In this document: piece by piece, positions 1-64,000 of the stretch
How positions within the stretch are numbered: the stretch's first letter is position 1
How the letters are laid out: the number at the start of each line of letters is the position of its first letter
Assembly (NCBI GenBank): GCA_038890875.1
Contig: JAWAFA010000001.1
Location: 258,617-322,616 of the forward strand
Direction: 5' to 3'
DNA length: 64,000 nt
From: Candidatus Pacearchaeota archaeon
GTDB lineage: Archaea > Nanobdellota > Nanobdellia > Pacearchaeales > JAPDKA01
Notes under the pieces: model-generated
Told to the model about the DNA's origin: nothing
Database searches by the model: none
Seen by the model: only the letters and a program-made list of their open reading frames with translations
Translations under genes and position numbers: made by a program

Positions 1-7
1 TGATTAT

Positions 8-1945
8 GTGCCGCCAGGAAATGCAGAAAATGGAAGAGTCGGCTCAAGTCATCACGCTTTTTATTGTAGAGATGGCAATATTGAAGAAGTTAGTGTCGGA
101 GAATTAGTTACGAGAGGCAAAATATGTACTCAAACTGGTGAATTTATTAAACTATCAATAAATTTCTACAACGAATGTCTTAAATTAAACACTGAAGACG
201 AATGCAATAACTTTCGACCAAGCGGCCTTAGTATATGTAACTGGAGCGGTATAGGTTGCATTCCTAAATATCCTTATGGCGGCGCTGATTGTTCTTTAGC
301 TGATAATACAACAATAGTTTCTATTAATAATTGTAACATCAATAATTATCAGCAAAATTTTACTGAATGTATTAAGAATCAAAATTTAGAGTGGATTAAC
401 AAACAAATTCAAAGATGCTCAGCAATTGGTGATTGTGGCAACAGTGCTCATTTTTTAAATGAAATCAAAATTGAACCAGGTTATAGTTTTATAGCATCTC
501 CTTTAAATGAAACACACGCATTACTTATGTTTAGATGTGAGAAAGTCGTTAGTAGCTATGATATTTCTGGTAGTAATTGTGAAAAGTGCAACAACTCAGC
601 ATATTTTGGTTATAATCGAATATGCTCTCAATATGAGTGTGAAAGCCTTGGAAGTAACTGTATATCTGATCAGGATCAATGCAAAGCAAATTATGACTTT
701 ACTCCTATAGAATTAAATGAGTTTACTGTAAGAACAAATCAAGTAGAATGCTCAGCTATAAAGCCAAATATTACCACAACAGGAAAAATAGAATGTGTAA
801 CATCAAGTAAATGTATTCCTCCACAAATACCCTTAACATTAGCCTACAGTACAAATAAAGAAACAATATGTAAAATAGCTATTTATCCAAAAGGTCAAAG
901 TTTAACTGTTGACTGGCTTAACATGACAAATGCAGATAATACTGGAAATGTATTTAGTAAGCGGCATAAATGGGATATCCCTTCTTTTATTTTTCCATTA
1001 ATTAATCCAAGTACAACCTTTGAAGCAACAGCTTATCTTGTTTGCAAGGATAAGTTCAATTTAACTCAAACCTATAAAGCTGAGTTTTGTATAGCGAATC
1101 AAGATGTGGTAGCGCCAATAATAACCTCCTCTATTGAAAATGGAGCCAGGCTTCTTCCAGGAAATCAAAAGATGAAAATATATGTAAATGAACCAATAAA
1201 AGAATGTACATATAGCTATGGTTCAAAATCAGAAACATTGCAGCAATCAAGCTTTTCTCTTGATGCTTTAGGAAGATGGACAACTGAGGTAAACTTTGAA
1301 ATGTTAACTACACCATTAACATTTTCAATTGCATGTACTGATCTTAGTAATAATCAAGGCTCTTTAAGCCTGAACTTAATCCCAGCTTTAGGCAGTTTCA
1401 ATTTAGAAATAAAATCCCCTATTAACAATAGTGCAATCGTTGGTTGTGGAGACATGGTATCTGTTAACCTAAAAGTTGTAACCAGTGGTGATGCTGGAGA
1501 TGGAAAAGGAAATAGTAACTGCTATTATTCAAGTGATAATACAAATTGGGATATTATTCCTCCTTCTTCAAGTAATGAACATGAAATACAACTTTTACTT
1601 GGTACAGGAGATTATACTTATTATGTTAAATGCAATGATGCATATGGCCAAGGTCTTACAGCTTCAAGTACTGTGAACTTCAATGTTAATACAAACAAAA
1701 GAGGCCCACTTGTTACAAGAATTTATAAAGAAGGCGATGAGCTTGTGCTGCATACAGATAAGGTTGGTAGCTGTTATAAGCTAAGTTACTGTGAACAGCC
1801 AATTACTTCTTTTATTACCAAGCTGACAGAAAAAGCACAGAATATATTTAGTCTACCATGGCAACTCATTCCTTTAAATATAAGGTGTATTGATAATTGT
1901 AATAATAAAGGTGAATGTATCGTAATAAATCCACTTGAAATTTAA
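8..1945 (+). CDS. Cys-rich, NxS/T-sequon-rich secreted/surface protein. Probably 5'-partial: the reading frame is open to the window edge and no signal peptide is seen.
   Basis: 645-aa ORF with very high Cys/Asn/Thr content and many N-x-S/T sequons. No stop upstream in frame. Overlaps the next surface-protein gene by 11 nt. Confidence 0.5.
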   Translation: MPPGNAENGRVGSSHHAFYCRDGNIEEVSVGELVTRGKICTQTGEFIKLSINFYNECLKLNTEDECNNFRPSGLSICNWSGIGCIPKYPYGGADCSLADNTTIVSINNCNINNYQQNFTECIKNQNLEWINKQIQRCSAIGDCGNSAHFLNEIKIEPGYSFIASPLNETHALLMFRCEKVVSSYDISGSNCEKCNNSAYFGYNRICSQYECESLGSNCISDQDQCKANYDFTPIELNEFTVRTNQVECSAIKPNITTTGKIECVTSSKCIPPQIPLTLAYSTNKETICKIAIYPKGQSLTVDWLNMTNADNTGNVFSKRHKWDIPSFIFPLINPSTTFEATAYLVCKDKFNLTQTYKAEFCIANQDVVAPIITSSIENGARLLPGNQKMKIYVNEPIKECTYSYGSKSETLQQSSFSLDALGRWTTEVNFEMLTTPLTFSIACTDLSNNQGSLSLNLIPALGSFNLEIKSPINNSAIVGCGDMVSVNLKVVTSGDAGDGKGNSNCYYSSDNTNWDIIPPSSSNEHEIQLLLGTGDYTYYVKCNDAYGQGLTASSTVNFNVNTNKRGPLVTRIYKEGDELVLHTDKVGSCYKLSYCEQPITSFITKLTEKAQNIFSLPWQLIPLNIRCIDNCNNKGECIVINPLEI

Positions 1946-4172
1946 AATGAAAAAACAAAATTTAATCTTGTTTATTTTTTTCACCTTTATTTTAATTACT
2001 CCACTAATCTTAAGTCAAACAGAAGAGATAACTAAAATAAAAAAAGCCTATTCTTGGCTCAGAACAGAAGGAATAGAAAAATTTAACACTCTTACAGAAA
2101 AGCAGGCCTCTTTTACTATCTTTGCTTTAAAGGAAAAATTGACTGTTGATAAAGCAAGACTTATGCACAAAATATTGCTTGAAAAAAGTTATGACAATGG
2201 GACTTGCTGGCCAGGACCAAATGAAAATGATTGTAATGCTTTAACAACTGCTATCGTAAAACTTGCTCTTGATTCTCTTAGTAAAGATACAAGTAAGGCA
2301 AGTGCTTGGCTTCTAAAGAACTCTTTTTCAGTCCAAACAATCAATATTAAATCTTTTTTACAGGTCATTCCTATCACAGCTGAAACGATAAACTGTCAAA
2401 TAAAAACAAATACATCAACAGGGATAGTTAGTTTTAGCGCTGAAGGATTGGTTAATTCAATTGATAGCGAATTGACTTCATGTTTTGCTAGTACAATTTA
2501 TTCACTTCAACTTAATCAAAGTTGCTTAAATGATATTTTTAGAATAACATGTGACAAAGATGTAAAAGTTAATTTTATTTATAAGAAAAGTGAAGGACAA
2601 GAATGGTATGTGACCAATAAACTAGATTTTGTTAGTGCAATGCAAGAAAAAGAAATACAGCCCTTGAAAGCACTATGCATAGCCAAAGGACAAGTATGTG
2701 ATTATGAAGCTAGTTTATGGGCAGCCATTGCTTTTAAAAATTCTAATCTAAGTGTTGCCAAAAGCTTTCTCCTTTATCTTATTTCAGAAGCCTCAGTTAA
2801 TGAGCAGTACTTACCAGAAGCATTTTTGTATGCTTTAACTAATGCAAGTGATTATACTAATCAAGTTATCAAACTGCAAAGGTTTGATGGACTTTTTGTT
2901 GCCCCTAACACAGCTTATAACGAATATTACGATACTGGACTCGCAGGAGTAATGGGAAGTTTGAATAAATTAAATTTAACTGTAACAAAATCAACCTTGC
3001 TCAACAATCAAACGAGAGAAGGATTTTGGAGCGCAAGCAATAATGTTGATGCTATCAGAGATACTGCCCTGATTCTAGCAGGAATATGGCCTACTTTTAC
3101 AGGAGTTTCAACTTGCGAACAGCAAGGCTACAGCTGTGTTCAAAATTGTAGCGCAATTAATGGAGCATTAGTTGCATTATCTTGCTATACGGGAGAATGT
3201 TGCAATATAAATAGTATTGAAGGAGCTTGTGAGCTTAAGGCAGGGAACTGTACTGATACCACTACATGCCCTTCAAACACAACTCAGGTTCCTTATGCTT
3301 GTTCCCAAGGAAAATGCTGCAAACAAATAACTAAGTCCCTATGTGCAGCAGAAATTAATGGAACAATCTGTCAACCTAATCAAAAATGTTTGGTGAATGG
3401 TACTATTGTTCCTTTTATTAGCTCAAGTGATAGTGCTTACTGCTGTATTGGAAATTGTATAAGTTCAACAAAAGCATGTGCTGAACAAGGAGGTGAAATA
3501 TGCGACCCACAGCAAAAATCATGTCAAAATAAATGGTTATTTGCAAGTGATACGAGCTATTGTTGCCAGCAAGGTTTTTGCGCAGATGTTTTATTGACTT
3601 GCCAACAAATGGGAGGAGTAATATGCGAGGCAGATCAAGATTGTAAAGGAGGTTATCTTGTTACAGCGAGCAATACTGCTGGTAAGGCAACTTGTTGTGT
3701 TCAAGGAGGGACTTGCCTAAAGAAGACTTGTGAGCACAATAAATGTGAATCAGATGAAACTTGCAATGGAAATTCTTATGAGACAAGCGATGCTTTAAAG
3801 TGTTGTGAAGGTAATTGTGAAAAGCCATGCTCTTCTTTAGGTGGTAATGTTTGCCCCGAAAATTATAAATGTAAGGGGGAAGTCCTAAATTCTTCAGACA
3901 CAACATCATGTTGCATTGGTGATTGTGTTGAAAAGAAAGGCCTTCCATTCTTTATTATAATCATTTTGATTATTGTGATCATTTTCATAATTTTATTCTT
4001 TTTAATAAAGAAAGGTTATATTTCTAAATTAAAATCTAAATTTAAAAAGAAGCCTACTGCCCCTTCAGTACCAACATTAAAAACAATGCCAACGTTGACA
4101 AAAACAACTAGGCTAGCCTCTAAACCTATGCCGCCAACCCAACCAATTCAACCAAGACAAATCCAAAAATGA
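1935..4172 (+). CDS. Surface-anchored cysteine-rich repeat protein. It has a signal peptide, tandem CC-motif modules, a C-terminal TM helix and a basic/Pro-Thr cytoplasmic tail.
   Basis: N-terminal hydrophobic signal (LILFIFFTFILITPLILS). At least six ~35-40 aa repeats carry the CC motif (YCCIGNC, YCCQQGFC, TCCVQGGTC, KCCEGNC, SCCIGDC). The C-terminus has FFIIIILIIVIIFIILFFLI followed by KKGY... and a PT-rich tail. Confidence 0.6.
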   Translation: MKFKMKKQNLILFIFFTFILITPLILSQTEEITKIKKAYSWLRTEGIEKFNTLTEKQASFTIFALKEKLTVDKARLMHKILLEKSYDNGTCWPGPNENDCNALTTAIVKLALDSLSKDTSKASAWLLKNSFSVQTINIKSFLQVIPITAETINCQIKTNTSTGIVSFSAEGLVNSIDSELTSCFASTIYSLQLNQSCLNDIFRITCDKDVKVNFIYKKSEGQEWYVTNKLDFVSAMQEKEIQPLKALCIAKGQVCDYEASLWAAIAFKNSNLSVAKSFLLYLISEASVNEQYLPEAFLYALTNASDYTNQVIKLQRFDGLFVAPNTAYNEYYDTGLAGVMGSLNKLNLTVTKSTLLNNQTREGFWSASNNVDAIRDTALILAGIWPTFTGVSTCEQQGYSCVQNCSAINGALVALSCYTGECCNINSIEGACELKAGNCTDTTTCPSNTTQVPYACSQGKCCKQITKSLCAAEINGTICQPNQKCLVNGTIVPFISSSDSAYCCIGNCISSTKACAEQGGEICDPQQKSCQNKWLFASDTSYCCQQGFCADVLLTCQQMGGVICEADQDCKGGYLVTASNTAGKATCCVQGGTCLKKTCEHNKCESDETCNGNSYETSDALKCCEGNCEKPCSSLGGNVCPENYKCKGEVLNSSDTTSCCIGDCVEKKGLPFFIIIILIIVIIFIILFFLIKKGYISKLKSKFKKKPTAPSVPTLKTMPTLTKTTRLASKPMPPTQPIQPRQIQK

Positions 4173-4708
4173 TTATTAATGCAAAAAAACAAAAAAAAGC
4201 AAAAAAAGCATTTGAGCTTAGTTTTACTTTTCTCTTTTCTTTAATTTTAATTGCTGTTTTTATTTTTGTAGCAATATGGGCAATAAAAAATTTTCTAGAG
4301 TTAAAAGATTCAACAATGATAAGAACATCAATAAATGATATAAATACGGTTGTTATTGAAGTCTGGCAAGCAGAAGAAGCTCAAAGAATAGAAACCTTTA
4401 TATTTCCGACAACAGTCACACAAATTTGTTTTGCCAATTTATCCGAACTAATAACAACAACATCAACAGACTTAACATCAACAGACTTAGATCCCTATAA
4501 ATCATTATACAAAAACACTGACAAAAATCTTTTTGTTTTGCCATTTAAGCTACGCAATAAATACAACTTAGAAGGTGCCTATGCTATAAAATGTGGAGAG
4601 GTAAATTGTTTAAATTTTACAAATCCAACTTGTTTTAATGTTGTTAAGGGAAAGGTAACTCTAACATTTGTAGGAATGCCTGAAGGTAAGGTTAGGATAA
4701 GCAAATAA
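4169..4708 (+). CDS. Pilin-like protein with an archaeal class III (type IV prepilin-like) signal peptide.
   Basis: N-terminus is MIINAKKQKKAKKA/FELSFTFLFSLILIAVFIFVAIW: a Lys-rich n-region, then K-K-A, then a long hydrophobic stretch. Start overlaps the stop of the upstream gene (ATGA). Confidence 0.45.
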   Translation: MIINAKKQKKAKKAFELSFTFLFSLILIAVFIFVAIWAIKNFLELKDSTMIRTSINDINTVVIEVWQAEEAQRIETFIFPTTVTQICFANLSELITTTSTDLTSTDLDPYKSLYKNTDKNLFVLPFKLRNKYNLEGAYAIKCGEVNCLNFTNPTCFNVVKGKVTLTFVGMPEGKVRISK

Positions 4709-4709
4709 T

Positions 4710-5102
4710 CTAAAATAATACCTTGTTATTTATAATAAAGTGCTCTACTTCTATTTGTTTGTTTTTAAATTCTCCTTTTATAATAGTTTTGATATCCTTA
4801 TTTTTATCATAATCATACATTACATATGCATCAGTAACTTGATCAATTATCTCTGAAGTTAGTTGAGAAGGCTTAGCGGTCCCATAAACAACTAAAGAAT
4901 ATAAGCTATAGGGCTCGCCTTTCCAGCATTCAAATCTTAGCTCTTTGCTACCTGAAACAAAGCAAATATTAGTAGTAACTTCAATTTTTTTTCCTTCATA
5001 TCTTTTAGGATTTTTTACGAGATCTTCGATAGAGACCTCTTTATAATTGCAAGAGGAAAAAGTTAAAAGAGCTAAAGCAGCTAAGATATTTTTTATTTTC
5101 AT
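4710..5102 (-). CDS. Small secreted lipoprotein-like protein.
   Basis: Signal peptide with a lipobox-like FSSC motif (MKIKNILAALALLTFSSCNYK). 130 aa, no recognisable catalytic motif. Confidence 0.4.
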   Translation of the reverse strand: MKIKNILAALALLTFSSCNYKEVSIEDLVKNPKRYEGKKIEVTTNICFVSGSKELRFECWKGEPYSLYSLVVYGTAKPSQLTSEIIDQVTDAYVMYDYDKNKDIKTIIKGEFKNKQIEVEHFIINNKVLF

Positions 5103-5185
5103 TTTAATTTTTTATTTTCATTTTAATTTTGTTTTCATTAATATAAAAGTTTTAAACTTAATAATCCTTTATAAATTTAATTAAT

Positions 5186-6136
5186 ATGAAAAATAAAAAA
5201 AGAGGTAAAAAAGAAAAAGGTATAAAGGCGCAGCTGCCGGCTTTTGCCTGGATATTTAGTATTATTATCGGCGCCGTTATCTTGTTTTTCGCATTTTTCT
5301 TTGTTACTCAATACGGCAAGCAAGTTGCCGAGCCAACGAGGGCTGCAGGCATAGAAAGCGGGATAGCGATTTTACTTGAACCATTTGCCGCAGTTGGCTC
5401 TCTTGTTGAAGCTCAAGGAAGCATTCTTGAATTTCCGGCAGGAAGCTATATAGAATTTGGTTGTAATATTGATAATGATTACAGTGAAATAAAGGCAAGA
5501 AATATTAAAGAAAAAACTTTTTCATTAACAAAAAAAGTCTATGATAAGTATCTCTTCAGTCAACCGATAACAACAAGGAACAAGGCAAAGCTTTTTGCTT
5601 TTTCTATGCCAATCAAAGAACCTTTTTACATTGCAACTCCGATTGTGATCGTTAATGGCAAATATTGCTTTAGCTCATTGCCATTACAATACAAAAACAC
5701 TTTAGAAAAAATTTCAGAAAAGATAAATGAGACAGATTCTGCTTTTAACTTTACAAGTTGTCCTTCAGGTTATATACAGGTTAATATTGATTGGTGTGAT
5801 TCAGCTTGTAATTATGGGTATATAGGAAAAAAATATTGGTTTGGTGATTTAATATTTCCTGCAATTTTTTCAGATGAATTAACATATAATTGTAATCTTG
5901 ATAGAATGTTGGAAAGGGAAAAAGTTCTTATATCCATTTATAAAAAGAAAGTAGAAAACTTAGGAAATAAAGGATGCCCTACAGCAGGGATGTCATCAGC
6001 TTTAGATAATTTTAAAACACAGGTTGATAATTTTCAAAAAAATAAAAATATCAACAATCTTGCATCTCTTTATAATTCAATTAAGCAAATAGAAAATTTA
6101 AATGCAGGCCTTCCGTCTGATTGTAAAATAATATGA
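5186..6136 (+). CDS. Pilin-like / class III signal peptide protein (large pilin or pilus-associated adhesin).
   Basis: N-terminus MKNKKRGKKEKGIKAQ/LPAFAWIFSIIIGAVILFFAFFFV. The rest of the protein is Cys-containing and extracellular-like. Confidence 0.45.
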   Translation: MKNKKRGKKEKGIKAQLPAFAWIFSIIIGAVILFFAFFFVTQYGKQVAEPTRAAGIESGIAILLEPFAAVGSLVEAQGSILEFPAGSYIEFGCNIDNDYSEIKARNIKEKTFSLTKKVYDKYLFSQPITTRNKAKLFAFSMPIKEPFYIATPIVIVNGKYCFSSLPLQYKNTLEKISEKINETDSAFNFTSCPSGYIQVNIDWCDSACNYGYIGKKYWFGDLIFPAIFSDELTYNCNLDRMLEREKVLISIYKKKVENLGNKGCPTAGMSSALDNFKTQVDNFQKNKNINNLASLYNSIKQIENLNAGLPSDCKII

Positions 6137-6675
6137 TTAAAAAGACAGAAAGCAAAGTTAAACAAGCACAAATCCAGTTTCAAGAAATGGCTTTTGTATT
6201 AGTTGGACTAATTCTTTTTTTTGCTTTGCTTCTAACTTTTTTCAGCATTTTTCAATCAGCAAAAATAAAGCAATTAGCAACAGAAACAAGAAGAGAGGAA
6301 ACTATTGCAAAACTCGAAAGTATTGCTAATATGCCAGAATTTTCTTGCAGGGAAGCTTTTTGCATTGATGAAGAGAAATTGATAGGTTTTCTAAATCTAC
6401 CATTGCAGCAACAAGAAAAATATTTTGAGGCCTGGGAAAAATCAAATTTAATCTTAATAAAAGTTGAAAGGATTTGGCCTGAAAAAAGTGGGAAATGTAA
6501 TGAACAAAATGTTGGCGAGTGCAAGTTTTATGAAATTTTTAATAAAACAATAGGTAAGAACTATGAAGCACATTCAACTTTTATGCCACTATGCTACTAT
6601 TCATCAACACAATGGTACCAAGGATATAGATGCGATATAGGTAAAATTATCGTTGGGTTTGAAATAGCAAAATGA
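6133..6675 (+). CDS. Pilin-like protein with a class III signal peptide.
   Basis: N-terminus ...KVKQAQ/IQFQEMAFVLVGLILFFALLLTFF. Overlapping start/stop with both neighbours (ATGA), which suggests an operon. Confidence 0.45.
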   Translation: MIKKTESKVKQAQIQFQEMAFVLVGLILFFALLLTFFSIFQSAKIKQLATETRREETIAKLESIANMPEFSCREAFCIDEEKLIGFLNLPLQQQEKYFEAWEKSNLILIKVERIWPEKSGKCNEQNVGECKFYEIFNKTIGKNYEAHSTFMPLCYYSSTQWYQGYRCDIGKIIVGFEIAK

Positions 6676-7184
6676 AAGCTAAAACAAAAAAAGCGCAACA
6701 AGAGATTTTTGGTTTCGTAATAATCATTTTACTAGTTATTGTAATTGGTATAATTATTTTAACATTTTCTTTGCAACGAAGCTTAAGAAAGCCAACATTT
6801 GTTATCGATGTAAAAGTAAATGATTTGTTAAATGCTGTAATGCATTATACAACCGGATGCAAAAATAAGAAGATCAGTGAAATAATAGGAATAGTGGTAG
6901 TAAATAGTAATGAAAAATGTGATGGCGAGAATGCAAAAACTTATCTTGAAAATATTCTTAAAAATATTTTAAATGCAAGTTTTCCTGGTTTGGAATATGG
7001 TTATTTGAATGGTTATAATCTAACTATTTTTACCCAACCGCTAATTTCAATTACATCTGGTAAGCTGGAAGGAAATGTTGTTGTCGGTTCTTATATAATC
7101 CCTGTTTTTACAGAAGGTCAAGCAAGCAATATTGAAGCTAGGCTTTATCTTTATTATAGTGGCAAAAAGAGTGAAAAAGCTTAA
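6672..7184 (+). CDS. Pilin-like protein with a class III signal peptide.
   Basis: N-terminus MKAKTKKAQ/QEIFGFVIIILLVIVIGIIIL. This is the classic K-K-A-Q followed by a hydrophobic helix. Confidence 0.5.
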   Translation: MKAKTKKAQQEIFGFVIIILLVIVIGIIILTFSLQRSLRKPTFVIDVKVNDLLNAVMHYTTGCKNKKISEIIGIVVVNSNEKCDGENAKTYLENILKNILNASFPGLEYGYLNGYNLTIFTQPLISITSGKLEGNVVVGSYIIPVFTEGQASNIEARLYLYYSGKKSEKA

Positions 7185-7186
7185 TA

Positions 7187-8110
7187 TCAAATGTCGAATA
7201 TGTTTGTTAAAATTATTGGTTTTTCTTTAATTATAATTGTTGTTTCGGCCTGGCTCACTTTTGCTCCTGTTTTTTCGACGAGCTCTGGATAATTATAAAC
7301 CAGGCCTTGGCTCTCGAAAAGCTTTAGCGCAATACTTGCGTTTTCAAACTTAAGCCATCGCTGCGAGAAGGGAAAACTGTTAAAATTTTTGTTTATCCAT
7401 TCATAAATCTCTCGATGTGTCCGTGGCTTTTGGAGTTTTTTTAAAATCCAAATTGCGCTAGGTTTTCCATTAACAACCGAGCCACTTGCATTTGGCAATG
7501 TTACAAATGGCTCAATCGCAATTACATCATTTTCTTCTAACTTTGTTTTATCATTATTGTTATAGTTAGGGATTGTTTTTCCTCCATGTAGGCTTGTTTT
7601 ACTTATTTCATGTCCTGTAAGATTGTATATTGGTCTAAACCCAAACTCATTAATTTTTTCTTCTATAGCTTTACCAATTTCACAAACTTCAACTTCAGGC
7701 TTTGCAACTTGTAACGCGGCCTTTAAAGCTTCCTTAGCAGTTTTTATTAGCTCTTTATTTTTCTCAGAACCTTCAAGATCAAGGCTTATAGCCGCATCAG
7801 CAATACAATCGTTAACTCTAACTCCTATATCAACTTTTAATAAACCTGAAGCTACGGTTGTATCATTTGTAAATGGGCTATAATGAGCAGCTATTTCATT
7901 AATACTTAAATTTGGTGGGAATGCAAGCGCAGCACGAATGGCACGGCTCTTTTCAATAAAGTTCTCAAGCTGTTCAGCTATCTTAAGAAGTAAGACTTCT
8001 TTTTTACAAATTTTCTTCGCTAAGCTTAAAGTTTGCTCAAGTAGCTTACCAGCAGTTTTATAATCTTTGATTTCACCTTTTCCCTCAACTTTTCCCTCAA
8101 CTTTTCCCAT
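7187..8110 (-). CDS. map: Methionine aminopeptidase, type 2 (archaeal).
   Basis: Pita-bread fold signature regions (…IAAHYSPF…, VDIGVRVNDCIADAA…, HGGKTIPNY). Length 307 aa is typical of archaeal MetAP2. Confidence 0.7.
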   Translation of the reverse strand: MGKVEGKVEGKGEIKDYKTAGKLLEQTLSLAKKICKKEVLLLKIAEQLENFIEKSRAIRAALAFPPNLSINEIAAHYSPFTNDTTVASGLLKVDIGVRVNDCIADAAISLDLEGSEKNKELIKTAKEALKAALQVAKPEVEVCEIGKAIEEKINEFGFRPIYNLTGHEISKTSLHGGKTIPNYNNNDKTKLEENDVIAIEPFVTLPNASGSVVNGKPSAIWILKKLQKPRTHREIYEWINKNFNSFPFSQRWLKFENASIALKLFESQGLVYNYPELVEKTGAKVSQAETTIIIKEKPIILTNIFDI

Positions 8111-8115
8111 AAATT

Positions 8116-9795
8116 TTATCTTTTGCGCTTTATTTTATATACCATTCTTACAATTTTGTAAATTATAATTGCAATAAAAATAGCTGTTAAAATTAACGTT
8201 GAATAGAAAATTTTTTGATAGGCATAAGGATAAACAGCCGGTTTTTCTGTTGGCAATACTTTTAAAATGAATGGAATCTCTTTAATTTCAATAGGGATTT
8301 TTTTATAAACAATCCTTGTATCATTAGCAATTATTCTTATCCAAAAGTCGTATGTTCCTTTTTTTATCTCTTTTTCACTACTAACATTTATTATTGTTTT
8401 TAACAAATTCTTTTTTTCTAAAAACTTCTTACTTACTACTTCCTGGCTTAGATTAAATAAACTTTCATTATCTCTTGGTTTTTCTATTAAAATTAATAAA
8501 TTCTGAAGATCTTGAAGAGGAACAAAATCAATTTCAATTTCAAATTGCTCTCCTTGGTAAATTTTTTTTGGAGCAAGTATGGTAAGTTCGTAACCTTCAA
8601 TCGCCACAGCCTCTTTAATTTCACAAGCTTTTATAACTTTCCGACCTAGAAAATAGGAGGGGCATTCGCAATAAATAAAAGAACTTTCCTGCCACCCACT
8701 GCATGCCCCGCTAATATCACAACTTCGAACAGCCCATTTTACTAACCGTGTTTCATTGAAAACAAGAATTTTCGGACTAGTTACATTACTTTCTATTACC
8801 CCCTCTAATTTAAATTCATCATAACAGGCCTGGCCTTCACTATCAAAATTTGCCGATTGCCATTCAAATCTTACCTCTTCGTTGCATACATTTTGTATTA
8901 CTGTTAAATTTGGTTTTGGGCAAGGCAAATTTTGTACACTGAAAGTATCAGTTGCCCAATCACTACATTGCCAAAAATCACAAGCACGAACTTTCCATTC
9001 ATGTAAGCCAAAGCTGAGTCCTTCAACAAGTTGAGGACTGGTTACATTTTCTCTAAGCTCAGAATCAATCATAAAGTCATAGCTTATAGGATCATTATCA
9101 GAGTCACTTGAATTTTGCCATTGTAACAGAACTGTATTATTGTTAGTATTTTGTTGGTCAATCAAAACAGGGGTAGTTGGTATAGAATTTAAAATTGTAA
9201 AGTTATCATAAGCGTCATCAGAACAGCATTGTGTATTGCAAGTCTTTACTTTCCATTCATGAAAACCTATAGCAAGATTGATTCTTGTTGCAGGACTTGT
9301 TATATTTTGCCAAATTCCATCTAGATAAAACATATCATAAGTTGGCAAGCCATTAGGATCTATTCCAGATGTCCAAGCAAAAGTAACATTATATGTTTTA
9401 TTCATAGGATGAAAATTGTTGACAGGTTGTAAAATAGGTACTGAAGGAGCCTCGCATAATGTTAAATTCAAACTTAAAACACCATATTCGTCCGCTTGCC
9501 CGATACCTCTTGCATAAAAGTTTCCTTTTTTGGCTTCAACCTCCCCATAGCTGTAAGGTTCGAGTGCAAGATTAGCTACAATATAATAACCATTATCTTG
9601 AGTCAACGTCTGTCGATTGCAATATTGTGAAGGTGCGGTACAGTTTATTATTAAAATATTAACAATTGCATTACTAGCATTAGTTCCATTAGAATAAAAA
9701 ACAAATCCATCAGCAACTCCGAGATAGATTTGTGCTTTTGCATTAATTAAGAGAATAAAAAAAGCTAAAATAGCAGCCAAAACTTCCTTTCTCAT
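8116..9795 (-). CDS. Surface protein with a signal peptide, repeated W/C-rich ~90-aa modules and a C-terminal TM anchor.
   Basis: N-terminal signal (AAILAFFILLINAKAQ). Repeated motifs HEWKVKTCNTQCCSD / HEWKVRACDFWQCSDW / VKWAVRSCDISGACSGW. C-terminal TM (LILTAIFIAIIIYKIV) plus a basic tail. Many NxS/T sequons. Confidence 0.5.
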   Translation of the reverse strand: MRKEVLAAILAFFILLINAKAQIYLGVADGFVFYSNGTNASNAIVNILIINCTAPSQYCNRQTLTQDNGYYIVANLALEPYSYGEVEAKKGNFYARGIGQADEYGVLSLNLTLCEAPSVPILQPVNNFHPMNKTYNVTFAWTSGIDPNGLPTYDMFYLDGIWQNITSPATRINLAIGFHEWKVKTCNTQCCSDDAYDNFTILNSIPTTPVLIDQQNTNNNTVLLQWQNSSDSDNDPISYDFMIDSELRENVTSPQLVEGLSFGLHEWKVRACDFWQCSDWATDTFSVQNLPCPKPNLTVIQNVCNEEVRFEWQSANFDSEGQACYDEFKLEGVIESNVTSPKILVFNETRLVKWAVRSCDISGACSGWQESSFIYCECPSYFLGRKVIKACEIKEAVAIEGYELTILAPKKIYQGEQFEIEIDFVPLQDLQNLLILIEKPRDNESLFNLSQEVVSKKFLEKKNLLKTIINVSSEKEIKKGTYDFWIRIIANDTRIVYKKIPIEIKEIPFILKVLPTEKPAVYPYAYQKIFYSTLILTAIFIAIIIYKIVRMVYKIKRKR

Positions 9796-10445
9796 TTTTT
9801 ATTCAATATAAGTTTACTTCTATTATAAATTAAAAGGTGTGGTTGAGTAGCCAGTATAAATTGTCCCTCTCCGACAAAAATTTCATCAAATGGATTTGAC
9901 TGAGCTAAAGGTGAATAAATTTCAAATTCTTGGCTTTGTTTGTTCCATTTCATCAAATATTTATGCAATGAGGCATTGAAATATTTTATTATGCTTGCAT
10001 TAAACTCGTAAGGCCAAGAGGGAGCATTCCAACCGGCATTCATACTTATTTCAAGATCACTGTTATTTGCTCCTCCAAAACCGATACTTGTCACATTATC
10101 AACTAATATAAAATAGGATTCATTTAAATTTGTTAAATTAAAAGGATTATCTAAAGCGCGCGGGCTATAAACTTGAAATTCTGTACCATTCCATTTAAGT
10201 ATATAACGAAAATTAGTTTGTTCATAGTTAAAAATCTCATTTATCGATCCAGTTTTGTTCGTACAAACTGAAACAAAATTCCATCCTGGAACAAGATCAG
10301 AACTGCATTTTGGAACAATAAAAAAAGAAAGCCAGCCATAAGCTACTGCCTTTGTCGTAATAATACTGGAAGTATCTAATGCACTAATTAAGGATAAATC
10401 AAGAAATAAGCATAAAGCAAAAGCAAATAAAAATTTTGATTTCAT
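9792..10445 (-). CDS. Secreted protein with an internal domain duplication.
   Basis: Signal peptide. Two homologous halves: YILKWNGTEFQVYSPRALDNPF vs YLMKWNKQSQEFEIYSPLAQSNPF. Translationally coupled (ATGA) to the upstream surface-protein gene. Confidence 0.45.
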   Translation of the reverse strand: MKSKFLFAFALCLFLDLSLISALDTSSIITTKAVAYGWLSFFIVPKCSSDLVPGWNFVSVCTNKTGSINEIFNYEQTNFRYILKWNGTEFQVYSPRALDNPFNLTNLNESYFILVDNVTSIGFGGANNSDLEISMNAGWNAPSWPYEFNASIIKYFNASLHKYLMKWNKQSQEFEIYSPLAQSNPFDEIFVGEGQFILATQPHLLIYNRSKLILNKK

Positions 10446-10909
10446 CTTTCTTCTTTATTTTCTTTTATTCTCCTTTCTTTTGGTGTATAATTTAAAATTT
10501 TTATATATTTATTTTTTTTAATAAGTCCACATCCTAAAAAATCATTATTATGTTTTAAAACAATAAAACCTTCCTCTTTTGCTTCTTTCTTTTCTTTTTT
10601 TAAACTTAAACCTTGCATCCATTTCGCAAATTCATCATCATTGATGCTAATAAACTTTTTTATCTGAGTTGCGAAGAGTTGTGTAGCATCAAAACTTAAT
10701 CTAAACCCGCCATGCTCAAGCTTGCCAAGATAAAATCCAGCTCGTATAGCTAAAGGTAAAAAGTTTACACTTTCTCTTGGTGCGATAAAAATTTTTTTCT
10801 CAGCTCTTAAAAATACAAAATTAGGAGAAATTTTAATTCCATATTCCGCAAGAAAATTAACAATCTGTTTTTCTTCTTTTTTTCCAATAATTTTAAATTT
10901 TATTCTCAT
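10442..10909 (-). CDS. PUA-domain protein (Nip7-like). Likely partner of the adjacent NOP2/Sun RNA methyltransferase.
   Basis: C-terminal GFIVLKHNNDFLGCGL resembles the PUA G-x-V-x-V...LG-x-G pattern. Gene is adjacent to and co-oriented with the nop2/sun gene, which is a known archaeal neighbourhood. Confidence 0.4.
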   Translation of the reverse strand: MRIKFKIIGKKEEKQIVNFLAEYGIKISPNFVFLRAEKKIFIAPRESVNFLPLAIRAGFYLGKLEHGGFRLSFDATQLFATQIKKFISINDDEFAKWMQGLSLKKEKKEAKEEGFIVLKHNNDFLGCGLIKKNKYIKILNYTPKERRIKENKEER

Positions 10910-10914
10910 GTTTT

Positions 10915-11919
10915 TTATTTTTCAAGTTTTAGTTTTGCAATGAAAAAACCTTCGCTATTAAAATCTTGGGGCATAATTCTTACTGCTTTTTTTAATTCTT
11001 TATTATAACTTTTTCCTTCCCATTCGCAAATACCTTGCCTTGTTGGAATTTTTAATTTTATTTTTTCAATTTTCAAAGGAAATCTTTTTAGCACGTAATC
11101 AATAACTCCCTCATTTTCTTCATGACTTAAAGTGCATGTTGAATAGACAAGAATGTTATCGTTTCTTAAAAGAGGTATTATATTCATAAGAATTTTTTTC
11201 TGAATCCAACTAAGCCGTCTTATAGTTTTTAAATTCCAGGTTTTAAAAAGCGCAATATTTTTTCTTATTGCTCCTTCATTGCTACATGGGACATCGGCTA
11301 AGATATAGTCAAAAGTTTTTTGTCTAATTTCTTTTGCAAGCTTTTTAATGGGCATTATTGTAACTAATGTATTGATTACTCCGCATCTTTGTAAATTACT
11401 CGCTAAAGCTATTCCTCTCTCCCAATTTGCATCATTAGCTATCATCAAGCCAGTATTTTTCATTAAAGCAGCTAGATGTGTTGTCTTTGATCCAGGAGCT
11501 GCACAGCAATCAAGAACAAGTGAGTACTCGGATGGCATTAACACTTTTGCAGGAAGCATTGAACTAAGCGATTGTGCATAATAATAGCCAAGCAAATGCT
11601 CAGGAGCATTTCCAAGCTCTCCAGAAGTAAGCTGCGTTTTTATTACAAAAGCCTCCTCTAAACCATATTTTTGCATTTGCTCAATATCCCATTTTTCTTC
11701 AAGTCGCGCTTTCAGTTTTTCAATAGAAATTTTTAAAGTATTAGCTCTAATGCTAAATAACATTGGTTCATAACATTTATCAAAAAATTTTTCAATGTCA
11801 TTTTTATTTTTTAAAATTTTAGAAATGCGTAAAAAAAACTCAAGCTTTGGTTTATAATCTTTATTTTGATATTTTTCAAGAATTTTTTCATAAAGTTCAT
11901 TAGTTTTATCATTTATCAT
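10915..11919 (-). CDS. NOL1/NOP2/Sun-family RNA (cytosine-C5)-methyltransferase.
   Basis: Motifs GYYYAQSLSS, DCCAAPGSKT (SAM site), DVPCSNEG and YSTCTLSHEENE (catalytic Cys pair). Confidence 0.85.
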   Translation of the reverse strand: MINDKTNELYEKILEKYQNKDYKPKLEFFLRISKILKNKNDIEKFFDKCYEPMLFSIRANTLKISIEKLKARLEEKWDIEQMQKYGLEEAFVIKTQLTSGELGNAPEHLLGYYYAQSLSSMLPAKVLMPSEYSLVLDCCAAPGSKTTHLAALMKNTGLMIANDANWERGIALASNLQRCGVINTLVTIMPIKKLAKEIRQKTFDYILADVPCSNEGAIRKNIALFKTWNLKTIRRLSWIQKKILMNIIPLLRNDNILVYSTCTLSHEENEGVIDYVLKRFPLKIEKIKLKIPTRQGICEWEGKSYNKELKKAVRIMPQDFNSEGFFIAKLKLEK

Positions 11920-11976
11920 TTTCTTTATTTTCTTTCAATAAATTTAAATGTTTCTTAGGGAAAAGTATCAAAATTA

Positions 11977-14433
11977 TCAAAATTCGGAAAGCTTTTTTTG
12001 TTTTTTTATAATCTCCTCGCTTCCAAAATTAAAAACTGCAAAAATGCTTTCAACAGCAGGAATGATTTGATTATTTATATAGTAGTCAGCATCATATTCT
12101 TTGTCTTTCAACTCGTCAGGCATCTTAACTTTTTCTCTTATTCTTGCTTTTTTCTCTTTTGTTTCACAAACAATCCATTCAGCAAGGCTTCCTGGCCTTA
12201 CTGGAATCCCTCGTGCCCGCATCCTTTGCGCTATTTCAACATGGGGAGTAAAAGCTTCATAAGCTTCTACCTCTTTTTTTATCTGTGTTCTTATAATAAG
12301 CTTTTCAATTTCTACTTGCTTTTTCTTTAATTTTTCAATCACCTCTCTAACATATTCGAGCGCTTTCTCTGGTTTTTCTTCCTCAAGAATAATACGTAGC
12401 ACTTTGTCCTGAACCTCTTTTGCTAAGCTACACCAATCTCGTCTTACAGTTTCAAAGCCTCTAACTTTTAATTCATGTCTTTCATTTATTAATGCATATT
12501 TTTTCTTAGCTCCAATTTCTCCTTTTCTTGTTGTCACAAAAAGCCCTCTTAAATAAAAATCCTCTAGCTCAAGCTCCATTCCTTTTGGCAACTCAGCATT
12601 TACTCTTTTTAACCATTCCATTGTCTGGGCTTTTGTTTTGTCGTTTAATAGAACAGCAAGGCTATCCGTGTCAGCGTAAATAACATCAAAGCCAGCCTTT
12701 TTTGCTTTTTCAATCATTTCTTTTATGTGCCATCTTCCCAATGCTGTTATGCTAGCGGCGCATTCTCTGCTATAATATCTCGCCCCAAAAAAACCAAAGT
12801 AACCATAATGCGCATTTGCAAGTGTTTTTAGAGCAAGATCTCTTGCTTCGAGCAATGGACTAGGCTTAAGTTTTTTCTCCTGCTTCACTTTTTTCCTTGC
12901 TTCAATAAGATCTTTGAGTAGTAAAGGAATAAAACTTGGCTTTTCTTCAAAATAAAAATGCACTTTTTTTCTATCGAGCTCAAATTCAGGAGTAGCAAGA
13001 GCTGTTTTTTTTGTTGTAATTGTGGCAGGACTTATATTATAACTAACTATAATGCTAGGATAAAGGCTACGAAAATCGAAAACAGCGAGATTTTCATAAA
13101 AGCCAGGTTTTGGCTCAAGAACAAAAGCACCAGCATATTTCGGTAGCATTTTTCTTTTTGCAATAACATCTTGGAATGGCCTATGCTCAGCTATTTCATT
13201 AAAGCGCTTTAGTCCATGTATAATATAACTTTCTACAAGCTGGCTGAATGAACTACGAGTTACATTGAAAAGAGGTTCTTGAGCAATCTTTGCTAACTCA
13301 AAGAGTTGAGGCCATAGTTTATGGAAAAGCTTGTAAACAAGAATGCTATCTTGCAAGTTATAGAGGGCAAATTTTTCAAGCTCGCTATGCTTATCACTTT
13401 TAAGAGTTTCAAAGCTGACTTTTAACTTTTCTTCTCCGAGGAGCTGTGATGCAACTTCGTTAAGTGTTAATGTTTCCGTACGCAAAGATGGAGCAACAAA
13501 GTTTTCAATAAATCTAAAAAGATCTATGTGACAAATTCCTGCAATTTTTGCTGATGTAATCTTACCCCTTTGTAAAACAACTTCACTTCCGTCAAGACCA
13601 ATATTGAACCTTATCTTGTTTGCTTTCGCCCTTTCTTTTAAATAAGGCATATCAAAACCATCACTAAAATAACCAACAAGATAATCTGGTTTTTCAGCAT
13701 TTACAATTTCAATAAATCGTTTTATAAGTTCAGCTTCATCTCTTACAAACTCAATGCTTTTTTCCTTTGTAATAAACTTTTTCCATGTTAGAACTTTTTT
13801 TAGCTTATTCCCGACAATACTAATCATCATTATTTGCCCCTTACCTATTTCAAACTCACTCGCTTCGATATCAAAAGCAATAATTTTTGGTTCATACTCA
13901 TAGCGCTTTGTATTAAGTTTAATATTTTTTACAAATCCAATGATATCAGCCTTAATCGACGAAAGCTCAGAAGAGCTTTCGATTTCTATTTCAACATCAT
14001 ACCAAAAAAGCGGCTTAACATCTTTTTCTGTAATATAACGAGTAACAAAATTTATATCGTCTTCTTTATGCTCATGCTCAACACTTTCAGGAAATAATTT
14101 TATTTTATCTTTTATTGGTATTATATCTTTATGATTATAGACAAAAATCTGCAAAGCTTCAACGACCTTACCAATAAAATTTTTTTTTACAAGTAAAACA
14201 TCTTTAACTTTTACTTTCCTACCTGCATACTCAAAAGAAATATTTTTTATTTTTTCAATATATTTTTCAATTTGTGCCTTGCTTAAACTAGGTTTAAAGA
14301 ACTGATAATAATATTTCTCACAGTTATCAAGCAAGCAAACAACTTTGTTTCCACTTCTTCCCCAAAGCCTTATATAATCTTTCTCGCCAATATCAAAATA
14401 ATCTATGTCAGTTAAAAAAAACTCAAACTTCAT
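11977..14433 (-). CDS. polB: DNA polymerase, family B.
   Basis: Exo I (IIAFDIEA) and Exo II (LYNLQDSILVY) motifs. Polymerase motif C is IYADTDS (YGDTDS-type). 818 aa. Confidence 0.9.
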   Translation of the reverse strand: MKFEFFLTDIDYFDIGEKDYIRLWGRSGNKVVCLLDNCEKYYYQFFKPSLSKAQIEKYIEKIKNISFEYAGRKVKVKDVLLVKKNFIGKVVEALQIFVYNHKDIIPIKDKIKLFPESVEHEHKEDDINFVTRYITEKDVKPLFWYDVEIEIESSSELSSIKADIIGFVKNIKLNTKRYEYEPKIIAFDIEASEFEIGKGQIMMISIVGNKLKKVLTWKKFITKEKSIEFVRDEAELIKRFIEIVNAEKPDYLVGYFSDGFDMPYLKERAKANKIRFNIGLDGSEVVLQRGKITSAKIAGICHIDLFRFIENFVAPSLRTETLTLNEVASQLLGEEKLKVSFETLKSDKHSELEKFALYNLQDSILVYKLFHKLWPQLFELAKIAQEPLFNVTRSSFSQLVESYIIHGLKRFNEIAEHRPFQDVIAKRKMLPKYAGAFVLEPKPGFYENLAVFDFRSLYPSIIVSYNISPATITTKKTALATPEFELDRKKVHFYFEEKPSFIPLLLKDLIEARKKVKQEKKLKPSPLLEARDLALKTLANAHYGYFGFFGARYYSRECAASITALGRWHIKEMIEKAKKAGFDVIYADTDSLAVLLNDKTKAQTMEWLKRVNAELPKGMELELEDFYLRGLFVTTRKGEIGAKKKYALINERHELKVRGFETVRRDWCSLAKEVQDKVLRIILEEEKPEKALEYVREVIEKLKKKQVEIEKLIIRTQIKKEVEAYEAFTPHVEIAQRMRARGIPVRPGSLAEWIVCETKEKKARIREKVKMPDELKDKEYDADYYINNQIIPAVESIFAVFNFGSEEIIKKQKKLSEF

Positions 14434-14574
14434 GAAATTATAGGGTTTGATTTTTTAAATATTTTTGATCCAATTAAACTCAAAGTAGCGCAAAAACTTA
14501 CCTTTAGCTTATCAAATTCGCTTAAATCGACTTCTCATTTGCTCGATTAAAACTTCTAAAACTTGCAAAATTAA

Positions 14575-14595
14575 AAACCAAAAAAATATAAAAAT
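14575..14595 (+). promoter_or_regulatory. Putative archaeal TATA box (AAAAATATAAAAAT) about 25 nt upstream of the fen ATG. This fits a leaderless transcript in the divergent polB/fen intergenic region.
   Basis: A/T-rich TATA-like octamer preceded by a purine-rich BRE-like stretch. Its spacing to the ATG at 14615 is typical for archaeal leaderless mRNAs. Confidence 0.3.
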
Positions 14596-14614
14596 CACGG
14601 GCTTGTTAAGAATA

Positions 14615-15643
14615 ATGGGCGTTGACATAGGCAAAATTGTGCCAAAGCACGAGATAAGTCTTGATGATTTGAAAGGTAAGATAATAGCCATTGATGCCTA
14701 CAATTCATTGTATCAATTTTTAACTACAATAAGACAACCAGACGGTAGCTTACTGACAGATAGGCAAGGCAATATCACTAGTCATCTTAGTGGACTTTAT
14801 TATCGAACAATGAACTTACTTTACAAAAATATAAAGCCAATCTACATCTTTGATGGTAAGAGCCCTGAACAAAAATATAGCGAGAAAGAAAAACGAGAGA
14901 GAATAAAGCAAGAAGCAAGTAGAAAGTATGTAGAGGCAAAAGAAAAAGGAGAAATTGAGGAAGCGGCGAAATATGCAAAAATGACAGCAAAGCTAACGAG
15001 TGACATGGTTGAAGAAGCAAAAAAATTAATCGAGGCCATGGGGCTATGTTATGTCCAAGCGCCAAGTGAGGGAGAAGCACAAGCAGCATTCATGACCAGA
15101 AAAGATAAATCAATTTATGCTGTCGCTAGTCAAGATTATGATTCACTTATTTTTGGTGCAACGAGGCTTATACTAAATTTAACACTAGCAAAGAAACGCA
15201 AGCTGGCAAGTGGTGCTGTTGTACAGGTAAATCCTCAACTTGTTATGCTCGATGAAGTGCTTAATAATCTTCACATTGATTATGATATGCTTGTTTCTCT
15301 TGCTATACTTATAGGCACAGATTTTAATGCTGGTGTGAAAGGGATAGGTCCAATAAAAGGTTTAAAGCTAATAAGACAGTTTAAAAATCCTTATGAGCTT
15401 TTTAAATGGGTAGAAAAAAATTTTACCATAGATTTTGATTGGCAAGAAATCTTTCAAATTTTTAAAAAACCGAATGTAAAAAAAGATTTTACTTATTCCT
15501 TTGGAAAGCCAAATAAACAAAAATTAATAGAGTTGTTATGTAACAAGCATGATTTTTCAGAAGAGCGCGTTATTTCTGCTTTTGAAAAACTAGAGAAAGA
15601 AAAAGAAAAGTCTAGCCAGGAAAGCCTCGGAAAATTTCTGTAG
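14615..15643 (+). CDS. fen: Flap endonuclease 1 (FEN-1).
   Basis: N-terminus MGVDIGKIV...IAIDAYNSLYQFL (XPG-N) and the I-domain ...GTDFN... The ORF track starts at an upstream TTG; the ATG at 14615 gives the canonical MGV start. Confidence 0.9.
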   Translation: MGVDIGKIVPKHEISLDDLKGKIIAIDAYNSLYQFLTTIRQPDGSLLTDRQGNITSHLSGLYYRTMNLLYKNIKPIYIFDGKSPEQKYSEKEKRERIKQEASRKYVEAKEKGEIEEAAKYAKMTAKLTSDMVEEAKKLIEAMGLCYVQAPSEGEAQAAFMTRKDKSIYAVASQDYDSLIFGATRLILNLTLAKKRKLASGAVVQVNPQLVMLDEVLNNLHIDYDMLVSLAILIGTDFNAGVKGIGPIKGLKLIRQFKNPYELFKWVEKNFTIDFDWQEIFQIFKKPNVKKDFTYSFGKPNKQKLIELLCNKHDFSEERVISAFEKLEKEKEKSSQESLGKFL

Positions 15644-15644
15644 A

Positions 15645-16706
15645 ATGGCAATTATAATGCATATTGACATGGATGCCTTCTTTGCATCTATCGAAGAAAG
15701 AGAGCATAAATTGCATGGAGTTCCAGTAATTGTAGGTGCTCCTCCAAAAAATGGCAAAGGTAGAGGTGTTGTTAGTACAGCTAATTATGAAGCGAGAAAA
15801 TATGGCATAAAGTCTGGAATGTCGATAGCTAAGGCATGGAAACTTTGTAAACATGCTGTTTTTTTGCAACCAAGATTTGAACTTTATGAAAAAGAAAGCG
15901 AAAAAATAATGAAAATAATTAAAAATTATAGTGATGCTTTTGAACAAGTTAGTATTGATGAGGCTTTTATTGATGTAAGTAAGAGATGCAAAAATTTTGA
16001 AGAAGCAAAGGCGATGGCATATCTTATAAAAAATAAGATTTTCGAGGCTACTGGATTAACTTGTAGTGTTGGGATAGCAAATAACAAGTTGCTTGCTAAA
16101 ATTGCAAGCAGTATGAAAAAGCCAGATGGTCTGACTATAATAGAGAACAATGGAAAATTTTTAGCTAAGCTTAAACCTGATAAAATTCCTGGAATAGGGA
16201 AAAAAACAAAAGTATACTTGAGAAAACTTGGAATAAAAACAATTGGAGATATGCAAAAGAAAGACAGCTTTTGGTTTCTTGAAAATTTTGGTAAAATGGG
16301 AATTTATTATCACAATGCAGCTTTTGGTATAGACAAGAGCAAAGTTGGTGAAAAGTATGAAATAAAATCAGTAGGAAAAGAAATAACATTTGAGCATGAT
16401 ACTCTTGATAGGGAATTTATTTTTTTCAACCTTTCACAACTCTGCAAAAAGGTTTGGCAAGAACTAAAAAAAGAAAAAATTTATTTCAAGACAATAGAGT
16501 TAAAAGTTAGGTATAGTAACTTTGAAACGCACACTCATGAGCAGAGTTTCATTGTACCAATTGATAATCTAGGCATATTTAAAGAAAAAGCAAAAATGAT
16601 GCTTGCTCCATTATTAATAAGACCAATTAGACTAATTGGAATTCGTGCAAAAAATTTTATTAAAGAAAAACAATTAAAGTTACATAGCATAAATCATTTA
16701 TTCTAA
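15645..16706 (+). CDS. dinB: Y-family DNA polymerase IV (Dpo4/DinB-like).
   Basis: N-terminus IMHIDMDAFFASIEEREHKLHGVPVIVG (the DxD...FFA...E signature of Y-family polymerases). 353 aa. Confidence 0.85.
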   Translation: MAIIMHIDMDAFFASIEEREHKLHGVPVIVGAPPKNGKGRGVVSTANYEARKYGIKSGMSIAKAWKLCKHAVFLQPRFELYEKESEKIMKIIKNYSDAFEQVSIDEAFIDVSKRCKNFEEAKAMAYLIKNKIFEATGLTCSVGIANNKLLAKIASSMKKPDGLTIIENNGKFLAKLKPDKIPGIGKKTKVYLRKLGIKTIGDMQKKDSFWFLENFGKMGIYYHNAAFGIDKSKVGEKYEIKSVGKEITFEHDTLDREFIFFNLSQLCKKVWQELKKEKIYFKTIELKVRYSNFETHTHEQSFIVPIDNLGIFKEKAKMMLAPLLIRPIRLIGIRAKNFIKEKQLKLHSINHLF

Positions 16707-16707
16707 A

Positions 16708-17502
16708 ATGTATGAACAAATCGGAAACATAGCAATAATTGATATCAAAAAAGCAGAGAAATTAAATTTAAAAAGACTTAAGAATCTTGCAAAAAAAATC
16801 CTTAGTAAACATATTAAGACAGTAATTTTAAAACAAAAAAAAATTAAAGGAAGATTTCGCAAAGCAAATTATAAGTTTCTGGCAGGAGAAAAATGCTTTG
16901 AAACATTCCACAAAGAGAATGGATGTATTTTTAAATTAAATATCAAAGATGTTTATTTTTCTTCCCGATTAGCATCAAATAGGTTATGGTTAGCAAAAAA
17001 AATTTTAGATTTAACAAAAAAAAAGAAAAGAAAAAAAATAAAAATATTAGTAGGCTTTGCAGGAGTTGGAGCATATGGAATTGTTATAGCTAGAGAACTT
17101 AAGTTAGCAGGAATAGATTTTGAGATGGCAATGGTAGAGATTAATAGAAAAGCAGTAGAGTATATGAAAGAAAACATTTTGCTGAACAAGCTCAATATAA
17201 AAATAATACAAGGAGATGTAAGAGAAGTTTTTCCTAAACTAAATAAATTTGATTTTATAATTATGCCAAGACCGCAACTTGCTTATGATTTTTTTAATGA
17301 ATGTTTTATCAATGCAAAAAAAGACAGCATTGTTTTTTATTTTGATTTTTTACTTGAACAAGAAATAGAGAAAAGAAGGCAAGAGCTTGAAAGCAAGGCA
17401 AAAGTGCTAGGAAAAAAAATAAAAATTCTGGAAATAAAGAAGGCTGGAGAAATTGGGGTTAGAAAATGGCGCGTTGTTGTTGTTTTTGAAATTAGTAACT
17501 AA
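16708..17502 (+). CDS. Met-10+/Trm5/Taw2-family class I SAM-dependent tRNA methyltransferase.
   Basis: IGNIAIID N-terminal region, SAM motif VGFAGVGAYGI (DxFAGxGxF-type) and a downstream IMPRP segment (NLP-loop-like). Confidence 0.5.
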   Translation: MYEQIGNIAIIDIKKAEKLNLKRLKNLAKKILSKHIKTVILKQKKIKGRFRKANYKFLAGEKCFETFHKENGCIFKLNIKDVYFSSRLASNRLWLAKKILDLTKKKKRKKIKILVGFAGVGAYGIVIARELKLAGIDFEMAMVEINRKAVEYMKENILLNKLNIKIIQGDVREVFPKLNKFDFIIMPRPQLAYDFFNECFINAKKDSIVFYFDFLLEQEIEKRRQELESKAKVLGKKIKILEIKKAGEIGVRKWRVVVVFEISN

Positions 17503-17529
17503 TTCACGACTAATTTTAGTCTAATTTTT

Positions 17530-18645
17530 TTAGTGATAGTTAATTTTTATATCCTCTGGTTTTACCCCTTTAATTTCTATAGTTATGTTTCCGTATTTTA
17601 TTTTAAAAGTTTCATCGGTTTTGTTTTCAATTTTTGTTTCTATTTCTTTTATTTCCACTTTTTCTTGCTTAACCTCTTTTTTCCTTTCTCTTTTTTCTAA
17701 TGTTTGTTCTTTTTTCTTGTTAATCTTTTCAAGTGTTGTTTTTATTTCATCAAGTGAGGAGGCAATTTTTGAAATTTCAAATCCTTGTTTTTTAAGTCTC
17801 TCAAATTTTCTCTTGTAAATAGCTTCTACTTTTTCTTCAAGGGTAGCTTTTTCTCCAAGTTGACAATTTTTTGGTAGCAGAACTATTTGACCCTTTTTAA
17901 GGTACCCTCTTGTTATTTGTGGGTTTAATCTATTAATGAGATGATTATTACAAACTTTTCTAAGATTATATAAATCATTATTCGAGCTAGCATAATAGAT
18001 TTTAGCTTCTGAGAAGATGTCTTTGTCAGTTATTCTTTCTTCAATTTTCTTACATGAGTGAATTGTTTTTAAAATATTATTTATATAATTTCTAATAGTC
18101 TCTACTTTGTTTAACTTTCCAACTTTATCCTCTCCAGCAACATAAGCTACTAAAGCATCTTCTAGCCTCCTATATTTTTCTATCAAATCTCTTATTTCTT
18201 CAACTCCGGCAATGATGCTGAATGGCGAGAATCTCCAATCTTCATAATAGTTAATATTTAAGCCATGCCTCCTTGCAGTTGACTTCATAAGTTGCATTAC
18301 TCCAGCAGCCCATTTTGGGGAAAGTGCATAAGGATTTCCTTTTGATTCAACAAGAATCACTGCGGCAATAGTGCAAAAGTCAATCCCAAAGACATCAGCT
18401 GCAAAATCAATTATTTTTTTATATTCCTCTATATTACTTACCGCATCAATATAGCTTGAATAACAACTATTATCATTACAATAACTTTCAACTTCATTCG
18501 CTACTATTTTCACAATTTTGTTCCCACCAATGAGCCCCCCTCCCTCTAATCCATCCCCTTTAAAACTAGAAACGTTTATATTAAGCAGTGAAGAGAGTAT
18601 AAGAGTAGATAACAACTTTTTGTTATTTTTTATAATTTTTATCAT
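17530..18645 (-). CDS. Secreted lytic transglycosylase (Slt/family-1 SLT domain) with a Lys/Glu-rich coiled-coil C-terminus.
   Basis: Signal peptide. SLT motif I is VILVESKGNPYALSPKWAAGVMQLM (ES-GNP-A-S-AGA-G-MQLM). The C-terminal ~90 aa are a KE-rich coiled coil. Confidence 0.7.
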   Translation of the reverse strand: MIKIIKNNKKLLSTLILSSLLNINVSSFKGDGLEGGGLIGGNKIVKIVANEVESYCNDNSCYSSYIDAVSNIEEYKKIIDFAADVFGIDFCTIAAVILVESKGNPYALSPKWAAGVMQLMKSTARRHGLNINYYEDWRFSPFSIIAGVEEIRDLIEKYRRLEDALVAYVAGEDKVGKLNKVETIRNYINNILKTIHSCKKIEERITDKDIFSEAKIYYASSNNDLYNLRKVCNNHLINRLNPQITRGYLKKGQIVLLPKNCQLGEKATLEEKVEAIYKRKFERLKKQGFEISKIASSLDEIKTTLEKINKKKEQTLEKRERKKEVKQEKVEIKEIETKIENKTDETFKIKYGNITIEIKGVKPEDIKINYH

Positions 18646-18824
18646 TTTGAAATGATATCATTAAGCTTTAAAAATCTTTCTTAAGATGGTACTGTTAATT
18701 TATTGTAGGCGATGATTCTAACAAACAAACCATAAAGCAGTGCCTTTGCGTATCTGATCTTAATTAATTCACAATAGGATAGTGTTCATAAAGTGACTTC
18801 ATCAAGAAATTTATAGCTTAAAAA

Positions 18825-19478
18825 TTATTTTTCAACTATAAACAGTTGTTTTTTCTTTAAAGCCCTTTCTATAATCTCTTTTTCCCTCTCGGTTACTATT
18901 GTATGATAAAAAATTGCATGTCCAAGGTTAACTGCCTTTCCTAAATTTTTAACATTTTTGAGGTATGCACTCGAAAGGTCTGCTCCCCAAAGGTCTGCTC
19001 CCCAAAGGTCTGCTCTCCAAAGGTATGCTCCCGAAAGGTCTGCTCCCGAAAGGCATGCTCTCCAAAGGTATGCTCCCGAAAGGTCTGCTCCCGAAAGGCA
19101 TGCTCTCCAAAGGTCTGCTCCCGAAAGGTCTGCTCCCAAAAGGTCTGCTCCCCAAAGGTTTGCTTCTTTTCCTCTAAAAAATGGTAAATAAAGATTTCTT
19201 GCCACAACACCTCGAAGCTTAGAATTATCCATGATTATAGGATCTAAATCAAGGTTAGCGTTTGTTAAATACTTTTGCAGTTCTTCAAAAGATTCATGAT
19301 CAGCAAGATTAAAACCTTCTTCTAATTCTATTCTAGAAAAATCCCTTTCTCCAGCTAAGATTTTTTTTACAAGTTCGTCTCCTTTCATTGGTATAAGTTG
19401 TGTTACCATATTAATTAAATAAAGATTAAGGTTTATAAATCTTTCGGTTCTTTGACTACTCTTAAGATACGACATCAA
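18825..19478 (-). CDS. Pentapeptide-repeat protein.
   Basis: About 17 consecutive A(D/N)L(S/W)GA pentapeptides (ANLWGADLLGADLSGADLWRACLSGADL...). Confidence 0.8.
   Translation of the reverse strand: MMSYLKSSQRTERFINLNLYLINMVTQLIPMKGDELVKKILAGERDFSRIELEEGFNLADHESFEELQKYLTNANLDLDPIIMDNSKLRGVVARNLYLPFFRGKEANLWGADLLGADLSGADLWRACLSGADLSGAYLWRACLSGADLSGAYLWRADLWGADLWGADLSSAYLKNVKNLGKAVNLGHAIFYHTIVTEREKEIIERALKKKQLFIVEK
18966..19170. repeat. Tandem ~15-bp direct repeat (aaaggtctgctcccc-type, ~13 copies) that encodes the pentapeptide repeats.
   Basis: Visible nucleotide periodicity of 15 bp with minor variants (ggtctgctcccc / ggcatgctctcc / ggtatgctcccg). It produces open frames in five of six frames, which are the ORF-track artefacts at 18941-19210. 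Confidence 0.8.
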
Positions 19479-19829
19479 CCTCTAAAAGACACTATCCCTC
19501 GCGACTTTGATTTTTGCCTTTTGAATGTTGCACGTATTCGGGAGAGATTAACAGCGATTATGTTCAATAAAATCGGCTCTGTGAAAATGTGGTAAGATGT
19601 AGCATTTATAAATGAAAACATTGTAATGAACCATTCTGTCGTTATTTATTTCATCAACAAGAAGCAGAAAGATGGTTACTGATTTGGAAAAATAAATTAG
19701 ACGCAGAATTAGTTGAATATAAAAGAAAAGAGACGATAGAAAAGAAGTTGGTGTAAGAAATGATTCACCTCGCCGATTTTACTTTGCTATCGCAATCGGC
19801 TAACGCCGAGAATATAACACCAATTATGT

Positions 19830-20609
19830 CTAATTGCTCGGCGGCGCTTTCGCTATTTTCCATAGAACCTCAAATTGTTTTATATAAAGGTCAGCTACCT
19901 CTTCACTTTCAATTCTTATAACCAATGGTTTTAATGTAAAAATAAAATAAATAATTTTGTTTCCATAAATAGAATGAACAACTTTATTGTTGAAATATTC
20001 TTTAGGTAAAATTTTAACTTTTACATATGGGTGTTTTGTAATTGATTTTCCTTCTGCAAATAATTGTCTTGAAAAAATTTTGTATTTTTCTCTTAAATTC
20101 CAAAATCTTTTCCATATATATTCAGGAACTTGTTTAATAAATTCTTCTTTTGAAAATGAATTCATTACAAGAATTTCTTTATATTTTCGTTCAATTCCAT
20201 CTTTAATTATATCATTCAAAATATACCTTATTCCTTCTATTCCCTCATAAACTTCAACTTTTGATGTTGTTATTATTTCTTTTTCTTTTAAATCTGCTAT
20301 TTTTTCCTTCAATCTTTGTTTTTGTTTTTCCAGGTATTCTTCCTTTGCCTCTAAAATATTAATCAAATTATTGGGGTCAGTTATTCTAAACAGCTTTATC
20401 TTTCCCTTTATTATATAATTTATCAAGCCTTTTCCTAACAAAGAATTTAAAGAATCATAAACATGGGCTCTTGATATTGTTGTATATCTTGCAATATCAT
20501 AAGCTTTTGCTTCCTTTAATTTCAAGAGGATAAGATAAACTTCAGCCTCATTATTTGTCAATCCCAATTCAATTAAATCCGCTTTTTGTAGCATATTATT
20601 ATTAAACAC
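19830..20609 (-). CDS. TrmB-family transcriptional regulator.
   Basis: N-terminal HTH: LGLTNNEAEVYLILLKLKEAKAYDIARYTTISRAHVYDSLNSLLGKGLI. Full TrmB-like length (259 aa) with a C-terminal effector domain. Divergent from the rSAM gene. Confidence 0.7.
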   Translation of the reverse strand: MFNNNMLQKADLIELGLTNNEAEVYLILLKLKEAKAYDIARYTTISRAHVYDSLNSLLGKGLINYIIKGKIKLFRITDPNNLINILEAKEEYLEKQKQRLKEKIADLKEKEIITTSKVEVYEGIEGIRYILNDIIKDGIERKYKEILVMNSFSKEEFIKQVPEYIWKRFWNLREKYKIFSRQLFAEGKSITKHPYVKVKILPKEYFNNKVVHSIYGNKIIYFIFTLKPLVIRIESEEVADLYIKQFEVLWKIAKAPPSN

Positions 20610-20734
20610 ATTTTCCTTATAAATCTTTCTTTTTTCGTCCTTTAAATGGACAAATAAAATATTTAAATCTTTGAATAATAGTTATAACATGAAAAAAAAT
20701 AATTATAGCATGAAAAAACAGAGAAAAGAAAGAA

Positions 20735-22114
20735 ATGAGAATGGAATCAAAATTACAAAAATCACAGAACCAGTCAGAATCACAAATTTATCAAAAAAAC
20801 ATAAAGGCTTATCCGCAGGATGCACAGTCTGTATTTAATTATCACAAATTACCAACCATACCATTAAAAGACTCTTACTTAATTTATTCTCCTTTTGCTA
20901 GAGAATTTGCTTTAATAAAAAGACATTTACTAAATGAAAAAATACTTTTGAGAAAACTAAAAAAGAGGGGTTTTTTTAATTCAAACCCTTTTCCTCAAGA
21001 AAAAAATACGCTTAAGGTTGGTTTAATAACTACTACTGCTTGTAATCAAAAATGTGCCTACTGCGCTACTTGCGCTGAATTTATAGGAAATAAAAAGATT
21101 TATTCAAAAAAACTTTTTATGGATGAAGACGCCGTTATTTTAACTTTAGATAAATTGCTTAAAAAGTATAAAATAGAAGCGATTAATTTTATGGGCGGGG
21201 AACCTACTTTAAATATGCCTATTATAAAAAAAGTCATAGATTTAATAAATAATAAAAGTAAAAAGACACTATTCTCTATTCAAACAAATGGAGTAATTAA
21301 TAAAGAAGATTTGAATTATCTAATTAGTAAGGGAATCGTTTTCTCGATTTCATGGGATGGAATAGAAAATGATAAATTTAGAGCTTCATCTAAAATTATA
21401 AAGAAAAATATATTAAAACTTGTAAAAAAAGGGGCCTTATTCAAAATTCGTATGACTGTTGGAAAGTGGAATTCAAGCAATATCATAAAGTCTATTAGAT
21501 GGCTTTTAAAAAATGGTGTTAAGTTTATACAACTTGAACCGATGTTACCGGAAGGAAGGGGAAGCAAATTATCTGATCAAAGTTTAACCCCTCAAGAATT
21601 TAAAACAATTTTCTTTAATACCTTAAAAATTGTGGAGAAGAAAAAATGTTTTTTAATAAATTATGCCTTTGCAAATCTTTTTTCACCTAAGCTCTTTTTT
21701 TGTGATTCTGCAGCAGGCAAAAAAATTATATTGAATGCAGACGGAAGTATCTCTTCATGTTACAAAGTCCAAAGAAGAAAAGACCCTCTTTCAGAAAATT
21801 TTATAATTGGGGAATATAATTTTAAAAAAATCAAATTTAAAAAATCAAATTTTAATGTAAATTCTTATCCAACATGTAAGAAATGTGCTTTTTATTACCT
21901 GTGTTCTGGTGCCTGTCCATTTGAAAATATAAAATCTAATGAAGGAGTGGACAAATATTTATGCGACTTAAGAAGTTCTTTATTGATGAGCGGTATTCTT
22001 CATTTGTATAGTTGTAAATTAAAGAAAAATATGTGTAGTTTAGAAGGTCTTTATATTATGGGAAGAATTGCCATGAAAAGAAAATATGATCGTTTGCCAA
22101 ATTTTATGATTTAA
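20735..22114 (+). CDS. Radical SAM enzyme with a C-terminal SPASM/twitch Cys-rich domain and a ~90-aa N-terminal extension.
   Basis: CxxxCxxC radical-SAM motif (TTTACNQKCAYCATC). Auxiliary cluster cysteines follow (CDSAAGK...SSCYK...CKKCAFYYLCSGACPF). Confidence 0.8.
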   Translation: MRMESKLQKSQNQSESQIYQKNIKAYPQDAQSVFNYHKLPTIPLKDSYLIYSPFAREFALIKRHLLNEKILLRKLKKRGFFNSNPFPQEKNTLKVGLITTTACNQKCAYCATCAEFIGNKKIYSKKLFMDEDAVILTLDKLLKKYKIEAINFMGGEPTLNMPIIKKVIDLINNKSKKTLFSIQTNGVINKEDLNYLISKGIVFSISWDGIENDKFRASSKIIKKNILKLVKKGALFKIRMTVGKWNSSNIIKSIRWLLKNGVKFIQLEPMLPEGRGSKLSDQSLTPQEFKTIFFNTLKIVEKKKCFLINYAFANLFSPKLFFCDSAAGKKIILNADGSISSCYKVQRRKDPLSENFIIGEYNFKKIKFKKSNFNVNSYPTCKKCAFYYLCSGACPFENIKSNEGVDKYLCDLRSSLLMSGILHLYSCKLKKNMCSLEGLYIMGRIAMKRKYDRLPNFMI

Positions 22115-22224
22115 AATGAAAGAAGAAATACTAAATTCTTTAAAAGAAAGAGTTAAAATCCATACAAATCATAAAACTTACAAACATGTTTCTTTAAAAA
22201 TTATGGATTAAGAAACTTTGAGAT

Positions 22225-22470
22225 TTATGAAGGCGTTTTTAGATCAGATCATCTCGACCGACAATAGAAATATGCGAATATCTTGTAAATAATCTAAGGC
22301 TATGTTGCAGATATTGGATGTGGAACAGGTATTTATTCAATTTTATGGCAAAACATGGTGCATCTTCGGTTACAGCAATTGATATTGATCCCCGAGCTTG
22401 TAAAAATGTAAAAGAAAATGCTCATCGCAACAAGTTTCTATCGCAAAATGGCCCCCCATCCGAGTGCTGA
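22225..22470 (+). pseudogene. Frameshifted remnant of a PrmA/HemK-like class I SAM methyltransferase.
   Basis: Frame a reads ...VADIGCGTGIYSILWQNMVHL... then a stop. The +1 frame continues as ...KHGASSVTAIDIDPRACKNVKENAHRNKF, which are MTase motifs I and II/III. Locally GC-richer than the flanks, with no intact ORF. Confidence 0.5.
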
Positions 22471-22502
22471 TGGGTATCCTTGACTTCGTCAAGAAGAAAT
22501 TA

Positions 22503-24155
22503 TTATTTTTTGAAGATAGAATATTTCCTTTCTAAAATTTCTTTTGCTTTATCAATTTCTGCTCTAATCTGCTCATCAGTCAAACTATTAGGAGTAGTAT
22601 AAACTTTTCTGAATTCTCTAGGAACATTTTGCAAATTTTGACTTTTTTCTGGAATTCCTAAATATACTGATACATCAGCAGGAGAATATCTTCTAATTTT
22701 ACTGTATGCTTTTTCTAAAGTTTTTCCTGTTCTAACATCATCTTCAATAAGTAGTGTGTGCTTACCCCTAATCACACTTATATCATCTAATTCTTTATAT
22801 GGTCTGTTTTCGGTTCTGCAATATTCGTCTATATAGATATTTCTTATTGGTAAACCCAATAGTTCAAACATACTTGCATATACAAAACCTTCTGGTCCAA
22901 TCGCTACTCCAATATCTACCATACCTTCATCCATGACTTTTCTAACTGAAGAAAAAGAAACAAGTAAATCATGTGGAAAATGTTGTATCTGTAAATTACG
23001 CCTGGCAAAATAATCTAGTGCTTCTTTTTTTAATAGCTCATCTACAACTCTACCGAGAATTTCATATTTTTGAGCTTCTTGGTCTCTACTTCTTAATATA
23101 TTTCTCGTTCCTTCTGGATTTATTAGCAAGGTTTGCCTAAAATTTATTAACTCTTGTTCGATTGTGTGATAAAAATGTTGTACCAATTCATCCATTGGAG
23201 CATAAGAATTATCCAATAATTCAATAAATCTGGTTCTCTGAACAAGTCTTTCTGAGATTTCATCTAAAAGAGCTTCATCTTGAAATGGGATAAAAACAGG
23301 TCTAAGAGCATCTTTAACCCTACCTTCCAGTTTGTCACGCGCTTTCATACAACTTAGCTTGCTCTCTAAAAAATATTTAGCTATTCGTCTAGCAGCAGCA
23401 CTTCCCTTTAACTCATCTTCTTCTAAAAAAGGATTTGAGGTATATAAAGCCACATCACTAGGTATTAATCCTTTTTTATATGGAAGTGTGCTTCTAATTG
23501 TGCTTAATCCAGAAGTTCTGCCTTTCCAAAAAGTATCAAAATTTACAGTATCATTGCCAATGAAAAATTCTTCAGATTTCTCAGATTTCATTCCAGGCCA
23601 TCTGAATAAACCAATATACGCCCCATTAACTTTAACATCCTTTTCTCTTAAGTATCTTGTAACTTCTCTTAATGCTTTACCTGTAACGAAGTCAATATCT
23701 GTAAGCAATACTGATTTCTTGTCACGTAATTGTTTTACTTTTTCATCGTCTATTTGTGGTTCTTTCATATCTCTTTTACGGTGCGAATAATCAATCTCAA
23801 ATATTGGAAAACCTACCATTTCAAAAATTTGTGCATACGGGATTCCTGCATTTTTTATGCCAACAACGGCATCATAATTTTGTCTTAATTGTAAAGCCGC
23901 ATCTACATGAGAAATTAATGGAGAGTCTAAATATCTTTTCCATTGTTCTCTTGCTTTCCATTGCGATAATAGAAATGCTTCTGTGTGTAAAATTCGATCA
24001 TGCGGACTAAGTTCTTCTTTTAATAGAACTTTAGCTAAACTAGCTAAATCTCCTTCAATCCTAGCTGCTTCTTCAGTTATTTCTGGGTTTCTAATTGGTG
24101 AATGAGGTTGAACTATCCGTAGCTCCAATCTTAAACCACAACCGCACATTGTCAT
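22503..24155 (-). CDS. Hypothetical protein with two phosphoribosyltransferase (PRT type I)-like domains in tandem.
   Basis: Two PRPP-binding-loop-like motifs: VLLTDIDFVTGKAL (~residue 150) and TLLIEDDVRTGKTL (~residue 470). 550 aa. Higher GC than the surrounding genes. Confidence 0.45.
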   Translation of the reverse strand: MTMCGCGLRLELRIVQPHSPIRNPEITEEAARIEGDLASLAKVLLKEELSPHDRILHTEAFLLSQWKAREQWKRYLDSPLISHVDAALQLRQNYDAVVGIKNAGIPYAQIFEMVGFPIFEIDYSHRKRDMKEPQIDDEKVKQLRDKKSVLLTDIDFVTGKALREVTRYLREKDVKVNGAYIGLFRWPGMKSEKSEEFFIGNDTVNFDTFWKGRTSGLSTIRSTLPYKKGLIPSDVALYTSNPFLEEDELKGSAAARRIAKYFLESKLSCMKARDKLEGRVKDALRPVFIPFQDEALLDEISERLVQRTRFIELLDNSYAPMDELVQHFYHTIEQELINFRQTLLINPEGTRNILRSRDQEAQKYEILGRVVDELLKKEALDYFARRNLQIQHFPHDLLVSFSSVRKVMDEGMVDIGVAIGPEGFVYASMFELLGLPIRNIYIDEYCRTENRPYKELDDISVIRGKHTLLIEDDVRTGKTLEKAYSKIRRYSPADVSVYLGIPEKSQNLQNVPREFRKVYTTPNSLTDEQIRAEIDKAKEILERKYSIFKK

Positions 24156-24345
24156 ACATATTGATTAACTTGCAAGTTTATAAAGCTTTCTATTAATTAG
24201 TAATTTATAAATAGTAACATGGCAAGCTCCAGGAAAGGCTCTCCAACAAAAACTCCTCCAAGTTAATTCTGTATAAATGAGACAAAAAAGATTTTAATGT
24301 TTAATACATCAACAATAAGTTAACAAAACCCTTAAGATAAACGAC

Positions 24346-25053
24346 CTATAAGCTTAATTTTTCGTACTTATTAACAATTGCATACAATATTCCCTTATTT
24401 GTTTTTTCAAAGTCACGAAGAAATTTTTTAGTGATCTCTTTATTGCCGCCTTCTTTTTTAGGAATCTCAGAAATTTCAGGAATCTTTATTTTATTTAGTA
24501 GACAATAAATTTTATTTTCTTCTTCCTTGCAAAAATAAAGAGGCCTTATTATCTTAATTTTTTTCTTCTCTATAGGGTGGATTATCTCTTTTTCTCCATT
24601 AAAGAAATAATTTAATATACTTACAGCAGCATCATTAAGGCATTCCCCCCTAGCAATTATAGTTTTTAATTTTAATGCAAATTTTTTAATTATTTTCTCT
24701 TCAAAAATTGATTTAGGACTTTGGCTTACAGCAAAATCAATCTTCTTCTTTACACAATAATCTCGAATATATTTGTAATCTTTTCTTTGAGAATATTGAA
24801 TAAATAATGCTATAATATTTATCTTTCTTTGTTGGCAGTATCTATGAAAAAAGTGAAGCAAAGCAAAGTCATTTTTATTACCTTCTCTGACAACAATAAG
24901 GACCTTATCTTTCTTAGGTTTTGTTTTTATCATTTCATAAGCTCTTATCGTTCGTAAGATTTTTTTCTCATAAAACCTAATAAAGTGTCTAGCACATAGT
25001 TTTTTCCCGCTTATATCAGTATAAACTGGCTTTGCATCACATTGCTTGCACAT
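24346..25053 (-). CDS. TtuA/TtcA/NcsA-like PP-loop-superfamily protein with an N-terminal zinc finger and a degenerate PP-loop.
   Basis: N-terminus C-KQ-C...C-AR-H (TtuA-type CxxC...CxxH). C-terminal conserved IIRPLYFCKEEE (the RPL motif). The expected SGGKDS is replaced by VVREGNKND. Confidence 0.35.
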   Translation of the reverse strand: MCKQCDAKPVYTDISGKKLCARHFIRFYEKKILRTIRAYEMIKTKPKKDKVLIVVREGNKNDFALLHFFHRYCQQRKINIIALFIQYSQRKDYKYIRDYCVKKKIDFAVSQSPKSIFEEKIIKKFALKLKTIIARGECLNDAAVSILNYFFNGEKEIIHPIEKKKIKIIRPLYFCKEEENKIYCLLNKIKIPEISEIPKKEGGNKEITKKFLRDFEKTNKGILYAIVNKYEKLSL

Positions 25054-25094
25054 GTAAAAATTTTAAATAAAAGATATTTAAAATTATTGGAAAA

Positions 25095-25697
25095 TTGGAA
25101 AAGATGAAAAAAGTGAAGGAAAAAGAGAAAAAAAGTGAAGTGATAAAAAGCGAAGTTCAGATACCATTTACTTTTGCTATTTTAGTTATTTTTATTTTTG
25201 TATCTTTCTTTTGGCTTGATAAAATAAAAATTCCGAGAAGTTCTACTCTTGATAGCTTGCTCGCTCCATTTTTTGGGGCTTACAGCTATATCAGCCTGGT
25301 CTTTTTAATTTTCCTCGCTGGGGTTTTCTTTAACAGGATTTATAAATCAAACCTAAAGAAAGAGGCAAGTGCTTTGATTATAGCAATTTTGCTTGGCTTC
25401 TTGTTAAAAGCCATTGTTGGAAGAGCAAGACCTACTGAAGGCTTTTATCTTAGCAGTTCTTTTCCGAGCAATCATACTATAGCTATTTTTTCACTACTTA
25501 CATTTTTCCAAGGACTTGCTTTGATTGTTTGGCTTTTGCTAAGCTTGCTAGTTGCTTTTTCAAGAGTTTATTGGGGCTATCATTATTTTAGTGATATTGC
25601 CTTTGGCGCTTTTCTTGGCTATCTCGTCGGGTTTTTGATGAATAAAATATTAAAATCGAAGAAGGAAGGGGAAGCTAGAGCAAAGTCAAGCCAATGA
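25095..25697 (+). CDS. PAP2-family (type 2 phosphatidic acid phosphatase) integral membrane phosphatase.
   Basis: Three PAP2 motifs are present: KAIVGRARP, PSNHT and SRVYWGYHYFSD. Multiple TM helices. Confidence 0.8.
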   Translation: MEKMKKVKEKEKKSEVIKSEVQIPFTFAILVIFIFVSFFWLDKIKIPRSSTLDSLLAPFFGAYSYISLVFLIFLAGVFFNRIYKSNLKKEASALIIAILLGFLLKAIVGRARPTEGFYLSSSFPSNHTIAIFSLLTFFQGLALIVWLLLSLLVAFSRVYWGYHYFSDIAFGAFLGYLVGFLMNKILKSKKEGEARAKSSQ

Positions 25698-25781
25698 GTG
25701 AAGCAAATGAGTGAGAACATAATTTTGATTAGTAGAATAGTAAGTAGTTAGAAAATGCGCTAAAGAAGCAATAACTTTTGC

Positions 25782-26507
25782 TTATAGTAATTTCCAGATT
25801 AATTCAAATATTTTTTTTTGAGTTTGCGCAATATCTTTATTTTTTATTATAACTCCAATTAATTTTTCTTTGTTCATTGTTAGAAACGCTACGTTTTCAT
25901 TATAAATATAAGTCATTGTGTTTATTTTTATTTCTTTTGGAAGAAATTTGGTTTTAGTATAGGTTTTATTTCTTAATTTAAGTTCTTTATTAATTTTGTC
26001 CGTTTTTTCTTGTATTATTCTACAAAATATTTTTTCTTTTATTCTCTTTTCACTCCAGTGAGGAAAATAAAATTCCAAGGTTTTAAATATTTCATCACAT
26101 TCTATTACTAGAATTTCTTCGGGCTTTATTTTTAATATATTTTCTAATATTGTTTTTATTCCTTCAACTCCTTCATAAATTTCTATTTCTGGTTTTTCTT
26201 CTACTGTCTTTTTTATTTGCTCTAATTTTGGAATTATAGATTTAATAGTATTTAATTTTTCTTCTTCTATTTTTAAAACTCTTTTTGGATCAACTGCCTC
26301 AAAATATCTAGTTCCTGATTTGATAGTATAAAAAACAAGTCCTTTTTTTAATAAAGAATTCAAAATACTATAAATTGTTGTCCTAGGAAGATTTAATCTT
26401 TTTGATATTTCATTAACTTTAGAATTACCTAATTTTAATAATTCTATATAGATCTCTGCTTCTTTATCATTTAGTCCTATTTTTTTTAAAGCATATTTTT
26501 CTTCCAT
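25782..26507 (-). CDS. TrmB-family transcriptional regulator, paralogous to the one at 19830-20609.
   Basis: HTH IGLNDKEAEIYIELLKLGNSKVNEISKRLNLPRTTIYSILNSLLKKGLV. Divergently oriented to the three-gene unknown cluster. Confidence 0.65.
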   Translation of the reverse strand: MEEKYALKKIGLNDKEAEIYIELLKLGNSKVNEISKRLNLPRTTIYSILNSLLKKGLVFYTIKSGTRYFEAVDPKRVLKIEEEKLNTIKSIIPKLEQIKKTVEEKPEIEIYEGVEGIKTILENILKIKPEEILVIECDEIFKTLEFYFPHWSEKRIKEKIFCRIIQEKTDKINKELKLRNKTYTKTKFLPKEIKINTMTYIYNENVAFLTMNKEKLIGVIIKNKDIAQTQKKIFELIWKLL

Positions 26508-26756
26508 TTTATTATAATTTTTTCTTTTTTATAAATCTTTTTTATAGTCCATTTTTGACAACAAAAATATAAATAATACAACTACTAAGGAGAGAGTATA
26601 AGAGATTAAAGAAAATGACAAAGGAAAAATATGAAAAAGAAAAAAGATATGTAGAAAGTTATGAAGATTTAGCAAAATATCCTTCATTGTCAGAAGGAAA
26701 GAATGAATTAGAAATCATGTTCAACAAAATAAATCGAACACGACGCGATGAAGTAA

Positions 26757-27650
26757 ATGGAGGGGGTGGAGAAAATGGAATTTGAAAAAATAATTTTGCA
26801 AAAACCAAAAAGAGAAAATTTACCTGAAATGCCAGAGTTAGTTAAACAATATTGTGATTTAAAAAGTTATAAGCCTGCTGGAAAGGTTTTTAGCATAGAA
26901 ATTAAACATAAGAGTAGGGATTCAAAAACAGACGGCATGGCTTATTTCAATGAGCTAGTAGTGAATAAAGAAAATAAAGTAGTCTATAGTAGTGGAATGA
27001 TGAAATATAGAGGAGCTTATAACTGGGAAATTGATAATCACGACACCCAGTTGTTTGATCCTTCAATTTTAGAAGAAAAAAGTAATGAAGTAGTATTTGG
27101 ATTAAGAACTGGTGCAGGAAACATAAAAATATACAGATTAAAGGGAAATGAACTAAAAGAACTTTACACCTTTGACATCGATGGTTATAGGAAAAAGAAG
27201 AAAAGAAATGAATTAATTAAAAAGATTCTTGAAGATCCAGATGAATGGGTGAAGTACATTGAAAATGAGCAAGGGCATCATTGGTATATTGATTCTTCGA
27301 GAATGCGTGATTTGAAAAATGAAAAAGAAAAGGGAAATGAATGGAGGGACGATTACCAAATTCTTGATGACGGAAATTTGATTATAGCACTAGCGAAACA
27401 TTACGATAGAGACTATGATCCTATCGTAGATTGTTATTATGTGTACTTTTGGAAAAAAAGGGTTGGTATGGCAAAATCAAAAACTTACTATACAGGACTT
27501 TGCCACCCTTGGGGAAAATTTTATATAATTGAGGTTAGATTTTTAGAACCAGCATCTTATGATAAAGATAAACAGATAGTTATAGCAAAAATAGGAAATA
27601 AGGGGCAAAACAAAGTAATAGAACACAAATTTAAGTTAGAAGAAAAATAA
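26757..27650 (+). CDS. Hypothetical cytoplasmic protein (cluster gene 1). The true start is probably the ATG at 26775, after a GGAGGGGGTGG SD.
   Basis: 297 aa with no signal peptide or TM and no recognisable motif. Shares a conserved upstream leader with the next gene. Confidence 0.45.
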   Translation: MEGVEKMEFEKIILQKPKRENLPEMPELVKQYCDLKSYKPAGKVFSIEIKHKSRDSKTDGMAYFNELVVNKENKVVYSSGMMKYRGAYNWEIDNHDTQLFDPSILEEKSNEVVFGLRTGAGNIKIYRLKGNELKELYTFDIDGYRKKKKRNELIKKILEDPDEWVKYIENEQGHHWYIDSSRMRDLKNEKEKGNEWRDDYQILDDGNLIIALAKHYDRDYDPIVDCYYVYFWKKRVGMAKSKTYYTGLCHPWGKFYIIEVRFLEPASYDKDKQIVIAKIGNKGQNKVIEHKFKLEEK

Positions 27651-27736
27651 GGAGTTAGAAAATTGAAAGAAGTATAATAACAAAAACAAAAGCCAATCGA
27701 GCACGACGCGATGAAGTAAATGGAGAGGTGAAGAAA

Positions 27737-28519
27737 ATGAAAAATTTCGAAAAGTATGTGGAAGAAGCGAAAGAAGGGAAGAAAATGATAATATATGTGT
27801 CTGACTCGTGTTATTCTGATATCCGTATTCCTCTTGAATATTATAAGTCTAAACTAGAAAGAATGATTTCACTTGATCAGTATACTGAAGATATTGCTAG
27901 TTTTCTATTGCTAATAGATAATGAAAGGACTTTGAGAGGTATTGTACAAGACTATTTATGCGAGTTTGGAAAAGATGAGTTTGGCTTAGTAGAAGCACTA
28001 AAGAAGTTAGTTCCAGAAAAAGATGAAAAATCATCTAAAGTTCTTTTGTATCATGGTCTTTGCAGTGAGTTTAGAAAAGGATTAAAAAAAGAAGAACTAA
28101 AAAAACTTGGAATAGAATATGCCGTAGATTTTCATCATTATCCAGACAATCCATTTGCATACGAATTAGAAGAAACTATAAAAAGTTTGGATTCGAAAAA
28201 ATATGATAACTTAATGAAAGTGATAAATGACACAAAGAAAAGAGAAGAAGAAATTTTGAAACAAGTAAATGAAAAGATTCCTATAAAGTATACAAGTGAT
28301 TTTATTAAAGTAGGAGAGTTTCTAAAAGAGTTAGATTTATCAAAGCAACATTTTTGTTTAAATTATATCATAGGAAAAATCACTGATACAGATTATATGA
28401 GAGGATTCATTTATCTTGGTGCTGGAGAATTAGATGCAGCTAAAAAAATGGCAGACATGACAAACTCTGCCTTTAATAAAGAATGGTTATTAAAAGAAAT
28501 CGAAAAACGAAAAAAGTGA
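27737..28519 (+). CDS. Hypothetical cytoplasmic protein (cluster gene 2).
   Basis: The ORF track uses the GTG at 27728. The ATG at 27737 lies 8 nt after a GGAGAGGTGA SD. No recognisable domain. Confidence 0.45.
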   Translation: MKNFEKYVEEAKEGKKMIIYVSDSCYSDIRIPLEYYKSKLERMISLDQYTEDIASFLLLIDNERTLRGIVQDYLCEFGKDEFGLVEALKKLVPEKDEKSSKVLLYHGLCSEFRKGLKKEELKKLGIEYAVDFHHYPDNPFAYELEETIKSLDSKKYDNLMKVINDTKKREEEILKQVNEKIPIKYTSDFIKVGEFLKELDLSKQHFCLNYIIGKITDTDYMRGFIYLGAGELDAAKKMADMTNSAFNKEWLLKEIEKRKK

Positions 28520-28540
28520 ACGAATGGGTGGTTGAAGAAA

Positions 28541-29209
28541 ATGACAAAACCACTGGAAATATTGGTTGTGGAAGATGGTGTTGAAAATTTAGAAAATTGT
28601 AAAAAAGCATATGAACCACTGATGAAAGAGGGGCTCATTATACCTTATTACGCCACTAATTACAAAGAAGCAGAGCCTTTAATTGATAAAGTGAATGCAG
28701 GAATTTTAGATCTTTATTTTCCAGCAGAAAATGGGGAAGAGATGATCAAAGAATTTGCTAGAAAATACGATAGAGGTAGTGGGTTTCCTAAAGAAGTAAA
28801 AGCTAATGATATGTATCCTATGGGCCTAATCATTGCTGATAAACTTGCTGAACAAGGAAAACCATCAATATTTGTAAGTCCAATTGCTAGTGGCCATGGA
28901 TCACATAACAATCCATTTTATCCATTGAGATATGCTATAGATAGTGAAAAAATACCTAAAGAAATAAAAATAGCATGGTCTGCTTGTGAGAATCCATACA
29001 GTTTTGAGGAATATGGCAGTCCTACATTTGTATCTTATATGTTAAGAGTAGATTCACAATGGTTTAGAGATTACATAGAAAAGATACCAGAAGTATGGCT
29101 TGCTTCTGTTAAAGCAATAGCCGCACTCTTAAAAAGAGAAGATATTTACAATAAAATAAAAGTTGATAAACTTGTAGAAAAAAATATAGAGGAATTTTAT
29201 AAAAAATAG
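28541..29209 (+). CDS. Hypothetical protein whose N-terminus looks like a response-regulator receiver domain (cluster gene 3).
   Basis: LEILVVEDGVENLENCKKAYEPLMKEGLII...AGILDLYFPAENGEEMIKEF was aligned by eye to the REC pattern (acidic pair, a phosphoacceptor-position Asp in ILDL, then a ...P..G.E helix). The C-terminal ~130 aa are unknown. The ORF track uses the TTG at 28532. Confidence 0.4.
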   Translation: MTKPLEILVVEDGVENLENCKKAYEPLMKEGLIIPYYATNYKEAEPLIDKVNAGILDLYFPAENGEEMIKEFARKYDRGSGFPKEVKANDMYPMGLIIADKLAEQGKPSIFVSPIASGHGSHNNPFYPLRYAIDSEKIPKEIKIAWSACENPYSFEEYGSPTFVSYMLRVDSQWFRDYIEKIPEVWLASVKAIAALLKREDIYNKIKVDKLVEKNIEEFYKK

Positions 29210-29511
29210 TAACTTATGGAGATAGAAAGAATCAAATATTTTGATAGCCGTCGGCCAATTTTTATAAAAATAAAAGTTTATTAGATAAATCAAAATTTTT
29301 GAATAATAAGAAAGTATTTTTTAAAAGTTTATTTAAAGATTTAAAAAAAAGATAAGCAAAAAAGCCAGGTAGTTGGATTTTTAGATAAATTTTATTTAAA
29401 AGATCAGTTAGATAGCCACATTTTTGACAGAAAAAAATATTAAAGTTTCAATAAGAATATACAAAAATATAAAAATTAATGAAATAAAAGCTTCGATAGT
29501 TGAGCTACTAA

Positions 29512-29823
29512 ATGACATCTTCCGACATGTTCAAAATTTATAATCAAAAAGATGAATGGCTGTGTGGTTTTCTTGTAGGAAAAAATATAATGCATGTTTA
29601 TTTATATCCAAAAAGAAATTGGAAGAGTAATTTTAAAAGTAATTTACTTTACGAATTTGGCACTGTATACAACCTTATTTTCGAACATTTAATTGCTGAA
29701 GGTTTAGCAGAAAGTATGGAAAAAAATTATTCTTTTCATAAAGCTCTATTCTTCGGAAATAGAATATCCTTTATGGAGTGGATACACACAGTAGAGGACA
29801 TATTAAAAGGGAAGAAAAAATAA
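29512..29823 (+). CDS. Hypothetical small protein inside an otherwise non-coding ~820-bp AT-rich gap.
   Basis: 103-aa ORF with no motif. Coding status is uncertain. Confidence 0.25.
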   Translation: MTSSDMFKIYNQKDEWLCGFLVGKNIMHVYLYPKRNWKSNFKSNLLYEFGTVYNLIFEHLIAEGLAESMEKNYSFHKALFFGNRISFMEWIHTVEDILKGKKK

Positions 29824-30033
29824 ACTGGAAAGAAATATTAAGAAAAAATCCTTTTAGCTTCAAAAATAAATTAAAGAATTGGTTCTATTAGAAACATAAA
29901 TTAGTAAACGTAAAACATGCCTCAAGTACATGCAGGTTTTTTAAGCTTTTGCTCACGTTCATCATCAACATTGAGTTAAAAGCAAAGAAATAAAAATATT
30001 AACAAGCATATATTAGAAGCAAAAAGAGGTCAA

Positions 30034-31344
30034 ATGCCAGACATATGGATTGGAAGAAGTGAAGAGGATAGAAAAAAATTTGGCGATAAGGGCTTGATTT
30101 ATATTGGAAAACTTTGGGTTAGGATGGAACATCTTGTCAATTTAAGTAATCTCGTCTTACTTGATCTTGCAAGAAGTCATATAATAATGGTTTGTGGAAA
30201 AAGAGGTAGTGGAAAGTCATATACGCTTGGAGTTATTGCTGAAGGTATAACAGATATGCCTGAAGAAGTAAAAAGTAACATAGCTCCTCTTATCTTTGAT
30301 ACAATGGGTATTTACTGGAGTATGGCCTATAGAAATGATAAAGAAATAGAACTTTTGCGAGAGTGGCAGCTTAAGCCAAAAGTATTACCTGTCAGAATAT
30401 TTGTACCATATGCTTATTACGACGAATTTGTAAAGCGTGGCATAGGCAAAATCTTACCATTCGCTTTAAAGGTTTCTGATGTTAGCCATGAGGACTGGCT
30501 TATAACTTTTGATTTGGGTTTCACTGATCCAGTAGGAATAGTTATCCAAAAAGCGATAATAAAGTTACGCGAGAAGAAGACTGACTATGACATTGATGAT
30601 ATAATCACTCTAATCAAAGCTGATGAAGAAAGTGAGAAGCAGCATAAGCTAGCTGCTATAAATATATTTGAAGCTGCTAAAGCTTGGGGAATTTTTGCAA
30701 CTAAAGAACAAAAAGCAACAACGTCGAGAGAATTACTAGAGGCAGGTGTAACAACTGTGCTTGATTTGAGTATGTACAGTAGTGTAGGGGCTTATAATGT
30801 TAGAGCTCTTGTTATTGGTCTTCTATGTAAAAAAATTTTCAATGAGCGCATGCTTGCAAGAAAACTTGAAGAAGTAGAAGCAGTAAGAAGAGGGCTTGAG
30901 TATCTTTATTTCAAAGAAAAACGAGAATTGCCACTTGTTTGGATTTTTATCGATGAGATGCATGAATTTTTGCCACGAGAAGGAAAAACAGCAGCAAGCG
31001 ATGCATTAATCCAATTGCTGCGAGAAGGGAGGCAGCCAGGCATAAGTCTTGTGTTTGCTACTCAACAACCAGGAAAACTTCATACAGATGCTATAACTCA
31101 AGCCGACATTATAATTAGCCATAGACTTACAGCAAAGCCTGATTTAGATGCATTAAGTGAAATAATGCAAAGTTACCTTGCCGAAGATATAATTGCTTAC
31201 ATGAATAATCTTCCTCGTTATAGAGGCTCCGCTCTTGTTCTTGATGATAATAGTGAGAGAATATATAGCATCCGTGTTAGACCACGCTTCACTTGGCATG
31301 GTGGAGAAGCACCAACTGCAGTAAAAGTTGAAAAACGAGAATAA
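30034..31344 (+). CDS. HerA/FtsK-superfamily P-loop ATPase (DUF87-like).
   Basis: Walker A VCGKRGSGKSYTLG. Walker B VWIFIDEMHEF. A HerA/VirB4-type ...LVFATQQPGKL...ADIIISHRLT segment. No TM. Confidence 0.65.
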   Translation: MPDIWIGRSEEDRKKFGDKGLIYIGKLWVRMEHLVNLSNLVLLDLARSHIIMVCGKRGSGKSYTLGVIAEGITDMPEEVKSNIAPLIFDTMGIYWSMAYRNDKEIELLREWQLKPKVLPVRIFVPYAYYDEFVKRGIGKILPFALKVSDVSHEDWLITFDLGFTDPVGIVIQKAIIKLREKKTDYDIDDIITLIKADEESEKQHKLAAINIFEAAKAWGIFATKEQKATTSRELLEAGVTTVLDLSMYSSVGAYNVRALVIGLLCKKIFNERMLARKLEEVEAVRRGLEYLYFKEKRELPLVWIFIDEMHEFLPREGKTAASDALIQLLREGRQPGISLVFATQQPGKLHTDAITQADIIISHRLTAKPDLDALSEIMQSYLAEDIIAYMNNLPRYRGSALVLDDNSERIYSIRVRPRFTWHGGEAPTAVKVEKRE

Positions 31345-31442
31345 CTAATCTTATTTGTTCTGAAAGCAAAAAAGTGCAATTTTTTAAAAACATAATATTT
31401 TTAAATCTAAAAATATTAACTTAATAGTAGTAAAGTTTAAAA

Positions 31443-32411
31443 ATGAAAAACCATCTTAAAAAAATAATCAATTTTTTGCTTGCCTCAAGTATTTTTTTTA
31501 CTTATACTGCCGCAGCCGTACCTAAATCAGTTGAGTCGATCAAACCTATCCCAAAAGAAATTAAGGACATCTCTATGTATCAGGAATGGCTTGATCGATA
31601 TGAATTGAATAATTATAATTATTCAAGTGAAAATTTTTATTCTTGTTTTCAGAGAATGGAAAAATATAGGAATATAATAGAAAAAGCAGCAAAAGAGTCA
31701 AGATTGCCTGTTTGCGAGTTAGAAGCTTTAATAGCGATTGAATCTTGCGGTTTGTTAAAAGCACATTCAAAAGCTGGAGCAAGTGGACCAGCACAATTAA
31801 TGTATGGAAAAGCTAAAGAATTTGGAATAAAAATAACTAGTACTGAAGATTGGAGATATAGTGTAGATTCGATTTTTCCAGCGGCTAAATATTTCGCAAA
31901 GGTGAAAAAAAATTATGGATTGGAGAATGCACTAATAGCTTATAATGCTGGTGAGAGTAAAGCTAACAACATTAATCATCTTGAAGAGTGGGAAGATAAG
32001 AGGGATTATATACCATATGAAACACAAAAGTATGTTCCAAGATTTATGAATGCGGCTGTCCAATGCCTTGAATATGAAGAAGAGAGAAAAAATCATGTAA
32101 AAATAGCTCAAAAAGGAGATACATTATGGAAAATAGCTAAAGAATGTAAAAGTAATGTAGAAAAAATAAAAAAAATTAATGGAATTTCCGGTAAAAAGAT
32201 ATTCTCTGGGCAAAAAATAGTGTGCAGTGAAGATTATTTTGACATATTTGCTAAAGCAACCTTTTATACTGTTAAAACAAATGATACTATGGCAAAGATA
32301 GCTAGAAAATATGGAATTTCACCAGAGCTGTTAAAATATCTAAATCCACAGATAAAAAAATTTTCCAACTTAACTCCAGGAATGAAAATAAGAATAATAA
32401 AAAGTGAATAA
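31443..32411 (+). CDS. Secreted lytic transglycosylase (SLT domain) with two C-terminal LysM domains.
   Basis: Signal peptide. SLT motif IAIESCGLLKAHSKAGASGPAQLM with a downstream AYNAG. LysM 1 is VKIAQKGDTLWKIAKECKSNVEKIKKINGI. LysM 2 is YTVKTNDTMAKIARKYGISPELLKYLNP. Confidence 0.75.
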   Translation: MKNHLKKIINFLLASSIFFTYTAAAVPKSVESIKPIPKEIKDISMYQEWLDRYELNNYNYSSENFYSCFQRMEKYRNIIEKAAKESRLPVCELEALIAIESCGLLKAHSKAGASGPAQLMYGKAKEFGIKITSTEDWRYSVDSIFPAAKYFAKVKKNYGLENALIAYNAGESKANNINHLEEWEDKRDYIPYETQKYVPRFMNAAVQCLEYEEERKNHVKIAQKGDTLWKIAKECKSNVEKIKKINGISGKKIFSGQKIVCSEDYFDIFAKATFYTVKTNDTMAKIARKYGISPELLKYLNPQIKKFSNLTPGMKIRIIKSE

Positions 32412-32461
32412 TAAAAGCAACCAAATAGTAATATTTAAAAAGAAAAAAAATTAAGTAAAAC

Positions 32462-33880
32462 ATGCAAAAAAAATTAATTATTTTTCTTATTGCTTTAGCA
32501 ATTATTGCAATAGTAATTGCTTCAATTATTAAATTTTCCTCGCCTAATGTAATAAGTGAATCAAGCGGAAAAAGAATCAAAGTTGGATATATTATTTACG
32601 TCAATAATTCAGTTTATGAAAGTTCAGAATTAAGTTTTGAGGATAGTTTTTCCAAACAGCTTGGCCTGGTTGGTAATAAAGCTGATAGTTACTTTGATAA
32701 TGTCAAAGTTAGTGATGAGTTTAACATAAGCCTTAAAGCTGAGGAAGCTTATGGTAATTATAATGAGAGCTTGCGAAAGATTGTTAATCGAACAATGAGT
32801 GATAAAAGAATTATTGAATTGAACTTAGGAGGAGAAATCACTCAGGATCAATTTTATCAAGTTTTTAATCAACTACCAATCGTAAACCAAACATATTCAT
32901 CTACTCTCTTACCTTTCAAGATAAAAGTTACTAGAGTTGATAATAACAATGTTAACTTTGTCTTTGATGTTAAGATCAATGATCAAACAGCAAAAGATCA
33001 AAATGGATTTTGGTTAAAAGTAGTTAAGGTAGATGAAAAAAATAATTTAATGCAACTTAAACTTGAAGGTGAGCCAAAAAAAATTGCAACTGAAAAAGGT
33101 CTTATTGATATTTGGTTTGATGAAGAAAATATCTATTATAAACTTACACCGAAAATAGGAGATAGCATTGAATGGCATAATGAGTATGGTAAAGTTGCAA
33201 GTTACAATGAAACTCATATTATTTTCGATAACAACCATCCTCTTGCTGGCAAGGATATAGTAATAACTATCAGAGTACTTGATGTTTCGAGTGAAATTAT
33301 TAAAGCTTCATGTAAGGCAAATTCCGGTCCAACATTTGATGTTTTTATTATGAGCTATTGCCCATTCGGTATACAATTTGTTAAAGGCTTGCTTCCTGTT
33401 TGGAAAGCGCTTGAAAATGATGCCAATATCAATGTTAGATTTGTAAGTTATACGATGCATGGTCAAAAAGAAGCTAATGAAAATGCAAGAATGGTTTGTA
33501 TAAGGGAGGAACAATGCGAAAGCTATCGCGCATATCTTGAGTGTTTTGTGCAAAGTGGCGATTCTGAAAGTTGTATAAATAAACTTAATATAGATAAAAC
33601 CAAACTTGATGAGTGTATGGCAAAAAAAGCACAGAGTTATCTTGAATATGATGCCCAGCTTAATGAAAAGTATGGCGTGAAAGGAAGTCCGACGGTGGTG
33701 CTCAATGGAAAACAGATTGAAGTTTGGCCAAGAAGCCCAGCCAATATAGCAAGAATACTTTGTGAATCATTCACTTCAGAACCAAGTGCATGCTCACAGC
33801 GCTTTAGTGATGAAAATCCTGGCCCTGGCTTTGGCACTTCATCAACTTCATCAAACTTAGGGAGTTGTGGGGCAGCTTAA
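32462..33880 (+). CDS. Membrane-anchored extracellular protein with a C-terminal DsbA/thioredoxin-like domain (atypical CPFG active site).
   Basis: N-terminal TM. FDVFIMSYCPFGIQF (CxxC position reads C-P-F-G). A cis-Pro region GSPTVVLNGKQI typical of DsbA-like folds. Additional paired cysteines near the C-terminus. Confidence 0.45.
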   Translation: MQKKLIIFLIALAIIAIVIASIIKFSSPNVISESSGKRIKVGYIIYVNNSVYESSELSFEDSFSKQLGLVGNKADSYFDNVKVSDEFNISLKAEEAYGNYNESLRKIVNRTMSDKRIIELNLGGEITQDQFYQVFNQLPIVNQTYSSTLLPFKIKVTRVDNNNVNFVFDVKINDQTAKDQNGFWLKVVKVDEKNNLMQLKLEGEPKKIATEKGLIDIWFDEENIYYKLTPKIGDSIEWHNEYGKVASYNETHIIFDNNHPLAGKDIVITIRVLDVSSEIIKASCKANSGPTFDVFIMSYCPFGIQFVKGLLPVWKALENDANINVRFVSYTMHGQKEANENARMVCIREEQCESYRAYLECFVQSGDSESCINKLNIDKTKLDECMAKKAQSYLEYDAQLNEKYGVKGSPTVVLNGKQIEVWPRSPANIARILCESFTSEPSACSQRFSDENPGPGFGTSSTSSNLGSCGAA

Positions 33881-33916
33881 CGCTTAACTAAACTAAAATT
33901 GTTTTCTTATTTTATA

Positions 33917-34366
33917 TTATTTTGTGAGCAAGAAATTTTCAATAACTTTGATAAAATTTTCAAAATTTTTTTGAATCTCTTCGAACTTTTGCATATTTAC
34001 TGTTAAAACCTCTTCATTAATAAAAATTTTTAGCGTTATACCTTTCCTGAATTCTTTTTCTGTAATCTTTTTATACTTATCTATATTTCTAATTATTTCA
34101 TAGAATTCCAAAAATTCGATGACTTCTTTATCTTTTTTAAAAATTTTCCTTATAGCATCTAATTGTTCAAGAGGTGTTTTTGGCACAACAGTGATTAATT
34201 TCCTCTTTTTTGCATGTTGTAAAGCAAGTTCAATACTTAGTTTTGTTACATCAACCATTTTTTTCATTACACTTACTATAAGCTCCCCTGTTTTGGTATA
34301 CTTGAAACTAGTATAAAATAAATGCTGCTCTTGCCTTTTCTCTCGCTCAATTTTTTTTAAAGGCAT
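33917..34366 (-). CDS. Hypothetical protein.
   Basis: 149-aa ORF, lysine-rich, with no recognisable motif. Confidence 0.35.
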   Translation of the reverse strand: MPLKKIEREKRQEQHLFYTSFKYTKTGELIVSVMKKMVDVTKLSIELALQHAKKRKLITVVPKTPLEQLDAIRKIFKKDKEVIEFLEFYEIIRNIDKYKKITEKEFRKGITLKIFINEEVLTVNMQKFEEIQKNFENFIKVIENFLLTK

Positions 34367-34389
34367 TTTTTCACCTTTTTTTATTTAAA

Positions 34390-34869
34390 CTAGTTTTTTA
34401 AGTACTTTGACATTAATAAATCTTTTCTAAACTTTTCTTCGAGTTTTGCCTGGATTTTTTTTAATTCATATGAACTTTTTTTGACGTCATCAATACTGAA
34501 ATTAAGAAAGTTACCGTTATTTTTCAGCACAATATAACTATCTTGTTTTAAAAAATCAACACTTGCTTTTTCTATTTCTTCACTTTTTTGAATATGCTCT
34601 TCAATAAGCTTAATCTCATACGTACTCAGATATTTTGTAGCTATTTTTTTAAAAATTTCAAGATTAATTTTTTTTTCAGGAATTCGTTTATATAAGAACT
34701 CATAAAGAATAAGTGCTTCAACAATCTGCTTCATGCATCTAACTAAGTCAAGAAAAATTTTTTGTAACATTTTTTTGTCTCTTATTCGTGGGTAAAGTAT
34801 TTCAGCAAAATAATCAACCCGTTTTAAGTTTTCTTTACTTTTATTAAATAAATCAGCAACCTCTCGCAT
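34390..34869 (-). CDS. Hypothetical protein.
   Basis: 159-aa ORF with no recognisable motif. Confidence 0.35.
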   Translation of the reverse strand: MREVADLFNKSKENLKRVDYFAEILYPRIRDKKMLQKIFLDLVRCMKQIVEALILYEFLYKRIPEKKINLEIFKKIATKYLSTYEIKLIEEHIQKSEEIEKASVDFLKQDSYIVLKNNGNFLNFSIDDVKKSSYELKKIQAKLEEKFRKDLLMSKYLKN

Positions 34870-34918
34870 TTATTTTTTATTATAAGGATAAATATAAAGG
34901 TTTCGCACTTGCTTAAAA

Positions 34919-35071
34919 TTAGAGAATATTGAGCAACAACTCAATCACAATAAAGAAAATTATCACTACCAAAACAAGACTTGGCTTTATCTCGATTTTA
35001 CTTTTATATTCCTCAAAATAACGCGTTAGCCCGCCAAAGCTCGGTGGTAGCATTATTCTTTCGTCTGCCAT
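34919..35071 (-). CDS. secG: Preprotein translocase subunit SecG / Sec61-beta. A 50-aa protein missing from the ORF track.
   Basis: Minus-strand ORF MADERIMLPPSFGGLTRYFEEYKSKIEIKPSLVLVVIIFFIVIELLLNIL. This matches the archaeal Sec61-beta hallmark (...GL.RY.EE...I.I.P..V. plus a single C-terminal TM). Confidence 0.6.
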   Translation of the reverse strand: MADERIMLPPSFGGLTRYFEEYKSKIEIKPSLVLVVIIFFIVIELLLNIL

Positions 35072-35119
35072 AAAATCTTATTATCTTACAATTTAAAAGA
35101 TTTTTGAATAAAGACTTTA

Positions 35120-35360
35120 AAGGAAGGTGTAAGCAGGTATAAGCCTCCTTTTGTCGCTCGATATTGAGCGTTCAGCATTCTACTAAGCGGCTCAGAGCGA
35201 GCCTTGCACGCTTAGGCTGGCCGTTTCATCCACAAGCAAGCTCGTGGTCTCGTTTCTGTGCCAGAGCCGTGCCTTTCGACACGTGCTTTTCAGCACTAAG
35301 CGTTTTATGTGGGAGGACTTTCCTCTCGTAAAACGAGACAGCTGAGCCCTGCTTACATAA
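35120..35360 (-). ncRNA. rnpB: Probable RNase P RNA, minimal/compact form (~235 nt).
   Basis: A GC-rich island in the AT-rich intergenic region. The minus-strand transcript has a 9-bp terminal P1 stem (GUAAGCAGG / CCUGCUUAC). Just downstream of P1 is GAGAGGAAAGUCCUCC (CR-I, the P4 5' strand). Near the 3' end is ACAAAAGGAGGCUUAU (the ACAGAA-CCGGCUUAU-like CR-V, P4 3' strand). There is an internal GGCACAGAAAC. Confidence 0.55.
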
Positions 35361-35399
35361 TAAAAAAGAATTTAAAATTTAAAAACTTTTTTACATGGT

Positions 35400-35472
35400 G
35401 CCTCGGTAGCTCAGCTGGTAGAGCAATCGCTTCGTAAGCGATGGGTCATGGGTTCAAATCCCATCCGAGGCT
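35400..35472 (+). tRNA. tRNA-Thr (anticodon CGU).
   Basis: Manual fold. Acceptor GCCUCGG/CCGAGGC. D-arm GCUC-AGCUGGUA-GAGC. Anticodon stem AUCGC/GCGAU with loop UUCGUAA. T-arm AUGGG-UUCAAAU-CCCAU. No encoded CCA. Confidence 0.85.
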
Positions 35473-35473
35473 T

Positions 35474-36754
35474 TTATTTTTTAATTTTTTTAATAAGTTC
35501 ATTTTCTTTTAACATTTCCTCCTTGCCAGAAATCATGTTCTTTAATCTAAACTTTCCTTGCTTCAGTTCATTCTCACCAATAATTAAACAAAACTCTATA
35601 CCTTCTTTGTTTGCATAATCAAGTGCTTTACTTAAACTTTTATCAGAAATATCAACACTAATTCCAGCACTTCTCAGCTTTTGTGCTATCTTTAGTGATT
35701 CCTCCAGAGTATTGATTGGAATTACGAGCACTTGTGGGATTTTTTTTATTTCTTTGAGGCTTCCTTTTACAGCTTCATAAATAACATCAAGACCAAAACT
35801 AATCCCTGTCGCAGGATAATTTTTATTAGTTTTTAAGAATTTACTTATCAGGTTGTCCCATCGACCTCCAGCAGCAACACTTCTTTTTATTTTTGATTTT
35901 TTTAAATAAACTTCCCATATTGGGCCAGTATAATAAGCTAAGCCTCTTGCCAATCTTGGCTCAAATATAATGTCTTTCAAATTTAAAATTTTGCAAAGCC
36001 TTAAAATCTCATCAAGGCTTTTTAAACCTTCTAATGCTAACTTATTTTTTAAATTTTTTTTGAAAAAATTTATTTTTTCCTCATTACTTTTCATCTTTAT
36101 CTTATCAAAAAAATAAAATATCTTCATTATACTCTCATCCTTAATCCCTTTATCTTTAAGCTCTTTAATAACATTCTGTTTTCCATATTTTTCAAGTTTG
36201 TCTATGCTTAAAATAGCAGAAATTATCTTTTCTTTTTCAACCCCACATTCTTCTAACAAGCCTGAAAGAAATTTTCTATCATTTAGTAAAATAAAAATGT
36301 CTAAATTAAGCTCATTAAAAACATCAAAAGTTAAGGCAAGAATTTCCGTATCAAAAATAAGATTTTCACTACCAACGCAGTCAATATCACATTGGGTGAA
36401 TTCACGAAATCTTGCAGATGTTGTTGGACCATCTCTGAAAACCTTTCCGATTTCATAACGCTTAAAAGGCATTCTCAAGCTTGGATTTAAACCAATTAAT
36501 TTTGCTAATTTGAAAGTCAACTCATAACGTAAACAAAGATCACGATTGCCCCTATCTCTTAATCGATAAATTTCATTTATAATCTCATTTCCAGCCTTGC
36601 TCGAAGCAAGTTCATAAAAATCAAGGATAGATGTTTCGATAGGCTTATAGCCATATTTTTCAAAATTTTTTTTCAAAATTTTTATAATAGCTTCTCTGAC
36701 AATTTGCTCTTCTGGTAAATAATCCTTTGTTCCTTTCAGCACTTTTAATTCCAT
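35474..36754 (-). CDS. hisS: Histidyl-tRNA synthetase.
   Basis: N-terminus LKGTKDYLPEE, class II motifs 1-3, a ...GGRWDNL... segment and a C-terminal anticodon-binding domain. 426 aa. Confidence 0.9.
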   Translation of the reverse strand: MELKVLKGTKDYLPEEQIVREAIIKILKKNFEKYGYKPIETSILDFYELASSKAGNEIINEIYRLRDRGNRDLCLRYELTFKLAKLIGLNPSLRMPFKRYEIGKVFRDGPTTSARFREFTQCDIDCVGSENLIFDTEILALTFDVFNELNLDIFILLNDRKFLSGLLEECGVEKEKIISAILSIDKLEKYGKQNVIKELKDKGIKDESIMKIFYFFDKIKMKSNEEKINFFKKNLKNKLALEGLKSLDEILRLCKILNLKDIIFEPRLARGLAYYTGPIWEVYLKKSKIKRSVAAGGRWDNLISKFLKTNKNYPATGISFGLDVIYEAVKGSLKEIKKIPQVLVIPINTLEESLKIAQKLRSAGISVDISDKSLSKALDYANKEGIEFCLIIGENELKQGKFRLKNMISGKEEMLKENELIKKIKK

Positions 36755-36815
36755 ACAATATGTAATAAAACAAATTTTTAAATGTAAGCAAAAAATAAAG
36801 TGAGAAATATTTTTA

Positions 36816-38060
36816 TTACATTTTCTTTACTATCCTTTCGACATCACTATCCATCCCCTTTTTTTTATAATATTCAATAACTTTCTGGTATAACTCTCTA
36901 GCTTTTTCGATCATGCCAGCATCGTTGGCCATATCAGCTATTTTTTCATAGTTTTCAATAACTTTCTTATACAACTCTTCAACCTTCTCTTCCATACCAT
37001 ATTCACTCGCTAATTTGAAGGCATTATCAAACATCCCCGCTTTTTCATAAATCTCGACAGCCTTTTCACCCATTTTTGCCTCAATTGCAATTCTTACAGC
37101 ATCATCAATCCTTCCTTTTTTCTCATAATCTTCAATAGCCTCCTTATACAACTCTTTTGCTTTTTCTTCATTTCCCTTCTCTTTAGCTAATCTAGCAGCA
37201 ACATCTTTAAATCCTGCTTCTTCATAATCCTTAATTGCTCTCTCTATCATATTAGCTTCAAGAGCTATCTTTGCAGCATAAACAAACATTCCTTTTTTCT
37301 CATAATCTTCAATAGCCTCCTTATACAACTCTTTTGCTTTTTCTTCATTTCCCTTCTCTTTAGCTAATCTAGCAGCAACATCTTTAAATCCTGCTTCTTC
37401 ATAATCCTTAATTGCTCTCTCTATCATATTAGCTTCAAGAGCTATCTTTGCAGCATAAACAAACATTCCTTTTTTCTCATAATCTTCAATAGCTTTAAGA
37501 TAAAATTGCTGAGCTATACCTTTAATACCTGCCTCAAGAGCTATCTTTGCAGCCTCATAAAACCTCTTTTTGTCCTTATACCCCTCAATAACTTTCTTAT
37601 ATAACTCTTCAGCCTTATCCTTCATACCATGCTCACTAGCAACTTTAGCAGCAATATAAGTTAACCCTGCTTTTTCATAAATCTCGACAGCCTTTTCACC
37701 CATTTTTGCCTCAATTGCAATTCTTACAGCATCATCAATCCTTCCTTTTTTCTCATAATCTTCAATAGCCTTTAGATACAACTCTTTTGCTTTTTCTTTC
37801 ATCTCAATTTTACTTGCTATCTTTGCACTATCATAAAACTTCCCTTTACTTTCATAATACTTAATAACTACTTGATAGAGTTTTTTAGCTATTTCTTTCA
37901 TCCCTAAATTAAGAGCAATAGTAGCGGCTTCTTCGCAATCTTTAATAATTTCCGCACGTAACTTTTCGGCTCTCTCAGTCATCCCTATTGAAAGCGCAAA
38001 TTTAACTGATTTTTCACGTTCTTTAATAGATTTAAGCATTTGCTCTAGGTCGGCTTTCAT
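36816..38060 (-). CDS. Alpha-helical tandem-repeat protein (~38-aa Sel1/TPR-like units).
   Basis: Repeats of A.KIA.EA.M.E.A...YEKAG...AA.LA.E.G.EEKA.ELYK.AIEDYEKKG, with two 59-aa blocks that are identical at the protein level. Confidence 0.55.
   Translation of the reverse strand: MKADLEQMLKSIKEREKSVKFALSIGMTERAEKLRAEIIKDCEEAATIALNLGMKEIAKKLYQVVIKYYESKGKFYDSAKIASKIEMKEKAKELYLKAIEDYEKKGRIDDAVRIAIEAKMGEKAVEIYEKAGLTYIAAKVASEHGMKDKAEELYKKVIEGYKDKKRFYEAAKIALEAGIKGIAQQFYLKAIEDYEKKGMFVYAAKIALEANMIERAIKDYEEAGFKDVAARLAKEKGNEEKAKELYKEAIEDYEKKGMFVYAAKIALEANMIERAIKDYEEAGFKDVAARLAKEKGNEEKAKELYKEAIEDYEKKGRIDDAVRIAIEAKMGEKAVEIYEKAGMFDNAFKLASEYGMEEKVEELYKKVIENYEKIADMANDAGMIEKARELYQKVIEYYKKKGMDSDVERIVKKM
37140..37495. 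repeat. Near-perfect tandem duplication (~177-bp unit x2) within the helical-repeat gene.
   Basis: The sequence ...ttcaatagcctccttatacaactcttttgctttttcttcatttcccttctctttagctaatctagcagcaacatctttaaatcctgc... recurs identically starting ~177 bp later. Confidence 0.8.
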
Positions 38061-38179
38061 AACTAAATTAAAAATAAATTATTTATAAATCTTTTTGCTA
38101 CTCTAAATTAGTAACTTAATCAAAATCAATAAAAACAATCGAGCATAAAAATTTAAATGTAAACTCTAAGTATATAATA

Positions 38180-38506
38180 ATGAAAAATAAAAAGGCGATT
38201 TCATTCCTTTTTCAGATAATCATAGAAATCTTAATAATAACTATTGTTTTTGCTTTATTAGCTTTTTTTGTTGTTTCTTCCCAAGGACTTGATACAAAAA
38301 AAGTAGCATTATCAGAGCTTAGCTTTTTTGTTTCAATGTTTGACGACGTCGAAGTTAATATAAATTCAAGTGAATTTAATGTTAGCGAGCTTAGCTATGA
38401 AACCAACTCTTTTGTTCTATCAATTTCTCCGATTATAAAATATAGAAGCCCTGTCTATGTAAAGAAAGAGATAGATTTAATTGATGGCAATCTAAGAATA
38501 AAATGA
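38180..38506 (+). CDS. Pilin-like protein with a class III signal peptide.
   Basis: N-terminus MKNKKA/ISFLFQIIIEILIITIVFALLAFFVV. First gene of a four-gene overlapping operon. Confidence 0.45.
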   Translation: MKNKKAISFLFQIIIEILIITIVFALLAFFVVSSQGLDTKKVALSELSFFVSMFDDVEVNINSSEFNVSELSYETNSFVLSISPIIKYRSPVYVKKEIDLIDGNLRIK

Positions 38507-38901
38507 AAGAAAAAAAAGCACAACTTCTTGGAAGCGAATACTTGTTATGGATTTATAGATTCTTTTTAATCTCTCTTGTTGCTTTAGGTACCGTTATCAT
38601 AGTTGCTAAATATAATAGCATTGAGCTTGATAAAAAACCTCTAATAGCAAGCCAGCTGCTCAATGCAGTTCTTGAATGTAAAGAAGAAAATAAATTAAAC
38701 TGTATTTTTTATAATCAAATTTATGATATTTATGTTTCTTACGATAAAAAAGAAATTGGTAAAAAAGATTTAATTATTTTGTGCGAGGCTAAAGAATCTG
38801 GAGTTGAAATACCAAATATAGATTTATTCTGTAAGAACTATAAAATAATTGTTGCTAATAAAATAAAAAATTTAAAGATAGCAATAGCAAGTGAAAAATG
38901 A
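38503..38901 (+). CDS. Pilin-like protein with a class III signal peptide.
   Basis: N-terminus MKEKKAQ/LLGSEYLLWIYRFFLISLVALGTVII. ATGA overlap with both neighbours. Confidence 0.45.
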   Translation: MKEKKAQLLGSEYLLWIYRFFLISLVALGTVIIVAKYNSIELDKKPLIASQLLNAVLECKEENKLNCIFYNQIYDIYVSYDKKEIGKKDLIILCEAKESGVEIPNIDLFCKNYKIIVANKIKNLKIAIASEK

Positions 38902-39383
38902 AAACAGCAAAAAAAGCCAAAAGAGCACAAACAAGCGTCTTTGGTTTAATTTTAGCAACTTTTATTCTTATCTTTTTAATAATCATTTACCTTCTTTTTT
39001 CAGTATTCTATAAAGGAATAAATGAGAAAAAAAATTTAAAAATAACTGAACAGCTTGATGAAAAAATTTTATCTTACTATTTACTTGATGCAATGTTCAC
39101 TGAACTAGATGCAAGCACAATGCAAAAAATTTATGATCAGAGTAAGATGAAATATAATTTGTCTAACTTTGCCGAGCTATTTTATGCATACTATTCATCT
39201 AAAGATGATGAAAAGCTTATAGAAAATATAATTAATAAAAAGCTTGATGAGTTGGAACTTTCTGATTATACTTTACAATTTGAAATTATTAAAATCGATA
39301 AAATTGATAAGAGAGAAGGAGCAAGAGTTTTTCTTCCTTTTTCAAATTCAAGCGTAATCGAAATTAATCTAATAAAAAAATAA
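38898..39383 (+). CDS. Pilin-like protein with a class III signal peptide.
   Basis: N-terminus MKTAKKAKRAQ/TSVFGLILATFILIFLIIIYLLF. Confidence 0.5.
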   Translation: MKTAKKAKRAQTSVFGLILATFILIFLIIIYLLFSVFYKGINEKKNLKITEQLDEKILSYYLLDAMFTELDASTMQKIYDQSKMKYNLSNFAELFYAYYSSKDDEKLIENIINKKLDELELSDYTLQFEIIKIDKIDKREGARVFLPFSNSSVIEINLIKK

Positions 39384-39390
39384 ACTTAAA

Positions 39391-40134
39391 ATGAAAAGCA
39401 AAAACAAGGAAGGAGGCAAAAGAGGATTTGCACTTTTTCCTTGGTTAATTATAATAGTTGCCCTGGTAATATTTAATATTGCTTCTTTTATTCTTCTTGA
39501 AAAAACAAAGGAAAAGATAAAAAGTATAGAAAATCTTGATGAAGTTATTGATTACTCTTGGTTTATCAAAAATTATGAGAGATTTTTAAATTTATCTTAT
39601 GAACTAGCTTATGCTCAAGCTTTGAACGATCTTTCTCATATGCCCAGTTTTGATTGTGAAATTATCCAAATTAGTGGCGAAACTTTTTTTTCTCTTGAGA
39701 AGTGTAAGTTAGATCAAGATTTATTTCTCAACAATTTTAAACAGAGATTTAATGAGCACATTAATTCATTTTCTACTCTTACCAATGCTAAAAGTGAATG
39801 TAATTTTGATAATAATAAGGTAGATTGTCAATTAACTTTTAATAAAACATTTGAGCTAAATTTTTTAAATCTGACAACAAAAAAAGTTGTTAAATTTGAA
39901 AGAGCGATTGATCTTAGCTATATAAACAACCTAGAAGAAGCGAGAAAAGAAGTTCTTGAAAAAATAAAAGCAATAAAAATAGCCGAAACAGAGCAATCTA
40001 TACCTAAAAAATATTCCATTAAAATTGAATTAATTTCAGGAAGGCAGAAGATTACATTTTTAACAAAAAAATTTTTCTTGGTTGAAAATGACAAAGTTTT
40101 ATATAAGGAAATTCCTTTAATTTTTATTTATTAA
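39391..40134 (+). CDS. Pilin-like protein with a class III signal peptide (largest subunit, possibly a tip or minor pilin).
   Basis: N-terminus MKSKNKEGGKRG/FALFPWLIIIVALVIFNIASFILL. This is a textbook [KR]-G-[F]-hydrophobic prepilin-peptidase site. Confidence 0.55.
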   Translation: MKSKNKEGGKRGFALFPWLIIIVALVIFNIASFILLEKTKEKIKSIENLDEVIDYSWFIKNYERFLNLSYELAYAQALNDLSHMPSFDCEIIQISGETFFSLEKCKLDQDLFLNNFKQRFNEHINSFSTLTNAKSECNFDNNKVDCQLTFNKTFELNFLNLTTKKVVKFERAIDLSYINNLEEARKEVLEKIKAIKIAETEQSIPKKYSIKIELISGRQKITFLTKKFFLVENDKVLYKEIPLIFIY

Positions 40135-40135
40135 A

Positions 40136-41077
40136 ATGATAAATGCAAAAATTGATGAGATTATTGAGAAAATAGCAAAGATTGCAAAGACTGATAAAGA
40201 GGAAGTTAAACGAAGAATCGAAGCTAAGAAGGCAGCACTTAGTGGGCTTATAAGCTACGAGGGAGCAGCCCAGATTGTTGCTGCCGAGCTCGGAATAAAG
40301 TTTGATAGTATAAAACTAAACATTGCTGATTTGCTTCCTGGAATGAGGCATATCAATGTGATTGGTAAAATTATTGAGCTTTACAAAATTCAAAAATTTG
40401 TTAGAGGTGGTAAAGAGCAAAAACTTGCTTCCTTTCTTTTTGCTGATGCTACAGATTGCATTCGTGTTGTTCTCTGGGATACGAAACATATTGCTTTGAT
40501 CGAAGAAGGAAAATTAAAAGAAGGAGATACTGTAGAGATTAGTAAAGCATATGTTAGAGGGGATGTTAACAGCAAAGAGTTACATTTAACTGGCATTTCC
40601 GATATTTCTTTATCAAGTATCAAGCTAGAACAAACAATTAACAAAGAAACAAGACCATTTCGTTTTATAAATCAATTAACAACAAACTCAAGGGTTAAGA
40701 TAAAAGCAAATATTGTTCATGCTTTCAAACCAATGATTTATGATTTTTGCCCTATTTGTAACAAAAAAGCAGGAAATTGTGAGCATGAAAGCTTTGAAAA
40801 ACGTATTGTTTTTGCCTTTATTGTTGATGATGGTACTAGTAATATTAGATGCATTGCATTTACACCAATAGCAATGAAAATTTTAGGTTTAGCAAACAAA
40901 ATCGAAGATCTCGAAGTTGAAGCAAGGCTTGTTGATTTACTTGGCGAGGAATTTTGGCTTACTGGTCGCGTGCGAAAAAATACTTTTCGTGATGCTCTCG
41001 AACTAGTAGTTGAAGATGCCGAGCAAGTTGATGTTAAAGAATTAATTGAAAAGCTGCAGAGTTCGTCTCTAAAATGA
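40136..41077 (+). CDS. rpa: RPA-like single-stranded-DNA-binding protein (OB folds plus a C4-type zinc ribbon).
   Basis: OB-fold-like segments (…HINVIGKIIELYKIQKF…ASFLFADATDCIRVVLWD…GDTVEISKAYVRG). Zinc motif CPICNKKAGNCEHE. Confidence 0.5.
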   Translation: MINAKIDEIIEKIAKIAKTDKEEVKRRIEAKKAALSGLISYEGAAQIVAAELGIKFDSIKLNIADLLPGMRHINVIGKIIELYKIQKFVRGGKEQKLASFLFADATDCIRVVLWDTKHIALIEEGKLKEGDTVEISKAYVRGDVNSKELHLTGISDISLSSIKLEQTINKETRPFRFINQLTTNSRVKIKANIVHAFKPMIYDFCPICNKKAGNCEHESFEKRIVFAFIVDDGTSNIRCIAFTPIAMKILGLANKIEDLEVEARLVDLLGEEFWLTGRVRKNTFRDALELVVEDAEQVDVKELIEKLQSSSLK

Positions 41078-41379
41078 AAATTGCTTTAGTTGGAACTCAT
41101 GGAGTAGGAAAAACAACTGCAGCCCATGAAATTGTTGCTTTACTGAAAAAGAATTCTCTTGATGCAGGTTACCTAGAAGAAGTAGCAAGGAAATGTCCTT
41201 TACCGATAAACGAAGAAACAACTAAAGAAAGTCAAAAATGGATTTTTTATACACATTTAGCTTATGAGATAGAGCTTAAAACAAGATATTCTATTCTAGT
41301 ATGTATAGATCATTACTTGACATTTATGCCTATTATTTCAGAAAATTTGGCAGCAATAAAGCTATGGAATCTGTTTTAA
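41074..41379 (+). CDS. P-loop NTPase, THEP1-like (N-terminal part), possibly frameshifted into the next ORF.
   Basis: Walker A MKIALVGTHGVGKTT at the extreme N-terminus, as in archaeal ~175-aa NTPases. Only 101 aa before the stop. Confidence 0.5.
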   Translation: MKIALVGTHGVGKTTAAHEIVALLKKNSLDAGYLEEVARKCPLPINEETTKESQKWIFYTHLAYEIELKTRYSILVCIDHYLTFMPIISENLAAIKLWNLF

Positions 41380-41600
41380 GAGAAAATCTTCCTTCTTATG
41401 ATTCTCTCTTCTATATACCATTAAAAAAATTCAAAAGAGAACCACAAAAAGATAAAGCAAGATCGACTAATAAAAAATTTCAGGAAGAAATTGATATAAT
41501 AATAAGAAATTTTTTTGAAAAGTTTAAGGTTGACTATTCAGAATATAAAAATGCAGAAGATGCAGTAGAGAAAATAAAAGCTACTCTTCTTTGTCACTAA
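41301..41600 (+). CDS. Hypothetical ORF overlapping the NTPase ORF in a different frame. Possible C-terminal part of the same frameshifted gene.
   Basis: 99-aa ORF overlaps 41301-41379 with the upstream gene. The combined length (~175 aa) matches a single small NTPase. Confidence 0.3.
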
Positions 41601-42549
41601 CTCCATACTGAGTTATAAAAAAAACTGTTTCATTATCGGGAAGATTTGGGCTATCTATAAGCTTAACTATTCTACTATTTGATTTGCCGCGCCTAAAATA
41701 AAGCCTGTAAGTTGAGGCATGCCCAACTATATGGCCACCTATAGCTCTTGTTGGATCACCAAACATCATTGCTGGATCAGCCATAACTTGGTTTGTAACA
41801 TAAACAGCAAGATTATATTGTTCAGCTAGTCGCATTAAAATATGTAAATATTTGTTTAATTTTTGCTGTCTATCAGCGAGAGTACCTCGTCCTGTATATT
41901 CAGCTCTAAAATGACTTGTCAATGAATCTACAATGACTAATTTAATTGGCTCACCTTCTCTCAACATTTCTTGAACTTTATCAAGCAACAATATTTGATG
42001 GTCACTATTAAAAGCCCGAGCAACATAAATATTATTAAGAGTTTTTTCAGGATCAAGGCCTTTAGCTAGAGCCATTTGTTTAATCCGCTCTGGTCTAAAT
42101 GTACCTTCAGTATCTATATAAATTGCCTTTCCATTTGCTCCTCCTTCTTCGAGTGACATTTGCACATTGACAGCAAGTTGATGGGCGACTTGTGTTTTGC
42201 CAGAACCAAAAGCACCAAAAGCTTCAGTTATTGCTTTAGTCTCAACACCTCCTCCTAATAAATTATCAAAGTTCTTGCTATTTGTTGTTATTTTTATTAT
42301 CTCTTTTCTTCTTCTCTCATAAGCAACACCAGTATCGAAATCAAGTTTTAACAACTTTCTTGCTGCAGCAATAATCTTTCGCGCCACTCCTTCAGAAACA
42401 TCAATAGCAGTTCCGAGTTCTGCTGGCGGCATTACTGCAATTGCCATCAGATCAGTAAAACCAGCATCTTCGAGCTTTTTAGCAATAGTGCTTCCAACTC
42501 CAGGCAAATCTTTTATTTCATACTCCTTTTCTTTTGCCTTTTCAGCCAT
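41581..42549 (-). CDS. radA: DNA repair and recombination protein RadA.
   Basis: N-terminal HhH ([17 protein letters not shown]). Walker [10 protein letters not shown]. RecA-fold core. 322 aa. Confidence 0.9.
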
Positions 42550-42612
42550 AACTCAAAAAAACTCTTTTTATTTATAAAGCTTGTTTATTTTTTTCGCTAC
42601 CATACATGAATA

Positions 42613-43638
42613 TCATTTATGCCTCTTTTTCTTTCTATTTTTGGTTTTTTTATATCTGCAATAGCCTTTTTTTCCCTCATTTTTTACTAGCATCATTGCT
42701 TCATCGGCATGTTTTAAGAGCTCTAGCATAGAATTGGCATCATAGCCATAGGTCGCACAACCTACACTAACTCCTATTTTGCCTCTGAACTCTCGCACTT
42801 CTTTCGCAAATTCAATTGTTGCATAATTACTGACCTCTTTGACAATTCTTCGTGCAATTTTATCAACTTCTTTTGGAGAAGCTTCTGGGATGATAATTAC
42901 AAACTCATCCCCTCTGTAACGCCTTCCTAAAGTATCTATAGAACGACAATATTTTCTTAAACCTTCAGCAATTAACTTTAATGCTAGATCGCCTCTTAGA
43001 TGATTATAGTTATCATTTATAGCTTTAAAATTATCAACATCTATGAAAAGAAGTGAGACATATTTTTTCTTTTTGCTTCTTTTTGCTCGCTCTACTTCTT
43101 TTTTTAATTGTTCGATTATATATCTTTCATTAAACAAGCCTGTTAATGAGTCAATCATCACCTCACGCTTCAATGATTCGATTTCTTTTGTTTGTCTTGC
43201 TCCAAGAAGATGTACTAATTTCTCAATTCTTTTCATTTCTTTTAGTACTTCATAGGCTTCTACCCTACTTTTCTTAAAAAAATAAAACTTTAATTTTGAT
43301 ATCCCATCAGTAATTTTTGGAGCAACATAACTTAACATTATATCTGCAAATTGGTTTTTCCTTGCCCTTTCTTCTTCATGATTATTTGAATCTATTTCTG
43401 ACATTAGGGTATACTGCCTTTTCATTATTGTTCTAAGATTGCCTATAAGCTCTCTAAGCATTATTCTAGCATTTATATAATCTTCATAAGTAAATTTTTT
43501 AGAGTAGTGTGCATACTGCATATTCAAACTATCACTCTCTTCTTGGATGCCCTTTAATTCCTTCAAAAATCTTTCTACATAAATTCTTACTTTTTTGTCT
43601 GCACTTTTTAACATCTCTTCAAAAACCTTATTTTTCAT
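42613..43638 (-). CDS. GGDEF-domain protein (diguanylate-cyclase fold) with a degenerate active-site motif and an N-terminal coiled-coil region.
   Basis: DSLTGLFNERYI..., FIDVDNFKAINDNYNHLRGDLAL, and RYRGDEFVII where RYGGEEF is expected (the first Gly is replaced by Arg). No TM. Confidence 0.65.
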   Translation of the reverse strand: MKNKVFEEMLKSADKKVRIYVERFLKELKGIQEESDSLNMQYAHYSKKFTYEDYINARIMLRELIGNLRTIMKRQYTLMSEIDSNNHEEERARKNQFADIMLSYVAPKITDGISKLKFYFFKKSRVEAYEVLKEMKRIEKLVHLLGARQTKEIESLKREVMIDSLTGLFNERYIIEQLKKEVERAKRSKKKKYVSLLFIDVDNFKAINDNYNHLRGDLALKLIAEGLRKYCRSIDTLGRRYRGDEFVIIIPEASPKEVDKIARRIVKEVSNYATIEFAKEVREFRGKIGVSVGCATYGYDANSMLELLKHADEAMMLVKNEGKKGYCRYKKTKNRKKKRHK

Positions 43639-43714
43639 TTTTTTATAAAAGTTAAATTTAATTTTATTTATAAATTTTTTGCTTAATTACTATCTAATAA
43701 TGATAACAAAATCA

Positions 43715-43786
43715 TGCCCCCACGAGGATTCGAACCTCGATTTCAGGCTCCGCAAGCCCGCGTTCTATCCGTTGAACTATGGGGGC
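43715..43786 (-). tRNA. tRNA-Arg (anticodon GCG).
   Basis: Reverse complement folds as follows. Acceptor GCCCCCA/UGGGGGC. D-arm GUUC-AACGGAUA-GAAC. Anticodon stem CGGGC/GCCUG with loop UUGCGGA. T-arm CGAGG-UUCGAAU-CCUCG. Confidence 0.85.
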
Positions 43787-43921
43787 TGAAGCTCTGCCGG
43801 CTCGAAACCTGAACAATAGCTGACTAAATTTAAAGGCATTAAACTTTAAAAATGCGAGCAGTATTTTTCTTTTTTTCATTTTGAATAAAGTATGTCATAA
43901 TCCCAAAAGATATTAAAAATA

Positions 43922-44407
43922 TTAAAACTCTGAGGAGTTTTCATAGCACAACAAGCCCAACAAGCCTTTTGTGCCTATAGCAATAAAATTAACGATAAAT
44001 ACAATAAGCATGCTTAGTGTTAATAAATCAACTATGAAGCAATATCTACATATCGCCTTTATTACAAAAAACTGCAAAAATAAAAGATAGAGCGAGAATA
44101 ATGACATAGCGACTAGGAGAAAAAATATGGTTTTATTTTTAACATTGCTTGGATTTTTTATTTGGGCAGCACTTAATAAGACTAAAATTAAAAATGCAAG
44201 CATCCCTAAAACGCTTAAAGGTAGTCCTGCTATATCAGAGAAAGCGCTTGCATCAACAATTGCACAACCTCCCCCAATAAAACAAGAATCACTGGGCTTA
44301 ATTTTATTAATCTCTATATAGCCAGAAATAACTAGACTTATTATTGAAACAATTAATATGTATACTAGTGCAATTTTTTTTCTTTTTTTTGGTTCCGAGT
44401 ATTTCAT
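43922..44407 (-). CDS. Vitamin K epoxide reductase (VKOR)-family membrane thiol oxidoreductase.
   Basis: Polytopic membrane protein. A loop Cys pair (SDSCFIGGGCAIV) comes first, followed by an intramembrane CxxC (AICRYCFIV). This order is diagnostic of VKOR rather than DsbB. Confidence 0.55.
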   Translation of the reverse strand: MKYSEPKKRKKIALVYILIVSIISLVISGYIEINKIKPSDSCFIGGGCAIVDASAFSDIAGLPLSVLGMLAFLILVLLSAAQIKNPSNVKNKTIFFLLVAMSLFSLYLLFLQFFVIKAICRYCFIVDLLTLSMLIVFIVNFIAIGTKGLLGLLCYENSSEF

Positions 44408-44601
44408 ATAACTCTATGATTTTTAACTTTTTAAGCATTTTGGAAAAATTTGAAAATTATTACTATAGAGGTAATATAAAAATTAAGTAAATATAACGAA
44501 GCATATAAAAAATGAAAATGACAAAACTCAAACCGAAAGATTTATGAATTGTTACTACTTAGTAATAATATAAAATTAACAACGCGTAAATAAAAATAAA
44601 A

Positions 44602-45420
44602 ATGAGAATGAAAAAACTAAGCAATCTCATTACTGCGACTAGTCTAGCTGCTTTATTAGGTTATGCGCCGCTTTTGGCTGGTAATGGCTTTAGCAATGCC
44701 TTTGAAAAAGCTACACACTTTTTTATTAATTCAAATTCGCTACAATATGCAACTCAGAATGTAACTCAGAAAAGAAGCGATGGTGAAAAAGATTTAAGCC
44801 AATTTAACCAATTTAACTATTTAGACAGCAATTTAGGTGGAAAAAGCAAGCATTATTATGTTGATGCAAGCAGAGAGGAGAGCGAAGAAGAGCTAAAAAA
44901 GTTAATGTATAATGAATATGGAGTTGAGGAGGCATGGTTTTATGTTAAGGGCAGACTTCATGATGGCAAGCTCATTGAAAGATGGTTTGAATGTGGCGGA
45001 GATGAAACAGCTTTATTAATAAAAAAAATAATTAATCCAGGATTAGTAATAGATTACTTTACTAGCATAGAGAATTTTGTTAGTTACCATATTCATCCAG
45101 CCTGCGAGGCTAAGGAATTTTGCACGAGCAATTTTCCAAGCATGAAAGATCTTTATGCAGCCCTTTGGCTCAAGCAAATTATAACTTCAGAAGCCAAAAA
45201 GCGAGGAGTTTCAATTAAGAGCATAAGCTTTAGTATTGTGACACCGATTGGAATTTATGATATCGATGCCCCTGAAATTAATGATAATAATAAAGAAGAA
45301 ATAAAGTCAAGAATAATAAGTTATGGAGCAGAGCTTTTATTAAATAGCCCGGCTGATAATGAAAAAAATTTGGATAACTTACTAAGAAAATTGAGCTGGA
45401 TTGAGCTAAGGAAGCATTAA
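44602..45420 (+). CDS. Secreted hypothetical protein.
   Basis: Signal peptide (LITATSLAALLGYAPLLAG). 272 aa with no recognised domain. Confidence 0.4.
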   Translation: MRMKKLSNLITATSLAALLGYAPLLAGNGFSNAFEKATHFFINSNSLQYATQNVTQKRSDGEKDLSQFNQFNYLDSNLGGKSKHYYVDASREESEEELKKLMYNEYGVEEAWFYVKGRLHDGKLIERWFECGGDETALLIKKIINPGLVIDYFTSIENFVSYHIHPACEAKEFCTSNFPSMKDLYAALWLKQIITSEAKKRGVSIKSISFSIVTPIGIYDIDAPEINDNNKEEIKSRIISYGAELLLNSPADNEKNLDNLLRKLSWIELRKH

Positions 45421-45657
45421 AAATAAAAGAGTTGCCGCAGGCGGATTAGTTGCTTTGTTGGGTTGTGCACATATCAAAGCAAAACCGCCGATGGCATTAG
45501 CTTGCCAGCATGAATGAAAAATAAACAAGGCACATTTACACGCCATTATTTATCACAGTGCGCCATTTCTCGCCATTTATTGCCATTTATTGCATTGCTT
45601 AACTTACAAAATTGCTTAATTTACAAAAGTTTTTTAATTTGGTTTTTTTCTTTATTT

Positions 45658-47136
45658 ATGGAAAAGCTTGAATTGATAAATGGAATAGCATTAAAGCGAG
45701 GCTTTTTTATGCCATCAGCAGAGATTTATAAAGGAAAAGCTGAAATTGGGGGACTTTATTTTTATGGTCATCTTGGCAAAGCAGTTAAGCTAAAATTTGA
45801 GAATCTTTGGCGTAAATTTTTTCTTAGTATTCACGACAATTTTCACGAAATAGAAGGAACTTGCATACTACCAAGACAAGTTTTTGAGGCAAGTGGCCAT
45901 CTCGAGCATTTCAATGACCCATTAATAGAATGTCAAAAATGTCATTTTCGTTTTCGTGCAGACCATTTTATTGAAGATAGCCTAAACATTTCTATCGAAG
46001 GTTTAAGTTTGGATGATATGACAAAGCTGATAAAACAAAATAAACTAAAATGTCCTAAATGCAAATCAGAAAAATTAGGTGATGTAAATTTTTATAATAT
46101 GATGTTTCCTCTCAACCTGGGTGCTATAAATAAAAACGAGACTAATGCTTATTTAACCCCAGAAACAGCCCAGCAAAGTTATCTTGCTTTTTCTCGCGAG
46201 TTTGAAGCTCTTCGAAAACAGCTTCCTCTCGGCCTAGCTGTTATCGGCAAGGTTTTTAGAAATGAAATAAGTCCAAGACAGCTTTTTTTTCGCCTTCGTG
46301 AGTTTACCCAAGCTGAGCTCCAAGTTTTTATAGCTCCTGAAATGCTTGATTCTGATATCTTTGGCGAATGGAACAGAATTAAAGATAAGAAAATTCCTAT
46401 AAAGCGAGCAAAAGAAAAGACAATGAAAGAGTATAAGCTAGAAGAGCTTTCTAAAGAGTATGGCAAACTATACCTCTTTTTTCTTTCCAAAATTTATGAA
46501 TTTTATGTTGAAAAGTTAAAAATTCCACGAGATAAATTTAGATTTAGGGAGCTAAGCAAGGAAGAGCGCGCTTTCTATAATAAAGCACACTTTGATATCG
46601 AGCTTAACATAGAGAGCCTTGGTGGTTTTAAAGAAGTTGCTGGTTTACATTACCGAAGTGATTATGATCTTGGCAGACATCAACAGCATAGTAAAGAAAA
46701 GCTCGAAGTGTTTTGGAACAATAAAAAAGTCATTCCTCATGTTATCGAGCTTAGTTTTGGTGTTGATAGAAATATTTTTGCTTTTCTTGACATTTTTTTT
46801 AAGCAGGAAAAAGAGCGAAACCTTTTTAGCTTTCCTGCTTCAATTGCGCCAATTGATATAGCAGTTTTTCCTCTTGTTAATAAAGATAAGCTTCCAGAAA
46901 AAGCAAAAGAAGTTTATAGCATGCTTAAAAGTTTGTTTGGATGTTACTATGATGAGGCTGACAGCATTGGCAGACGCTACAGAAGACAAGATGAAATAGG
47001 TACACCTTTTTGTATAACAATTGACTATCAAACACTCGAGGATAATAAAGTCACGATTCGCGATCGTGATACAATGAAGCAAGAACGAGTTGCTATAGAT
47101 AGGCTAATTGATTATTTTTGCAAAAAACTTTTCTAG
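45658..47136 (+). CDS. glyS: Glycyl-tRNA synthetase (archaeal/eukaryal alpha2 type).
   Basis: The N-terminal region reads ...RGFFMPSAEIYKGKAEIGGLYFYGHLG (aligned by eye to the eukaryal-type GlyRS N-terminus). Class II motifs and a C-terminal anticodon-binding domain. The ORF track extends upstream to 45514, but the ATG at 45658 (MEKLELING) is the plausible start. Confidence 0.85.
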   Translation: MEKLELINGIALKRGFFMPSAEIYKGKAEIGGLYFYGHLGKAVKLKFENLWRKFFLSIHDNFHEIEGTCILPRQVFEASGHLEHFNDPLIECQKCHFRFRADHFIEDSLNISIEGLSLDDMTKLIKQNKLKCPKCKSEKLGDVNFYNMMFPLNLGAINKNETNAYLTPETAQQSYLAFSREFEALRKQLPLGLAVIGKVFRNEISPRQLFFRLREFTQAELQVFIAPEMLDSDIFGEWNRIKDKKIPIKRAKEKTMKEYKLEELSKEYGKLYLFFLSKIYEFYVEKLKIPRDKFRFRELSKEERAFYNKAHFDIELNIESLGGFKEVAGLHYRSDYDLGRHQQHSKEKLEVFWNNKKVIPHVIELSFGVDRNIFAFLDIFFKQEKERNLFSFPASIAPIDIAVFPLVNKDKLPEKAKEVYSMLKSLFGCYYDEADSIGRRYRRQDEIGTPFCITIDYQTLEDNKVTIRDRDTMKQERVAIDRLIDYFCKKLF

Positions 47137-47185
47137 AGGTTAGAAAAGTAGAAAAAGTTTTAAACTTTGAAGTGGTATAAAAAGT

Positions 47186-47440
47186 ATGGATTTGGAAAAA
47201 AGAATTGGCTATGAAGAACAAGATGATGAAAGTGAAGGGTCAGCTCTTCATGCAGTTTCATATATGATTCCAATTTTTGGAGATATAGCTTTTTTATGCA
47301 ACATAAGAGAATTGATAAAGGAAAATAATCTTGCACGTGGTATGACGATTGGATTTCTGCTTGTTAAATATAGTTATTTGTCAACTCTTGCTTATGGTTG
47401 CTATAAATTAATAAATTTTATAGATAACAAACTTCTTTAG
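47186..47440 (+). CDS. Hypothetical small protein.
   Basis: 84-aa ORF with no motif. Confidence 0.3.
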   Translation: MDLEKRIGYEEQDDESEGSALHAVSYMIPIFGDIAFLCNIRELIKENNLARGMTIGFLLVKYSYLSTLAYGCYKLINFIDNKLL

Positions 47441-47727
47441 TCAACAGAAAAATATTTTTTCTCTCTTCCTTTCAGTTTCCAAAAACCAAGACGTGCTCCT
47501 GCATCAAGCCAGGCATGGCCATAATAAATAGCTGCGATTGCCCGCAAATAATCTTTTTGTTTAAAAAAATACATTGAATCGTTTAAATATGTTTCAGCCA
47601 TCTCAACAAATTCTCTAGCTTTTTCAAGCTTTGCCTTATCTTTAGTTAAATTTTTCTTCGCAATTGTCAAAGCTTTTTTGCTAAAATTAAACTCTTTTTT
47701 TATGTACTCAGTATTTCCTTTTTTCAT
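47437..47727 (-). CDS. Hypothetical small helical protein.
   Basis: 96-aa ORF, lysine-rich. A 4-nt overlap with the convergent neighbour. Confidence 0.3.
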   Translation of the reverse strand: MKKGNTEYIKKEFNFSKKALTIAKKNLTKDKAKLEKAREFVEMAETYLNDSMYFFKQKDYLRAIAAIYYGHAWLDAGARLGFWKLKGREKKYFSVD

Positions 47728-47812
47728 TAAATAGCATTGCTCTCAAAATTAAAAATCTTGGCTTTGCTCTCTATTCCCATATATTTTTAAAATTTGAAGA
47801 TTAAAAGATAAA

Positions 47813-48184
47813 ATGGAAGAAAGAGAAAGAGTAAAAAAAGAAAATTTAAAAAAGATGTTTAATGCTGAGAGAGGTGGAATGTATCATCTTTTGATGAGAG
47901 AGAGTGTTGGGGGAAATGCAGGTTACTATGAAGATAGGCCTTGTGTTGCCGCGAATTTTCTTTATAATGAAAAAGGCGAGATCGTGGAGTTTACAAATTA
48001 TCGAGAAGGCAGAGAAAAACTATACAAAGGAACTTTTAGAATTGTTGTGAATCCTAAAGGAAAAAAATCTTATAAGGAAATATATGAAAAAATAGTCGAC
48101 GTTTTTCTCGACAAAAATAGCCCGAAAGAAAGTCAAGAAATTATTAAAGAAAGTGCAAAAGAATATAATAAGCTCGAAGAGTAA
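47813..48184 (+). CDS. Hypothetical protein.
   Basis: 123-aa ORF with no motif. Confidence 0.35.
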   Translation: MEERERVKKENLKKMFNAERGGMYHLLMRESVGGNAGYYEDRPCVAANFLYNEKGEIVEFTNYREGREKLYKGTFRIVVNPKGKKSYKEIYEKIVDVFLDKNSPKESQEIIKESAKEYNKLEE

Positions 48185-48255
48185 AAAACAGTGAAAGATG
48201 AACTAAAAGATACTAAAAGATAAAATATTAAAAAACTAAAGATATGCTTCTTTGT

Positions 48256-48327
48256 GGGCTCGTAGTTCAATGGTAGAACGCTCCCTTGGCTAGGGAGAGG
48301 TTCCGGGTTCAAGTCCCGGCGAGTCCA
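48256..48327 (+). tRNA. tRNA-Ala (anticodon GGC).
   Basis: Acceptor GGGCUCG/CGAGUCC with the G3:U70 alanine identity pair. D-arm GUUC-AAUGGUA-GAAC. Anticodon stem CUCCC/GGGAG with loop UUGGCUA. T-arm CCGGG-UUCAAGU-CCCGG. Confidence 0.85.
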
Positions 48328-48334
48328 TCTAAAA

Positions 48335-48796
48335 ATGTCAGAAATAGCGGTCGCAATTTTACTTAGTTTATCTCCTATAAGTGAATTAAGGGGAGGAATT
48401 ATTTATGCTATTGCTTCAGGCATAAATCCTCTTGTATCTTTTTTTGTTTGTGTCATGGCTAACATGCTAATATCTCCGGCTTTATTTTTCTTTTTATCAA
48501 CCCTGCATTTATCACTTTATAAAATGAAAACATACCAAATGTTATTTGATAGACATATTAAAAGTCTTGATAGAAAAGTTAGGGCATACGAAAAAAGGCA
48601 TAAAGTATGGGGTTATCTTGCCTTAACTTTTTTTGTTGCAGTTCCCCTTCCTTTTACAGGGGCGTGGACAGGAAGTTTCATAGCTTGGATACTCGGCTTA
48701 AATAGAAAAAAAAGTATCTTTGCGATCAGTGTTGGTGTTATTATAGCCGGGATTATTATTACAGCATTAGTTTTATCAGGTATTGCTTTGTTATAA
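48335..48796 (+). CDS. Small polytopic membrane protein (possibly small multidrug-export family).
   Basis: 153 aa with four predicted TM segments. The N-terminal LSLSPISELRGGIIYAI resembles COG2426-type proteins. Confidence 0.4.
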   Translation: MSEIAVAILLSLSPISELRGGIIYAIASGINPLVSFFVCVMANMLISPALFFFLSTLHLSLYKMKTYQMLFDRHIKSLDRKVRAYEKRHKVWGYLALTFFVAVPLPFTGAWTGSFIAWILGLNRKKSIFAISVGVIIAGIIITALVLSGIALL

Positions 48797-49451
48797 AATA
48801 AGCAAACAAGCACAAAATAAAATGGAAGCTAGTAAGGAAAAAGCGAGAAAAGCAATTTGGCAGTTAAAGAAAATTGCTAAGATCATTAGCAATAATAAAA
48901 TAAGACTAGCAGCTGAATGGCGTGAGCCATGGAAAGTATTAATTGCAACTATCTTATCTGCTCAAAGCAGGGATGAAAAAACAATCGAAGTAGCGCAAAG
49001 ACTTTTTAAAGCTTATAACTCATTAAAAGCTCTTGCTAATGCTAAAATAAGCAAGGTAGAAAAAATTATTCGTGAAATAAATTTTTATAGGACAAAGGCA
49101 AGGGCCATAGTAAGAACAGCGCGAATAATAATTAAAAAATATAAAGGCAAAATTCCTGCTCAGCGAGAAGAGCTTATGAAGCTGCCAGGTGTAGGGCGAA
49201 AAGTTGCAAATGTTTATCTTGTTGTTGTTCATAAAGCAAATGCTATCGGTGTAGATACGCACGTAGCTTTCCTATCACAAGTACTTGGATGGACAAAAAA
49301 CAAAAGCCAGAGCAAAATAGAAAAAGACCTTGAAGCTTTATTTCCAAAACGCTATTGGAATGAAATCAATTATGTTCTTGTTAGATTTGGCAGGCTTTAT
49401 AGGACAAGAAAGATGCAAGTAGAAAAGTTAAAATCGGATGGCGTTATTTAA
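48783..49451 (+). CDS. HhH-GPD-superfamily DNA glycosylase (endonuclease III-like), lacking the C-terminal [4Fe-4S] Cys cluster.
   Basis: Helix-hairpin-helix LMKLPGVGRKVANVYL with the catalytic Lys, and GVDTHVAF with the catalytic Asp. No CX6CX2CX5C motif. An alternative start is the Met at 48822. Confidence 0.65.
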   Translation: MLCYKISKQAQNKMEASKEKARKAIWQLKKIAKIISNNKIRLAAEWREPWKVLIATILSAQSRDEKTIEVAQRLFKAYNSLKALANAKISKVEKIIREINFYRTKARAIVRTARIIIKKYKGKIPAQREELMKLPGVGRKVANVYLVVVHKANAIGVDTHVAFLSQVLGWTKNKSQSKIEKDLEALFPKRYWNEINYVLVRFGRLYRTRKMQVEKLKSDGVI

Positions 49452-49458
49452 ATTATGA

Positions 49459-50346
49459 TTAGAAGCAACCAGCCTTTTCCAGAGCTTCTTTAATTTTTTC
49501 TCTGCTTAGGCTTTTTACTTTGGCAGTCGCAGGATATTGTTTACCTTTATACTCTACAAGAAGATTGATTTCACTCTCTTCAAGATTTTTATATGCTTCT
49601 CTTAAATTACATACACTTTCAAACATTTTAACTTCCTCTCTTTTAATGAATTCCTCATAGCTAATTCCTACTGCGGCTAAAATGTTAAAATATGCTATTC
49701 CTTTTTCATCTGTTTTGGCAGGATTAATTGGTTTTAGTTCTGGCGAATAAACTTTGAGCTGAACATCTGCAAGAGGTAATGTCCTTTCAGAAATTTCATT
49801 TGTCGGCACTAGTCTTACTTTACTTTCTTTTTCATAACGAGCCTCTATGAGCTCTGTTTTCCTAGTTCCATTCTTAGCTAGCTCCGTCCCACAGCCAACA
49901 CTACCTGCTATGCTTGAAGCAGTTACAATGCTACCAACAACTGCCCCACCAGCGTCTCCTTTGGAGGCAGCGAGAGGAATAAGCACAAGTCCAAGAAGGC
50001 TGTTAACTATGGCTAACGGAAGGATTATCTTACAATCGGACCATGCCTCATATTCCTTAGTTGCATATTCTTCTATTTTAATTTCTGTAATCTCATTTTC
50101 TTTCTTGAATTTCTCTTCACGTCTTTTTACTTCACCAACTATTTCTAGCTTTTTTCCTTCAATTTTAGCCTCGAACCTTATCGATTCTTCTTTTTTAGTA
50201 AAATAGCCTACATCCTCATAACTTTTTCCTATTGGAATTACCTTTTTTTCAGCGTCCAAAAATTTCCAATAACCACAGCCATCAAGCCAGCTAGAAAGCA
50301 TGCCTGCCAAGCTTAAAGCCAAAATTTTTTCAAGTTGCTTTTTCAT
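49459..50346 (-). CDS. Lipoprotein-like hypothetical protein.
   Basis: N-terminus MKKQLEKILALSLAGMLSSWLDGCGY (signal plus Cys). An internal hydrophobic Gly/Ala-rich segment. Confidence 0.4.
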   Translation of the reverse strand: MKKQLEKILALSLAGMLSSWLDGCGYWKFLDAEKKVIPIGKSYEDVGYFTKKEESIRFEAKIEGKKLEIVGEVKRREEKFKKENEITEIKIEEYATKEYEAWSDCKIILPLAIVNSLLGLVLIPLAASKGDAGGAVVGSIVTASSIAGSVGCGTELAKNGTRKTELIEARYEKESKVRLVPTNEISERTLPLADVQLKVYSPELKPINPAKTDEKGIAYFNILAAVGISYEEFIKREEVKMFESVCNLREAYKNLEESEINLLVEYKGKQYPATAKVKSLSREKIKEALEKAGCF

Positions 50347-50470
50347 CTTTACTAAATTTTTACAAAATTTTTAAAAATTTCCTTGATTTTTCATCATAAC
50401 TTAATAATAAAATTAAAGAAGTAAAAAGTTAAACTTAAAAAATCTAAAAATCAAAAGTAAAATAGTAAAA

Positions 50471-50959
50471 ATGATACAACGAACACTTGTTTTGTTAAAG
50501 CCTGATGCAGTGAAGCGAGGTTTGATTGGCAGAATTATACAGCGCTTCGAAGATGCTGGGCTCAAAATTGTTGCTTGCAAAATGGTTTGGGTAAGCAAAG
50601 AGCATGCTGCTAAGCATTATTATGATCTCGGTAAGAGACGAGGAGAGCATGTTAAAGAAAAAATGGTTGATTTTCTTACACAAGGTCCTATTCTTGCTCT
50701 TGTTTTAGAAGGCATCGAAGCCGTTGATGTTGTTAGAAAAATGGTTGGCGGTACAGAACCAAAAACAGCACAACCAGGAACAATTCGCGGAGATTTTGCA
50801 CATCTAAGCTTTATGCATGCTGATACTAAAGGCAAAGCGGTTCCTAATTTGATCCATGCTTCAGGAAAAGTCAAAGAAGCAAAGCAAGAAATAAAGCTCT
50901 GGTTTAAGGATAAAGAGATTCATAGCTATAAAACTGTTCACGAAGAGTTTGTTTTTTAA
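50471..50959 (+). CDS. ndk: Nucleoside diphosphate kinase.
   Basis: QRTLVLLKPDAVKRGLIGRII...GTEPKTAQPGTIRGDFA...NLIHAS (catalytic His region). Confidence 0.9.
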   Translation: MIQRTLVLLKPDAVKRGLIGRIIQRFEDAGLKIVACKMVWVSKEHAAKHYYDLGKRRGEHVKEKMVDFLTQGPILALVLEGIEAVDVVRKMVGGTEPKTAQPGTIRGDFAHLSFMHADTKGKAVPNLIHASGKVKEAKQEIKLWFKDKEIHSYKTVHEEFVF

Positions 50960-51584
50960 AATGGAAGAAGTTGCAAGAGGGGCTGAAGCCGTGCTTTACA
51001 AAAAAGCAGACAAGCTATTAAAAGTACGTGTGAAAAAGGACTATAGACATAACGAGCTTGATTTTGAATTGAGAAAGTATCGGACAAGGCGCGAAGCAAA
51101 AATTATGCAGAGACTTTCTCATATAATCCCTGTGCCGATTGTCTATAAGGTGAGTGAAGAGAGTAGTAAGATTGTGATGGAATTTATCGAAGGAAAAAAG
51201 TTAAGTGAGGCCTTAGAAAGTTTTAGTCAGGCAAAGCGAGAGCTTATTGCTAAGCAAATAGGAGAAAGCATTGCATTAATGCACAATATAGGCATTATCC
51301 ATGGTGATCTCACAACGAGCAACCTAATCTACAAAGAAGGAAAAGTCTACTTTATTGATTTTGGTCTTGCTTTTCATAGCAGTAGGATAGAGGATAAAGC
51401 AGTTGATATCTATTTGCTTATTCAAGCTTTAAAAGCAAAGCACTATAAAATATGGCATGCCTTGGCTGAAGCTATCTTAAAAGCTTATTTTAAAAAAGTC
51501 GATGATGCCAAAGCAATAAAGACACAACTGGAAAAAGTTGAAGCTCGACGAAGATATAAGGGAAAGCAGCTAAAGAAGGCATAG
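50949..51584 (+). CDS. bud32: Bud32/Kae1-associated serine/threonine kinase (KEOPS subunit).
   Basis: GAEAVLYK Gly-loop, catalytic IIHGDLTTSNLIY, and DFGLA. 211 aa. Confidence 0.75.
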   Translation: MFFKMEEVARGAEAVLYKKADKLLKVRVKKDYRHNELDFELRKYRTRREAKIMQRLSHIIPVPIVYKVSEESSKIVMEFIEGKKLSEALESFSQAKRELIAKQIGESIALMHNIGIIHGDLTTSNLIYKEGKVYFIDFGLAFHSSRIEDKAVDIYLLIQALKAKHYKIWHALAEAILKAYFKKVDDAKAIKTQLEKVEARRRYKGKQLKKA

Positions 51585-51933
51585 GCATTGAAAGATCGAA
51601 AAGCATTAACAATTTTAAGGCTAAACTATTTTCTAGTTGAAGCCAGACTACAACTTTTTTATCTTTTCTCTTAACTCCAAGCCTCCGCTCCCCATAAATT
51701 AGTTCCTTCCTCAAAACATTCATTCTCTAGTCTTTTCTTAGTTTTTTAGACTTTTAAAGATTTTGCGAGAAATCAGTCCTTAGCTGATTTATATGTGAAA
51801 GATATTAATAAAGATGTTAATATTATGCAAGTATAAAGTGATTTTGGATGAAGAAAATTGCAAGAGCATGCATCATTAATAGGAGACGATTTAATTAAGT
51901 TTTTAAAATTCCTGGCGCTTTTATAATAAGCAT

Positions 51934-52006
51934 AGCCCCGTGGTGTAGCGGTCAAGCATACAGGCCTTTGGAGCCTGTGACGTCGGTTCGAATCCGGCCG
52001 GGGCTA
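51934..52006 (+). tRNA. tRNA-Gln (anticodon UUG).
   Basis: Acceptor AGCCCCG/CGGGGCU. Anticodon stem CAGGC/GCCUG with loop CUUUGGA. T-arm GUCGG-UUCGAAU-CCGGC. Confidence 0.8.
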
Positions 52007-52025
52007 TTAAAGTAAAAAAGTCAAG

Positions 52026-55000
52026 ATGATAAGTCGAAGAAAAATTTTCCTAATATGTTTTTTCATTCTTTTAGCTTTTCTTCTTCTTTTTATTTTTTTT
52101 ACAACTAAATCGATTACTATTTTCACGATAGCTCAGCCAAAAAAAGCAAGCCAAGAAGTTAATGAAGCTTTAGAAAAGCAGGAAAAAGTACGCATCGTGC
52201 TTATGCTAGAAGATGATAAAAAAGTGAAGGTAATAACAGATGAAGTTTCAAATCAAGTAGAAGATATTCTTGGAAAGGGCAAGATTAAACACAAGTTTCC
52301 AGGAGCAATAACTCTTGAGATTACAAAAAATGATCTTGAAGTTTTGCAAAGAATAACCAAAATAAAAAAAATAGAAAAAATAAAAGCGAGACAAATATTT
52401 TTACAAGATAGTATCGGAATAACTAATGCAACACAAGTATGGAATTTGCAAGTTAATAATGTAAACATTACTGGGGCTGGAGAGGCCATTTGTATTGTTG
52501 ATACTGGAATAAATTATTTACACGCTGATTTAGGTGGTTGCTTTGGAACTGGATGTAAAGTTATTGGTGGTTATGATTACTGTGCTGATGATACCAACTG
52601 CCTAACAAGCGACGCTGATCCTATGGATATTAATGGTCATGGTACTCATGTAGCAGGCATTGCCGCTGCTAAAGGAAATATCAAAGGCGTAGCTCCTGAC
52701 GCTAAGCTTATTGCTTTAAAAGTTTGCAATGCTACAGGAATTTGTTGGGATGATGATATAAAAGCAGGAATTGATTGGTGTATAAACAATGCGGCGCTAT
52801 TTAACATTTCTGTAATAAGTTTAAGTTTGGGCGGGGGTTTATATAACGACTATTGTGATAATGTTGATGATCCAATGAATATAACAGGAAGCATCAACAA
52901 TGCCATTGCCAAAAACATTTCAGTAATTGCGGCAACAGGAAATCAAGGAAATTATACACACATCGCTAGTCCTGCTTGCATAGAAAATGTAACTGCTGTG
53001 GCAGCTACAACGAAGAGTGATGCAATCGCAAGTTTGAGTAATAGAAATAGCATAACCGATCTTATCGCGCCTGGTGAAAATATTAATTCAACTTGCATTA
53101 ATGGAGGCTATTGTATAAAATCAGGAACAAGCATGTCAGTGCCTCATATCTCTGGAGCTTTCGCTTTGCTTCAGCAATTTAAAAAGCTTGAAAAAGGCAA
53201 GATTTTAAAGCCTCAAGAAATTCAAAATGCGCTTAAGGCAACAGGAAAACAAATATATGATAGTGCGAGTGGCCTGAATTTTTCGCGAATTAATATTTAT
53301 GCAGCAATTTTAAGCCTTGATGAAACTCCACCAGAACTTTATTTTATTGAGCCTACAGAAACTTCTAGCTCAATTCTTACTAGAAAATATATTCAAATTA
53401 ATGTCACAGCAAGAGATAACATAAGCGGAATAAAAAATTTAACAGTTTATTTTTACAACTCAACCTCTCTTCTTAACATAACAAGTGGGGCAAGCCCCTT
53501 ATTTATTAATTTTACAGATCTTGTTGATGATACTTATTATTTCAATGCTACGGCTTATGATGCTGTCGACAATCACAATTCAACAGAAACGAGAAACATA
53601 ACAATTGATACAATCTTACCTTCAATTACAATCATTTCTCCGGAAAACATAACTTACACAACTTCGACAATAAGTTTTAATATTAGTGGTAATGAAATCT
53701 TGGACTTTTGCCAATACTCAATTAATGAATGGATAACGAATGTTACCATGGTAAAATATAACTCAACTTACTTCTACAATCTAACAAATTTAAGTGATGG
53801 AAGTTACATAGCAAGATTTTGGTGCAATGATACTGCTGGAAATATTAATAACACTGAATTAGTTTGGTTTAGTGTAAATGCAACTCCACCTTCAATAGCA
53901 ATTATAAACCCACAGAACACAACTTATAATAATGCAACAATTCTTGTTAATATCTCAGCTTATGATCAAAATTTAGATAAGGTATGGTATAATTGGAATG
54001 GAACAAATGTAACCTATACTGATCCAGTTTATATAACATTCAATGAAGGAAGCAATACACTTTATGCCTGGGCAAATGATAGTGCTGGCAACATCAATTC
54101 AACAAATGTAACATTTACAATCGATATTCTAGCTCCAGACATCATCAATGTGAGTGCAACGAGCATAACAGCATCAAGTGCAACAATAATATGGCTAACA
54201 AGTGAGCCAAGTAATTCAACCATTCATTATGGAACTAATTTGAACTTAACGAGTAATAAGAGCAGTCCCAGCTTTGTCTTAAATCACAGTCTAACAATAA
54301 CTGGCCTTTTAGCTTCAACTTTATATTATTTTGATATAATGAGTTGCGATGTTGCTGGAAATTGCAATACTACTGCCCCCTTCAATTTTACAACTCTTGC
54401 ATCCGGTGGTGGAGGGGGAACTGGTGGAGGAGGAAGTGGTAGTGGAAAAGCTATTGGAGTTAATATTATTAACAAGACTTTTGAGAAAAAAGAAGAAAAA
54501 GAGAGAGAAACTGTAGTTTATGATATAAGTCAAGATCTAATGAGGTCTAATTCCTTAGAAATAAACCTAAAACAAAATGATAAAGTTGTTTTTAACTTCA
54601 ACGATGAAATCCATTCTTTGGTTGTAGATGTTATAAGTGAGAATTATGTTGAGCTTACAATGATGAGCTATCAAATAAAAACAAAAATATATGTTAAGGA
54701 AACGAAGAAGTTTGATCTCAATAATGATAGCATGAATGATATTCTTATAACTTTAAAAGAAATTAAGAATGCTAGTGCACTGATCTATATCTCATATGCT
54801 TGCGAATGTTTTGGATGCAGTGAATGGAGTGCTTGCGTTAATGGTAGTCAAATACAACAATGCTATAAATGCCTGGCTGGAAAATGTATAACTTCTTCTC
54901 AAACCCGAGAATGTCAAATTCGAACTGAAAAAATACTAATGAAGTTGATATTATTAATTATTATTTTAATTTCTTTAATCATTATAGGAATTATAAGGAA

Positions 55001-55046
55001 AATATTGAAGGATAAGATTTTTAAAATGCCAAAAGAAAATTTCTAA
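52026..55046 (+). CDS. Subtilisin-like serine protease (S8) with a long glycosylation-sequon-rich stalk, a Gly-rich linker, a Cys-rich module and a C-terminal TM anchor.
   Basis: N-terminal signal anchor. Catalytic triad regions ICIVDTGI (Asp), HGTHVAGIAA (His) and GTSMSVPHISG (Ser). SGGGGGTGGGGSGSG linker. Cys-rich CECFGCSEWSACVNGSQIQQCYKCLAGKC. C-terminal LILLIIILISLIIIGII. Confidence 0.85.
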   Translation: MISRRKIFLICFFILLAFLLLFIFFTTKSITIFTIAQPKKASQEVNEALEKQEKVRIVLMLEDDKKVKVITDEVSNQVEDILGKGKIKHKFPGAITLEITKNDLEVLQRITKIKKIEKIKARQIFLQDSIGITNATQVWNLQVNNVNITGAGEAICIVDTGINYLHADLGGCFGTGCKVIGGYDYCADDTNCLTSDADPMDINGHGTHVAGIAAAKGNIKGVAPDAKLIALKVCNATGICWDDDIKAGIDWCINNAALFNISVISLSLGGGLYNDYCDNVDDPMNITGSINNAIAKNISVIAATGNQGNYTHIASPACIENVTAVAATTKSDAIASLSNRNSITDLIAPGENINSTCINGGYCIKSGTSMSVPHISGAFALLQQFKKLEKGKILKPQEIQNALKATGKQIYDSASGLNFSRINIYAAILSLDETPPELYFIEPTETSSSILTRKYIQINVTARDNISGIKNLTVYFYNSTSLLNITSGASPLFINFTDLVDDTYYFNATAYDAVDNHNSTETRNITIDTILPSITIISPENITYTTSTISFNISGNEILDFCQYSINEWITNVTMVKYNSTYFYNLTNLSDGSYIARFWCNDTAGNINNTELVWFSVNATPPSIAIINPQNTTYNNATILVNISAYDQNLDKVWYNWNGTNVTYTDPVYITFNEGSNTLYAWANDSAGNINSTNVTFTIDILAPDIINVSATSITASSATIIWLTSEPSNSTIHYGTNLNLTSNKSSPSFVLNHSLTITGLLASTLYYFDIMSCDVAGNCNTTAPFNFTTLASGGGGGTGGGGSGSGKAIGVNIINKTFEKKEEKERETVVYDISQDLMRSNSLEINLKQNDKVVFNFNDEIHSLVVDVISENYVELTMMSYQIKTKIYVKETKKFDLNNDSMNDILITLKEIKNASALIYISYACECFGCSEWSACVNGSQIQQCYKCLAGKCITSSQTRECQIRTEKILMKLILLIIILISLIIIGIIRKILKDKIFKMPKENF

Positions 55047-55492
55047 TGGAAAAAGAAAACGAGAAAATAGAGAAAGAAAAACCAGTAAAAAAAATTCAGA
55101 AAAAGCAAGTATTAGTGGAAAAGAATAAAGCGGAGGTTAAAACTGGTAAAAGCTTAAAAGCAGGAACATTAAGTAAGGAAGAAGTAGAAAAGCTTATTCT
55201 CGAGCTATATAAACAAGGAAATAAACCAGAAATTATTGGCATGATTTTGCGTGATACCTATAGTGTTCCTAATGTAAAAGAAATTTGCGGCAAAAAAATT
55301 GTTAAAATTATCAGAGAGAAAATGCCTTATTTTCCTTCTGATCTCGAAGCTTTGCAAGAAAAAATAAAAAAATTACGAGCACATCTTGAAAAAAATCGCC
55401 ATGATTATAAATCAAAACGAAGTTTACAGATTCTTGAAGCAAGAATTAGGATCTTAAACGATTATTATAGGAAAAAGGGAATTCTAAAATAG
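55046..55492 (+). CDS. rps15: Ribosomal protein S15 (uS15).
   Basis: C-terminal ...SKRSLQILEARIRILNDYYRKKGIL... S15 signature. Archaeal N-terminal extension. Adjacent to the RecJ-like gene, a conserved archaeal neighbourhood. Confidence 0.8.
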   Translation: MEKENEKIEKEKPVKKIQKKQVLVEKNKAEVKTGKSLKAGTLSKEEVEKLILELYKQGNKPEIIGMILRDTYSVPNVKEICGKKIVKIIREKMPYFPSDLEALQEKIKKLRAHLEKNRHDYKSKRSLQILEARIRILNDYYRKKGILK

Positions 55493-55538
55493 TAAATTTT
55501 TTCATAAAACTTTTTAAACTAATTAAATTGTTAAAGTT

Positions 55539-56960
55539 ATGGAAATTTTAGATCATATAGAAAAAGAGGCACAAGATTTTCTCAAGTTTCAAGAAACACA
55601 GGAAAAGATGATAGCCATCTTTAGTCATTATGATGTTGATGGCTTAAGCTCAGCTGCAGTCCTTGCAAGAACATTCAAAAATCTAGACATTCCTTTTTTT
55701 ATTAGAATTTTTGACTCACTTGATAAAAACATAATAAAAGAAATAAAAGAAAAAAGCAAAAATTATGCTTGCATTTTTTTCCTTGATTTAGCCTCAAGTT
55801 TTATTCAAAATCTTGAAAATTTTGATTGCGAAGTTTATATAATCGATCATCATGAAATAGAAAAAGAAAAATGGGGAAAGTCAAAGTTGCATTTAATTAA
55901 TTGGAGGATGTTTGATGATGATTATGCAACAAGCTCAAGTATTCTAACATATTTTTTCTCTTCAAGTTTAGCAAAAGCAAAAAATAAAAATTCTGAGGAG
56001 AATGAAAACGGAAAGAATGAAAAAATAGCCCTTCTTGGTCTTATTGGAGATTCCATGGACAAAGAATTAAGTAAACTTAGCAGTTTATTTTTAAAAATTG
56101 CAAGAGAAAAAGGAGCAATTGAAATTAAAAGAGGCCTGAGATTTTTTTCTTACTCAAAACCTATTCATAAGGCAATAGAATTTGGTTCTGTTTACATTCC
56201 CAAAATAACTGGAGATAGTGCAAATGTTATTGAATTTTTACACAATCTTGGAATAGATATCAAAAATGGTTCAGGATATAGAACTCTCAATGATCTTAAT
56301 AAGGATGAGCTTTCAAAACTAACCACAGCCGTTATAACTTCCTTTAGTGATGAAAAAAGTAAGAGCATCGACTTGGTTGGGAATATCTATCTAATAAAAC
56401 TTTTTGACACTGTCGAAGATGCTAAAGAGCTAGCAACAATAATAAACGCTTGCGGTAGATTGGGAAAAAGCTTTGTTATTTTGGCCTTTTTGCTAGGAAA
56501 AAGAAAAGCTCGAGAAATAGCAGAGCAATATTATGCCAAATACAAATATGAAATTTTTAATGGTTTAAAATATGTAAGTAGATGTATTGAAAATAAAGAA
56601 AATGTGATAAAGGGGGAGAATTTTATTATAATAAATGCGAAGAATGTGATTAGAACAAGTATAATTGGAGTTATCTGTTCAATGTTAGCTAATTCTTGCC
56701 TTTATGAGCAAGGTTTTGTTATAGTTGGGCTTGCCCATAAACAAGATAAAGCTAAAGTCAGTGTGCGCATTGTGGAAAGCGAAAATAAATTAAACGCTTT
56801 TAATTTACTGCAAAAAGTTAAAGAATTAAGTAAGCTTGAATTTGAAGTTGGCGGGCATGAAAGAGCTGCTGGAGCCTTGCTAAAAATAGAGCAAGAAAAA
56901 GAATTTTTGAAATATCTTGAAAAAGTGCTACAAGAAGAAAGCATGACGATAAAGATTTAG
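55539..56960 (+). CDS. recJ: RecJ-like DHH-family phosphoesterase (archaeal Cdc45/GAN-type).
   Basis: DHH motifs I (SHYDVDGLSSAAV) and III (IIDHHE). DHHA1 GGH motif (EFEVGGHERAAG). Confidence 0.7.
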   Translation: MEILDHIEKEAQDFLKFQETQEKMIAIFSHYDVDGLSSAAVLARTFKNLDIPFFIRIFDSLDKNIIKEIKEKSKNYACIFFLDLASSFIQNLENFDCEVYIIDHHEIEKEKWGKSKLHLINWRMFDDDYATSSSILTYFFSSSLAKAKNKNSEENENGKNEKIALLGLIGDSMDKELSKLSSLFLKIAREKGAIEIKRGLRFFSYSKPIHKAIEFGSVYIPKITGDSANVIEFLHNLGIDIKNGSGYRTLNDLNKDELSKLTTAVITSFSDEKSKSIDLVGNIYLIKLFDTVEDAKELATIINACGRLGKSFVILAFLLGKRKAREIAEQYYAKYKYEIFNGLKYVSRCIENKENVIKGENFIIINAKNVIRTSIIGVICSMLANSCLYEQGFVIVGLAHKQDKAKVSVRIVESENKLNAFNLLQKVKELSKLEFEVGGHERAAGALLKIEQEKEFLKYLEKVLQEESMTIKI

Positions 56961-57045
56961 CAAAAATCTTGGCCAAAAGTTTTAAAAATCACATAAACGA
57001 AATAATATAAACAAAATAATAAATAAAAATTTAAAAAAAGAGAAA

Positions 57046-57771
57046 ATGCCTGATGGCGATTTTCAAAGTCAGTTAATGGGGTACGATAGAGCTAGCACTC
57101 TCTTTAGCCCTGAAGGTAGAATATTTCAAGTAGAGTATGCTGAGAAAACTGTTAGACTCGGAGCAAGCAGTATTGGATTTGTTTGCAAAGATGGAGTTGT
57201 AATTGTTGCTGATAAAAGAGTTGTCGAAAAACTTCTCGTGGCAGGGAGTATTTACAAAATTTATGAAATTGATGATCACATTATTGCAAGCGCAGCAGGA
57301 ATTTTAAGTGATGCACGCGTGTTAATCGAAAGGGCACAGCTTTATGCACAACAACATCGTATAACTTTTAATGATGATGTTGAAATCGAATCTGTTGTTA
57401 GAGATATCTGTAATATAAAGCAAGCATTTACTCAATACGGGGGAGCTAGGCCATTTGGCGTACAAATAATGTTTGCTGGAATTAATGTTGATAGTTCAAA
57501 AAAGCTGTATGTTACTGATGTTACTGGGAATTATAATGCCTATCATGCTATTGCAATCGGTGAACATGATGAGAAAATTAAGGAAATCTTACATAAAGAA
57601 TATCAGGAAAATATGAGTATTAATGATGCCATCAAGCTTGGTTTAAAAATCTTTAAGAAACTTCTTAGTAAAGATTTTAATTTTGAGCGAATTGATGTTG
57701 TCTATGTTAAGGAAAAAGAAAGAAAGCCTGTAAGATTAAGTCCTGAAGAGATAAAAAAAGTGGAAAAATAA
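57046..57771 (+). CDS. psmA: Proteasome alpha subunit.
   Basis: N-terminal YDRASTLFSPEGRIFQVEYA alpha-subunit signature. 241 aa. Confidence 0.9.
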   Translation: MPDGDFQSQLMGYDRASTLFSPEGRIFQVEYAEKTVRLGASSIGFVCKDGVVIVADKRVVEKLLVAGSIYKIYEIDDHIIASAAGILSDARVLIERAQLYAQQHRITFNDDVEIESVVRDICNIKQAFTQYGGARPFGVQIMFAGINVDSSKKLYVTDVTGNYNAYHAIAIGEHDEKIKEILHKEYQENMSINDAIKLGLKIFKKLLSKDFNFERIDVVYVKEKERKPVRLSPEEIKKVEK

Positions 57772-57775
57772 TTCT

Positions 57776-58525
57776 ATGGAACATCAACATTTTGAATCAA
57801 GCATAGCAAGAATAAAAAAACTTGGAAAAGAATTTGAAATCTTGGTTTCTGATGCAGAAAAAGCTCTACAATTAAAAGAAAAATTGAAGAAAATAAGGCA
57901 AGAGAAGAAGATTATAGAAAAAGCCGAACTTATTGAAAACTTACAAAAAATCTGTCAAGTTAATCATATTTTTTATGATGAAAAAAAAGGTTTAAAGCCT
58001 ACTGAATCAGAACTTCAAACAGCATTTGGTACAACTGACTTTTTTGATATTGCAGCCGAAATTATTGAAACTGGAGAAATAGTACTGCCTTCAGAGCTAA
58101 GAAAAAAATTGAGGGAACAAAAATTAAAACAAATGATTGATTTTCTTTCGAAAAATGCTGTTGATCCGCGCACAAAAAGCTTGCATCCACCTGAAAGAAT
58201 TGAAGCAGCATTAAAACAAGTTGGTGCTAAAATAGATGAGTTTAAAAGCATCGATGAACAACTTCAATCAATAATAAATCAACTTGCCAGGATTTTACCG
58301 ATAAAATTGGAAATTAGAAAACTTGAAGTTATTATTCCTGCAGCCTTCACTGGCAAAGCCTATAGCTTTCTCGCCAAATATAATAAACAACAAGAAGAAT
58401 GGTTGGATGATGGTAGTTTAAAAGTAATTCTTAATTTACCAACAGCTTTGCAACCGGAATTTTTTGATAAGCTGAATAAAATAACAAACGGAACTTCACT
58501 TACTAAAGACCTTGGTGAGGCTTAG
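57776..58525 (+). CDS. sdo1: SBDS/Sdo1-family ribosome maturation protein.
   Basis: N-terminal SIARIKKLGKEFEILVSDAEKA (FYSH domain). Located between psmA and the exosome genes, as in the archaeal exosome superoperon. Confidence 0.7.
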   Translation: MEHQHFESSIARIKKLGKEFEILVSDAEKALQLKEKLKKIRQEKKIIEKAELIENLQKICQVNHIFYDEKKGLKPTESELQTAFGTTDFFDIAAEIIETGEIVLPSELRKKLREQKLKQMIDFLSKNAVDPRTKSLHPPERIEAALKQVGAKIDEFKSIDEQLQSIINQLARILPIKLEIRKLEVIIPAAFTGKAYSFLAKYNKQQEEWLDDGSLKVILNLPTALQPEFFDKLNKITNGTSLTKDLGEA

Positions 58526-58593
58526 CATTTGAGCATAAACCTTATAAATTTTAAAACAAATAATAAATAAAATAAAAAAGAGGAAAAAGAAAA

Positions 58594-59004
58594 ATGATAG
58601 ATGATATTTTTGAAAAGATGGCTAAAATTATGAGTGAATTTGAGAGGGGCTTCGGGAGGTTTGAGAGAGAGATGAGAATACCAATCGCTGATCTAAGGGA
58701 AACAGATAATGAATTTATTGCCATAATCGAGTTGCCAGGAGTTGATAAAAAAGATATAGAACTTTTACTTACTGAAGATACTTTAGAAGTTAGAGCAGAG
58801 AAGAAAAAAGAAACCAAGATGGAGAAAGAAGGATATATAAGGGCAGAGAGAGCTTATAAGGGATTCCATCGTTTAATGAGCTTGCCTGCGCGTATTATTC
58901 CTGAACAAGCTAAAGCAACTTACAAAGAAGGTATACTTGAAGTTATAATGCCAAAAGCAGAGAAAAAATTAGTAAAGAAAGGCAAGAGAATTGAGGTTAA
59001 ATAG
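58594..59004 (+). CDS. hsp20: Small heat-shock protein (Hsp20/alpha-crystallin).
   Basis: Alpha-crystallin domain (DLRETDNEFIAIIELPGVDKKDIEL...GILEVIMPK). Confidence 0.85.
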   Translation: MIDDIFEKMAKIMSEFERGFGRFEREMRIPIADLRETDNEFIAIIELPGVDKKDIELLLTEDTLEVRAEKKKETKMEKEGYIRAERAYKGFHRLMSLPARIIPEQAKATYKEGILEVIMPKAEKKLVKKGKRIEVK

Positions 59005-59115
59005 CTTAGAAAAAGAGAAAAGAATTTTGCTTTTACTTAATTACAAAGATTTTTAAAGTCTTTCTTTCTTAGAAAAGGATAAGATGAAAGGAAAAAAAGG
59101 AGGAATTAGATTAAA

Positions 59116-59823
59116 ATGCCGAAAAAAGAAATTAATGAGGGGTTAGAGAAAGAGAAAGAAGAAAGAAAGCTTGTTGTTCCTGGCGAAATTGTGGCCAAAG
59201 GATATGAGTATCTCACAGGAGAAGGTTGTATTCGCGAAGAAGAAAATATTGTTGCCATAAAATTTGGAATTTTAAGTTGTGAAAATAAGCTAGTAAAAGT
59301 TATCCCGATAAGTGGAGTTTATATGCCGCGCATTGGAAATGTTGTTATCGGTCAAGTGATTGATGTCTTATTTAATGGCTGGCTTGTTGATATCTATGCT
59401 CCTTATCAAGCATTTTTGCCAGCGTCTGATGTTACAAGTAATTTAGAAAATCTAACTAATTTTTATGATGTTGGCGATATCATCATTGCAAAAATAAAAA
59501 CTGCACAAAGAAGGAGTGTAACCCTAACAATGAAGGGAGCTGGACTGATGAAAATTAATTTTGGCCTTATAATAAAAGTTGGGCCTTCTAAAGTTGCAAG
59601 AATTATAGGAAAGCAAGGAAGTATGGTAAATGTTATAAAAGAAGCCACGAAAACAAAAATTGTTGTTGGGCAAAACGGCTTAATTTGGGTTAAAGGCGAA
59701 GATGCAGAGTCAGAGTTACTAGCTAAAGAAGCTATTGAAATGGTAGCAAAAAACCCATTGCTTGATGGACTAACAGAAAAAGTAAAATCATTTTTGGAAA
59801 AGAAAACTAAAGAAGAAAGATAA
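59116..59823 (+). CDS. rrp4: Exosome RNA-binding subunit Rrp4 (N-terminal, S1 and KH domains).
   Basis: S1 (YMPRIGNVVIGQVIDV) and KH with a GxxG loop (IIGKQGSMVNVIKEATKTKIVVGQNG). Directly upstream of rrp41/rrp42. Confidence 0.8.
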   Translation: MPKKEINEGLEKEKEERKLVVPGEIVAKGYEYLTGEGCIREEENIVAIKFGILSCENKLVKVIPISGVYMPRIGNVVIGQVIDVLFNGWLVDIYAPYQAFLPASDVTSNLENLTNFYDVGDIIIAKIKTAQRRSVTLTMKGAGLMKINFGLIIKVGPSKVARIIGKQGSMVNVIKEATKTKIVVGQNGLIWVKGEDAESELLAKEAIEMVAKNPLLDGLTEKVKSFLEKKTKEER

Positions 59824-59842
59824 TAAAAAATACAAAAATAAG

Positions 59843-60556
59843 ATGGCATATACAAAAAGGTTTGATGGTCGAGCTTTTGATGAGCCGAGGCCAATAAGAG
59901 CAGAAGTTGATATTATTGATAATGCCGATGGTAGCGCTCTTTTTGCTTTTGGTGATACTGTTGCTATTGCTGCTGTTTATGGTCCTCGTCAACTTTTTCC
60001 TCAGCATTTACAAAATCCAGAAAGAGCGCTATTAAGAGCATATTATGACATGCTTTCTTTTTCTGTCAAAGAAAGAAAAAAACCAGGCCCTTCTCGCCGG
60101 AGTCTTGAAATAAGTCATGTAACCACTCAAGCTCTTGAACCAGTTGTAATGCTCGATAAATTTCAAAATTGTGTTATTGATGTTTATATTCAAATTCTCC
60201 AAGCCAATGCTTCCACAAGAACTGCGGGAATAAACGCTGCAAGTATAGCTTTAGCTCATGCTGGCATCCCGATGCGTGATCTTGTTACAAGTGTTTCTGT
60301 TGGTAAAGTTGGTGGGAGCCTAATTGTTGATCTAACTAAAGAAGAAGAAGATTATAAAGAGAATGGGAAAAAAGCAGCTACAGATATTGCTTTGGCAATG
60401 GAAGCAAAGAGCAAAAAAATAGCCTTGCTCCAACTTGACGGAAATATAGCTCCAAAAGAATTATTGCAAGCAGTCGAACTAGCAACAGAAGCAAGCAAAA
60501 AAATTTATGAAGCACAAATAAAAGCATTAAAAGAAATAAATAAAAAATGGATTTAA
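59843..60556 (+). CDS. rrp41: Exosome catalytic subunit Rrp41 (RNase PH fold).
   Basis: RFDGRAFDEPRPIRAEVDIIDNADGSALFAFGDTVAIAAVYGPRQ. 237 aa. Confidence 0.85.
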   Translation: MAYTKRFDGRAFDEPRPIRAEVDIIDNADGSALFAFGDTVAIAAVYGPRQLFPQHLQNPERALLRAYYDMLSFSVKERKKPGPSRRSLEISHVTTQALEPVVMLDKFQNCVIDVYIQILQANASTRTAGINAASIALAHAGIPMRDLVTSVSVGKVGGSLIVDLTKEEEDYKENGKKAATDIALAMEAKSKKIALLQLDGNIAPKELLQAVELATEASKKIYEAQIKALKEINKKWI

Positions 60557-60557
60557 A

Positions 60558-61358
60558 ATGGAAACATCAAAAGTAATGTATAATACTTTACTAGGGTTGC
60601 TAAAGAAAGGGAAGAGGATTGATGAAAGAGGGCTTCTTGATTATCGGGAAATTGTTGTGAAACCAGATATTAGTAAAAATGCAGAAGGTAGCTGTGAAGT
60701 TAGAATTGGTAAAACTATTGTAGCTGTTGGAGTAAAAATTGATGTTGGTGAACCTTTTACTGATTCACCTGATGAAGGTATTCTAATTGTTAATGCTGAA
60801 CTTTTGCCTCTAGCTTATTCTGGTTTTGAACCAGGACCTCCAGGAATTGATGCTATCGAGCTAGCACGAACAATAGACAGAGGCCTAAGAGAAAGTGGTT
60901 TTATTGATTTAAAGGCTCTTTGTTTAGAGCCAGGGAAGCAAGTTTATAGCATTTTTATTGATATCTATCCTCTAAACTATGATGGGAATCTTGTTGATGC
61001 TAGTTTTTTAGCCAGTATTATAGCTTTAAAAAGAGCTTTTTTACCAAAAATCGTGAAAGAAAATGATATATGGAAAGTTGAATATGGAGAAAAAACTAAA
61101 CAACCTTTGCCAGTAAGTAAAAATATTCCTTTAATGTCAACAGTATACAAACTCGGTGAAAACTTTTTCCTCGACGCCTCTCTTGTCGAAGAAAAGGCAA
61201 GTGATGCAAAAATGAGCATTGGATTTACTTTTGGTAAAGAAACAATAATCAATGCCATACAAAAACTTGGCTCCGATACTATAACAAGCGAACAACTTAA
61301 AAAAATCATAGATCTTGCTGAGAAAGGCGCTCTCCATCTAAAAAAATTTTTAATTTAA
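60558..61358 (+). CDS. rrp42: Exosome subunit Rrp42 (RNase PH-like, non-catalytic).
   Basis: RNase PH-like fold. 266 aa. Immediately follows rrp41 with a 1-nt spacer. Confidence 0.8.
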   Translation: METSKVMYNTLLGLLKKGKRIDERGLLDYREIVVKPDISKNAEGSCEVRIGKTIVAVGVKIDVGEPFTDSPDEGILIVNAELLPLAYSGFEPGPPGIDAIELARTIDRGLRESGFIDLKALCLEPGKQVYSIFIDIYPLNYDGNLVDASFLASIIALKRAFLPKIVKENDIWKVEYGEKTKQPLPVSKNIPLMSTVYKLGENFFLDASLVEEKASDAKMSIGFTFGKETIINAIQKLGSDTITSEQLKKIIDLAEKGALHLKKFLI

Positions 61359-61386
61359 AGTTAATAAAAAATAGAAGGGCTGGCAG

Positions 61387-61830
61387 ATGAAAAAAGAAGA
61401 AAAAGGAGGAAAAGAAGGAAAAGAGAAGAAAGAAAAAATAGAAAGCTATACTAAATACGAAACTGCAAGAATAATAGCTGCGCGAGCATTGCAACTTAGT
61501 ATGAATGCTCCCATCTTATTAAAAATTCCCAAAGAACAACTTGAAGCAATTAATTATGATGTGATCAGAATAGCGGAAATGGAATTTAATGAAGGAATTT
61601 TGCCAATTACTGTTAGAAGGCCAAAACCAAGAAAACTACAATTTGTACCGATAGGCCGCGAGCTTGGCGAAATAATTGAAGAAAAAGAACCAGGAGTAGA
61701 AGAAGAAAAAGAAAAAGAAAAAATAGAACAAGTCACAGAAACGATTAGCGAAGAGCTTGAACAAGTTGAGCTTGAAGAGAAAGAAGAAGTTGAAGAGGAA
61801 GAAGAAAAAGAAGGTTATGAAGCCGATTGA
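61387..61830 (+). CDS. rpoK: DNA-directed RNA polymerase subunit K (Rpo6/RpoK), with unusual Lys-rich N-terminal and poly-Glu C-terminal extensions.
   Basis: Core TKYETARIIAARALQLSMNAPILL (the Rpb6/omega signature). C-terminal ~50 aa are E/K-rich (EEKEKEKIEQ...EEEEEKEGYEAD). Next to eno, as in the conserved rpoK-eno-rps2 cluster. Confidence 0.7.
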   Translation: MKKEEKGGKEGKEKKEKIESYTKYETARIIAARALQLSMNAPILLKIPKEQLEAINYDVIRIAEMEFNEGILPITVRRPKPRKLQFVPIGRELGEIIEEKEPGVEEEKEKEKIEQVTETISEELEQVELEEKEEVEEEEEKEGYEAD

Positions 61831-61845
61831 TTATTTTATCATTTT

Positions 61846-63069
61846 ATGAAGCCAGCCAATATCAAAGCTTCACAAGTTTATGATTCAAGAGGCAAGCCGA
61901 CAATAAAAGTTACAATTGTCTTTTCTGGTGGAGAAGTTTTTGCTATCGCCCCCAATGGAACTTCAACGGGAAGGAAAGAAGTGCGTGATTTTTCTATTAA
62001 AGGAATAGAATATAGCTTAATTCTAATTGACAAAATTGGAGAAGAACTAAAGAATGTAAACCTTGAAAGCTTTGAAAGTTTGCAAAAAGTTGAAGATATC
62101 GTAAAAAAGTATGACAACACTCAAGATTATCGCATTCTTGGAGGTAATGCACTTTATGCTCTTGAGGCAGCCTTAATTAAGGCAATCGCCAAATCTCAAG
62201 GTTTAGAACCATGGAGATTGTTAAGAGAAAGTGAAAAAATAAGGTTAAAGCTTAGAATGCCGATGCCTCTCGGCAATTGTATTGGTGGAGGGAAACATAG
62301 CACTATTGTCGGTTCGCCAGAATTTCAAGAGTTTTTGATTACACCAATAACAAAAAAATTTTTTGAAGCTTGCTTTATAAACATGCATGCATACAAAAAA
62401 GCAAAAGAGCTTTTGCAAAGATTAAATAAGCTAAAAGGAATAACTATTGAAAATGCACTCTGTGGAACTTTCAGTAATGAAGAGGCTATTGATTTTTTGA
62501 TAGAGGTTAGAGAAAATATAAAAGAAACATTTGGTATTGAACTTGATATCGGCATTGATGTGGCAGCAACAAGTTTTTTCAAGGCCAATACTTATCAATA
62601 CAAAACTAAACCTCTTTCGCTTTCAGCTTCATCACAACTAGAGTTTATAAAACAATTAATAAAGAAGCATAATCTTGTTTATGTCGAAGATCCTTTTTAT
62701 GAAGATGATTTTGAGAGTTTTGCAAGACTTACTTCACAAGTATCAAACTGTTTAGTTGTAGGTGATGACCTGACATGTACCAACCCTACCTACATAGAAA
62801 AGGCAATAAAGATGAGAGCAATAAATGGAGTTATAATAAAACCAAATCAAATTGGAAGTTTGCTTACAACAAAATATACTTTTGATTTAGCAAAGAAAGC
62901 AGGAATAAAATGTATAGTAAGTCATCGAAGTGGTGATACTATCGACGATTTTATTGCTGATCTTGCTGTTGGCTGGCAGGCAGATTTTATTAAAGCAGGA
63001 ATAACTGGAAGGGAAAGAGAGGCAAAGTTAAAAAGAATTATTGCCATAGAGAAATCGCTTATTGGTTAG
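61846..63069 (+). CDS. eno: Enolase.
   Basis: N-terminus VYDSRGKPTIKV. Metal and active-site region SHRSGDTIDDFIADLAVG (the SHRSGETED motif). 407 aa. Confidence 0.85.
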   Translation: MKPANIKASQVYDSRGKPTIKVTIVFSGGEVFAIAPNGTSTGRKEVRDFSIKGIEYSLILIDKIGEELKNVNLESFESLQKVEDIVKKYDNTQDYRILGGNALYALEAALIKAIAKSQGLEPWRLLRESEKIRLKLRMPMPLGNCIGGGKHSTIVGSPEFQEFLITPITKKFFEACFINMHAYKKAKELLQRLNKLKGITIENALCGTFSNEEAIDFLIEVRENIKETFGIELDIGIDVAATSFFKANTYQYKTKPLSLSASSQLEFIKQLIKKHNLVYVEDPFYEDDFESFARLTSQVSNCLVVGDDLTCTNPTYIEKAIKMRAINGVIIKPNQIGSLLTTKYTFDLAKKAGIKCIVSHRSGDTIDDFIADLAVGWQADFIKAGITGREREAKLKRIIAIEKSLIG

Positions 63070-63125
63070 CCAAAAAATAGCATATAGCATTTTAAAATTT
63101 TTAAACTTCTTTTCGCTTTATTTTT

Positions 63126-63995
63126 ATGTTTGAATTTTTGATAAATCCAAAGAAAGCTGAAAAGAAGCCATGGGAAATGTTTTTTATCGGCTTGCTTTAT
63201 AGCTTAATCGCTCTTCTTTTAGTCGATTTAGTTTTTATAAAAAATAATGTTTTCAAGAACTATGCCAGTATGATGATCATTTTGTTTGCTGTTATGCTTT
63301 GTATACCTTTTGTTTTTTACCTTTTCGCTTACGAAGAGCGTAAGGATCTTGTTTTGAAAAAAGAGAGAAAAATTCTGAAAGAGCATGGTAGAGCCCTTCT
63401 TGCATTAACTTTTCTGTTTTTAGGCATGCTTGTTGGTTTTTCACTTTCAGCACTTCTCTTGCCAACAGAGTATACTAAAATAAATTTTGAAAGTCAGATA
63501 CATACTTATTGTAATATAAATATGCCTTATGATATGAAAACATGCTTTGATTATTTGCCTGAAGGAAAAATTAGTAAGCCAAGTCCAACAATAACATTTA
63601 GTGCCGCTATGAACAGATTCTTCGGCATATTTATAAATAACATTTATGTTTTGCTTTTTACTATCATCTTTAGCTTTATTTTTGGTGCAGGTGCAATTTT
63701 TATTTTGACATGGAATGCAAGCGTTATTGCCATAGCCATAAGTAGCCTGGCAAAAGCAAGAAATTTCGGTTTAGCATTTACTCACTATATGCTTCATGGC
63801 ATACCAGAAATAATGGCTTATTTTGTCGCCGGTCTTGCAGGAGGAATAATAAGCATGGCAGTAATAAGACATGATTATGAAAGTAATGATTTTTGGATAA
63901 TTTTACAAGATAGTGTAGATTTAATCATAATTTCTGTTCTTATTTTAATTCTTGCAGCATTCATAGAAGTTTTCATTAGTCCATTCTTGCTTTAA
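63126..63995 (+). CDS. Polytopic integral membrane protein of unknown function.
   Basis: 289 aa with six or more hydrophobic helices. No catalytic motif recognised. Confidence 0.4.
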   Translation: MFEFLINPKKAEKKPWEMFFIGLLYSLIALLLVDLVFIKNNVFKNYASMMIILFAVMLCIPFVFYLFAYEERKDLVLKKERKILKEHGRALLALTFLFLGMLVGFSLSALLLPTEYTKINFESQIHTYCNINMPYDMKTCFDYLPEGKISKPSPTITFSAAMNRFFGIFINNIYVLLFTIIFSFIFGAGAIFILTWNASVIAIAISSLAKARNFGLAFTHYMLHGIPEIMAYFVAGLAGGIISMAVIRHDYESNDFWIILQDSVDLIIISVLILILAAFIEVFISPFLL

Positions 63996-64000
63996 AAATT

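Follow-up and report, generated by a model that had tools for sequence, protein, structure and literature searches.

The closest described counterparts of the genes treated here are the Epd pilins, substrates of EppA (DUF361, 'system 1' filament), along with the bacterial minor-pilin and pseudopilin sets (GspH-I-J-K; FimU-PilV-W-X with PilY1) and the sugar-binding proteins of the Sulfolobus bindosome. The EppA sites of the EpdA-E pilins of M. maripaludis have been defined experimentally and read RAQI, KGQV, KGQL and KGQI (PMC4371748), and EppA requires Gln at position +1 (PMC4371748; PMC2910488). The residues at -2, -1 and +1, of which the one at -2 is positively charged, define the sites of archaeal class III signal peptidases (PMC3387779). 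Archaeal pilin sets are often located away from ATPase/TadC genes, beside S-layer-like proteins and adhesins (PMC4858521). For the DPANN the literature disagrees on the presence of pilus machinery: according to one preprint their genomes are without type IV pilus components (10.1101/2020.05.14.094862), whereas archaellins, which depend on a class III peptidase, are expressed in Woesearchaeota (PMC11606122). An Epd-like 'system 1' has been reported in some DPANN.

The window, i.e. the whole stretch of DNA analysed, comprises 64,000 nucleotides from a MAG of Candidatus Pacearchaeota with 30% GC. A first-pass annotation had placed four genes with class III signal peptides at 4169-7184, and the four plus-strand ORFs are indeed present at these positions. 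The features of the region are:

8..1945, plus strand: BIG-family Cys-rich secreted protein, C-terminal 645 aa of 1113 aa, start upstream of the window
1935..4172, plus strand: Cys-rich surface protein, 741/745 aa, Sec-type signal peptide, C-terminal TM anchor
4169..4708, plus strand: g1, pilin-like, 179 aa; leader MIINAKKQKKAKKA, then FELSFTFLFSLILIAVFIFVAIWAI (begins FELSF)
4710..5102, minus strand: inserted gene, 130 aa, lipobox-like (MKIKNILAALALLTFSSC); PGAP call; separates g1 from g2
5103..5185, no strand: AT-rich divergent intergenic region; TATA-like TTTATAAA/ATATAAAAG
5186..6136, plus strand: g2, modular pilin-like, 316 aa; leader ending KEKGIKA, then QLPAFAWIFSIIIGAVILFFAFFFV (begins QLPAFAWIF)
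6133..6675, plus strand: g3, pilin-like, 180 aa; leader MIKKTESKVKQA (ending SKVKQA), then QIQFQEMAFVLVGLILFFALLLTFFSIF (begins QIQFQEMAF)
6672..7184, plus strand: g4, pilin-like, 170 aa; leader MKAKTKKA, then QQEIFGFVIIILLVIVIGIIILTF (begins QQEIFGF)

Overlaps of 4 nt join g2 to g3 and g3 to g4, and the stop of the 745-aa gene overlaps the start of g1 by the same length. The proposal of one translationally coupled four-gene operon does not hold in this genome: the overlaps join g2, g3 and g4, but g1 is cut off by the minus-strand gene, which lies in the gap of 477 nt between g1 and g2. A fifth gene of the set, c8, sits just upstream of the window and also occurs in relatives. The g1 product is listed at NCBI as hypothetical protein QW244_01475. 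The g2 product combines a beta-rich domain with a C-terminal helical bundle and has 5 invariant Cys.

All four window proteins begin with a Lys-rich leader, followed by a [KR][GA](Q/F)-type site and a hydrophobic helix of 21-24 residues. An early hydrophobic segment is present in 17 of the 67 gene-like ORFs of the window, and Lys-rich [KR][GA]x leaders were found there only in this cluster, in a cluster at 38180-40134 and in one spurious match. The residues at -2/-1 are K-A in g1, g2 and g4 and Q-A in g3, so that position -2 of g3 is uncharged; the residue at +1 is Gln in g2, g3 and g4 and Phe in g1. The motif [KR]-[AG]-[QF], originally ascribed to all ORFs, is accordingly present in g1, g2 and g4 but not in g3, which has Gln at -2. 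Both the Gln at -2 of g3 (KQA/Q, the slash denoting the putative cleavage site) and the Phe at +1 of g1 depart from the consensus of their own families, which is K[RK][GA]Q[MIL]xLSFGMIFSII for g1 (orthologues in 78 sources) and K[KR][GA]Q[ML]KIQ[QE]MAF for g3 (orthologues in 75 sources). Apart from position -2 of window g3, the charged residue at -2, the Gly/Ala at -1 and the short basic leader of a class III signal are all in place, and the Gln at +1 of EppA substrates occurs in g2, g3 and g4 of the window and in the family consensus. The analogy with EppA substrates would put cleavage before this Gln, and not after it as first drawn.

Within the families, [KR][GA]Q stands just before the helix in 86% of c8, 66% of g1, 78% of g3 and 77% of g4 orthologues, and a broader [KR][GA]x site in 87% of g2 orthologues. 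The background for [KR][GA]Q is 2.2% (6/269) among other N-anchored ORFs and 0-8% in control families of N-anchored neighbours, which gives an enrichment of 30-40 times over other N-anchored proteins. A [KR][GA] site is found in 77-89% of each family, compared with a background of 15.6% for the broad pattern. The prepilin-like N-termini noticed in the first pass are real and under selection, as all of 131 g4 sequences have Gln at +1 and a joint alignment of c8, g1 and g3 shows it to be at least 90% conserved there. In the 131 g4 sequences the invariant residues are Q9, G14, F15, I18 and V22. Consensus N-termini after the putative site are QMKLSFGMIF (g1), QMKIQQMAF (g3), QEEMVGF (g4) and QVTIFII (c8).

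The N-terminal 26 columns of the g1-g4 alignments have an entropy of 1.1-1.2 bits, compared with 2.0-2.4 bits in the rest. For c8 the contrast is weaker (1.40 versus 1.80 bits), and nothing comparable is seen in c6 and c7, two ordinary N-anchored families of the neighbourhood. A best-conserved N-terminal segment is a pattern typical of pilins. The conserved H-domain of about 20 residues is likewise present, with the caveat that 2-6 polar residues (QEE, QMK, QIQFQE) separate the putative cleavage site from the hydrophobic stretch. The four window proteins would presumably fail the strict form of the FlaFind pattern.

Relatives of g2 are present in the genomes of at least 131 GTDB species, which belong to Pacearchaeota, Woesearchaeota and Nanoarchaeota, and the g4 family comprises 1700 cluster representatives (E<=1e-3). 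In the comparison of synteny across relatives, suggested in the first pass as a check, the order g1-g2-g3-g4 is invariant in 80 fetched loci. All four genes were recovered in 65 of them; in the rest, either the contig is truncated or the ORF clustering detected no member. Of 83 sources, 73-80 carry orthologues of each of the four ORFs, arranged in fixed order, and median gaps in the related cassettes are +1, -7 and -4 nt. Comparison by hhalign gave 98.3% over 150 columns for g1-g2, with g1 matching the N-terminal half of g2, and 92% for c8-g1, 75% for c8-g4 and 71% for g3-g4. On these alignments and gene orders, we regard the cassette as real and ancient and c8 and g1-g4 as distant paralogues.

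The usual upstream partners of the cassette are c8 and between one and three giant Cys-rich secreted proteins. Among 52 informative related loci, 36 have such giant proteins upstream; the placement beside large surface proteins, from which an attachment filament had been suggested, thus recurs, but the strongest conserved neighbour is the S-layer gene. Downstream, an S_layer_C protein is present in 44 and an HTH regulator in 45 of 47 informative loci, and a Pacearchaeosortase and a PACE-CTERM protein follow at a greater distance; the whole neighbourhood is thus of envelope character. Since the cassette adjoins a cell-coat gene in more than 100 related species, it is probably part of an envelope or attachment apparatus.

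AlphaFold models were obtained for g2 (pLDDT 86.5; helix 21-72, strands 77-161, helices 220-308) and g4 (pLDDT 82.3; N-terminal helix some 50 residues long, followed by a pair of short helices and an antiparallel sheet of four strands). Both predicted structures are compatible with a pilin. Fold searches with these confident models retrieved no pilin, and the best structural matches of g4 were membrane-anchored PDC/Cache-like sensor ectodomains. Assignment of g4 to the PDC/Cache sensors of the CitA and DcuS type was rejected, as neither a Cache/PAS sequence match nor a second TM segment with a cytoplasmic output module was found. No family member reached the threshold of any Pfam or NCBIfam pilin model; matches to Pilin_N (PF07790) stayed below threshold in 5 of 71 g4 sequences (best E 0.012) and were absent from 112 sequences of c8, g1 and g3, and Class_IIIsignal (PF04021) matched no family member. 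A profile search of PDB sequences gave no match.

T2SE/FlaI-type ATPases, TadC/PilC platform proteins and A24 peptidases were not found in the 64-kb window or, in a six-frame search of 1.3 Mb, in about 10 kb around the 80 related loci. It is normal for archaeal pilin genes to have no such machinery beside them (PMC4858521).

With the Epd pilins the cassette shares the short basic leader with a [KR][GA]/Q site, an acidic residue often found a few positions after the Gln, and the clustering of several different pilin-like genes, some of them for minor subunits. It differs in having no sequence-model match, and the Epd motif QxSxExxxL has no counterpart (Qx(x)LSF in g1, QEExVGF in g4). The Epd cluster carries EppA, ATPase and twin platform genes, which the cassette locus lacks in the 80 genomes. 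The cassette proteins (165-316 aa) are also larger than Epd pilins and Cys-rich, and their genes, unlike those of Epd, are tied to the main S-layer gene. The likeness to bacterial minor-pilin sets is one of analogy only: four to five paralogues of low similarity in fixed order away from ATPase genes, one far larger subunit with an added domain (g2, resembling GspK and modular pilins) and a co-encoded, very large adhesin-like protein. We saw no sign of common descent with these bacterial sets; the organism here is an archaeon with an S-layer, and phmmer with E. coli GspG, GspH and GspK found no match at E<=1. A bacterial type IV pilin or pseudopilin was rejected, the G/F-x-x-x-E (G/[FM]xxxE) site being absent. 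The Sulfolobus bindosome proteins also have prepilin-type N-termini on surface proteins that do not form long pili, and their genes do not adjoin an assembly ATPase; they differ in that the cassette has no genes for substrate-binding domains or ABC transporters and in that its site resembles the Gln type of EppA and not that of PibD.

The reading we favour, with some reservation, is that g1-g4 constitute a new group of envelope proteins that resemble minor pilins and carry class III signals. It includes, with the same reservation, a signal of the EppA/Epd kind, [KR]-[GA]/Gln, on the distant paralogues g1-g4, with c8 as fifth member. [quoted passage not shown] The conserved N-terminal helices could then pack against each other to build a stalk or tip complex that is short, heteromeric and similar to minor pilins, in which g2 would be the 'modular' subunit with an extra helical-bundle domain. 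The complex may be situated in or through the S-layer, in association with the co-encoded giant Cys-rich secreted proteins, and plausibly serves attachment to a host cell. Since no pilin model or fold was matched, no machinery was found nearby and the S-layer gene is the strongest neighbour, the dedicated adhesion or attachment filament proposed in the first pass stays a conjecture.

The main alternative, which we find possible if rather doubtful, is that g1-g4 are uncleaved type II (N-in) signal anchors of a membrane-tethered complex under the S-layer, which might anchor or help to build the S-layer or offer ectodomains that bind ligands, with no pilus-type assembly. The tight linkage to the S-layer and HTH regulator genes is consistent with this, as are the PDC/Cache-like matches of g4 without any pilin, the lack of a pilin match in Pfam, NCBIfam and PDB sequences, the polar residues after the putative site and the missing pilus machinery, both near the cassette in 80 genomes and as reported for DPANN (10.1101/2020.05.14.094862). 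However, signal anchoring leaves the conserved Gln after [KR][GA] in five families unexplained, and the helix is better conserved than the ectodomain (G14/F15 in g4; W/F/G/A in g2; SFG in g1), which is not so in the anchors c6 and c7. The machinery argument is weakened by its frequent absence near archaeal pilin sets (PMC4858521).

A more far-reaching version of the minor-pilin-like reading, speculative and on present evidence unlikely, is an S-layer-coupled module, independent of pilus machinery and peculiar to Pacearchaeota and Woesearchaeota. Here the prepilin-style helices would form a fixed heteromeric, membrane-anchored stalk that spans or organises the S-layer and presents the giant disulfide-rich proteins so that the cell can attach to a host, in lineages which one study claims to be without type IV pilus ATPases.

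A Sec (class I) signal peptide at each N-terminus, cut by signal peptidase I to release soluble, secreted proteins, is very improbable. A positive n-region with a hydrophobic core is the Sec layout too, and the neighbouring giant proteins carry Sec-type signal peptides, but hydrophobic stretches of 21-24 residues have the length of a TM segment, and no A-x-A-type site follows them. Furthermore, in the AlphaFold models the stretch continues as one helix, some 50 residues long, which belongs to the predicted fold, and conservation in the proteins is highest in this helix, unlike in a disposable signal peptide. Chance ORFs or a chance N-terminal resemblance in an AT-rich, Lys-rich genome, where Lys-rich N-termini and AAA-rich starts are common because of the 30% GC, are refuted by the conservation in fixed order across sources, the size of the g4 family, the confident AlphaFold models and the motif enrichment.

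Pacearchaeota and Woesearchaeota are abundant, uncultured DPANN archaea with minimal genomes, thought to live attached to hosts. The five families defined here (c8, g1, g2, g3 and g4) are unannotated, all being 'hypothetical' in GenBank, and in over 130 species they form a fixed cassette next to the genes for an S-layer protein and giant Cys-rich proteins. If they are prepilin-type subunits, they would be the best current candidates for an attachment or envelope-spanning apparatus of these lineages, and the EppA-type signal (Gln at +1) would extend beyond methanogens and Thermococcales.

Regarding the upstream genes, BIG homologues precede the cassette in 35 related loci. The full BIG gene is contained in locus L086 (5142-8483) and encodes a Sec-type signal peptide and Gly-rich repeats; the protein has no Pfam match. 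The called gene of the 741/745-aa protein starts at ATG 1947. This protein has no Pfam or NCBIfam match and belongs to a small family (cluster 40) present in three other loci.

The 130-aa minus-strand gene is a singleton without homologue in the 80 related loci and is outside the conserved cassette. A sigma-70-type promoter scan of the adjoining region 5103-5185 was uninformative, the organism being an archaeon; this region is likely to be the promoter of g2-g3-g4.

The window is of archaeal origin; positions 35129-35356 encode an archaeal RNase P RNA, and the GC content is about 30%. The first-pass annotation had described a translationally coupled operon of four plus-strand pilin-like genes (g1 to g4, the cassette), and all four open reading frames were present, together with a minus-strand gene:

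4169-4708, plus strand, g1, 179 aa
4710-5102, minus strand, lipobox-like gene of 130 aa (MKIKNILAALALLTFSSC) between g1 and g2, also a PGAP call
5186-6136, plus strand, g2, 316 aa
6133-6675, plus strand, g3, 180 aa
6672-7184, plus strand, g4, 170 aa

Proteins identical to those of the cassette are annotated as hypothetical in a GenBank MAG of Candidatus Pacearchaeota (QW244_01475 to about QW244_01495). Overlaps of 4 nt were found for g2/g3, for g3/g4, and for g1 with the stop of an upstream 745-aa Cys-rich gene. The minus-strand gene splits g1 from g2, together with an AT-rich divergent stretch of 83 nt that adjoins it before g2 and contains TATA-like elements. A coupled operon of four was therefore not retained, and the units here are the 745-aa gene with g1, and g2-g3-g4. 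The 130-aa gene is a singleton family with no counterpart in 80 related loci. Elsewhere the cassette is likewise interrupted now and then by insertions, mostly toxin-antitoxin pairs. Insertions at the same junctions as the 4710-5102 gene are seen in related genomes, often HEPN/nucleotidyltransferase toxin-antitoxin pairs.

Using phmmer, with 80 loci fetched, g1 was found in 78 sources, g2 in 80, g3 in 75 and g4 in 73. The order g1-g2-g3-g4 on a single strand was kept without exception across the 80 loci. The full set of four was present in 65 of them, the others being contigs cut at an end or cases with no member found by ORF clustering. The genes are tightly packed, with median intergenic gaps of +1, -7 and -4 nt (based on longest-ORF starts, overlaps being possibly a little overestimated). 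In a set of 5.8 billion proteins g2 had 40 homologues, none with a Pfam domain and the named ones all from Pacearchaeota. With one genome scanned per GTDB species, relatives of g2 turned up in 131 genomes, which carry the labels Pacearchaeota, Woesearchaeota or Nanoarchaeota. Clustered at 90%, the g4 family counts 778 members; at 50% clustering and E<=1e-3 it has 1700 representatives.

The usual layout of the wider locus begins with PCNA, followed by c8 (a further pilin-like gene of about 261 aa, N-terminus K-R-G-Q-V-T-I-F-I-I), one to three giant Cys-rich secreted proteins of 500-1300 aa, and g1-g2-g3-g4. After g4 come an oppositely oriented HTH gene of the HVO_A0114 type, an S_layer_C protein of about 800 aa and two N-anchored proteins, and further along a pacearchaeosortase (NF033505, E 6e-64) and a PACE-CTERM putative S-layer protein (NF033506, E 2e-109). 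The placement of the cassette downstream of giant Cys-rich proteins, pointed out in the first-pass annotation, thus recurs in relatives.

Neighbours of the cassette, counted in loci with sufficient flank only
HTH gene after g4: 45/47 informative loci
S-layer gene after g4: 44/47 informative loci
Giant Cys-rich protein upstream: 36/52 informative loci
c8 upstream: 32/46 informative loci

In the lineage of the window and its closest relative (L006) the S-layer linkage is lost, and an M24 peptidase gene comes after g4. The analysis was extended upstream of the window by 8.4 kb. The DNA immediately before window position 1 (L086) encodes two further large proteins, of which one is Cys-rich, and contains a c8-like 267-aa gene with the N-terminus …KNKKA/AITLYVII…. 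A complete gene for a 1113-aa giant protein lies at 5142-8483 of this DNA, and window 8-1945 is its C-terminal part. This protein has long Gly-rich repeats (GGxGGxGG...) between Cys-rich modules and no Pfam match.

Each of g1-g4 has an N-terminal Lys-rich leader, 8-15 residues long, that is followed by Ala, by Q or F in the next position, and by a hydrophobic stretch of 21-24 residues. Of 67 gene-like ORFs in the window, N-termini of this type were found only in the cassette, in a second four-gene cluster at 38180-40134, and in one spurious match. Numbering a cleavage site between [GA] at -1 and Gln at +1, the window departs from the family norm in g3, with Gln and not Lys/Arg at -2, and in g1, with Phe and not Gln at +1. 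The motif [KR][GA]Q was located at most 12 residues ahead of the hydrophobic segment in 86% of c8, 66% of g1, 78% of g3 and 77% of g4 orthologues, against 0-8% in four control families of N-anchored neighbours (c6, c7, c10, c29). The g2 orthologues have [KR]G-[Y/L/I/F] or KAQ, so that 87% carry the broad pattern and just 14% [KR][GA]Q; for all other N-anchored ORFs of the loci these values are 15.6% and 2.2%. Gln is at least 90% conserved in a joint alignment of c8, g1 and g3. An alignment of 131 g4 sequences has Q9, G14, F15, I18 and V22 invariant and E10/E11 at least 90% conserved. Conservation within g1-g4 is highest in the N-terminal segment (entropy 1.1-1.2 versus 2.0-2.4 bits elsewhere), with a weaker contrast in c8 (1.40 versus 1.80 bits) and no comparable one in the ordinary anchors c6 and c7.

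The cassette motif equals the experimentally established sites of the prepilin peptidase EppA in Methanococcus maripaludis EpdA-E (RAQI, KGQV, KGQV, KGQL, KGQI; PMC4371748). EppA requires Gln at +1 (PMC4371748; PMC2910488), and archaeal SPase III sites are determined by a positively charged residue at -2 together with the residues at -1 and +1 (PMC3387779). In contrast, the QxSxExxxL motif of DUF361 is not reproduced in the cassette proteins. Polar residues between Gln and the hydrophobic run (QEE, QMK, QIQFQE) were counted against a class III signal. The main alternative is an uncleaved, membrane-anchored, S-layer-associated complex, which we regard as possible though rather unlikely.

The most likely reading, which we consider somewhat probable, is that the cassette encodes a conserved group of envelope proteins, minor-pilin-like and with class III signals. 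The g1-g4 and c8 leaders would be cut at [GA]/Q by a peptidase whose gene is located elsewhere, and the processed proteins would assemble into a short heteromeric complex, a stalk or tip, in association with the S-layer and the giant Cys-rich proteins. A role of the cassette in attachment we only infer. The first-pass observation was largely correct, and its interpretation is supported in part. Archaea are already known to have systems of this kind, in which sets of pilin-like genes are located next to S-layer and adhesin genes.

No FlaI/PilB-type ATPase, TadC/PilC platform or A24 prepilin peptidase was found in the window, using Pfam on 25 other proteins and Walker-A/motif and TM-count screens of the rest. 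Regular expressions for the T2SE Walker A and A24 GxGD motifs found no machinery in 80 genomes, searched to about 10 kb from the cassette. A phmmer search with E. coli GspE, GspF and GspO as queries, run on the window and 88 loci translated in all six frames (1.3 Mb), gave no match at E<=1. A neighbouring 177-aa multi-TM protein was rejected as the peptidase, being the pacearchaeosortase. Archaeal pilin sets are commonly distant from ATPase/TadC genes, with S-layer-like proteins and adhesins as frequent companions (PMC4858521). The literature on DPANN pilus machinery is mixed: an Epd-like 'system 1' is reported in 'a few DPANN' (bioRxiv 10.64898/2026.04.22.720090) and Woesearchaeota express archaellins (PMC11606122), while He et al. 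state that DPANN genomes lack type IV pilus components, and found host attachment of Pacearchaeota unusually strong (10.1101/2020.05.14.094862).

Neither Pfam nor NCBIfam includes the cassette families. When g1-g4 and neighbours were scanned with both, no match was obtained, and no cassette member reached any of their pilin models, which also counts against a class III signal. Searched singly against Pfam at E<=0.5, 71 g4 and 112 c8/g1/g3 orthologues gave transmembrane-type noise and a few sub-threshold Pilin_N matches only; a g4 profile search of PDB sequences gave no match. Profile-profile comparison gave 98.3% over 150 columns for g1 and the N-terminal half of g2, 92% for c8-g1, 75% for c8-g4 and 71% for g3-g4. 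Judged by sequence, the cassette families are distant paralogues. In the AlphaFold model of g2 (pLDDT 86.5) an N-terminal helix of 52 residues precedes a beta-rich domain (77-161 and beyond), and the C-terminal part is a helical bundle (220-308); g2 has five invariant Cys. In the g4 model (pLDDT 82.3), helices 8-38 and 41-57 are accompanied by two short helices, which bear four conserved Cys, and by an antiparallel sheet of four strands. Both models have the general type IV pilin layout, without confirmation from fold searches.

The second cluster is as follows:

38180-40134, plus strand, four overlapping co-directional ORFs of 108, 132, 161 and 247 aa (QW244_01660-01675, hypothetical)

Its N-termini have the same Lys-rich [KR][GA](Q/I/F) leader and hydrophobic helix as the cassette. 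There were no Pfam matches, and the genes on either side of the cluster encode a TPR protein and an RPA-like OB-fold protein. A duplicate of the cassette was rejected, as the likeness is confined to the N-termini (79% over 35 residues between its b3 and g4).

In locus L015, and at the same positions in many of the loci L006-L085, the pacearchaeosortase (NF033505) and PACE-CTERM (NF033506) genes are found at 7404-7937 and 8285-9970, both on the minus strand. In most relatives the cassette is located a few genes from this pair, in a large envelope-biogenesis super-locus also having the S_layer_C protein, the HVO_A0114 HTH regulator and a PAP2 phosphatase. Further genes noted in the window are:

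43922-44407, minus strand, VKOR-family protein (E 1e-21)
32462-33880, plus strand, membrane-anchored DsbA/thioredoxin-like protein
31443-32411, plus strand, and 17530-18645, minus strand, two secreted SLT-domain lytic transglycosylases, one with LysM domains
52026-55046, plus strand, secreted S8 subtilase of 1006 aa with several Ig-like/fn3 domains

The first two suggest an extracytoplasmic disulfide-forming system, which would fit the many conserved Cys in g2, g4 and the giant surface proteins. Peptidoglycan-directed SLT enzymes in an archaeon hint at interaction with bacterial cell walls.

Follow-up and report, generated by a model that had tools for sequence, protein, structure and literature searches.

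To our knowledge no archaeon makes murein, the Pacearchaeota included, and the latter have no cultivated member and no known host. An extracellular 'murein-like lytic transglycosylase' of Pacearchaeota and Woesearchaeota was described as family fam00969 (Castelle et al., 2021; PMC8204110), where LysM goes unmentioned, and GH23 enzymes were reported from Pacearchaeota/Woesearchaeota by Vigneron et al. (2022; PMC9723730), the earlier reports of these DPANN enzymes being Rinke 2013 and Castelle 2015, as the same two papers cite them. Their proposed role is the binding and degradation of bacterial walls, as it is here, and the published emphasis is on proteins of up to about 3000 aa. In a survey by Strock et al. 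(2025, PLoS Biol; PMC12352652), about 5% of archaeal genomes encoded modular peptidoglycan hydrolases; such enzymes are prominent in Nanoarchaeota, more than one is encoded by 12% of the positive genomes, and the M23 peptidases of a haloarchaeon, Halogranum salarium, kill bacteria experimentally. That such enzymes of Pacearchaeota and Woesearchaeota degrade bacterial walls has thus already been proposed in print (PMC8204110, PMC9723730, PMC10936187, PMC12352652).

Two groups of bacterial and viral proteins are the other points of comparison. The first is MltD (family 1D; P. aeruginosa structures 8rhe, 8rhf, and 8rhi; E. coli model NF008050), in which a family-1 SLT domain is followed by LysM. 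In bacteria, MltD, VirB1, and FlgJ open the cell's own wall. The second comprises the SLT modules of phage and secretion proteins (T7 gp16, phage lytic tail proteins, and VirB1-type proteins), which follow the same logic of a local breach in a foreign or own wall.

The locus described here lies in a window of 64 kb, meaning the whole stretch of DNA that was analyzed, which encodes two SLT proteins, SLT1 and SLT2. They share with the DPANN lytic transglycosylases their phylum, the catalytic domain and a predicted extracellular location, and with the enzymes of PMC12352652 the combination of a catalytic domain, a cell-wall-binding domain and a signal peptide, which was given the same antagonistic or host-directed interpretation there. 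They differ from the former in being compact SLT-LysM proteins (371 and 322 aa), and from the latter in that the enzymes tested were M23 peptidases of haloarchaea while SLT1 and SLT2 are SLT proteins of a DPANN archaeon. SLT1 is probably an exported MltD-like lytic transglycosylase that acts on bacterial cell walls and belongs to an anciently bacterial family.

A Lytic Transglycosylase Gene on an Archaeal Chromosome

A reading of the DNA letters and their open reading frames (the sequence-only reading) had assigned one ORF of the window to an Slt-type lytic transglycosylase, and this assignment is borne out. From N- to C-terminus the product comprises a predicted signal peptide, the SLT domain, a divergent LysM, a long helix, and a beta-hairpin.

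17530..18645, minus strand: SLT1 gene, ATG start, 371 aa, MltD-like lytic transglycosylase, predicted to be secreted
18667..18674, minus strand: TATA-box-like TTTTTAAA, 22-29 nt 5' of the SLT1 ATG, read off the sequence
18565..18645, minus strand: segment resembling a Sec-type signal peptide, aa 1-27, MIKIIKNNKKLLSTLILSSLLNINVSS, from a hydropathy heuristic
18034..18465, minus strand: SLT (GH23, lysozyme-like) catalytic domain, aa 61-204, from Pfam, homologue alignment, AlphaFold2, and Foldseek
18346..18348, minus strand: codon of Glu100 (GAA)
17872..18015, minus strand: divergent LysM-like domain, aa 211-258, beta-alpha-alpha-beta
17623..17811, minus strand: long Lys/Glu-rich helix, aa 279-341, a single helix in the AlphaFold2 model
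17572..17607, minus strand: C-terminal beta-hairpin, aa 347-358, FKIKYGNITIEI, from alignment and model

Residues 79-182 of SLT1 match the Pfam SLT family PF01464 with 70.4 bits and E=1.2e-19, the gathering cut-off being 21.3, and residues 100-120 form the motif ESKGNPYALSPKWAAGVMQLM. The Glu of the ES motif had been put forward as the catalytic residue, and in a phmmer search of the PDB the SLT1 stretch 'VESKGNP...GVMQL' pairs with 'IESGGNP...GLMQL' of E. coli MltE, which contains Glu64, such that E100-S101 of SLT1 correspond to E64-S65. In an alignment of 26 homologues E100 is invariant, together with S109, A113, G115, Q118, and Y168. The GVMQ motif is kept in SLT1, and the AYNxG motif, intact as AYNAG in SLT2, reads AYVAG in SLT1 and in the sequence P0002 (Asn to Val). 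The catalytic domain of SLT1 is of the family-1 SLT/GH23 type and carries the catalytic Glu-Ser along with GxMQ and AYxxG. All of its significant matches in Pfam, NCBIfam, and the PDB are murein lytic transglycosylases, and no pseudomurein endoisopeptidase (Pei-type) or pseudomurein-binding family is found among the matches in these three collections at E<=1. The TATA-box-like TTTTTAAA would suit a leaderless archaeal transcript of SLT1. TATA-box-like strings are frequent in DNA of about 30% GC.

The replicon that carries SLT1 is archaeal (DPANN, Candidatus Pacearchaeota), as had been supposed. SLT1 is a 100% match to NCBI MEM4318498.1/MEM4358023.1, 'lytic transglycosylase domain-containing protein [Candidatus Pacearchaeota archaeon]', and thus already annotated in GenBank. 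The same gene occurs in the samples SRR27730023 and SRR27730025. Besides an archaeal RNase P RNA, the window holds archaeal genes for family-B polymerase (PolB), FEN1, Dpo4, Trm5, RadA, proteasome alpha, SBDS, exosome Rrp4/Rrp41/Rrp42-type subunits, and Rpb6. That the host has a small genome is supported only indirectly, by the contig on which MEM4318498.1 is encoded, which measures 486,256 bp and belongs to a MAG of Candidatus Pacearchaeota. The features around SLT1 that bear on its function or host are as follows.

30034..31344, plus strand: HerA/FtsK-superfamily (DUF87) ATPase, directly 5' of SLT2 (Pfam DUF87, 2.1e-7)
31443..32411, plus strand: SLT2 gene, paralogue of 322 aa: predicted signal peptide, SLT, and two canonical LysM domains
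31674..32009, plus strand: SLT domain of SLT2, its Glu100 codon at 31740..31742
About 32100..32228 and 32262..32399, plus strand: LysM domains of SLT2 (Pfam LysM)
32462..33880, plus strand: FKBP-like and DsbA/thioredoxin-like protein, membrane-anchored or secreted, 3' of SLT2
35129..35356, minus strand: archaeal RNase P RNA (Rfam RF00373 RNaseP_arch, 145 bits; gathering score 84)
43922..44407, minus strand: VKOR (E=1.1e-21)

The second SLT gene that had been noticed about 13 kb away is real. SLT2 starts 12,798 nt past the SLT1 gene (12.8 kb), and its product matches Pfam SLT with 51.2 bits (E=1.1e-13) and Pfam LysM twice (E=2.4e-23). The SLT2 protein equals P0008 at every residue (100% identity; NCBI MEM4318689.1, 'lytic transglycosylase [Candidatus Pacearchaeota archaeon]') and shares 27% identity with SLT1. 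The ATPase matches HerA and CedD of NCBIfam far under their cut-offs, and its PDB matches are HerA proteins. In a related MAG its orthologue is located two genes away from the SLT1 orthologue; the ATPase, 88% identical between the two genomes, stays near SLT genes. A predicted-secreted S8 subtilase of 1006 aa and two clusters of pilin-like (type-IV-pilin-like) genes are also encoded in the window. Among nine Pfam-less ORFs that were scanned (8..7184 and 26757..29209) there are no PHROG matches.

An MltD-Like Architecture with a Predicted Export Signal

The AlphaFold2 model of SLT1 has a mean pLDDT of 80.6, with values >90 across residues 70-280. Foldseek ranks P. aeruginosa MltD first among PDB entries (E=4.4e-7, rmsd 3.1 A), with 230 columns aligned to its SLT+LysM structure 8rhf, and the SLT domain is matched with probability 1.00 by MltD, MltE, MltC, MltF, Slt70, and goose-type (g-type) lysozymes. 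On this model, the catalytic domain is predicted to have a lysozyme-like alpha-helical fold.

MltD has the catalytic Glu-Ser and GxMQ motifs in common with SLT1 and the two-LysM layout in common with SLT2. The likeness is not one of orthology, as the NF008050 equivalog scores are 22.6 and 55.9 bits for SLT1 and SLT2, respectively, against a cut-off of 508, and the structure-based identity between SLT1 and MltD is about 19-20%. While MltD has a lipobox and a lipoprotein anchor, the N-termini of SLT1 and SLT2 (MIKIIKNNKKLLSTLILSSLLNINVSSF and MKNHLKKIINFLLASSIFFTYTAAAVP, respectively) have no lipobox Cys where the hydrophobic stretch ends. SLT1 also differs from MltD in its single degenerate LysM, in a helix of roughly 60 residues and a C-terminal beta-hairpin that are absent from MltD, and in an ED[WY]R motif that sets the SLT1 group apart.

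In the model, the LysM-like region consists of a strand (215-218), two helices (225-232 and 236-240), and a second strand (254-257), and NND is found where canonical LysM has the GDT loop. The match of Pfam LysM to SLT1 is below significance, and hhalign relates the domain to the LysM domains of the paralogues with a probability of 95.6% and E=1.2e-8. The long helix, which is probably a coiled-coil stalk in view of the model, is part of a wider Lys/Glu-rich segment (aa 263-345; K+R 29%, D+E 24%), and in P0002 its position is taken by a longer charged linker that is partly low-complexity. The hairpin FKIKYGNITIEI is conserved in P0002 as VVEFDDVTIVIRGV, and its strands (347-351 and 354-358) are modeled at a low pLDDT, about 56-65. 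A shared C-terminal sorting signal was considered and rejected, since the hairpin motif is absent from all other secreted proteins of the window.

The signal peptide of the sequence-only reading agrees with the hydropathy heuristic, according to which the Sec-like N-terminus of SLT1 combines three Lys with a hydrophobic core of 13 residues (Kyte-Doolittle value 2.2 over 11 residues) and the polar residues NVSS; AlphaFold2 models residues 9-21 as a helix, at low pLDDT. SLT1 and SLT2 have six conserved Cys, and those of SLT1 are kept in position in its orthologue. The protein encoded 3' of SLT2 matches DSBA, GILT, and Thioredoxin_4 of Pfam weakly, each under its cut-off. Together, this DsbA-like protein and VKOR suggest extracytoplasmic disulfide formation, and such a disulfide-forming pair would agree with the six conserved Cys of SLT1 and SLT2.

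Ancestry of the SLT-LysM Group

The SLT-LysM group to which SLT1 belongs is small, and every member with a known origin is from Pacearchaeota. The ED[WY]R motif, which follows the QLM helix, is confined to the seven sequences of the group (three of them labeled Pacearchaeota), and both paralogue types, SLT1 and SLT2, are present in the Pacearchaeota assembly GCA_038858415.1. In a second, independent Pacearchaeota MAG the SLT1 orthologue is syntenic, at the Trm5-Dpo4-FEN1-PolB position; SLT1 is 49% identical between the two genomes, compared with 64-88% for the housekeeping neighbors, and about 11 kb beside SLT1 are not syntenic with the related MAG. The orthologue, from MAG JZ-1_201803_bins_104, adjoins an M23 peptidase whose nearest models are murein DD-endopeptidases and which is itself predicted to carry a signal peptide; this peptidase is absent from the 64-kb window (tblastn E>1).

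Beyond the handful of Pacearchaeota, homologues of SLT1 reach no more than about 30-45% identity, across the SLT domain; where a source is named, as it is for a few, they are from bacteria or carry the generic name 'soluble lytic murein transglycosylase-like'. A three-sequence alignment compared with GTDB species representatives gave one Pacearchaeota locus and one distant Desulfurellales match. A metagenome scan (241 M records) returned 80 loci, all of them matching the SLT domain only and with <=44% identity (35% for the best-scoring), and no new close relatives of SLT1. A word-indexed protein search gave two matches with SLT1 alone. When started from a profile of 8 sequences it passed over members already known to belong to the group, and most of what it gained was bacterial MltD-like and LysM proteins; it is no taxonomic census. 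One protein taken up as a 'large DPANN LT' (P0143, 3326 aa) is instead an SLT + ART-PolyVal polyvalent protein.

In a neighbor-joining tree built on the roughly 120-column domain, the seven-sequence SLT-LysM group has a bootstrap of 53/100 and a bacterial MltD-like sister group one of 18/100. An SLT domain of about 120 columns is too short for a donor to be named, and with a bootstrap of 18/100 the bacterial origin rests on the distribution of homologues and not on a resolved tree. SLT1 has a GC of 0.301 and a GC3 of 0.226 (window means 0.316 and 0.227) and a codon usage typical of the genome, and on this native GC, GC3, and codon usage recent HGT was rejected. Of the bacterial transfer proposed in the sequence-only reading, the bacterial distribution of the homologues stands, while any transfer was not recent and no donor is supported. 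The gene family probably came from bacteria, the direction being one that we infer, and any such transfer is probably old and was followed by duplication and then by vertical inheritance in the lineage, for which the native composition, the synteny in the second MAG, and the two paralogues common to another genome argue.

The Probable Target of SLT1

In the mechanism proposed here, the Sec-type N-terminus would carry SLT1 out of the cell, where its three Cys pairs would be oxidized by the VKOR/DsbA-like system encoded nearby. The LysM-like domain would keep the enzyme on GlcNAc-containing glycan strands, and the SLT domain, with Glu100 as the sole acid/base catalyst, would cut the MurNAc-beta-1,4-GlcNAc bond of bacterial peptidoglycan to give 1,6-anhydro-MurNAc ends, a cleavage chemistry that is taken over from the characterized family-1 lytic transglycosylases. 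SLT2 probably works alongside SLT1, as would the neighboring M23 endopeptidase in related genomes. Because Pacearchaeota are not known to make murein, a bacterial wall is the most likely substrate, whether it is that of a host, prey or competitor or is bacterial wall debris, and the remodeling of its own wall in the manner of MltD would not be the role of SLT1 in a host without known murein. SLT1 may be used against a bacterial partner, although we know of no Pacearchaeote for which a bacterial host has been demonstrated.

The alternative that survives best, which we nonetheless regard as unlikely, is that the enzymes digest free peptidoglycan necromass for GlcNAc, anhydro-MurNAc, and amino acids and that there is no intimate host. 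The enzymology would be identical to that of an attack on a wall, the predicted-secreted 1006-aa subtilase suits extracellular digestion, and dead-bacterial peptidoglycan has been proposed as an amino-acid source of Pacearchaeota, in whose genomes muramoyl-tetrapeptide carboxypeptidase is abundant (PMC11537232). On the other hand, no genes of muropeptide uptake or catabolism (NagZ, AnmK, MurQ, LdcA-like) were seen within the 64-kb window, and the two pilin-like clusters suit cell-cell contact better. Scavenging and wall attack overlap, and sequence cannot separate the two.

If SLT1 is, as we prefer, directed at bacterial walls, it might be part of something larger. In this bolder version, which is quite unlikely, SLT1, SLT2, the M23 endopeptidase, the HerA/FtsK-like ATPase, and the pilin-like clusters would form one machine with which a Pacearchaeote breaches, across domains, a bacterial host's wall. 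By way of its helical stalk and with the beta-hairpin at its C-terminus, SLT1 would be displayed on the archaeal surface, and a local hole in the sacculus would lead to a cytoplasmic bridge or to the uptake of DNA and metabolites. If true, such a machine would be an archaeal analogue of VirB1/VirB4-type systems.

It is very unlikely that the target of SLT1 is another GlcNAc polymer, such as chitin, chito-oligosaccharides, or an archaeal surface glycan, with the LysM binding chitin. According to PMC12352652, which cites Visweswaran 2012 for this, LysM binds chitin besides murein, and LysM and GH23 enzymes can act on chitin (PMC12352652); MltD was crystallized with chito-tetraose (8rhi) and MltE with chitopentaose (4hjy), and goose-type lysozymes have the same fold. 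The E-S, GxMQ, and AYxxG motifs and the nearest neighbors in sequence and structure are, however, those of murein lytic transglycosylases, and the M23 peptidase that adjoins the orthologue is DD-endopeptidase-like, the peptide cross-links that it would address being absent from chitin.

Housekeeping of the archaeon's own envelope, in which a wall of murein-like or other glycan would be opened by SLT1 during growth or division or to let pili or secretion machinery be inserted, is highly improbable. SLT1 is chromosomal, with a conserved core neighborhood (PolB-FEN1-Dpo4-Trm5) and native composition, genes for the HerA/FtsK-like ATPase and type-IV-pilin-like proteins are nearby, and bacterial SLT enzymes often serve such machines, but we know of no archaeon with murein, and the beta-1,3 bonds of pseudomurein withstand lysozyme-type enzymes. 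Pseudomurein is, moreover, restricted to Methanobacteria and Methanopyri (PMC12352652), and no Mur or MraY-type genes are present within the 64-kb window. SLT1 also diverges faster (49% identity) than its neighbors (64-88%), which is typical of interaction-surface proteins.

With phage and secretion modules SLT1 has the SLT domain alone in common, at <=37% identity, and it differs from them in having no phage or type IV secretion context and in being chromosomal, syntenic, and native in composition. The probability that SLT1 is a phage or plasmid endolysin or lies on a mis-binned bacterial contig fragment is negligible, and a recent mobile-element or contamination origin is effectively refuted by synteny and composition: although the SLT domain matches phage lytic tail and endolysin PHROGs (E about 1e-15) and T7-like gp16 proteins, and about 11 kb of non-syntenic DNA adjoins SLT1, the phage and viral matches (viral contigs, phage database) are all of <=40% identity and to the SLT domain only, the surroundings of SLT1 revealed neither an integrase nor structural genes of phages, the GC and GC3 of SLT1 are close to the window means given above, and the gene is contiguous with the archaeal RNase P RNA, PolB, RadA, and a proteasome subunit and has its orthologue at the Trm5-Dpo4-FEN1-PolB position in an independent Pacearchaeota MAG.

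Implications

What is added here to the published picture is modest, namely that the compact enzymes of Pacearchaeota are SLT-LysM proteins resembling MltD, that they make up a small separate group in which there are two old paralogues, and that they have a conserved chromosomal context, an M23 neighbor in one relative, and no sign of recent transfer. With about 220-330 residues in their mature forms, SLT1 and SLT2 would be convenient compact candidates for the biochemistry of peptidoglycan degradation in DPANN. Peptidoglycan-specific enzymes in organisms without murein are a rare genomic clue that some DPANN live on bacteria and not on other archaea, a clue that has already been drawn from the SLT gene family (Castelle 2015/2021; Vigneron 2022; Strock 2025).

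SLT1 and its archaeal setting

SLT1, the gene under study, is an ORF on the minus strand (17530..18645) with an ATG start and a product of 371 aa. Exact-sequence look-up showed it to be identical to NCBI records MEM4318498.1/MEM4358023.1, encoded on a 486,256-bp contig and named 'MAG: lytic transglycosylase domain-containing protein [Candidatus Pacearchaeota archaeon]', and the gene had therefore already been deposited and correctly named. That the host is an archaeon, as the sequence-only reading had it, is borne out by this label, by an archaeal RNase P RNA and by archaeal core genes, which include the immediate SLT1 neighbours family-B DNA polymerase, FEN1, Dpo4 and Trm5/Tyw2 and, farther along, RadA, proteasome alpha, SBDS, exosome subunits, Rpb6, ribosomal protein S15 with an S13/S15 N-terminal domain and a GAN/RecJ-like DHH protein. 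The RNase P RNA is shortened, covering the full 288-position Rfam model in only 228 nt.

Features of the window other than SLT1
18825..19478, minus: pentapeptide-repeat protein (Pfam E = 5e-22)
30034..31344, plus: DUF87 ATPase, HerA/FtsK superfamily (counterpart at 5659..6966 of locus L002)
31443..32411, plus: SLT2, 322 aa; SLT (E = 1.1e-13) and two LysM domains (E = 2.4e-23)
32462..33880, plus: 472 aa, membrane-anchored or secreted; DsbA/thioredoxin-like and FKBP-like matches, weak and below threshold
35129..35356, minus: archaeal RNase P RNA (145 bits)
42613..43638, minus: protein with full GGDEF diguanylate-cyclase domain (Pfam E = 1.5e-36; TIGR00254 136 bits, cut-off 37.4)
43922..44407, minus: VKOR homologue (E = 1.1e-21)
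52026..55046, plus: 1006-aa subtilase (Peptidase_S8 E = 8e-45)

The near-canonical family 1 motif noticed in the sequence is present as ESKGNPYALSPKWAAGVMQLM at residues 100-120 (Glu100 codon GAA, 18346..18348), and Pfam SLT (PF01464) matches residues 79-182 with 70.4 bits (E = 1.2e-19; gathering score 21.3); the NCBIfam models of E. coli EmtA, MltC, MltD, MltF and Slt all score below threshold. When 'AVILVESKGNPYALSPKWAAGVMQL' is aligned with MltE (phmmer against PDB), Glu100-Ser101 falls on the catalytic Glu64-Ser65 and Ser109 on Ser73, and E100, S109, A113, G115, Q118 and Y168 are invariant in a 26-sequence alignment. The sole deviation from the family 1 motif set is AYVAG instead of AYNAG, a change common to SLT1 and its orthologue P0002, with AYNAG retained in the paralogue SLT2.

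SLT2 is the second SLT gene that had been placed about 13 kb away; its start lies 12.8 kb from SLT1, and its product is 100% identical to MEM4318689.1, 'MAG: lytic transglycosylase [Candidatus Pacearchaeota archaeon]'. In related genomes (as noted at L090 13715..15556, Pacearchaeota GCA_038846035.1) an SLT2-type gene directly follows the PolD large subunit; there it abuts a TctA-family transporter, and ~4.6 kb separate it from a glucosamine-6-phosphate synthase of GlmS type (GATase and SIS domains), although this proximity of amino-sugar metabolism to a peptidoglycan-cleaving enzyme may be coincidence.

Predicted structure and LysM-like domain

An AlphaFold2 model of SLT1, built on the 26-sequence alignment, has a mean pLDDT of 80.6, with values >90 at residues ~70-280.

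Elements of the AlphaFold2 model of SLT1
aa 9-21: N-terminal helix, followed by a Gly-rich linker (low confidence)
aa 61-204: all-helical SLT domain
aa 215-218 (strand), 225-232 and 236-240 (helices), 254-257 (strand): beta-alpha-alpha-beta unit
aa 279-341: single long helix
aa 347-358: small C-terminal beta-hairpin (modest confidence)

The long helix is contained in a Lys/Glu-rich segment (aa 263-345; 29% K+R, 24% D+E). The top Foldseek match in the PDB is Pseudomonas aeruginosa MltD, an SLT plus LysM protein (8rhf/8rhi/8rhe; E = 4.4e-7, 230 aligned columns, rmsd 3.1 Å), followed by MltE, MltC, MltF, Slt70 and goose-type lysozymes. The beta-alpha-alpha-beta unit, in which Pfam calls no LysM, is a divergent LysM: it aligns with the paralogues' LysM domains in hhalign (95.6% probability, E = 1.2e-8) and also lines up with them at a common 'LNPQ' motif, and the LysM GDT loop reads NND in SLT1 and GDS in P0002. 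MltD (family 1D) is the closest characterised family, sharing its architecture with SLT1 and nearest to it in predicted fold. Unlike MltD, SLT1 has no lipobox and bears an extra helical tail, and it is not an equivalog (22.6 bits, with SLT2 at 55.9, against a cut-off of 508).

Relatives and origin

HMMER, run exhaustively over 1.84 billion representative proteins, returned 7012 matches at E<=1e-3 and only two at E<=1e-30, SLT1's own cluster and P0002, a Pacearchaeota protein with 49% identity over 253 residues. No closer relative was found in a 241-million-record metagenome scan, and viral contigs, a phage database and PHROGs gave matches over the SLT domain alone, at <=40% identity. Behind the QLM helix, SLT1, SLT2 and the homologues P0002, P0003 (a LysM protein by its database name), P0009, P0058 and P0086 have in common an ED[WYR]R motif that is absent from the other ~150 best matches. 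All seven carry an SLT domain and a canonical or divergent LysM domain; the first four are labelled Pacearchaeota by NCBI, and the last three have no taxonomic label. In a neighbour-joining tree the seven cluster apart from all other sequences, with moderate support (bootstrap 53/100; SLT1 plus P0002 81, SLT2 plus P0003 99). Next outside it, by a link supported at only 18/100, are SLT-LysM or SLT-only proteins, among them P0089, which is encoded amid archaeal genes (Nre, a diphthine-synthase-type methylase), and two sequences called MltD by IMG.

Both P0002 (SLT1-type) and P0003 (SLT2-type; neighbours PolD, Cdc6, Spt4 and Rpb7) come from assembly GCA_038858415.1, and the duplication is therefore older than the split from the window's organism. 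A second MAG, JZ-1_201803_bins_104 (locus L002), carries an SLT1 orthologue in the matching place (RsmB-PolB-FEN1-Dpo4-Trm5-SLT1), where neighbouring orthologues are 64-88% identical to those of the window and SLT1 is 49% identical, over its N-terminal two-thirds only. SLT1 has a GC content of 0.301 and GC3 of 0.226 (window means 0.316 and 0.227) and typical codon usage, and SLT2 is likewise typical in composition. The family is an old, fast-evolving, vertically inherited resident of the lineage, and contiguity, synteny and composition refute a mobile-element or contamination artefact. The bacterial origin by horizontal transfer proposed from the sequence stands as the most economical reading, because SLT is near-ubiquitous in bacteria (PMC8204110) and its substrate is bacterial, but the transfer was an ancient, not a recent one, and no particular donor can be singled out.

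Gene neighbourhood

An M23 peptidase with its own hydrophobic N-terminus flanks the SLT1 orthologue in L002 and in a further locus, L001, with a DUF87 ATPase next to it; among NCBIfam models this peptidase comes nearest to murein DD-endopeptidases (MepM, ShyA/C, Pgp3), in every case below the cut-off. The M23 gene is absent from the window, which has ~11.4 kb between SLT1 and the ATPase (18646..30033) where L002 holds the peptidase. This stretch is rearranged relative to L002 5467..7896 and mostly has no counterpart in the 16.8-kb L002 sequence: an NcsA/TtuA-like gene and a PAP2 gene have orthologues there, and the pentapeptide-repeat protein, two TrmB regulators, a radical-SAM enzyme, a 550-aa double phosphoribosyltransferase-like protein and three orphan ORFs have no match. 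In a Logan assembly of this organism there is a break ~400 bp upstream of SLT1. The repetitive DNA of the pentapeptide-repeat gene gives rise to long false ORFs in four other frames (18941..19210), a possible trap for annotation from ORFs.

The ATPase, directly upstream of SLT2, is the neighbourhood's most conserved gene (88% identity between the two Pacearchaeota) and weakly matches models for HerA, anti-phage HerA and the DNA-translocating ATPase CedD. It adjoins peptidoglycan hydrolase genes in both the window and L002; a functional link with them is speculation.

Export and other outward-facing genes

As for the predicted signal peptide, the N-terminus opens with a stretch rich in Lys, continues in a hydrophobic core of 13 residues and ends polar, and only a hydropathy heuristic marks it as signal-peptide-like. 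The six SLT1 cysteines are all conserved in position in P0002, and three of the six in SLT2 align with SLT1 (C91, C198, C232). Together with the VKOR homologue and the DsbA/thioredoxin-like protein, they would fit an exported, disulfide-bonded SLT1. The latter two genes themselves point to disulfide formation outside the cytoplasm by a system of bacterial type, in keeping with the window's Cys-rich secreted proteins. A TTTTTAAA string 22-29 nt ahead of the ATG would be in keeping with an archaeal transcript that lacks a leader, a weak hint in DNA of ~30% GC.

Two clusters of small proteins (108-316 aa; 4169..7184 and 38180..40134, both plus strand) have N-termini like archaeal class III (type IV pilin-like) signal peptides, with a Lys/Arg-rich start, a K/R-A/G-Q/F junction and a long hydrophobic helix (for example MKTAKKAKRAQ/TSVFGLILATF, MKAKTKKAQ/QEIFGFVIIIL and MKEKKAQ/LLGSEYLLWI); neither has a Pfam match, nor the first a PHROG match, and the proteins may form pili by which cells attach to one another. 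The first cluster is immediately preceded by two large orphans (645 and 745 aa; 8..4172, plus) with no Pfam or PHROG match, the larger of which is a candidate secreted adhesin or surface protein because of its signal-peptide-like N-terminus and 50 cysteines. The subtilase, with hydrophobic segments at both termini and Ig-like matches below significance, probably works outside the cell as a surface-anchored protease, one more member of this outward-facing toolkit. Since c-di-GMP signalling is essentially bacterial, the GGDEF protein, whose gene adjoins RadA on an archaeal chromosome, looks like another bacterial-type gene.

Proposed function

The best-supported explanation is that SLT1 is probably an exported enzyme acting on bacterial peptidoglycan. 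SLT1 would leave the cell by the Sec pathway, its LysM-like domain would keep it on glycan strands, and Glu100, by analogy with characterised family 1 enzymes, would cleave the MurNAc-GlcNAc bond non-hydrolytically. Its target, shared with SLT2 and in relatives with M23, would be wall debris or the cell wall of a bacterium that is host, prey or competitor. Pure scavenging of necromass overlaps this explanation and is inseparable from it by sequence, but as the sole role it is unlikely. LysM and GH23 would also permit chitin or another GlcNAc polymer as substrate, a very unlikely option against which the M23 neighbour speaks. Remodelling of the archaeon's own envelope is scarcely credible, as SLT1 evolves too fast for a housekeeping role and we know of no archaeon that makes murein. 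An extension of the preferred explanation to a dedicated wall-breaching apparatus against a bacterial host, combining surface SLT-LysM enzymes, M23, the conserved HerA-like ATPase and type-IV-like pili, is a long shot.

Relation to published work

Murein-like lytic transglycosylases, predicted to be extracellular, have been described in Pacearchaeota and Woesearchaeota (Castelle et al., PMC8204110), with Rinke 2013 and Castelle 2015 cited there for the first cases, and it was proposed that some of these archaea may be episymbionts of bacteria. GH23 enzymes were described in 'vampiristic' Woesearchaeota (Vigneron et al., 2022; PMC9723730), and the same point is repeated elsewhere (PMC10936187, PMC11537232). 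A survey of modular peptidoglycan hydrolases across archaea found them in ~5% of genomes, at times more than one per genome, prominently in Nanoarchaeota and with M23 in Nanoarchaeia; in its experiments two M23 enzymes of haloarchaea killed a bacterium (Strock et al., 2025; PMC12352652). The SLT1 finding is already known, as the protein is annotated in databases and the theme has been published. The observation itself is confirmed, and its interpretation supported. The published DPANN emphasis is on very large proteins and does not single out the compact SLT-LysM subtype (PMC8204110), which is the only incremental point, and at the level of the phenomenon an SLT enzyme in Pacearchaeota restates published work.

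Follow-up and report, generated by a model that had tools for sequence, protein, structure and literature searches.

A radical SAM/SPASM enzyme with a candidate overlapping precursor peptide gene in a Pacearchaeota genome

The 64,000-nucleotide stretch of Pacearchaeota DNA analyzed here (the window) encodes an intact radical SAM/SPASM enzyme, as confirmed by its class and motifs. Judging from sequence similarity, it is a member of a clade without a name, found mostly in bacteria, with a clean and testable signature: each member goes with a peptide, or a tail of its own, that ends in Cys plus a hydrophobic residue. On balance, we find it somewhat probable that the locus represents a reduced RiPP-like peptide/maturase cassette, probably obtained by horizontal transfer, in the genome of a Pacearchaeota (DPANN) archaeon. 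Radical SAM/SPASM maturases are a main source of new peptide chemistry, and to our knowledge modified peptides are scarcely known from DPANN archaea.

Enzyme class, motifs, and N-terminal domain

The enzyme gene and its functional parts lie at these positions of the window:

20735 to 22114, forward strand: radical SAM/SPASM enzyme gene, 459 aa (457 aa from the NCBI start at M3)
20831 to 20974, forward strand: conserved N-terminal mini-domain (aa 33 to 80), four beta-strands and one helix
21041 to 21064, forward strand: CxxxCxxC radical SAM cluster motif, C103-x3-C107-x2-C110
21701 to 21964, forward strand: SPASM domain cysteines C323, C342, C381, C384, C390, C394, and C410

The protein is 100% identical, by database comparison, to [quoted passage not shown] It belongs to the radical SAM superfamily, based on a match to Radical_SAM PF04055 of 56.8 bits (cutoff, 29.5), and a family alignment places its GGEPT SAM-binding motif at aa 154 to 158. 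The first-pass annotation had noticed the CxxxCxxC motif and a C-terminal, SPASM-like domain with multiple cysteines, and both were borne out. The full seven-cysteine pattern, for which we used the motif CX9-15GX4C...CX2CX5CX3C...C, is complete (C323-x13-G337-x4-C342, C381-x2-C384-x5-C390-x3-C394, C410), and the SPASM domain model TIGR04085 matches aa 326 to 408 with 38.4 bits (cutoff, 27). The other models that had been suggested for recognizing the enzyme did not perform in the same way. Pfam PF13186 (SPASM) gave no match to the whole protein at E ≤ 0.01 or to aa 300 to 459 at E ≤ 10, and is also absent from the precomputed Pfam annotations of the family; the anSME model TIGR03942 was the second-best NCBIfam match at 75 bits, far below its cutoff of 349.45. 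C323, C342, and C394 are invariant columns of the family alignment and occupy the Aux I positions. By analogy to the published anSME structure, these three residues would bind Aux I, and C381, C384, C390, and C410 would bind Aux II.

Approximately 95 residues stand before the radical SAM core. Residues 1 to 29 are unconserved in the alignment and modeled as disordered at pLDDT <50. They are followed by the mini-domain, which is conserved throughout the wider family and carries the family motif (G)LP...SP(Y/F)...GFF, here KLP...SPF...GFF; its model confidence is high in the full model (pLDDT 81 to 90) and when it is modeled alone (81.5). A leader domain of about 90 aa, possibly RRE-like, had been proposed for this region. 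The RRE (PqqD-like) fold is a winged helix with a three-stranded sheet and three helices, canonically of ~85 aa, whereas the domain seen here has four strands and one helix in ~48 aa. None of 15 N termini of the family matched PqqD when scanned against Pfam at E ≤ 10, and a profile search of PDB sequences returned nothing relevant. The N-terminal domain is best described as a conserved mini beta-sheet plus helix, and its identity as an RRE is not demonstrable.

Homologues and their peptides

The 14 close relatives of the enzyme share 32 to 44% identity with it. Its identity to full-length clade members is 32 to 36% over ~88% of the length, with E values down to 1e-87, and the 44% value is to a partial sequence (P0004). 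A literature search found no published description of the clade, which has no curated model and no solved structure. The gene is present in one population only among ~15 billion proteins, and an exhaustive profile search found no other Pacearchaeota copy.

Each of ~20 distinct homologous loci has either a 60- to 70-aa ORF directly downstream of the enzyme gene or a tail fused to the enzyme, and all of these end in Cys-[I/F/V]; further fused tails occur among representatives. The ends include DICI, DICF, CDICI, ESCI, SECI, and VGCF. None of the four Aux II cysteines survives in the subclade whose fused tails end in ...CDICI, which retains the Aux I positions only. The peptide is usually followed by a protein of ~690 aa and at some loci a methyltransferase is present, while most loci that extend far enough have a Liv-type (LivHMGF) ABC system with a Peripla_BP_6 binding protein. 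The distribution of these loci is patchy, and their accessory or mobile surroundings include genes for resolvase, TraG, ParA, AbiE, and integrase.

The ~690-aa partner has C-terminal motifs (MDG..., GKGSKTHG, ISADGPIKxWP) that may resemble those of diadenylate cyclase domains. A reading as a diadenylate cyclase-like protein found no support from Pfam at E ≤ 5, from phmmer against the PDB, or from a PDB profile search, and database searches with this protein gave a spurious WD40-like match only.

Candidate precursor gene and neighboring genes

The window enzyme has neither a fused Cys-[IFVL] tail (it ends ...PNFMI) nor a downstream ORF of the Cys-[IFVL] type. The possibility that its C terminus, ...DRLPNFMI, is a fused tail in degenerate form was discarded, since Cys is missing from it and the alignment in this part is arbitrary. 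The first-pass annotation had seen no obvious short precursor ORF nearby. This proved to be mistaken, as a short ORF ending in Cys-Ile overlaps the start of the enzyme gene, with a promoter-like element before it:

20662 to 20667, forward strand: TATA-like box TTTAAA, 27 nt upstream of the ATG at 20689
20689 to 20838, forward strand: candidate precursor peptide ORF, 49 aa (49 codons), MKKNNYSMKKQRKERNENGIKITKITEPVRITNLSKKHKGLSAGCTVCI followed by a stop, ending ...GCTVCI

The candidate ORF shares 104 nt with the enzyme gene (codons 1 to 35) on the same strand in a different frame, and it abuts the point where homology among the enzymes starts. We count the lack of conservation and the low model confidence of the overlapped enzyme residues in its favor. 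Among the 1,694 stop-to-stop ORFs of the window (at least 20 aa, six frames), 12 end in C[IFV] and the candidate is the only one to end in CxxC[IFV], a post hoc count made once the motif was known.

The spacing of the TATA-like box was compared with the empirical TATA-to-ATG spacing over the genes of the window, as a scan for bacterial promoters and terminators is uninformative for an archaeon. A TTTAWA box starts at -29 to -26 from the ATG in 15 of 53 annotated window genes, versus 2.4% of all ATGs. The ATG at 20689 has such a box at -27, a spacing typical of leaderless genes in the window, and there is none between -45 and -5 of the enzyme ATGs at 20735 and 20741. We infer that the candidate ORF is translated and serves as the substrate of the enzyme.

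Comparison with the homologues is less favorable. A profile HMM of 11 to 14 homologue peptides and tails, searched against the same 1,694 ORFs, ranked the candidate 30th (E = 7), so leader similarity to the homologue peptides is not significant, and a resemblance between the leader segments IKITKITEP and IKISIIEPP was dropped as evidence. Most homologues have an acidic residue 1 to 2 positions ahead of the Cys, and the candidate lacks it. It lies upstream of the enzyme gene and overlaps it, whereas the peptide at every other locus is downstream or fused, never upstream. No other genome carries the overlapping arrangement, which therefore has no comparative support, and it would not be very surprising for such an A-rich region to have a second frame open.

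On either side of the enzyme and candidate genes are the following:

19830 to 20594, reverse strand: TrmB-like winged-helix regulator, 254 aa from the ATG at 20594, divergent from the enzyme gene
22116 to 22470, forward strand: decayed class-I methyltransferase remnant (pseudogene), starting 2 nt after the enzyme stop

The divergent pair of radical SAM enzyme and TrmB-family regulator had been described correctly in the first-pass annotation, coordinates included. The N-terminal winged helix of the regulator matches Pfam PF01978 with 62.6 bits (cutoff, 25.6). We corrected its start from the listed GTG at 20609 to the ATG at 20594, which has TTTATA at -29, and the Logan gene call for this protein is also 254 aa. 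Scores against equivalog models were 44 for TrmBL1 (cutoff, 650) and 26 for TrmB (cutoff, 600). By its sequence, the neighbor is a TrmB-like DNA-binding protein and not a demonstrated sugar sensor. A paralogue, 32% identical, is encoded at 25782 to 26507. The TrmB neighbor is absent at all homologous loci examined.

The methyltransferase remnant was detected by tblastn with the intact 236-aa methyltransferase encoded after the closest homologue of the enzyme (locus L012), which matches 22184 to 22428 in two frames (E = 7e-10). The matching stretch is broken by three in-frame stops and one frameshift and ends at about residue 111 of 236, giving at least 4 to 5 disabling lesions in ~320 nt with the 3' half lost. 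Two independent Logan assemblies carry the remnant with the same sequence, and tblastn detected no homology to the methyltransferases of loci L003, L006, and L007. The adjacent enzyme ORF (1,380 nt in a region of 27% GC) has zero disabling lesions and keeps all 10 cluster cysteines. By our calculation, ~20 lesions would be expected in it at the lesion density of the methyltransferase. That it is intact beside a heavily decayed neighbor argues for selection on the enzyme. Contigs from the two Logan assemblies are identical to the window at this locus; they rule out a one-off assembly error and add no sequence variation.

We searched the 64 kb by tblastn with the operon partners of the homologues, namely, the binding protein, the 70-aa peptides, proteins of 386, 385, 681, and 689 aa, three methyltransferases, the permeases, and the ATPases. 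Only the enzyme itself was matched, with nothing else at E < 1e-2. If the ~690-aa protein, the binding protein, and the ABC genes are essential, their absence from the window means that the system cannot work here as it does in bacteria.

This absence, together with the adjoining pseudogene, fits a different history, which we consider rather unlikely: the enzyme would be an orphan, the last intact piece of a horizontally acquired bacterial cassette, with no cognate substrate, and the small ORF a chance frame in A-rich DNA. Decay of this kind would agree with the confinement of the gene to a single population, with the nonsignificant peptide profile search, and with the 5' truncation of the closest homologue at L012, which suggests that the subclade is decaying elsewhere too. 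A relic would not, however, be expected to keep 459 open codons with its cluster cysteines and GGEPT motif next to a decayed gene, and chance would have to account both for a TATA spacing that puts the transcript start exactly on the ATG of the small ORF and for a CxxC-Ile end that is unique in the window. The peptide/maturase cassette remains the preferred reading.

Proposed mechanism and comparison with known systems

In the proposed cassette, the TATA box at 20662 would drive a leaderless transcript starting at the ATG at 20689. The first cistron would be the 49-aa peptide ending ...G-C-T-V-C-I, and the second, which starts 46 nt further in another frame, would be the three-cluster radical SAM/SPASM enzyme. 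The enzyme would dock the peptide, possibly on the small N-terminal beta-sheet domain, a role that we infer for this domain. SAM would be cleaved at the C103/107/110 cluster and a hydrogen abstracted near the peptide C terminus. The sulfur of the penultimate Cys would most likely be joined to a neighboring carbon, as in the thioethers of sacti- and ranthipeptides, and the peptide cysteine may itself be a ligand of the auxiliary cluster to which the protein contributes only three conserved ones. By analogy with related maturases, the chemistry is probably formation of a Cys thioether.

The same peptide/maturase pair could instead perform MftC-type chemistry, with oxidative decarboxylation and cyclization of the C-terminal Cys-Ile and, in bacteria, further processing of the product by the 690-aa protein and the methyltransferase. 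In mycofactocin biosynthesis, the SPASM radical SAM enzyme MftC modifies the C-terminal pair of residues of a short peptide, and the operon also contains tailoring genes. In the clade, Cys-[IFVL] is strictly C-terminal at all loci, free or fused, as suits chemistry that needs a free C terminus, and the extra tailoring genes and transporter would fit a small-molecule pathway. Even so, we judge this chemistry distinctly unlikely. The clade peptides end in Cys-[IFV] and not Val-Tyr, there was no significant MftC-specific match (MftC models are not in the best 25 of 52 NCBIfam matches, which are led by thioether-forming maturases), no MftB-like chaperone or MftE-like peptidase accompanies the enzyme, and the window does not have any downstream processing genes.

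The enzyme had also been suggested as a maturase of surface proteins or RiPPs, and this interpretation was supported in part: its RiPP half agrees with a clade paired with short, Cys-[I/F/V]-ended peptides or tails. Action on Cys or Ser of larger proteins, by anSME-like formylglycine formation or by cross-linking of nearby Cys-rich secreted proteins, appears very improbable despite the place of anSME as best fold match and second-best NCBIfam match. The TIGR03942 score is far too low, anSME does not have the conserved N-terminal domain, and what the clade conserves as a partner is neither a sulfatase nor a surface protein, but a short peptide or tail. Two proteins with 5 to 7% Cys are encoded at 8 to 4172; they are 16 kb away and known here by cysteine content alone. 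A housekeeping role in tRNA modification or cofactor synthesis, which the first-pass annotation had named as the outcome that would overturn its reading, is hardly credible, since the weak partial matches to MoaA, NirJ2, and AhbC/D models are far below cutoffs and cover only the shared core barrel, the loci are patchily distributed over accessory or mobile regions, and there is neither conserved synteny in archaea nor, by exhaustive profile search, a second Pacearchaeota copy.

We suggest, more tentatively than the cassette itself, that the window enzyme and ~20 bacterial relatives may form a new RiPP-like class, in which a 50- to 70-aa peptide with a Cys-hydrophobic C-terminal core is either free or fused to its own maturase, the fused forms having lost the second auxiliary cluster. 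In the archaeon, the precursor gene would overprint the 5' part of the maturase gene, and the product could be a mycofactocin-like, peptide-derived small molecule, made and trafficked with the 690-aa protein and the Liv-type ABC system. With the self-fused members, the chemistry could be sought using a single gene; the archaeal copy would be a version reduced to two ORFs, carried by a DPANN genome, and an overlapping precursor gene here would show how such genes escape gene callers. Taken by itself, the window gains only modestly in practice, with an improved annotation, a candidate for a hidden gene, and the recognition of a pseudogene.

Among known systems, the closest are PapB and the ranthipeptide (SCIFF-type) maturases, including CteB, which likewise combine a radical SAM core and a full SPASM domain with an N-terminal peptide-binding region before the core. 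Of the NCBIfam models, that for PapB comes closest to the window protein, as it does for 10 of the 10 wider-family members sampled, and CteB (PDB 5wgg) is the best PDB sequence match of the window enzyme (3e-10). PapB makes Cys-Asp thioethers, the substrates of ranthipeptide maturases contain Cys, often with an acidic residue near it, and in CteB the substrate cysteine binds at the open site of an auxiliary cluster (PMC8172795). The window enzyme is not a member of either family, given scores of 96 bits against PapB NF047865 (cutoff, 340) and 51 bits against the SCIFF maturase TIGR03974 (cutoff, 425). The substrates also differ: the clade has a single C-terminal [D/E]-x-Cys-hydrophobic end, while PapB precursors have repeated Cys-X3-Asp and SCIFF has six Cys in 45 residues. 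No SCIFF-like ORF (six Cys in 45) was found among the small ORFs of the window and no PapB-type precursor with repeated Cys-X3-Asp was found, the candidate peptide having C-T-V-C-I only. The operon partners (~690-aa protein, methyltransferase, and Liv-type ABC system) are likewise unlike those of PapB and SCIFF.

By fold, the best match to the enzyme model is anSMEcpe (PDB 4k36; E = 8e-11, TM 0.56), and SuiB, TigE, and SkfB are also among the fold matches. anSME, which is named with MftC and PqqE as a founder of the SPASM family (PMC8172795), has the seven-Cys SPASM arrangement in common with the window enzyme and acts on Cys in a polypeptide, but the clade is tied to short peptides with no sulfatase context seen. 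Twitch-domain maturases such as SkfB resemble the bacterial cousins with fused ...CDICI tails, whereas the window enzyme keeps the full SPASM domain.

Classification of the radical SAM enzyme

The first-pass annotation described a TrmB-family regulator divergent from a radical SAM enzyme (rSAM) with CxxxCxxC and a SPASM-like Cys domain, and this was borne out by PF01978, PF04055, TIGR04085 and a seven-Cys pattern:

19830..20609, minus strand: TrmB-like ORF, Pfam TrmB (62.6 bits), divergent from rSAM
20735..22114, plus strand: rSAM ORF, 459 aa, Radical_SAM (56.8 bits) plus Fer4_12
25782-26507, minus strand: second TrmB-like regulator, a paralogue 5 kb off (32% identity, full length)

The rSAM matches [quoted passage not shown] at 100% identity; that entry is encoded on a 486-kb contig. 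The genome has low GC (~31%), and the window holds archaeal replication and repair genes. The protein has the cluster motif C103-x3-C107-x2-C110, a GGEPT motif, and C-terminal cysteines in the canonical SPASM pattern (C323-x13-G337-x4-C342, C381-x2-C384-x5-C390-x3-C394 and C410). C305 is not conserved in the family. The SPASM domain model scored 38.4 bits (cutoff 27) over residues 326-408, and Pfam PF13186 gave no match. All named NCBIfam maturase models scored far under cutoff: PapB (96 bits vs 340), anSME (75 vs 349, leaving the earlier anSME suggestion unsupported), nif11 (73 vs 519) and SCIFF (51 vs 425). The top PDB sequence match is CteB (5wgg, 3e-10), and the AlphaFold model (pLDDT 73.9, pTM 0.80) matches the folds of anSMEcpe (E=8e-11, TM 0.56), SuiB, TigE (TM 0.61) and SkfB. 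These scores and matches place the rSAM among the SPASM enzymes that modify peptides or proteins, but outside every curated family. The earlier general reading of a RiPP-type SPASM maturase is supported.

The TrmB-like regulator has a winged-helix signature only (TrmBL1, 44 vs cutoff 650). It shares a 94-nt divergent promoter region with the rSAM, the only link seen, and no TrmB-like gene lies beside the homologous rSAMs in the loci read.

Cysteine-rich secreted proteins had been reported for this genome, consistent with two large Cys-rich proteins in the window, but we found no link between them and the rSAM. Maturation of surface proteins is not supported. These and other window features are:

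8-1945 and 1935-4172, plus strand: large proteins with 5.3% and 6.7% Cys (window mean 1.7%), the second with a signal-like N-terminus
18825-19478, minus strand: pentapeptide-repeat protein (PF00805, 77 bits), encoded by repetitive DNA that opens long ORFs in several frames (18941-19210)
26739-26762 and 27702-27725, plus strand: exact 24-mer CACGACGCGATGAAGTAAATGGAG (0 expected by chance), GC-rich relative to this genome, one copy in the start region of each of two adjoining genes (26757.., 27728..)

Relatives and their C-terminal ends

Among 5.8 billion proteins, a word-indexed search returned only ~14 real relatives, Aminicenantes proteins among them, at 32-36% identity, with one partial sequence at 44%. 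With 1167 representatives reaching E<1e-30 in an exhaustive profile search, the clade is nested in a large SPASM radiation; the window protein's own subclade, by contrast, holds that protein and the partial homologue (P0004) only. None of 10 sampled wider-family members reached an NCBIfam cutoff, and PapB ranked first or second for all.

We read gene context at ~20 distinct loci, some on unbinned metagenome contigs and the others in Aminicenantes, Desulfobacterales, Ignavibacteriales and Bacteroidetes. The genes typically run from a Peripla_BP_6 binding protein, its stop overlapping the start of the rSAM, through the rSAM itself to a 60-70-aa ORF and a ~690-aa protein, followed in some loci by a HemK/MTS-type methyltransferase. 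A pair of LivH/M-type permeases and a pair of ABC ATPases are present in most loci that extend far enough, and neighbours are often resolvase, TraG, ParA, AbiE or integrase genes. The ~690-aa partner is conserved, encoded as one, two or three genes, and finds no match in Pfam, NCBIfam or PDB. At its C terminus, the invariant motifs MDG, GKGSKTHG.aN.S and ISADGPIK.WP may resemble those of diadenylate cyclases. Examples are:

L001, 9464-11509
L003, 9625-11927
L007, 2587-4671
L010, 9081-11209

The small ORFs end in ...LFDICI, ...MIDICF, ...VLDICF, ...VIDICI, ...SRSESCI or ...SRSESCF. Where the small ORF is missing, the rSAM is extended by 25-50 residues, and its own end reads ...IDACDICI or ...CDICV, ...ARSECI, ...TRSECF or ...DRCESVF; the representatives add the fused ends ...AECL, ...CECF, ...ESCL, ...VGCF and ...EGCF. 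Free or fused, the constant feature is a penultimate Cys plus one hydrophobic residue, with the ...DRCESVF tails as the exception. This is the strongest argument that the clade would modify a peptide at its extreme C terminus. Overall, the family appears to be undescribed and lends itself well to testing, above all via its self-fused members.

A distant SPASM enzyme (25% identity) in an Erysipelothrix MAG and a metagenome contig (L022 2103-3176; L032 3977-5029) likewise ends in ...GFVECI after a very Cys-rich C terminus, which may be chance or an extension of the Cys-Ile theme.

A candidate precursor overlapping the rSAM gene

No precursor ORF had been noticed nearby, a view that is not supported. 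The window has 1,694 stop-to-stop ORFs (six frames, 20 aa or more), of which 12 end in C[IFV] and one in CxxC[IFV]:

20623-20838, plus strand: sole CxxC[IFV]-ended ORF (stop-to-stop), directly upstream of rSAM and overlapping its 5' end

Translated from its first ATG (20689), the candidate reads MKKNNYSMKKQRKERNENGIKITKITEPVRITNLSKKHKGLSAGCTVCI, with an end similar to ...ACDICI and ...RCSVGCF of fused enzymes. The stop codon, at 20836-38, adjoins the onset of rSAM homology to all relatives (~residues 33-36); the rSAM residues under the overlap, 1-29, lack conservation and are disordered in the model.

Promoter spacing bears on the start codons. Of 53 annotated genes, 15 have a TTTAWA box that begins 26-29 nt ahead of the ATG, compared with 2.4% of all 2,135 window ATGs, for example:

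10915-11919
36816-38060
41581-42549

This leaderless pattern implies that transcripts of this Pacearchaeote are mostly leaderless and is useful for correcting start codons. By this rule the likeliest TrmB-like start is ATG 20594 (254 aa; box at -29) rather than GTG 20609 of the mechanical ORF listing. The candidate ATG has TTTAAA at -27, and rSAM ATGs 20735 and 20741 have no TTTAWA box between -45 and -5, which gives the candidate independent support.

Other observations temper this. A profile of homologue peptides did not single out the candidate (rank 30, E=7), a peptide lies upstream of the rSAM in no other locus, the usual acidic residue ahead of the Cys is missing, and the surrounding DNA is A-rich. 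The motif statistics also came after the motif had been seen; for the 23 same-strand ORFs ending near the gene, the estimated chance is ~0.15 for one C[IFV] end and ~0.01 for a CxxC[IFV] end. Overall, we lean modestly toward ORF 20689-20838 encoding the rSAM substrate.

A probable reduced cassette and its likeness to known maturases

Most likely, the locus represents a minimal peptide/maturase pair gained by horizontal transfer, whose precursor gene would overlap the 5' end of the maturase gene. Its main rival is that the rSAM is an orphan relic. None of the operon partners of homologous loci lies within the 64-kb window, and the adjacent gene is decayed:

22116-22470, plus strand: class-I (PrmA/MTS/HemK-like) methyltransferase pseudogene, beginning 2 nt past the rSAM stop

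The intact 236-aa methyltransferase (2773-3483) that directly follows the closest rSAM homologue, in locus L012, gives an alignment split over two frames at 22184-22428 (E=7e-10), with three in-frame stops and a frameshift, and a further frame change lies near 22180. Alignment ceases at residue 111; the 3' half is gone. Over 19085-25114 the window is reproduced with 100% identity in two independent Logan assemblies, so the lesions are not a single-assembly artifact. The rSAM gene is fully intact. At its neighbor's density (at least 5 lesions per ~320 nt, assuming equal neutral time), ~20 would be expected in its 1,380 nt, an argument for continuing selection on the enzyme.

L012 is the reverse of the window, with the methyltransferase intact and the rSAM lacking its 5' third:

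L012, 361-1551 and 1799-2776: region of the closest rSAM homologue (44% identity), 5'-truncated, no CxxxCxxC

Beside it lie an ATP-grasp gene resembling cyanophycin synthetase and a second, fragmentary methyltransferase. This truncation and fragment mark another decaying copy, and given the opposite decay at the two loci, the rSAM-methyltransferase subclade looks like a reduced cassette decaying differently in different hosts.

The ~95 residues ahead of the rSAM core had been suggested to hold an RRE. Residues 1-29 are an extension; a domain at residues 33-80, marked by (G)LP...SP(Y/F)...GFF, is conserved throughout the wider family. A canonical RRE is unsupported, but the conserved domain occupies the position of the RREs of CteB, SuiB and TigE, so a role in docking the peptide is plausible by analogy.

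C323, C342 and C394, the only invariant SPASM cysteines of the family, would be Aux I positions by analogy with anSME. The CxxCx5Cx3C block and last Cys, i.e., the four Aux II positions, are missing from all eight enzymes tailed ...xCDIC[IV]:

P0007-P0009, P0011, P0013, P0020, P0028 and P0029; loci L018, L019 and L027

The Aux II cysteines are kept in 7 other fused and 125 unfused enzymes. Their loss may represent a change from SPASM to twitch domain that goes with fusion of the substrate. Because the open-site auxiliary cluster of CteB binds a substrate cysteine (PMC8172795), we propose that here, too, the substrate Cys would be ligated by an auxiliary cluster and a thioether would be formed.
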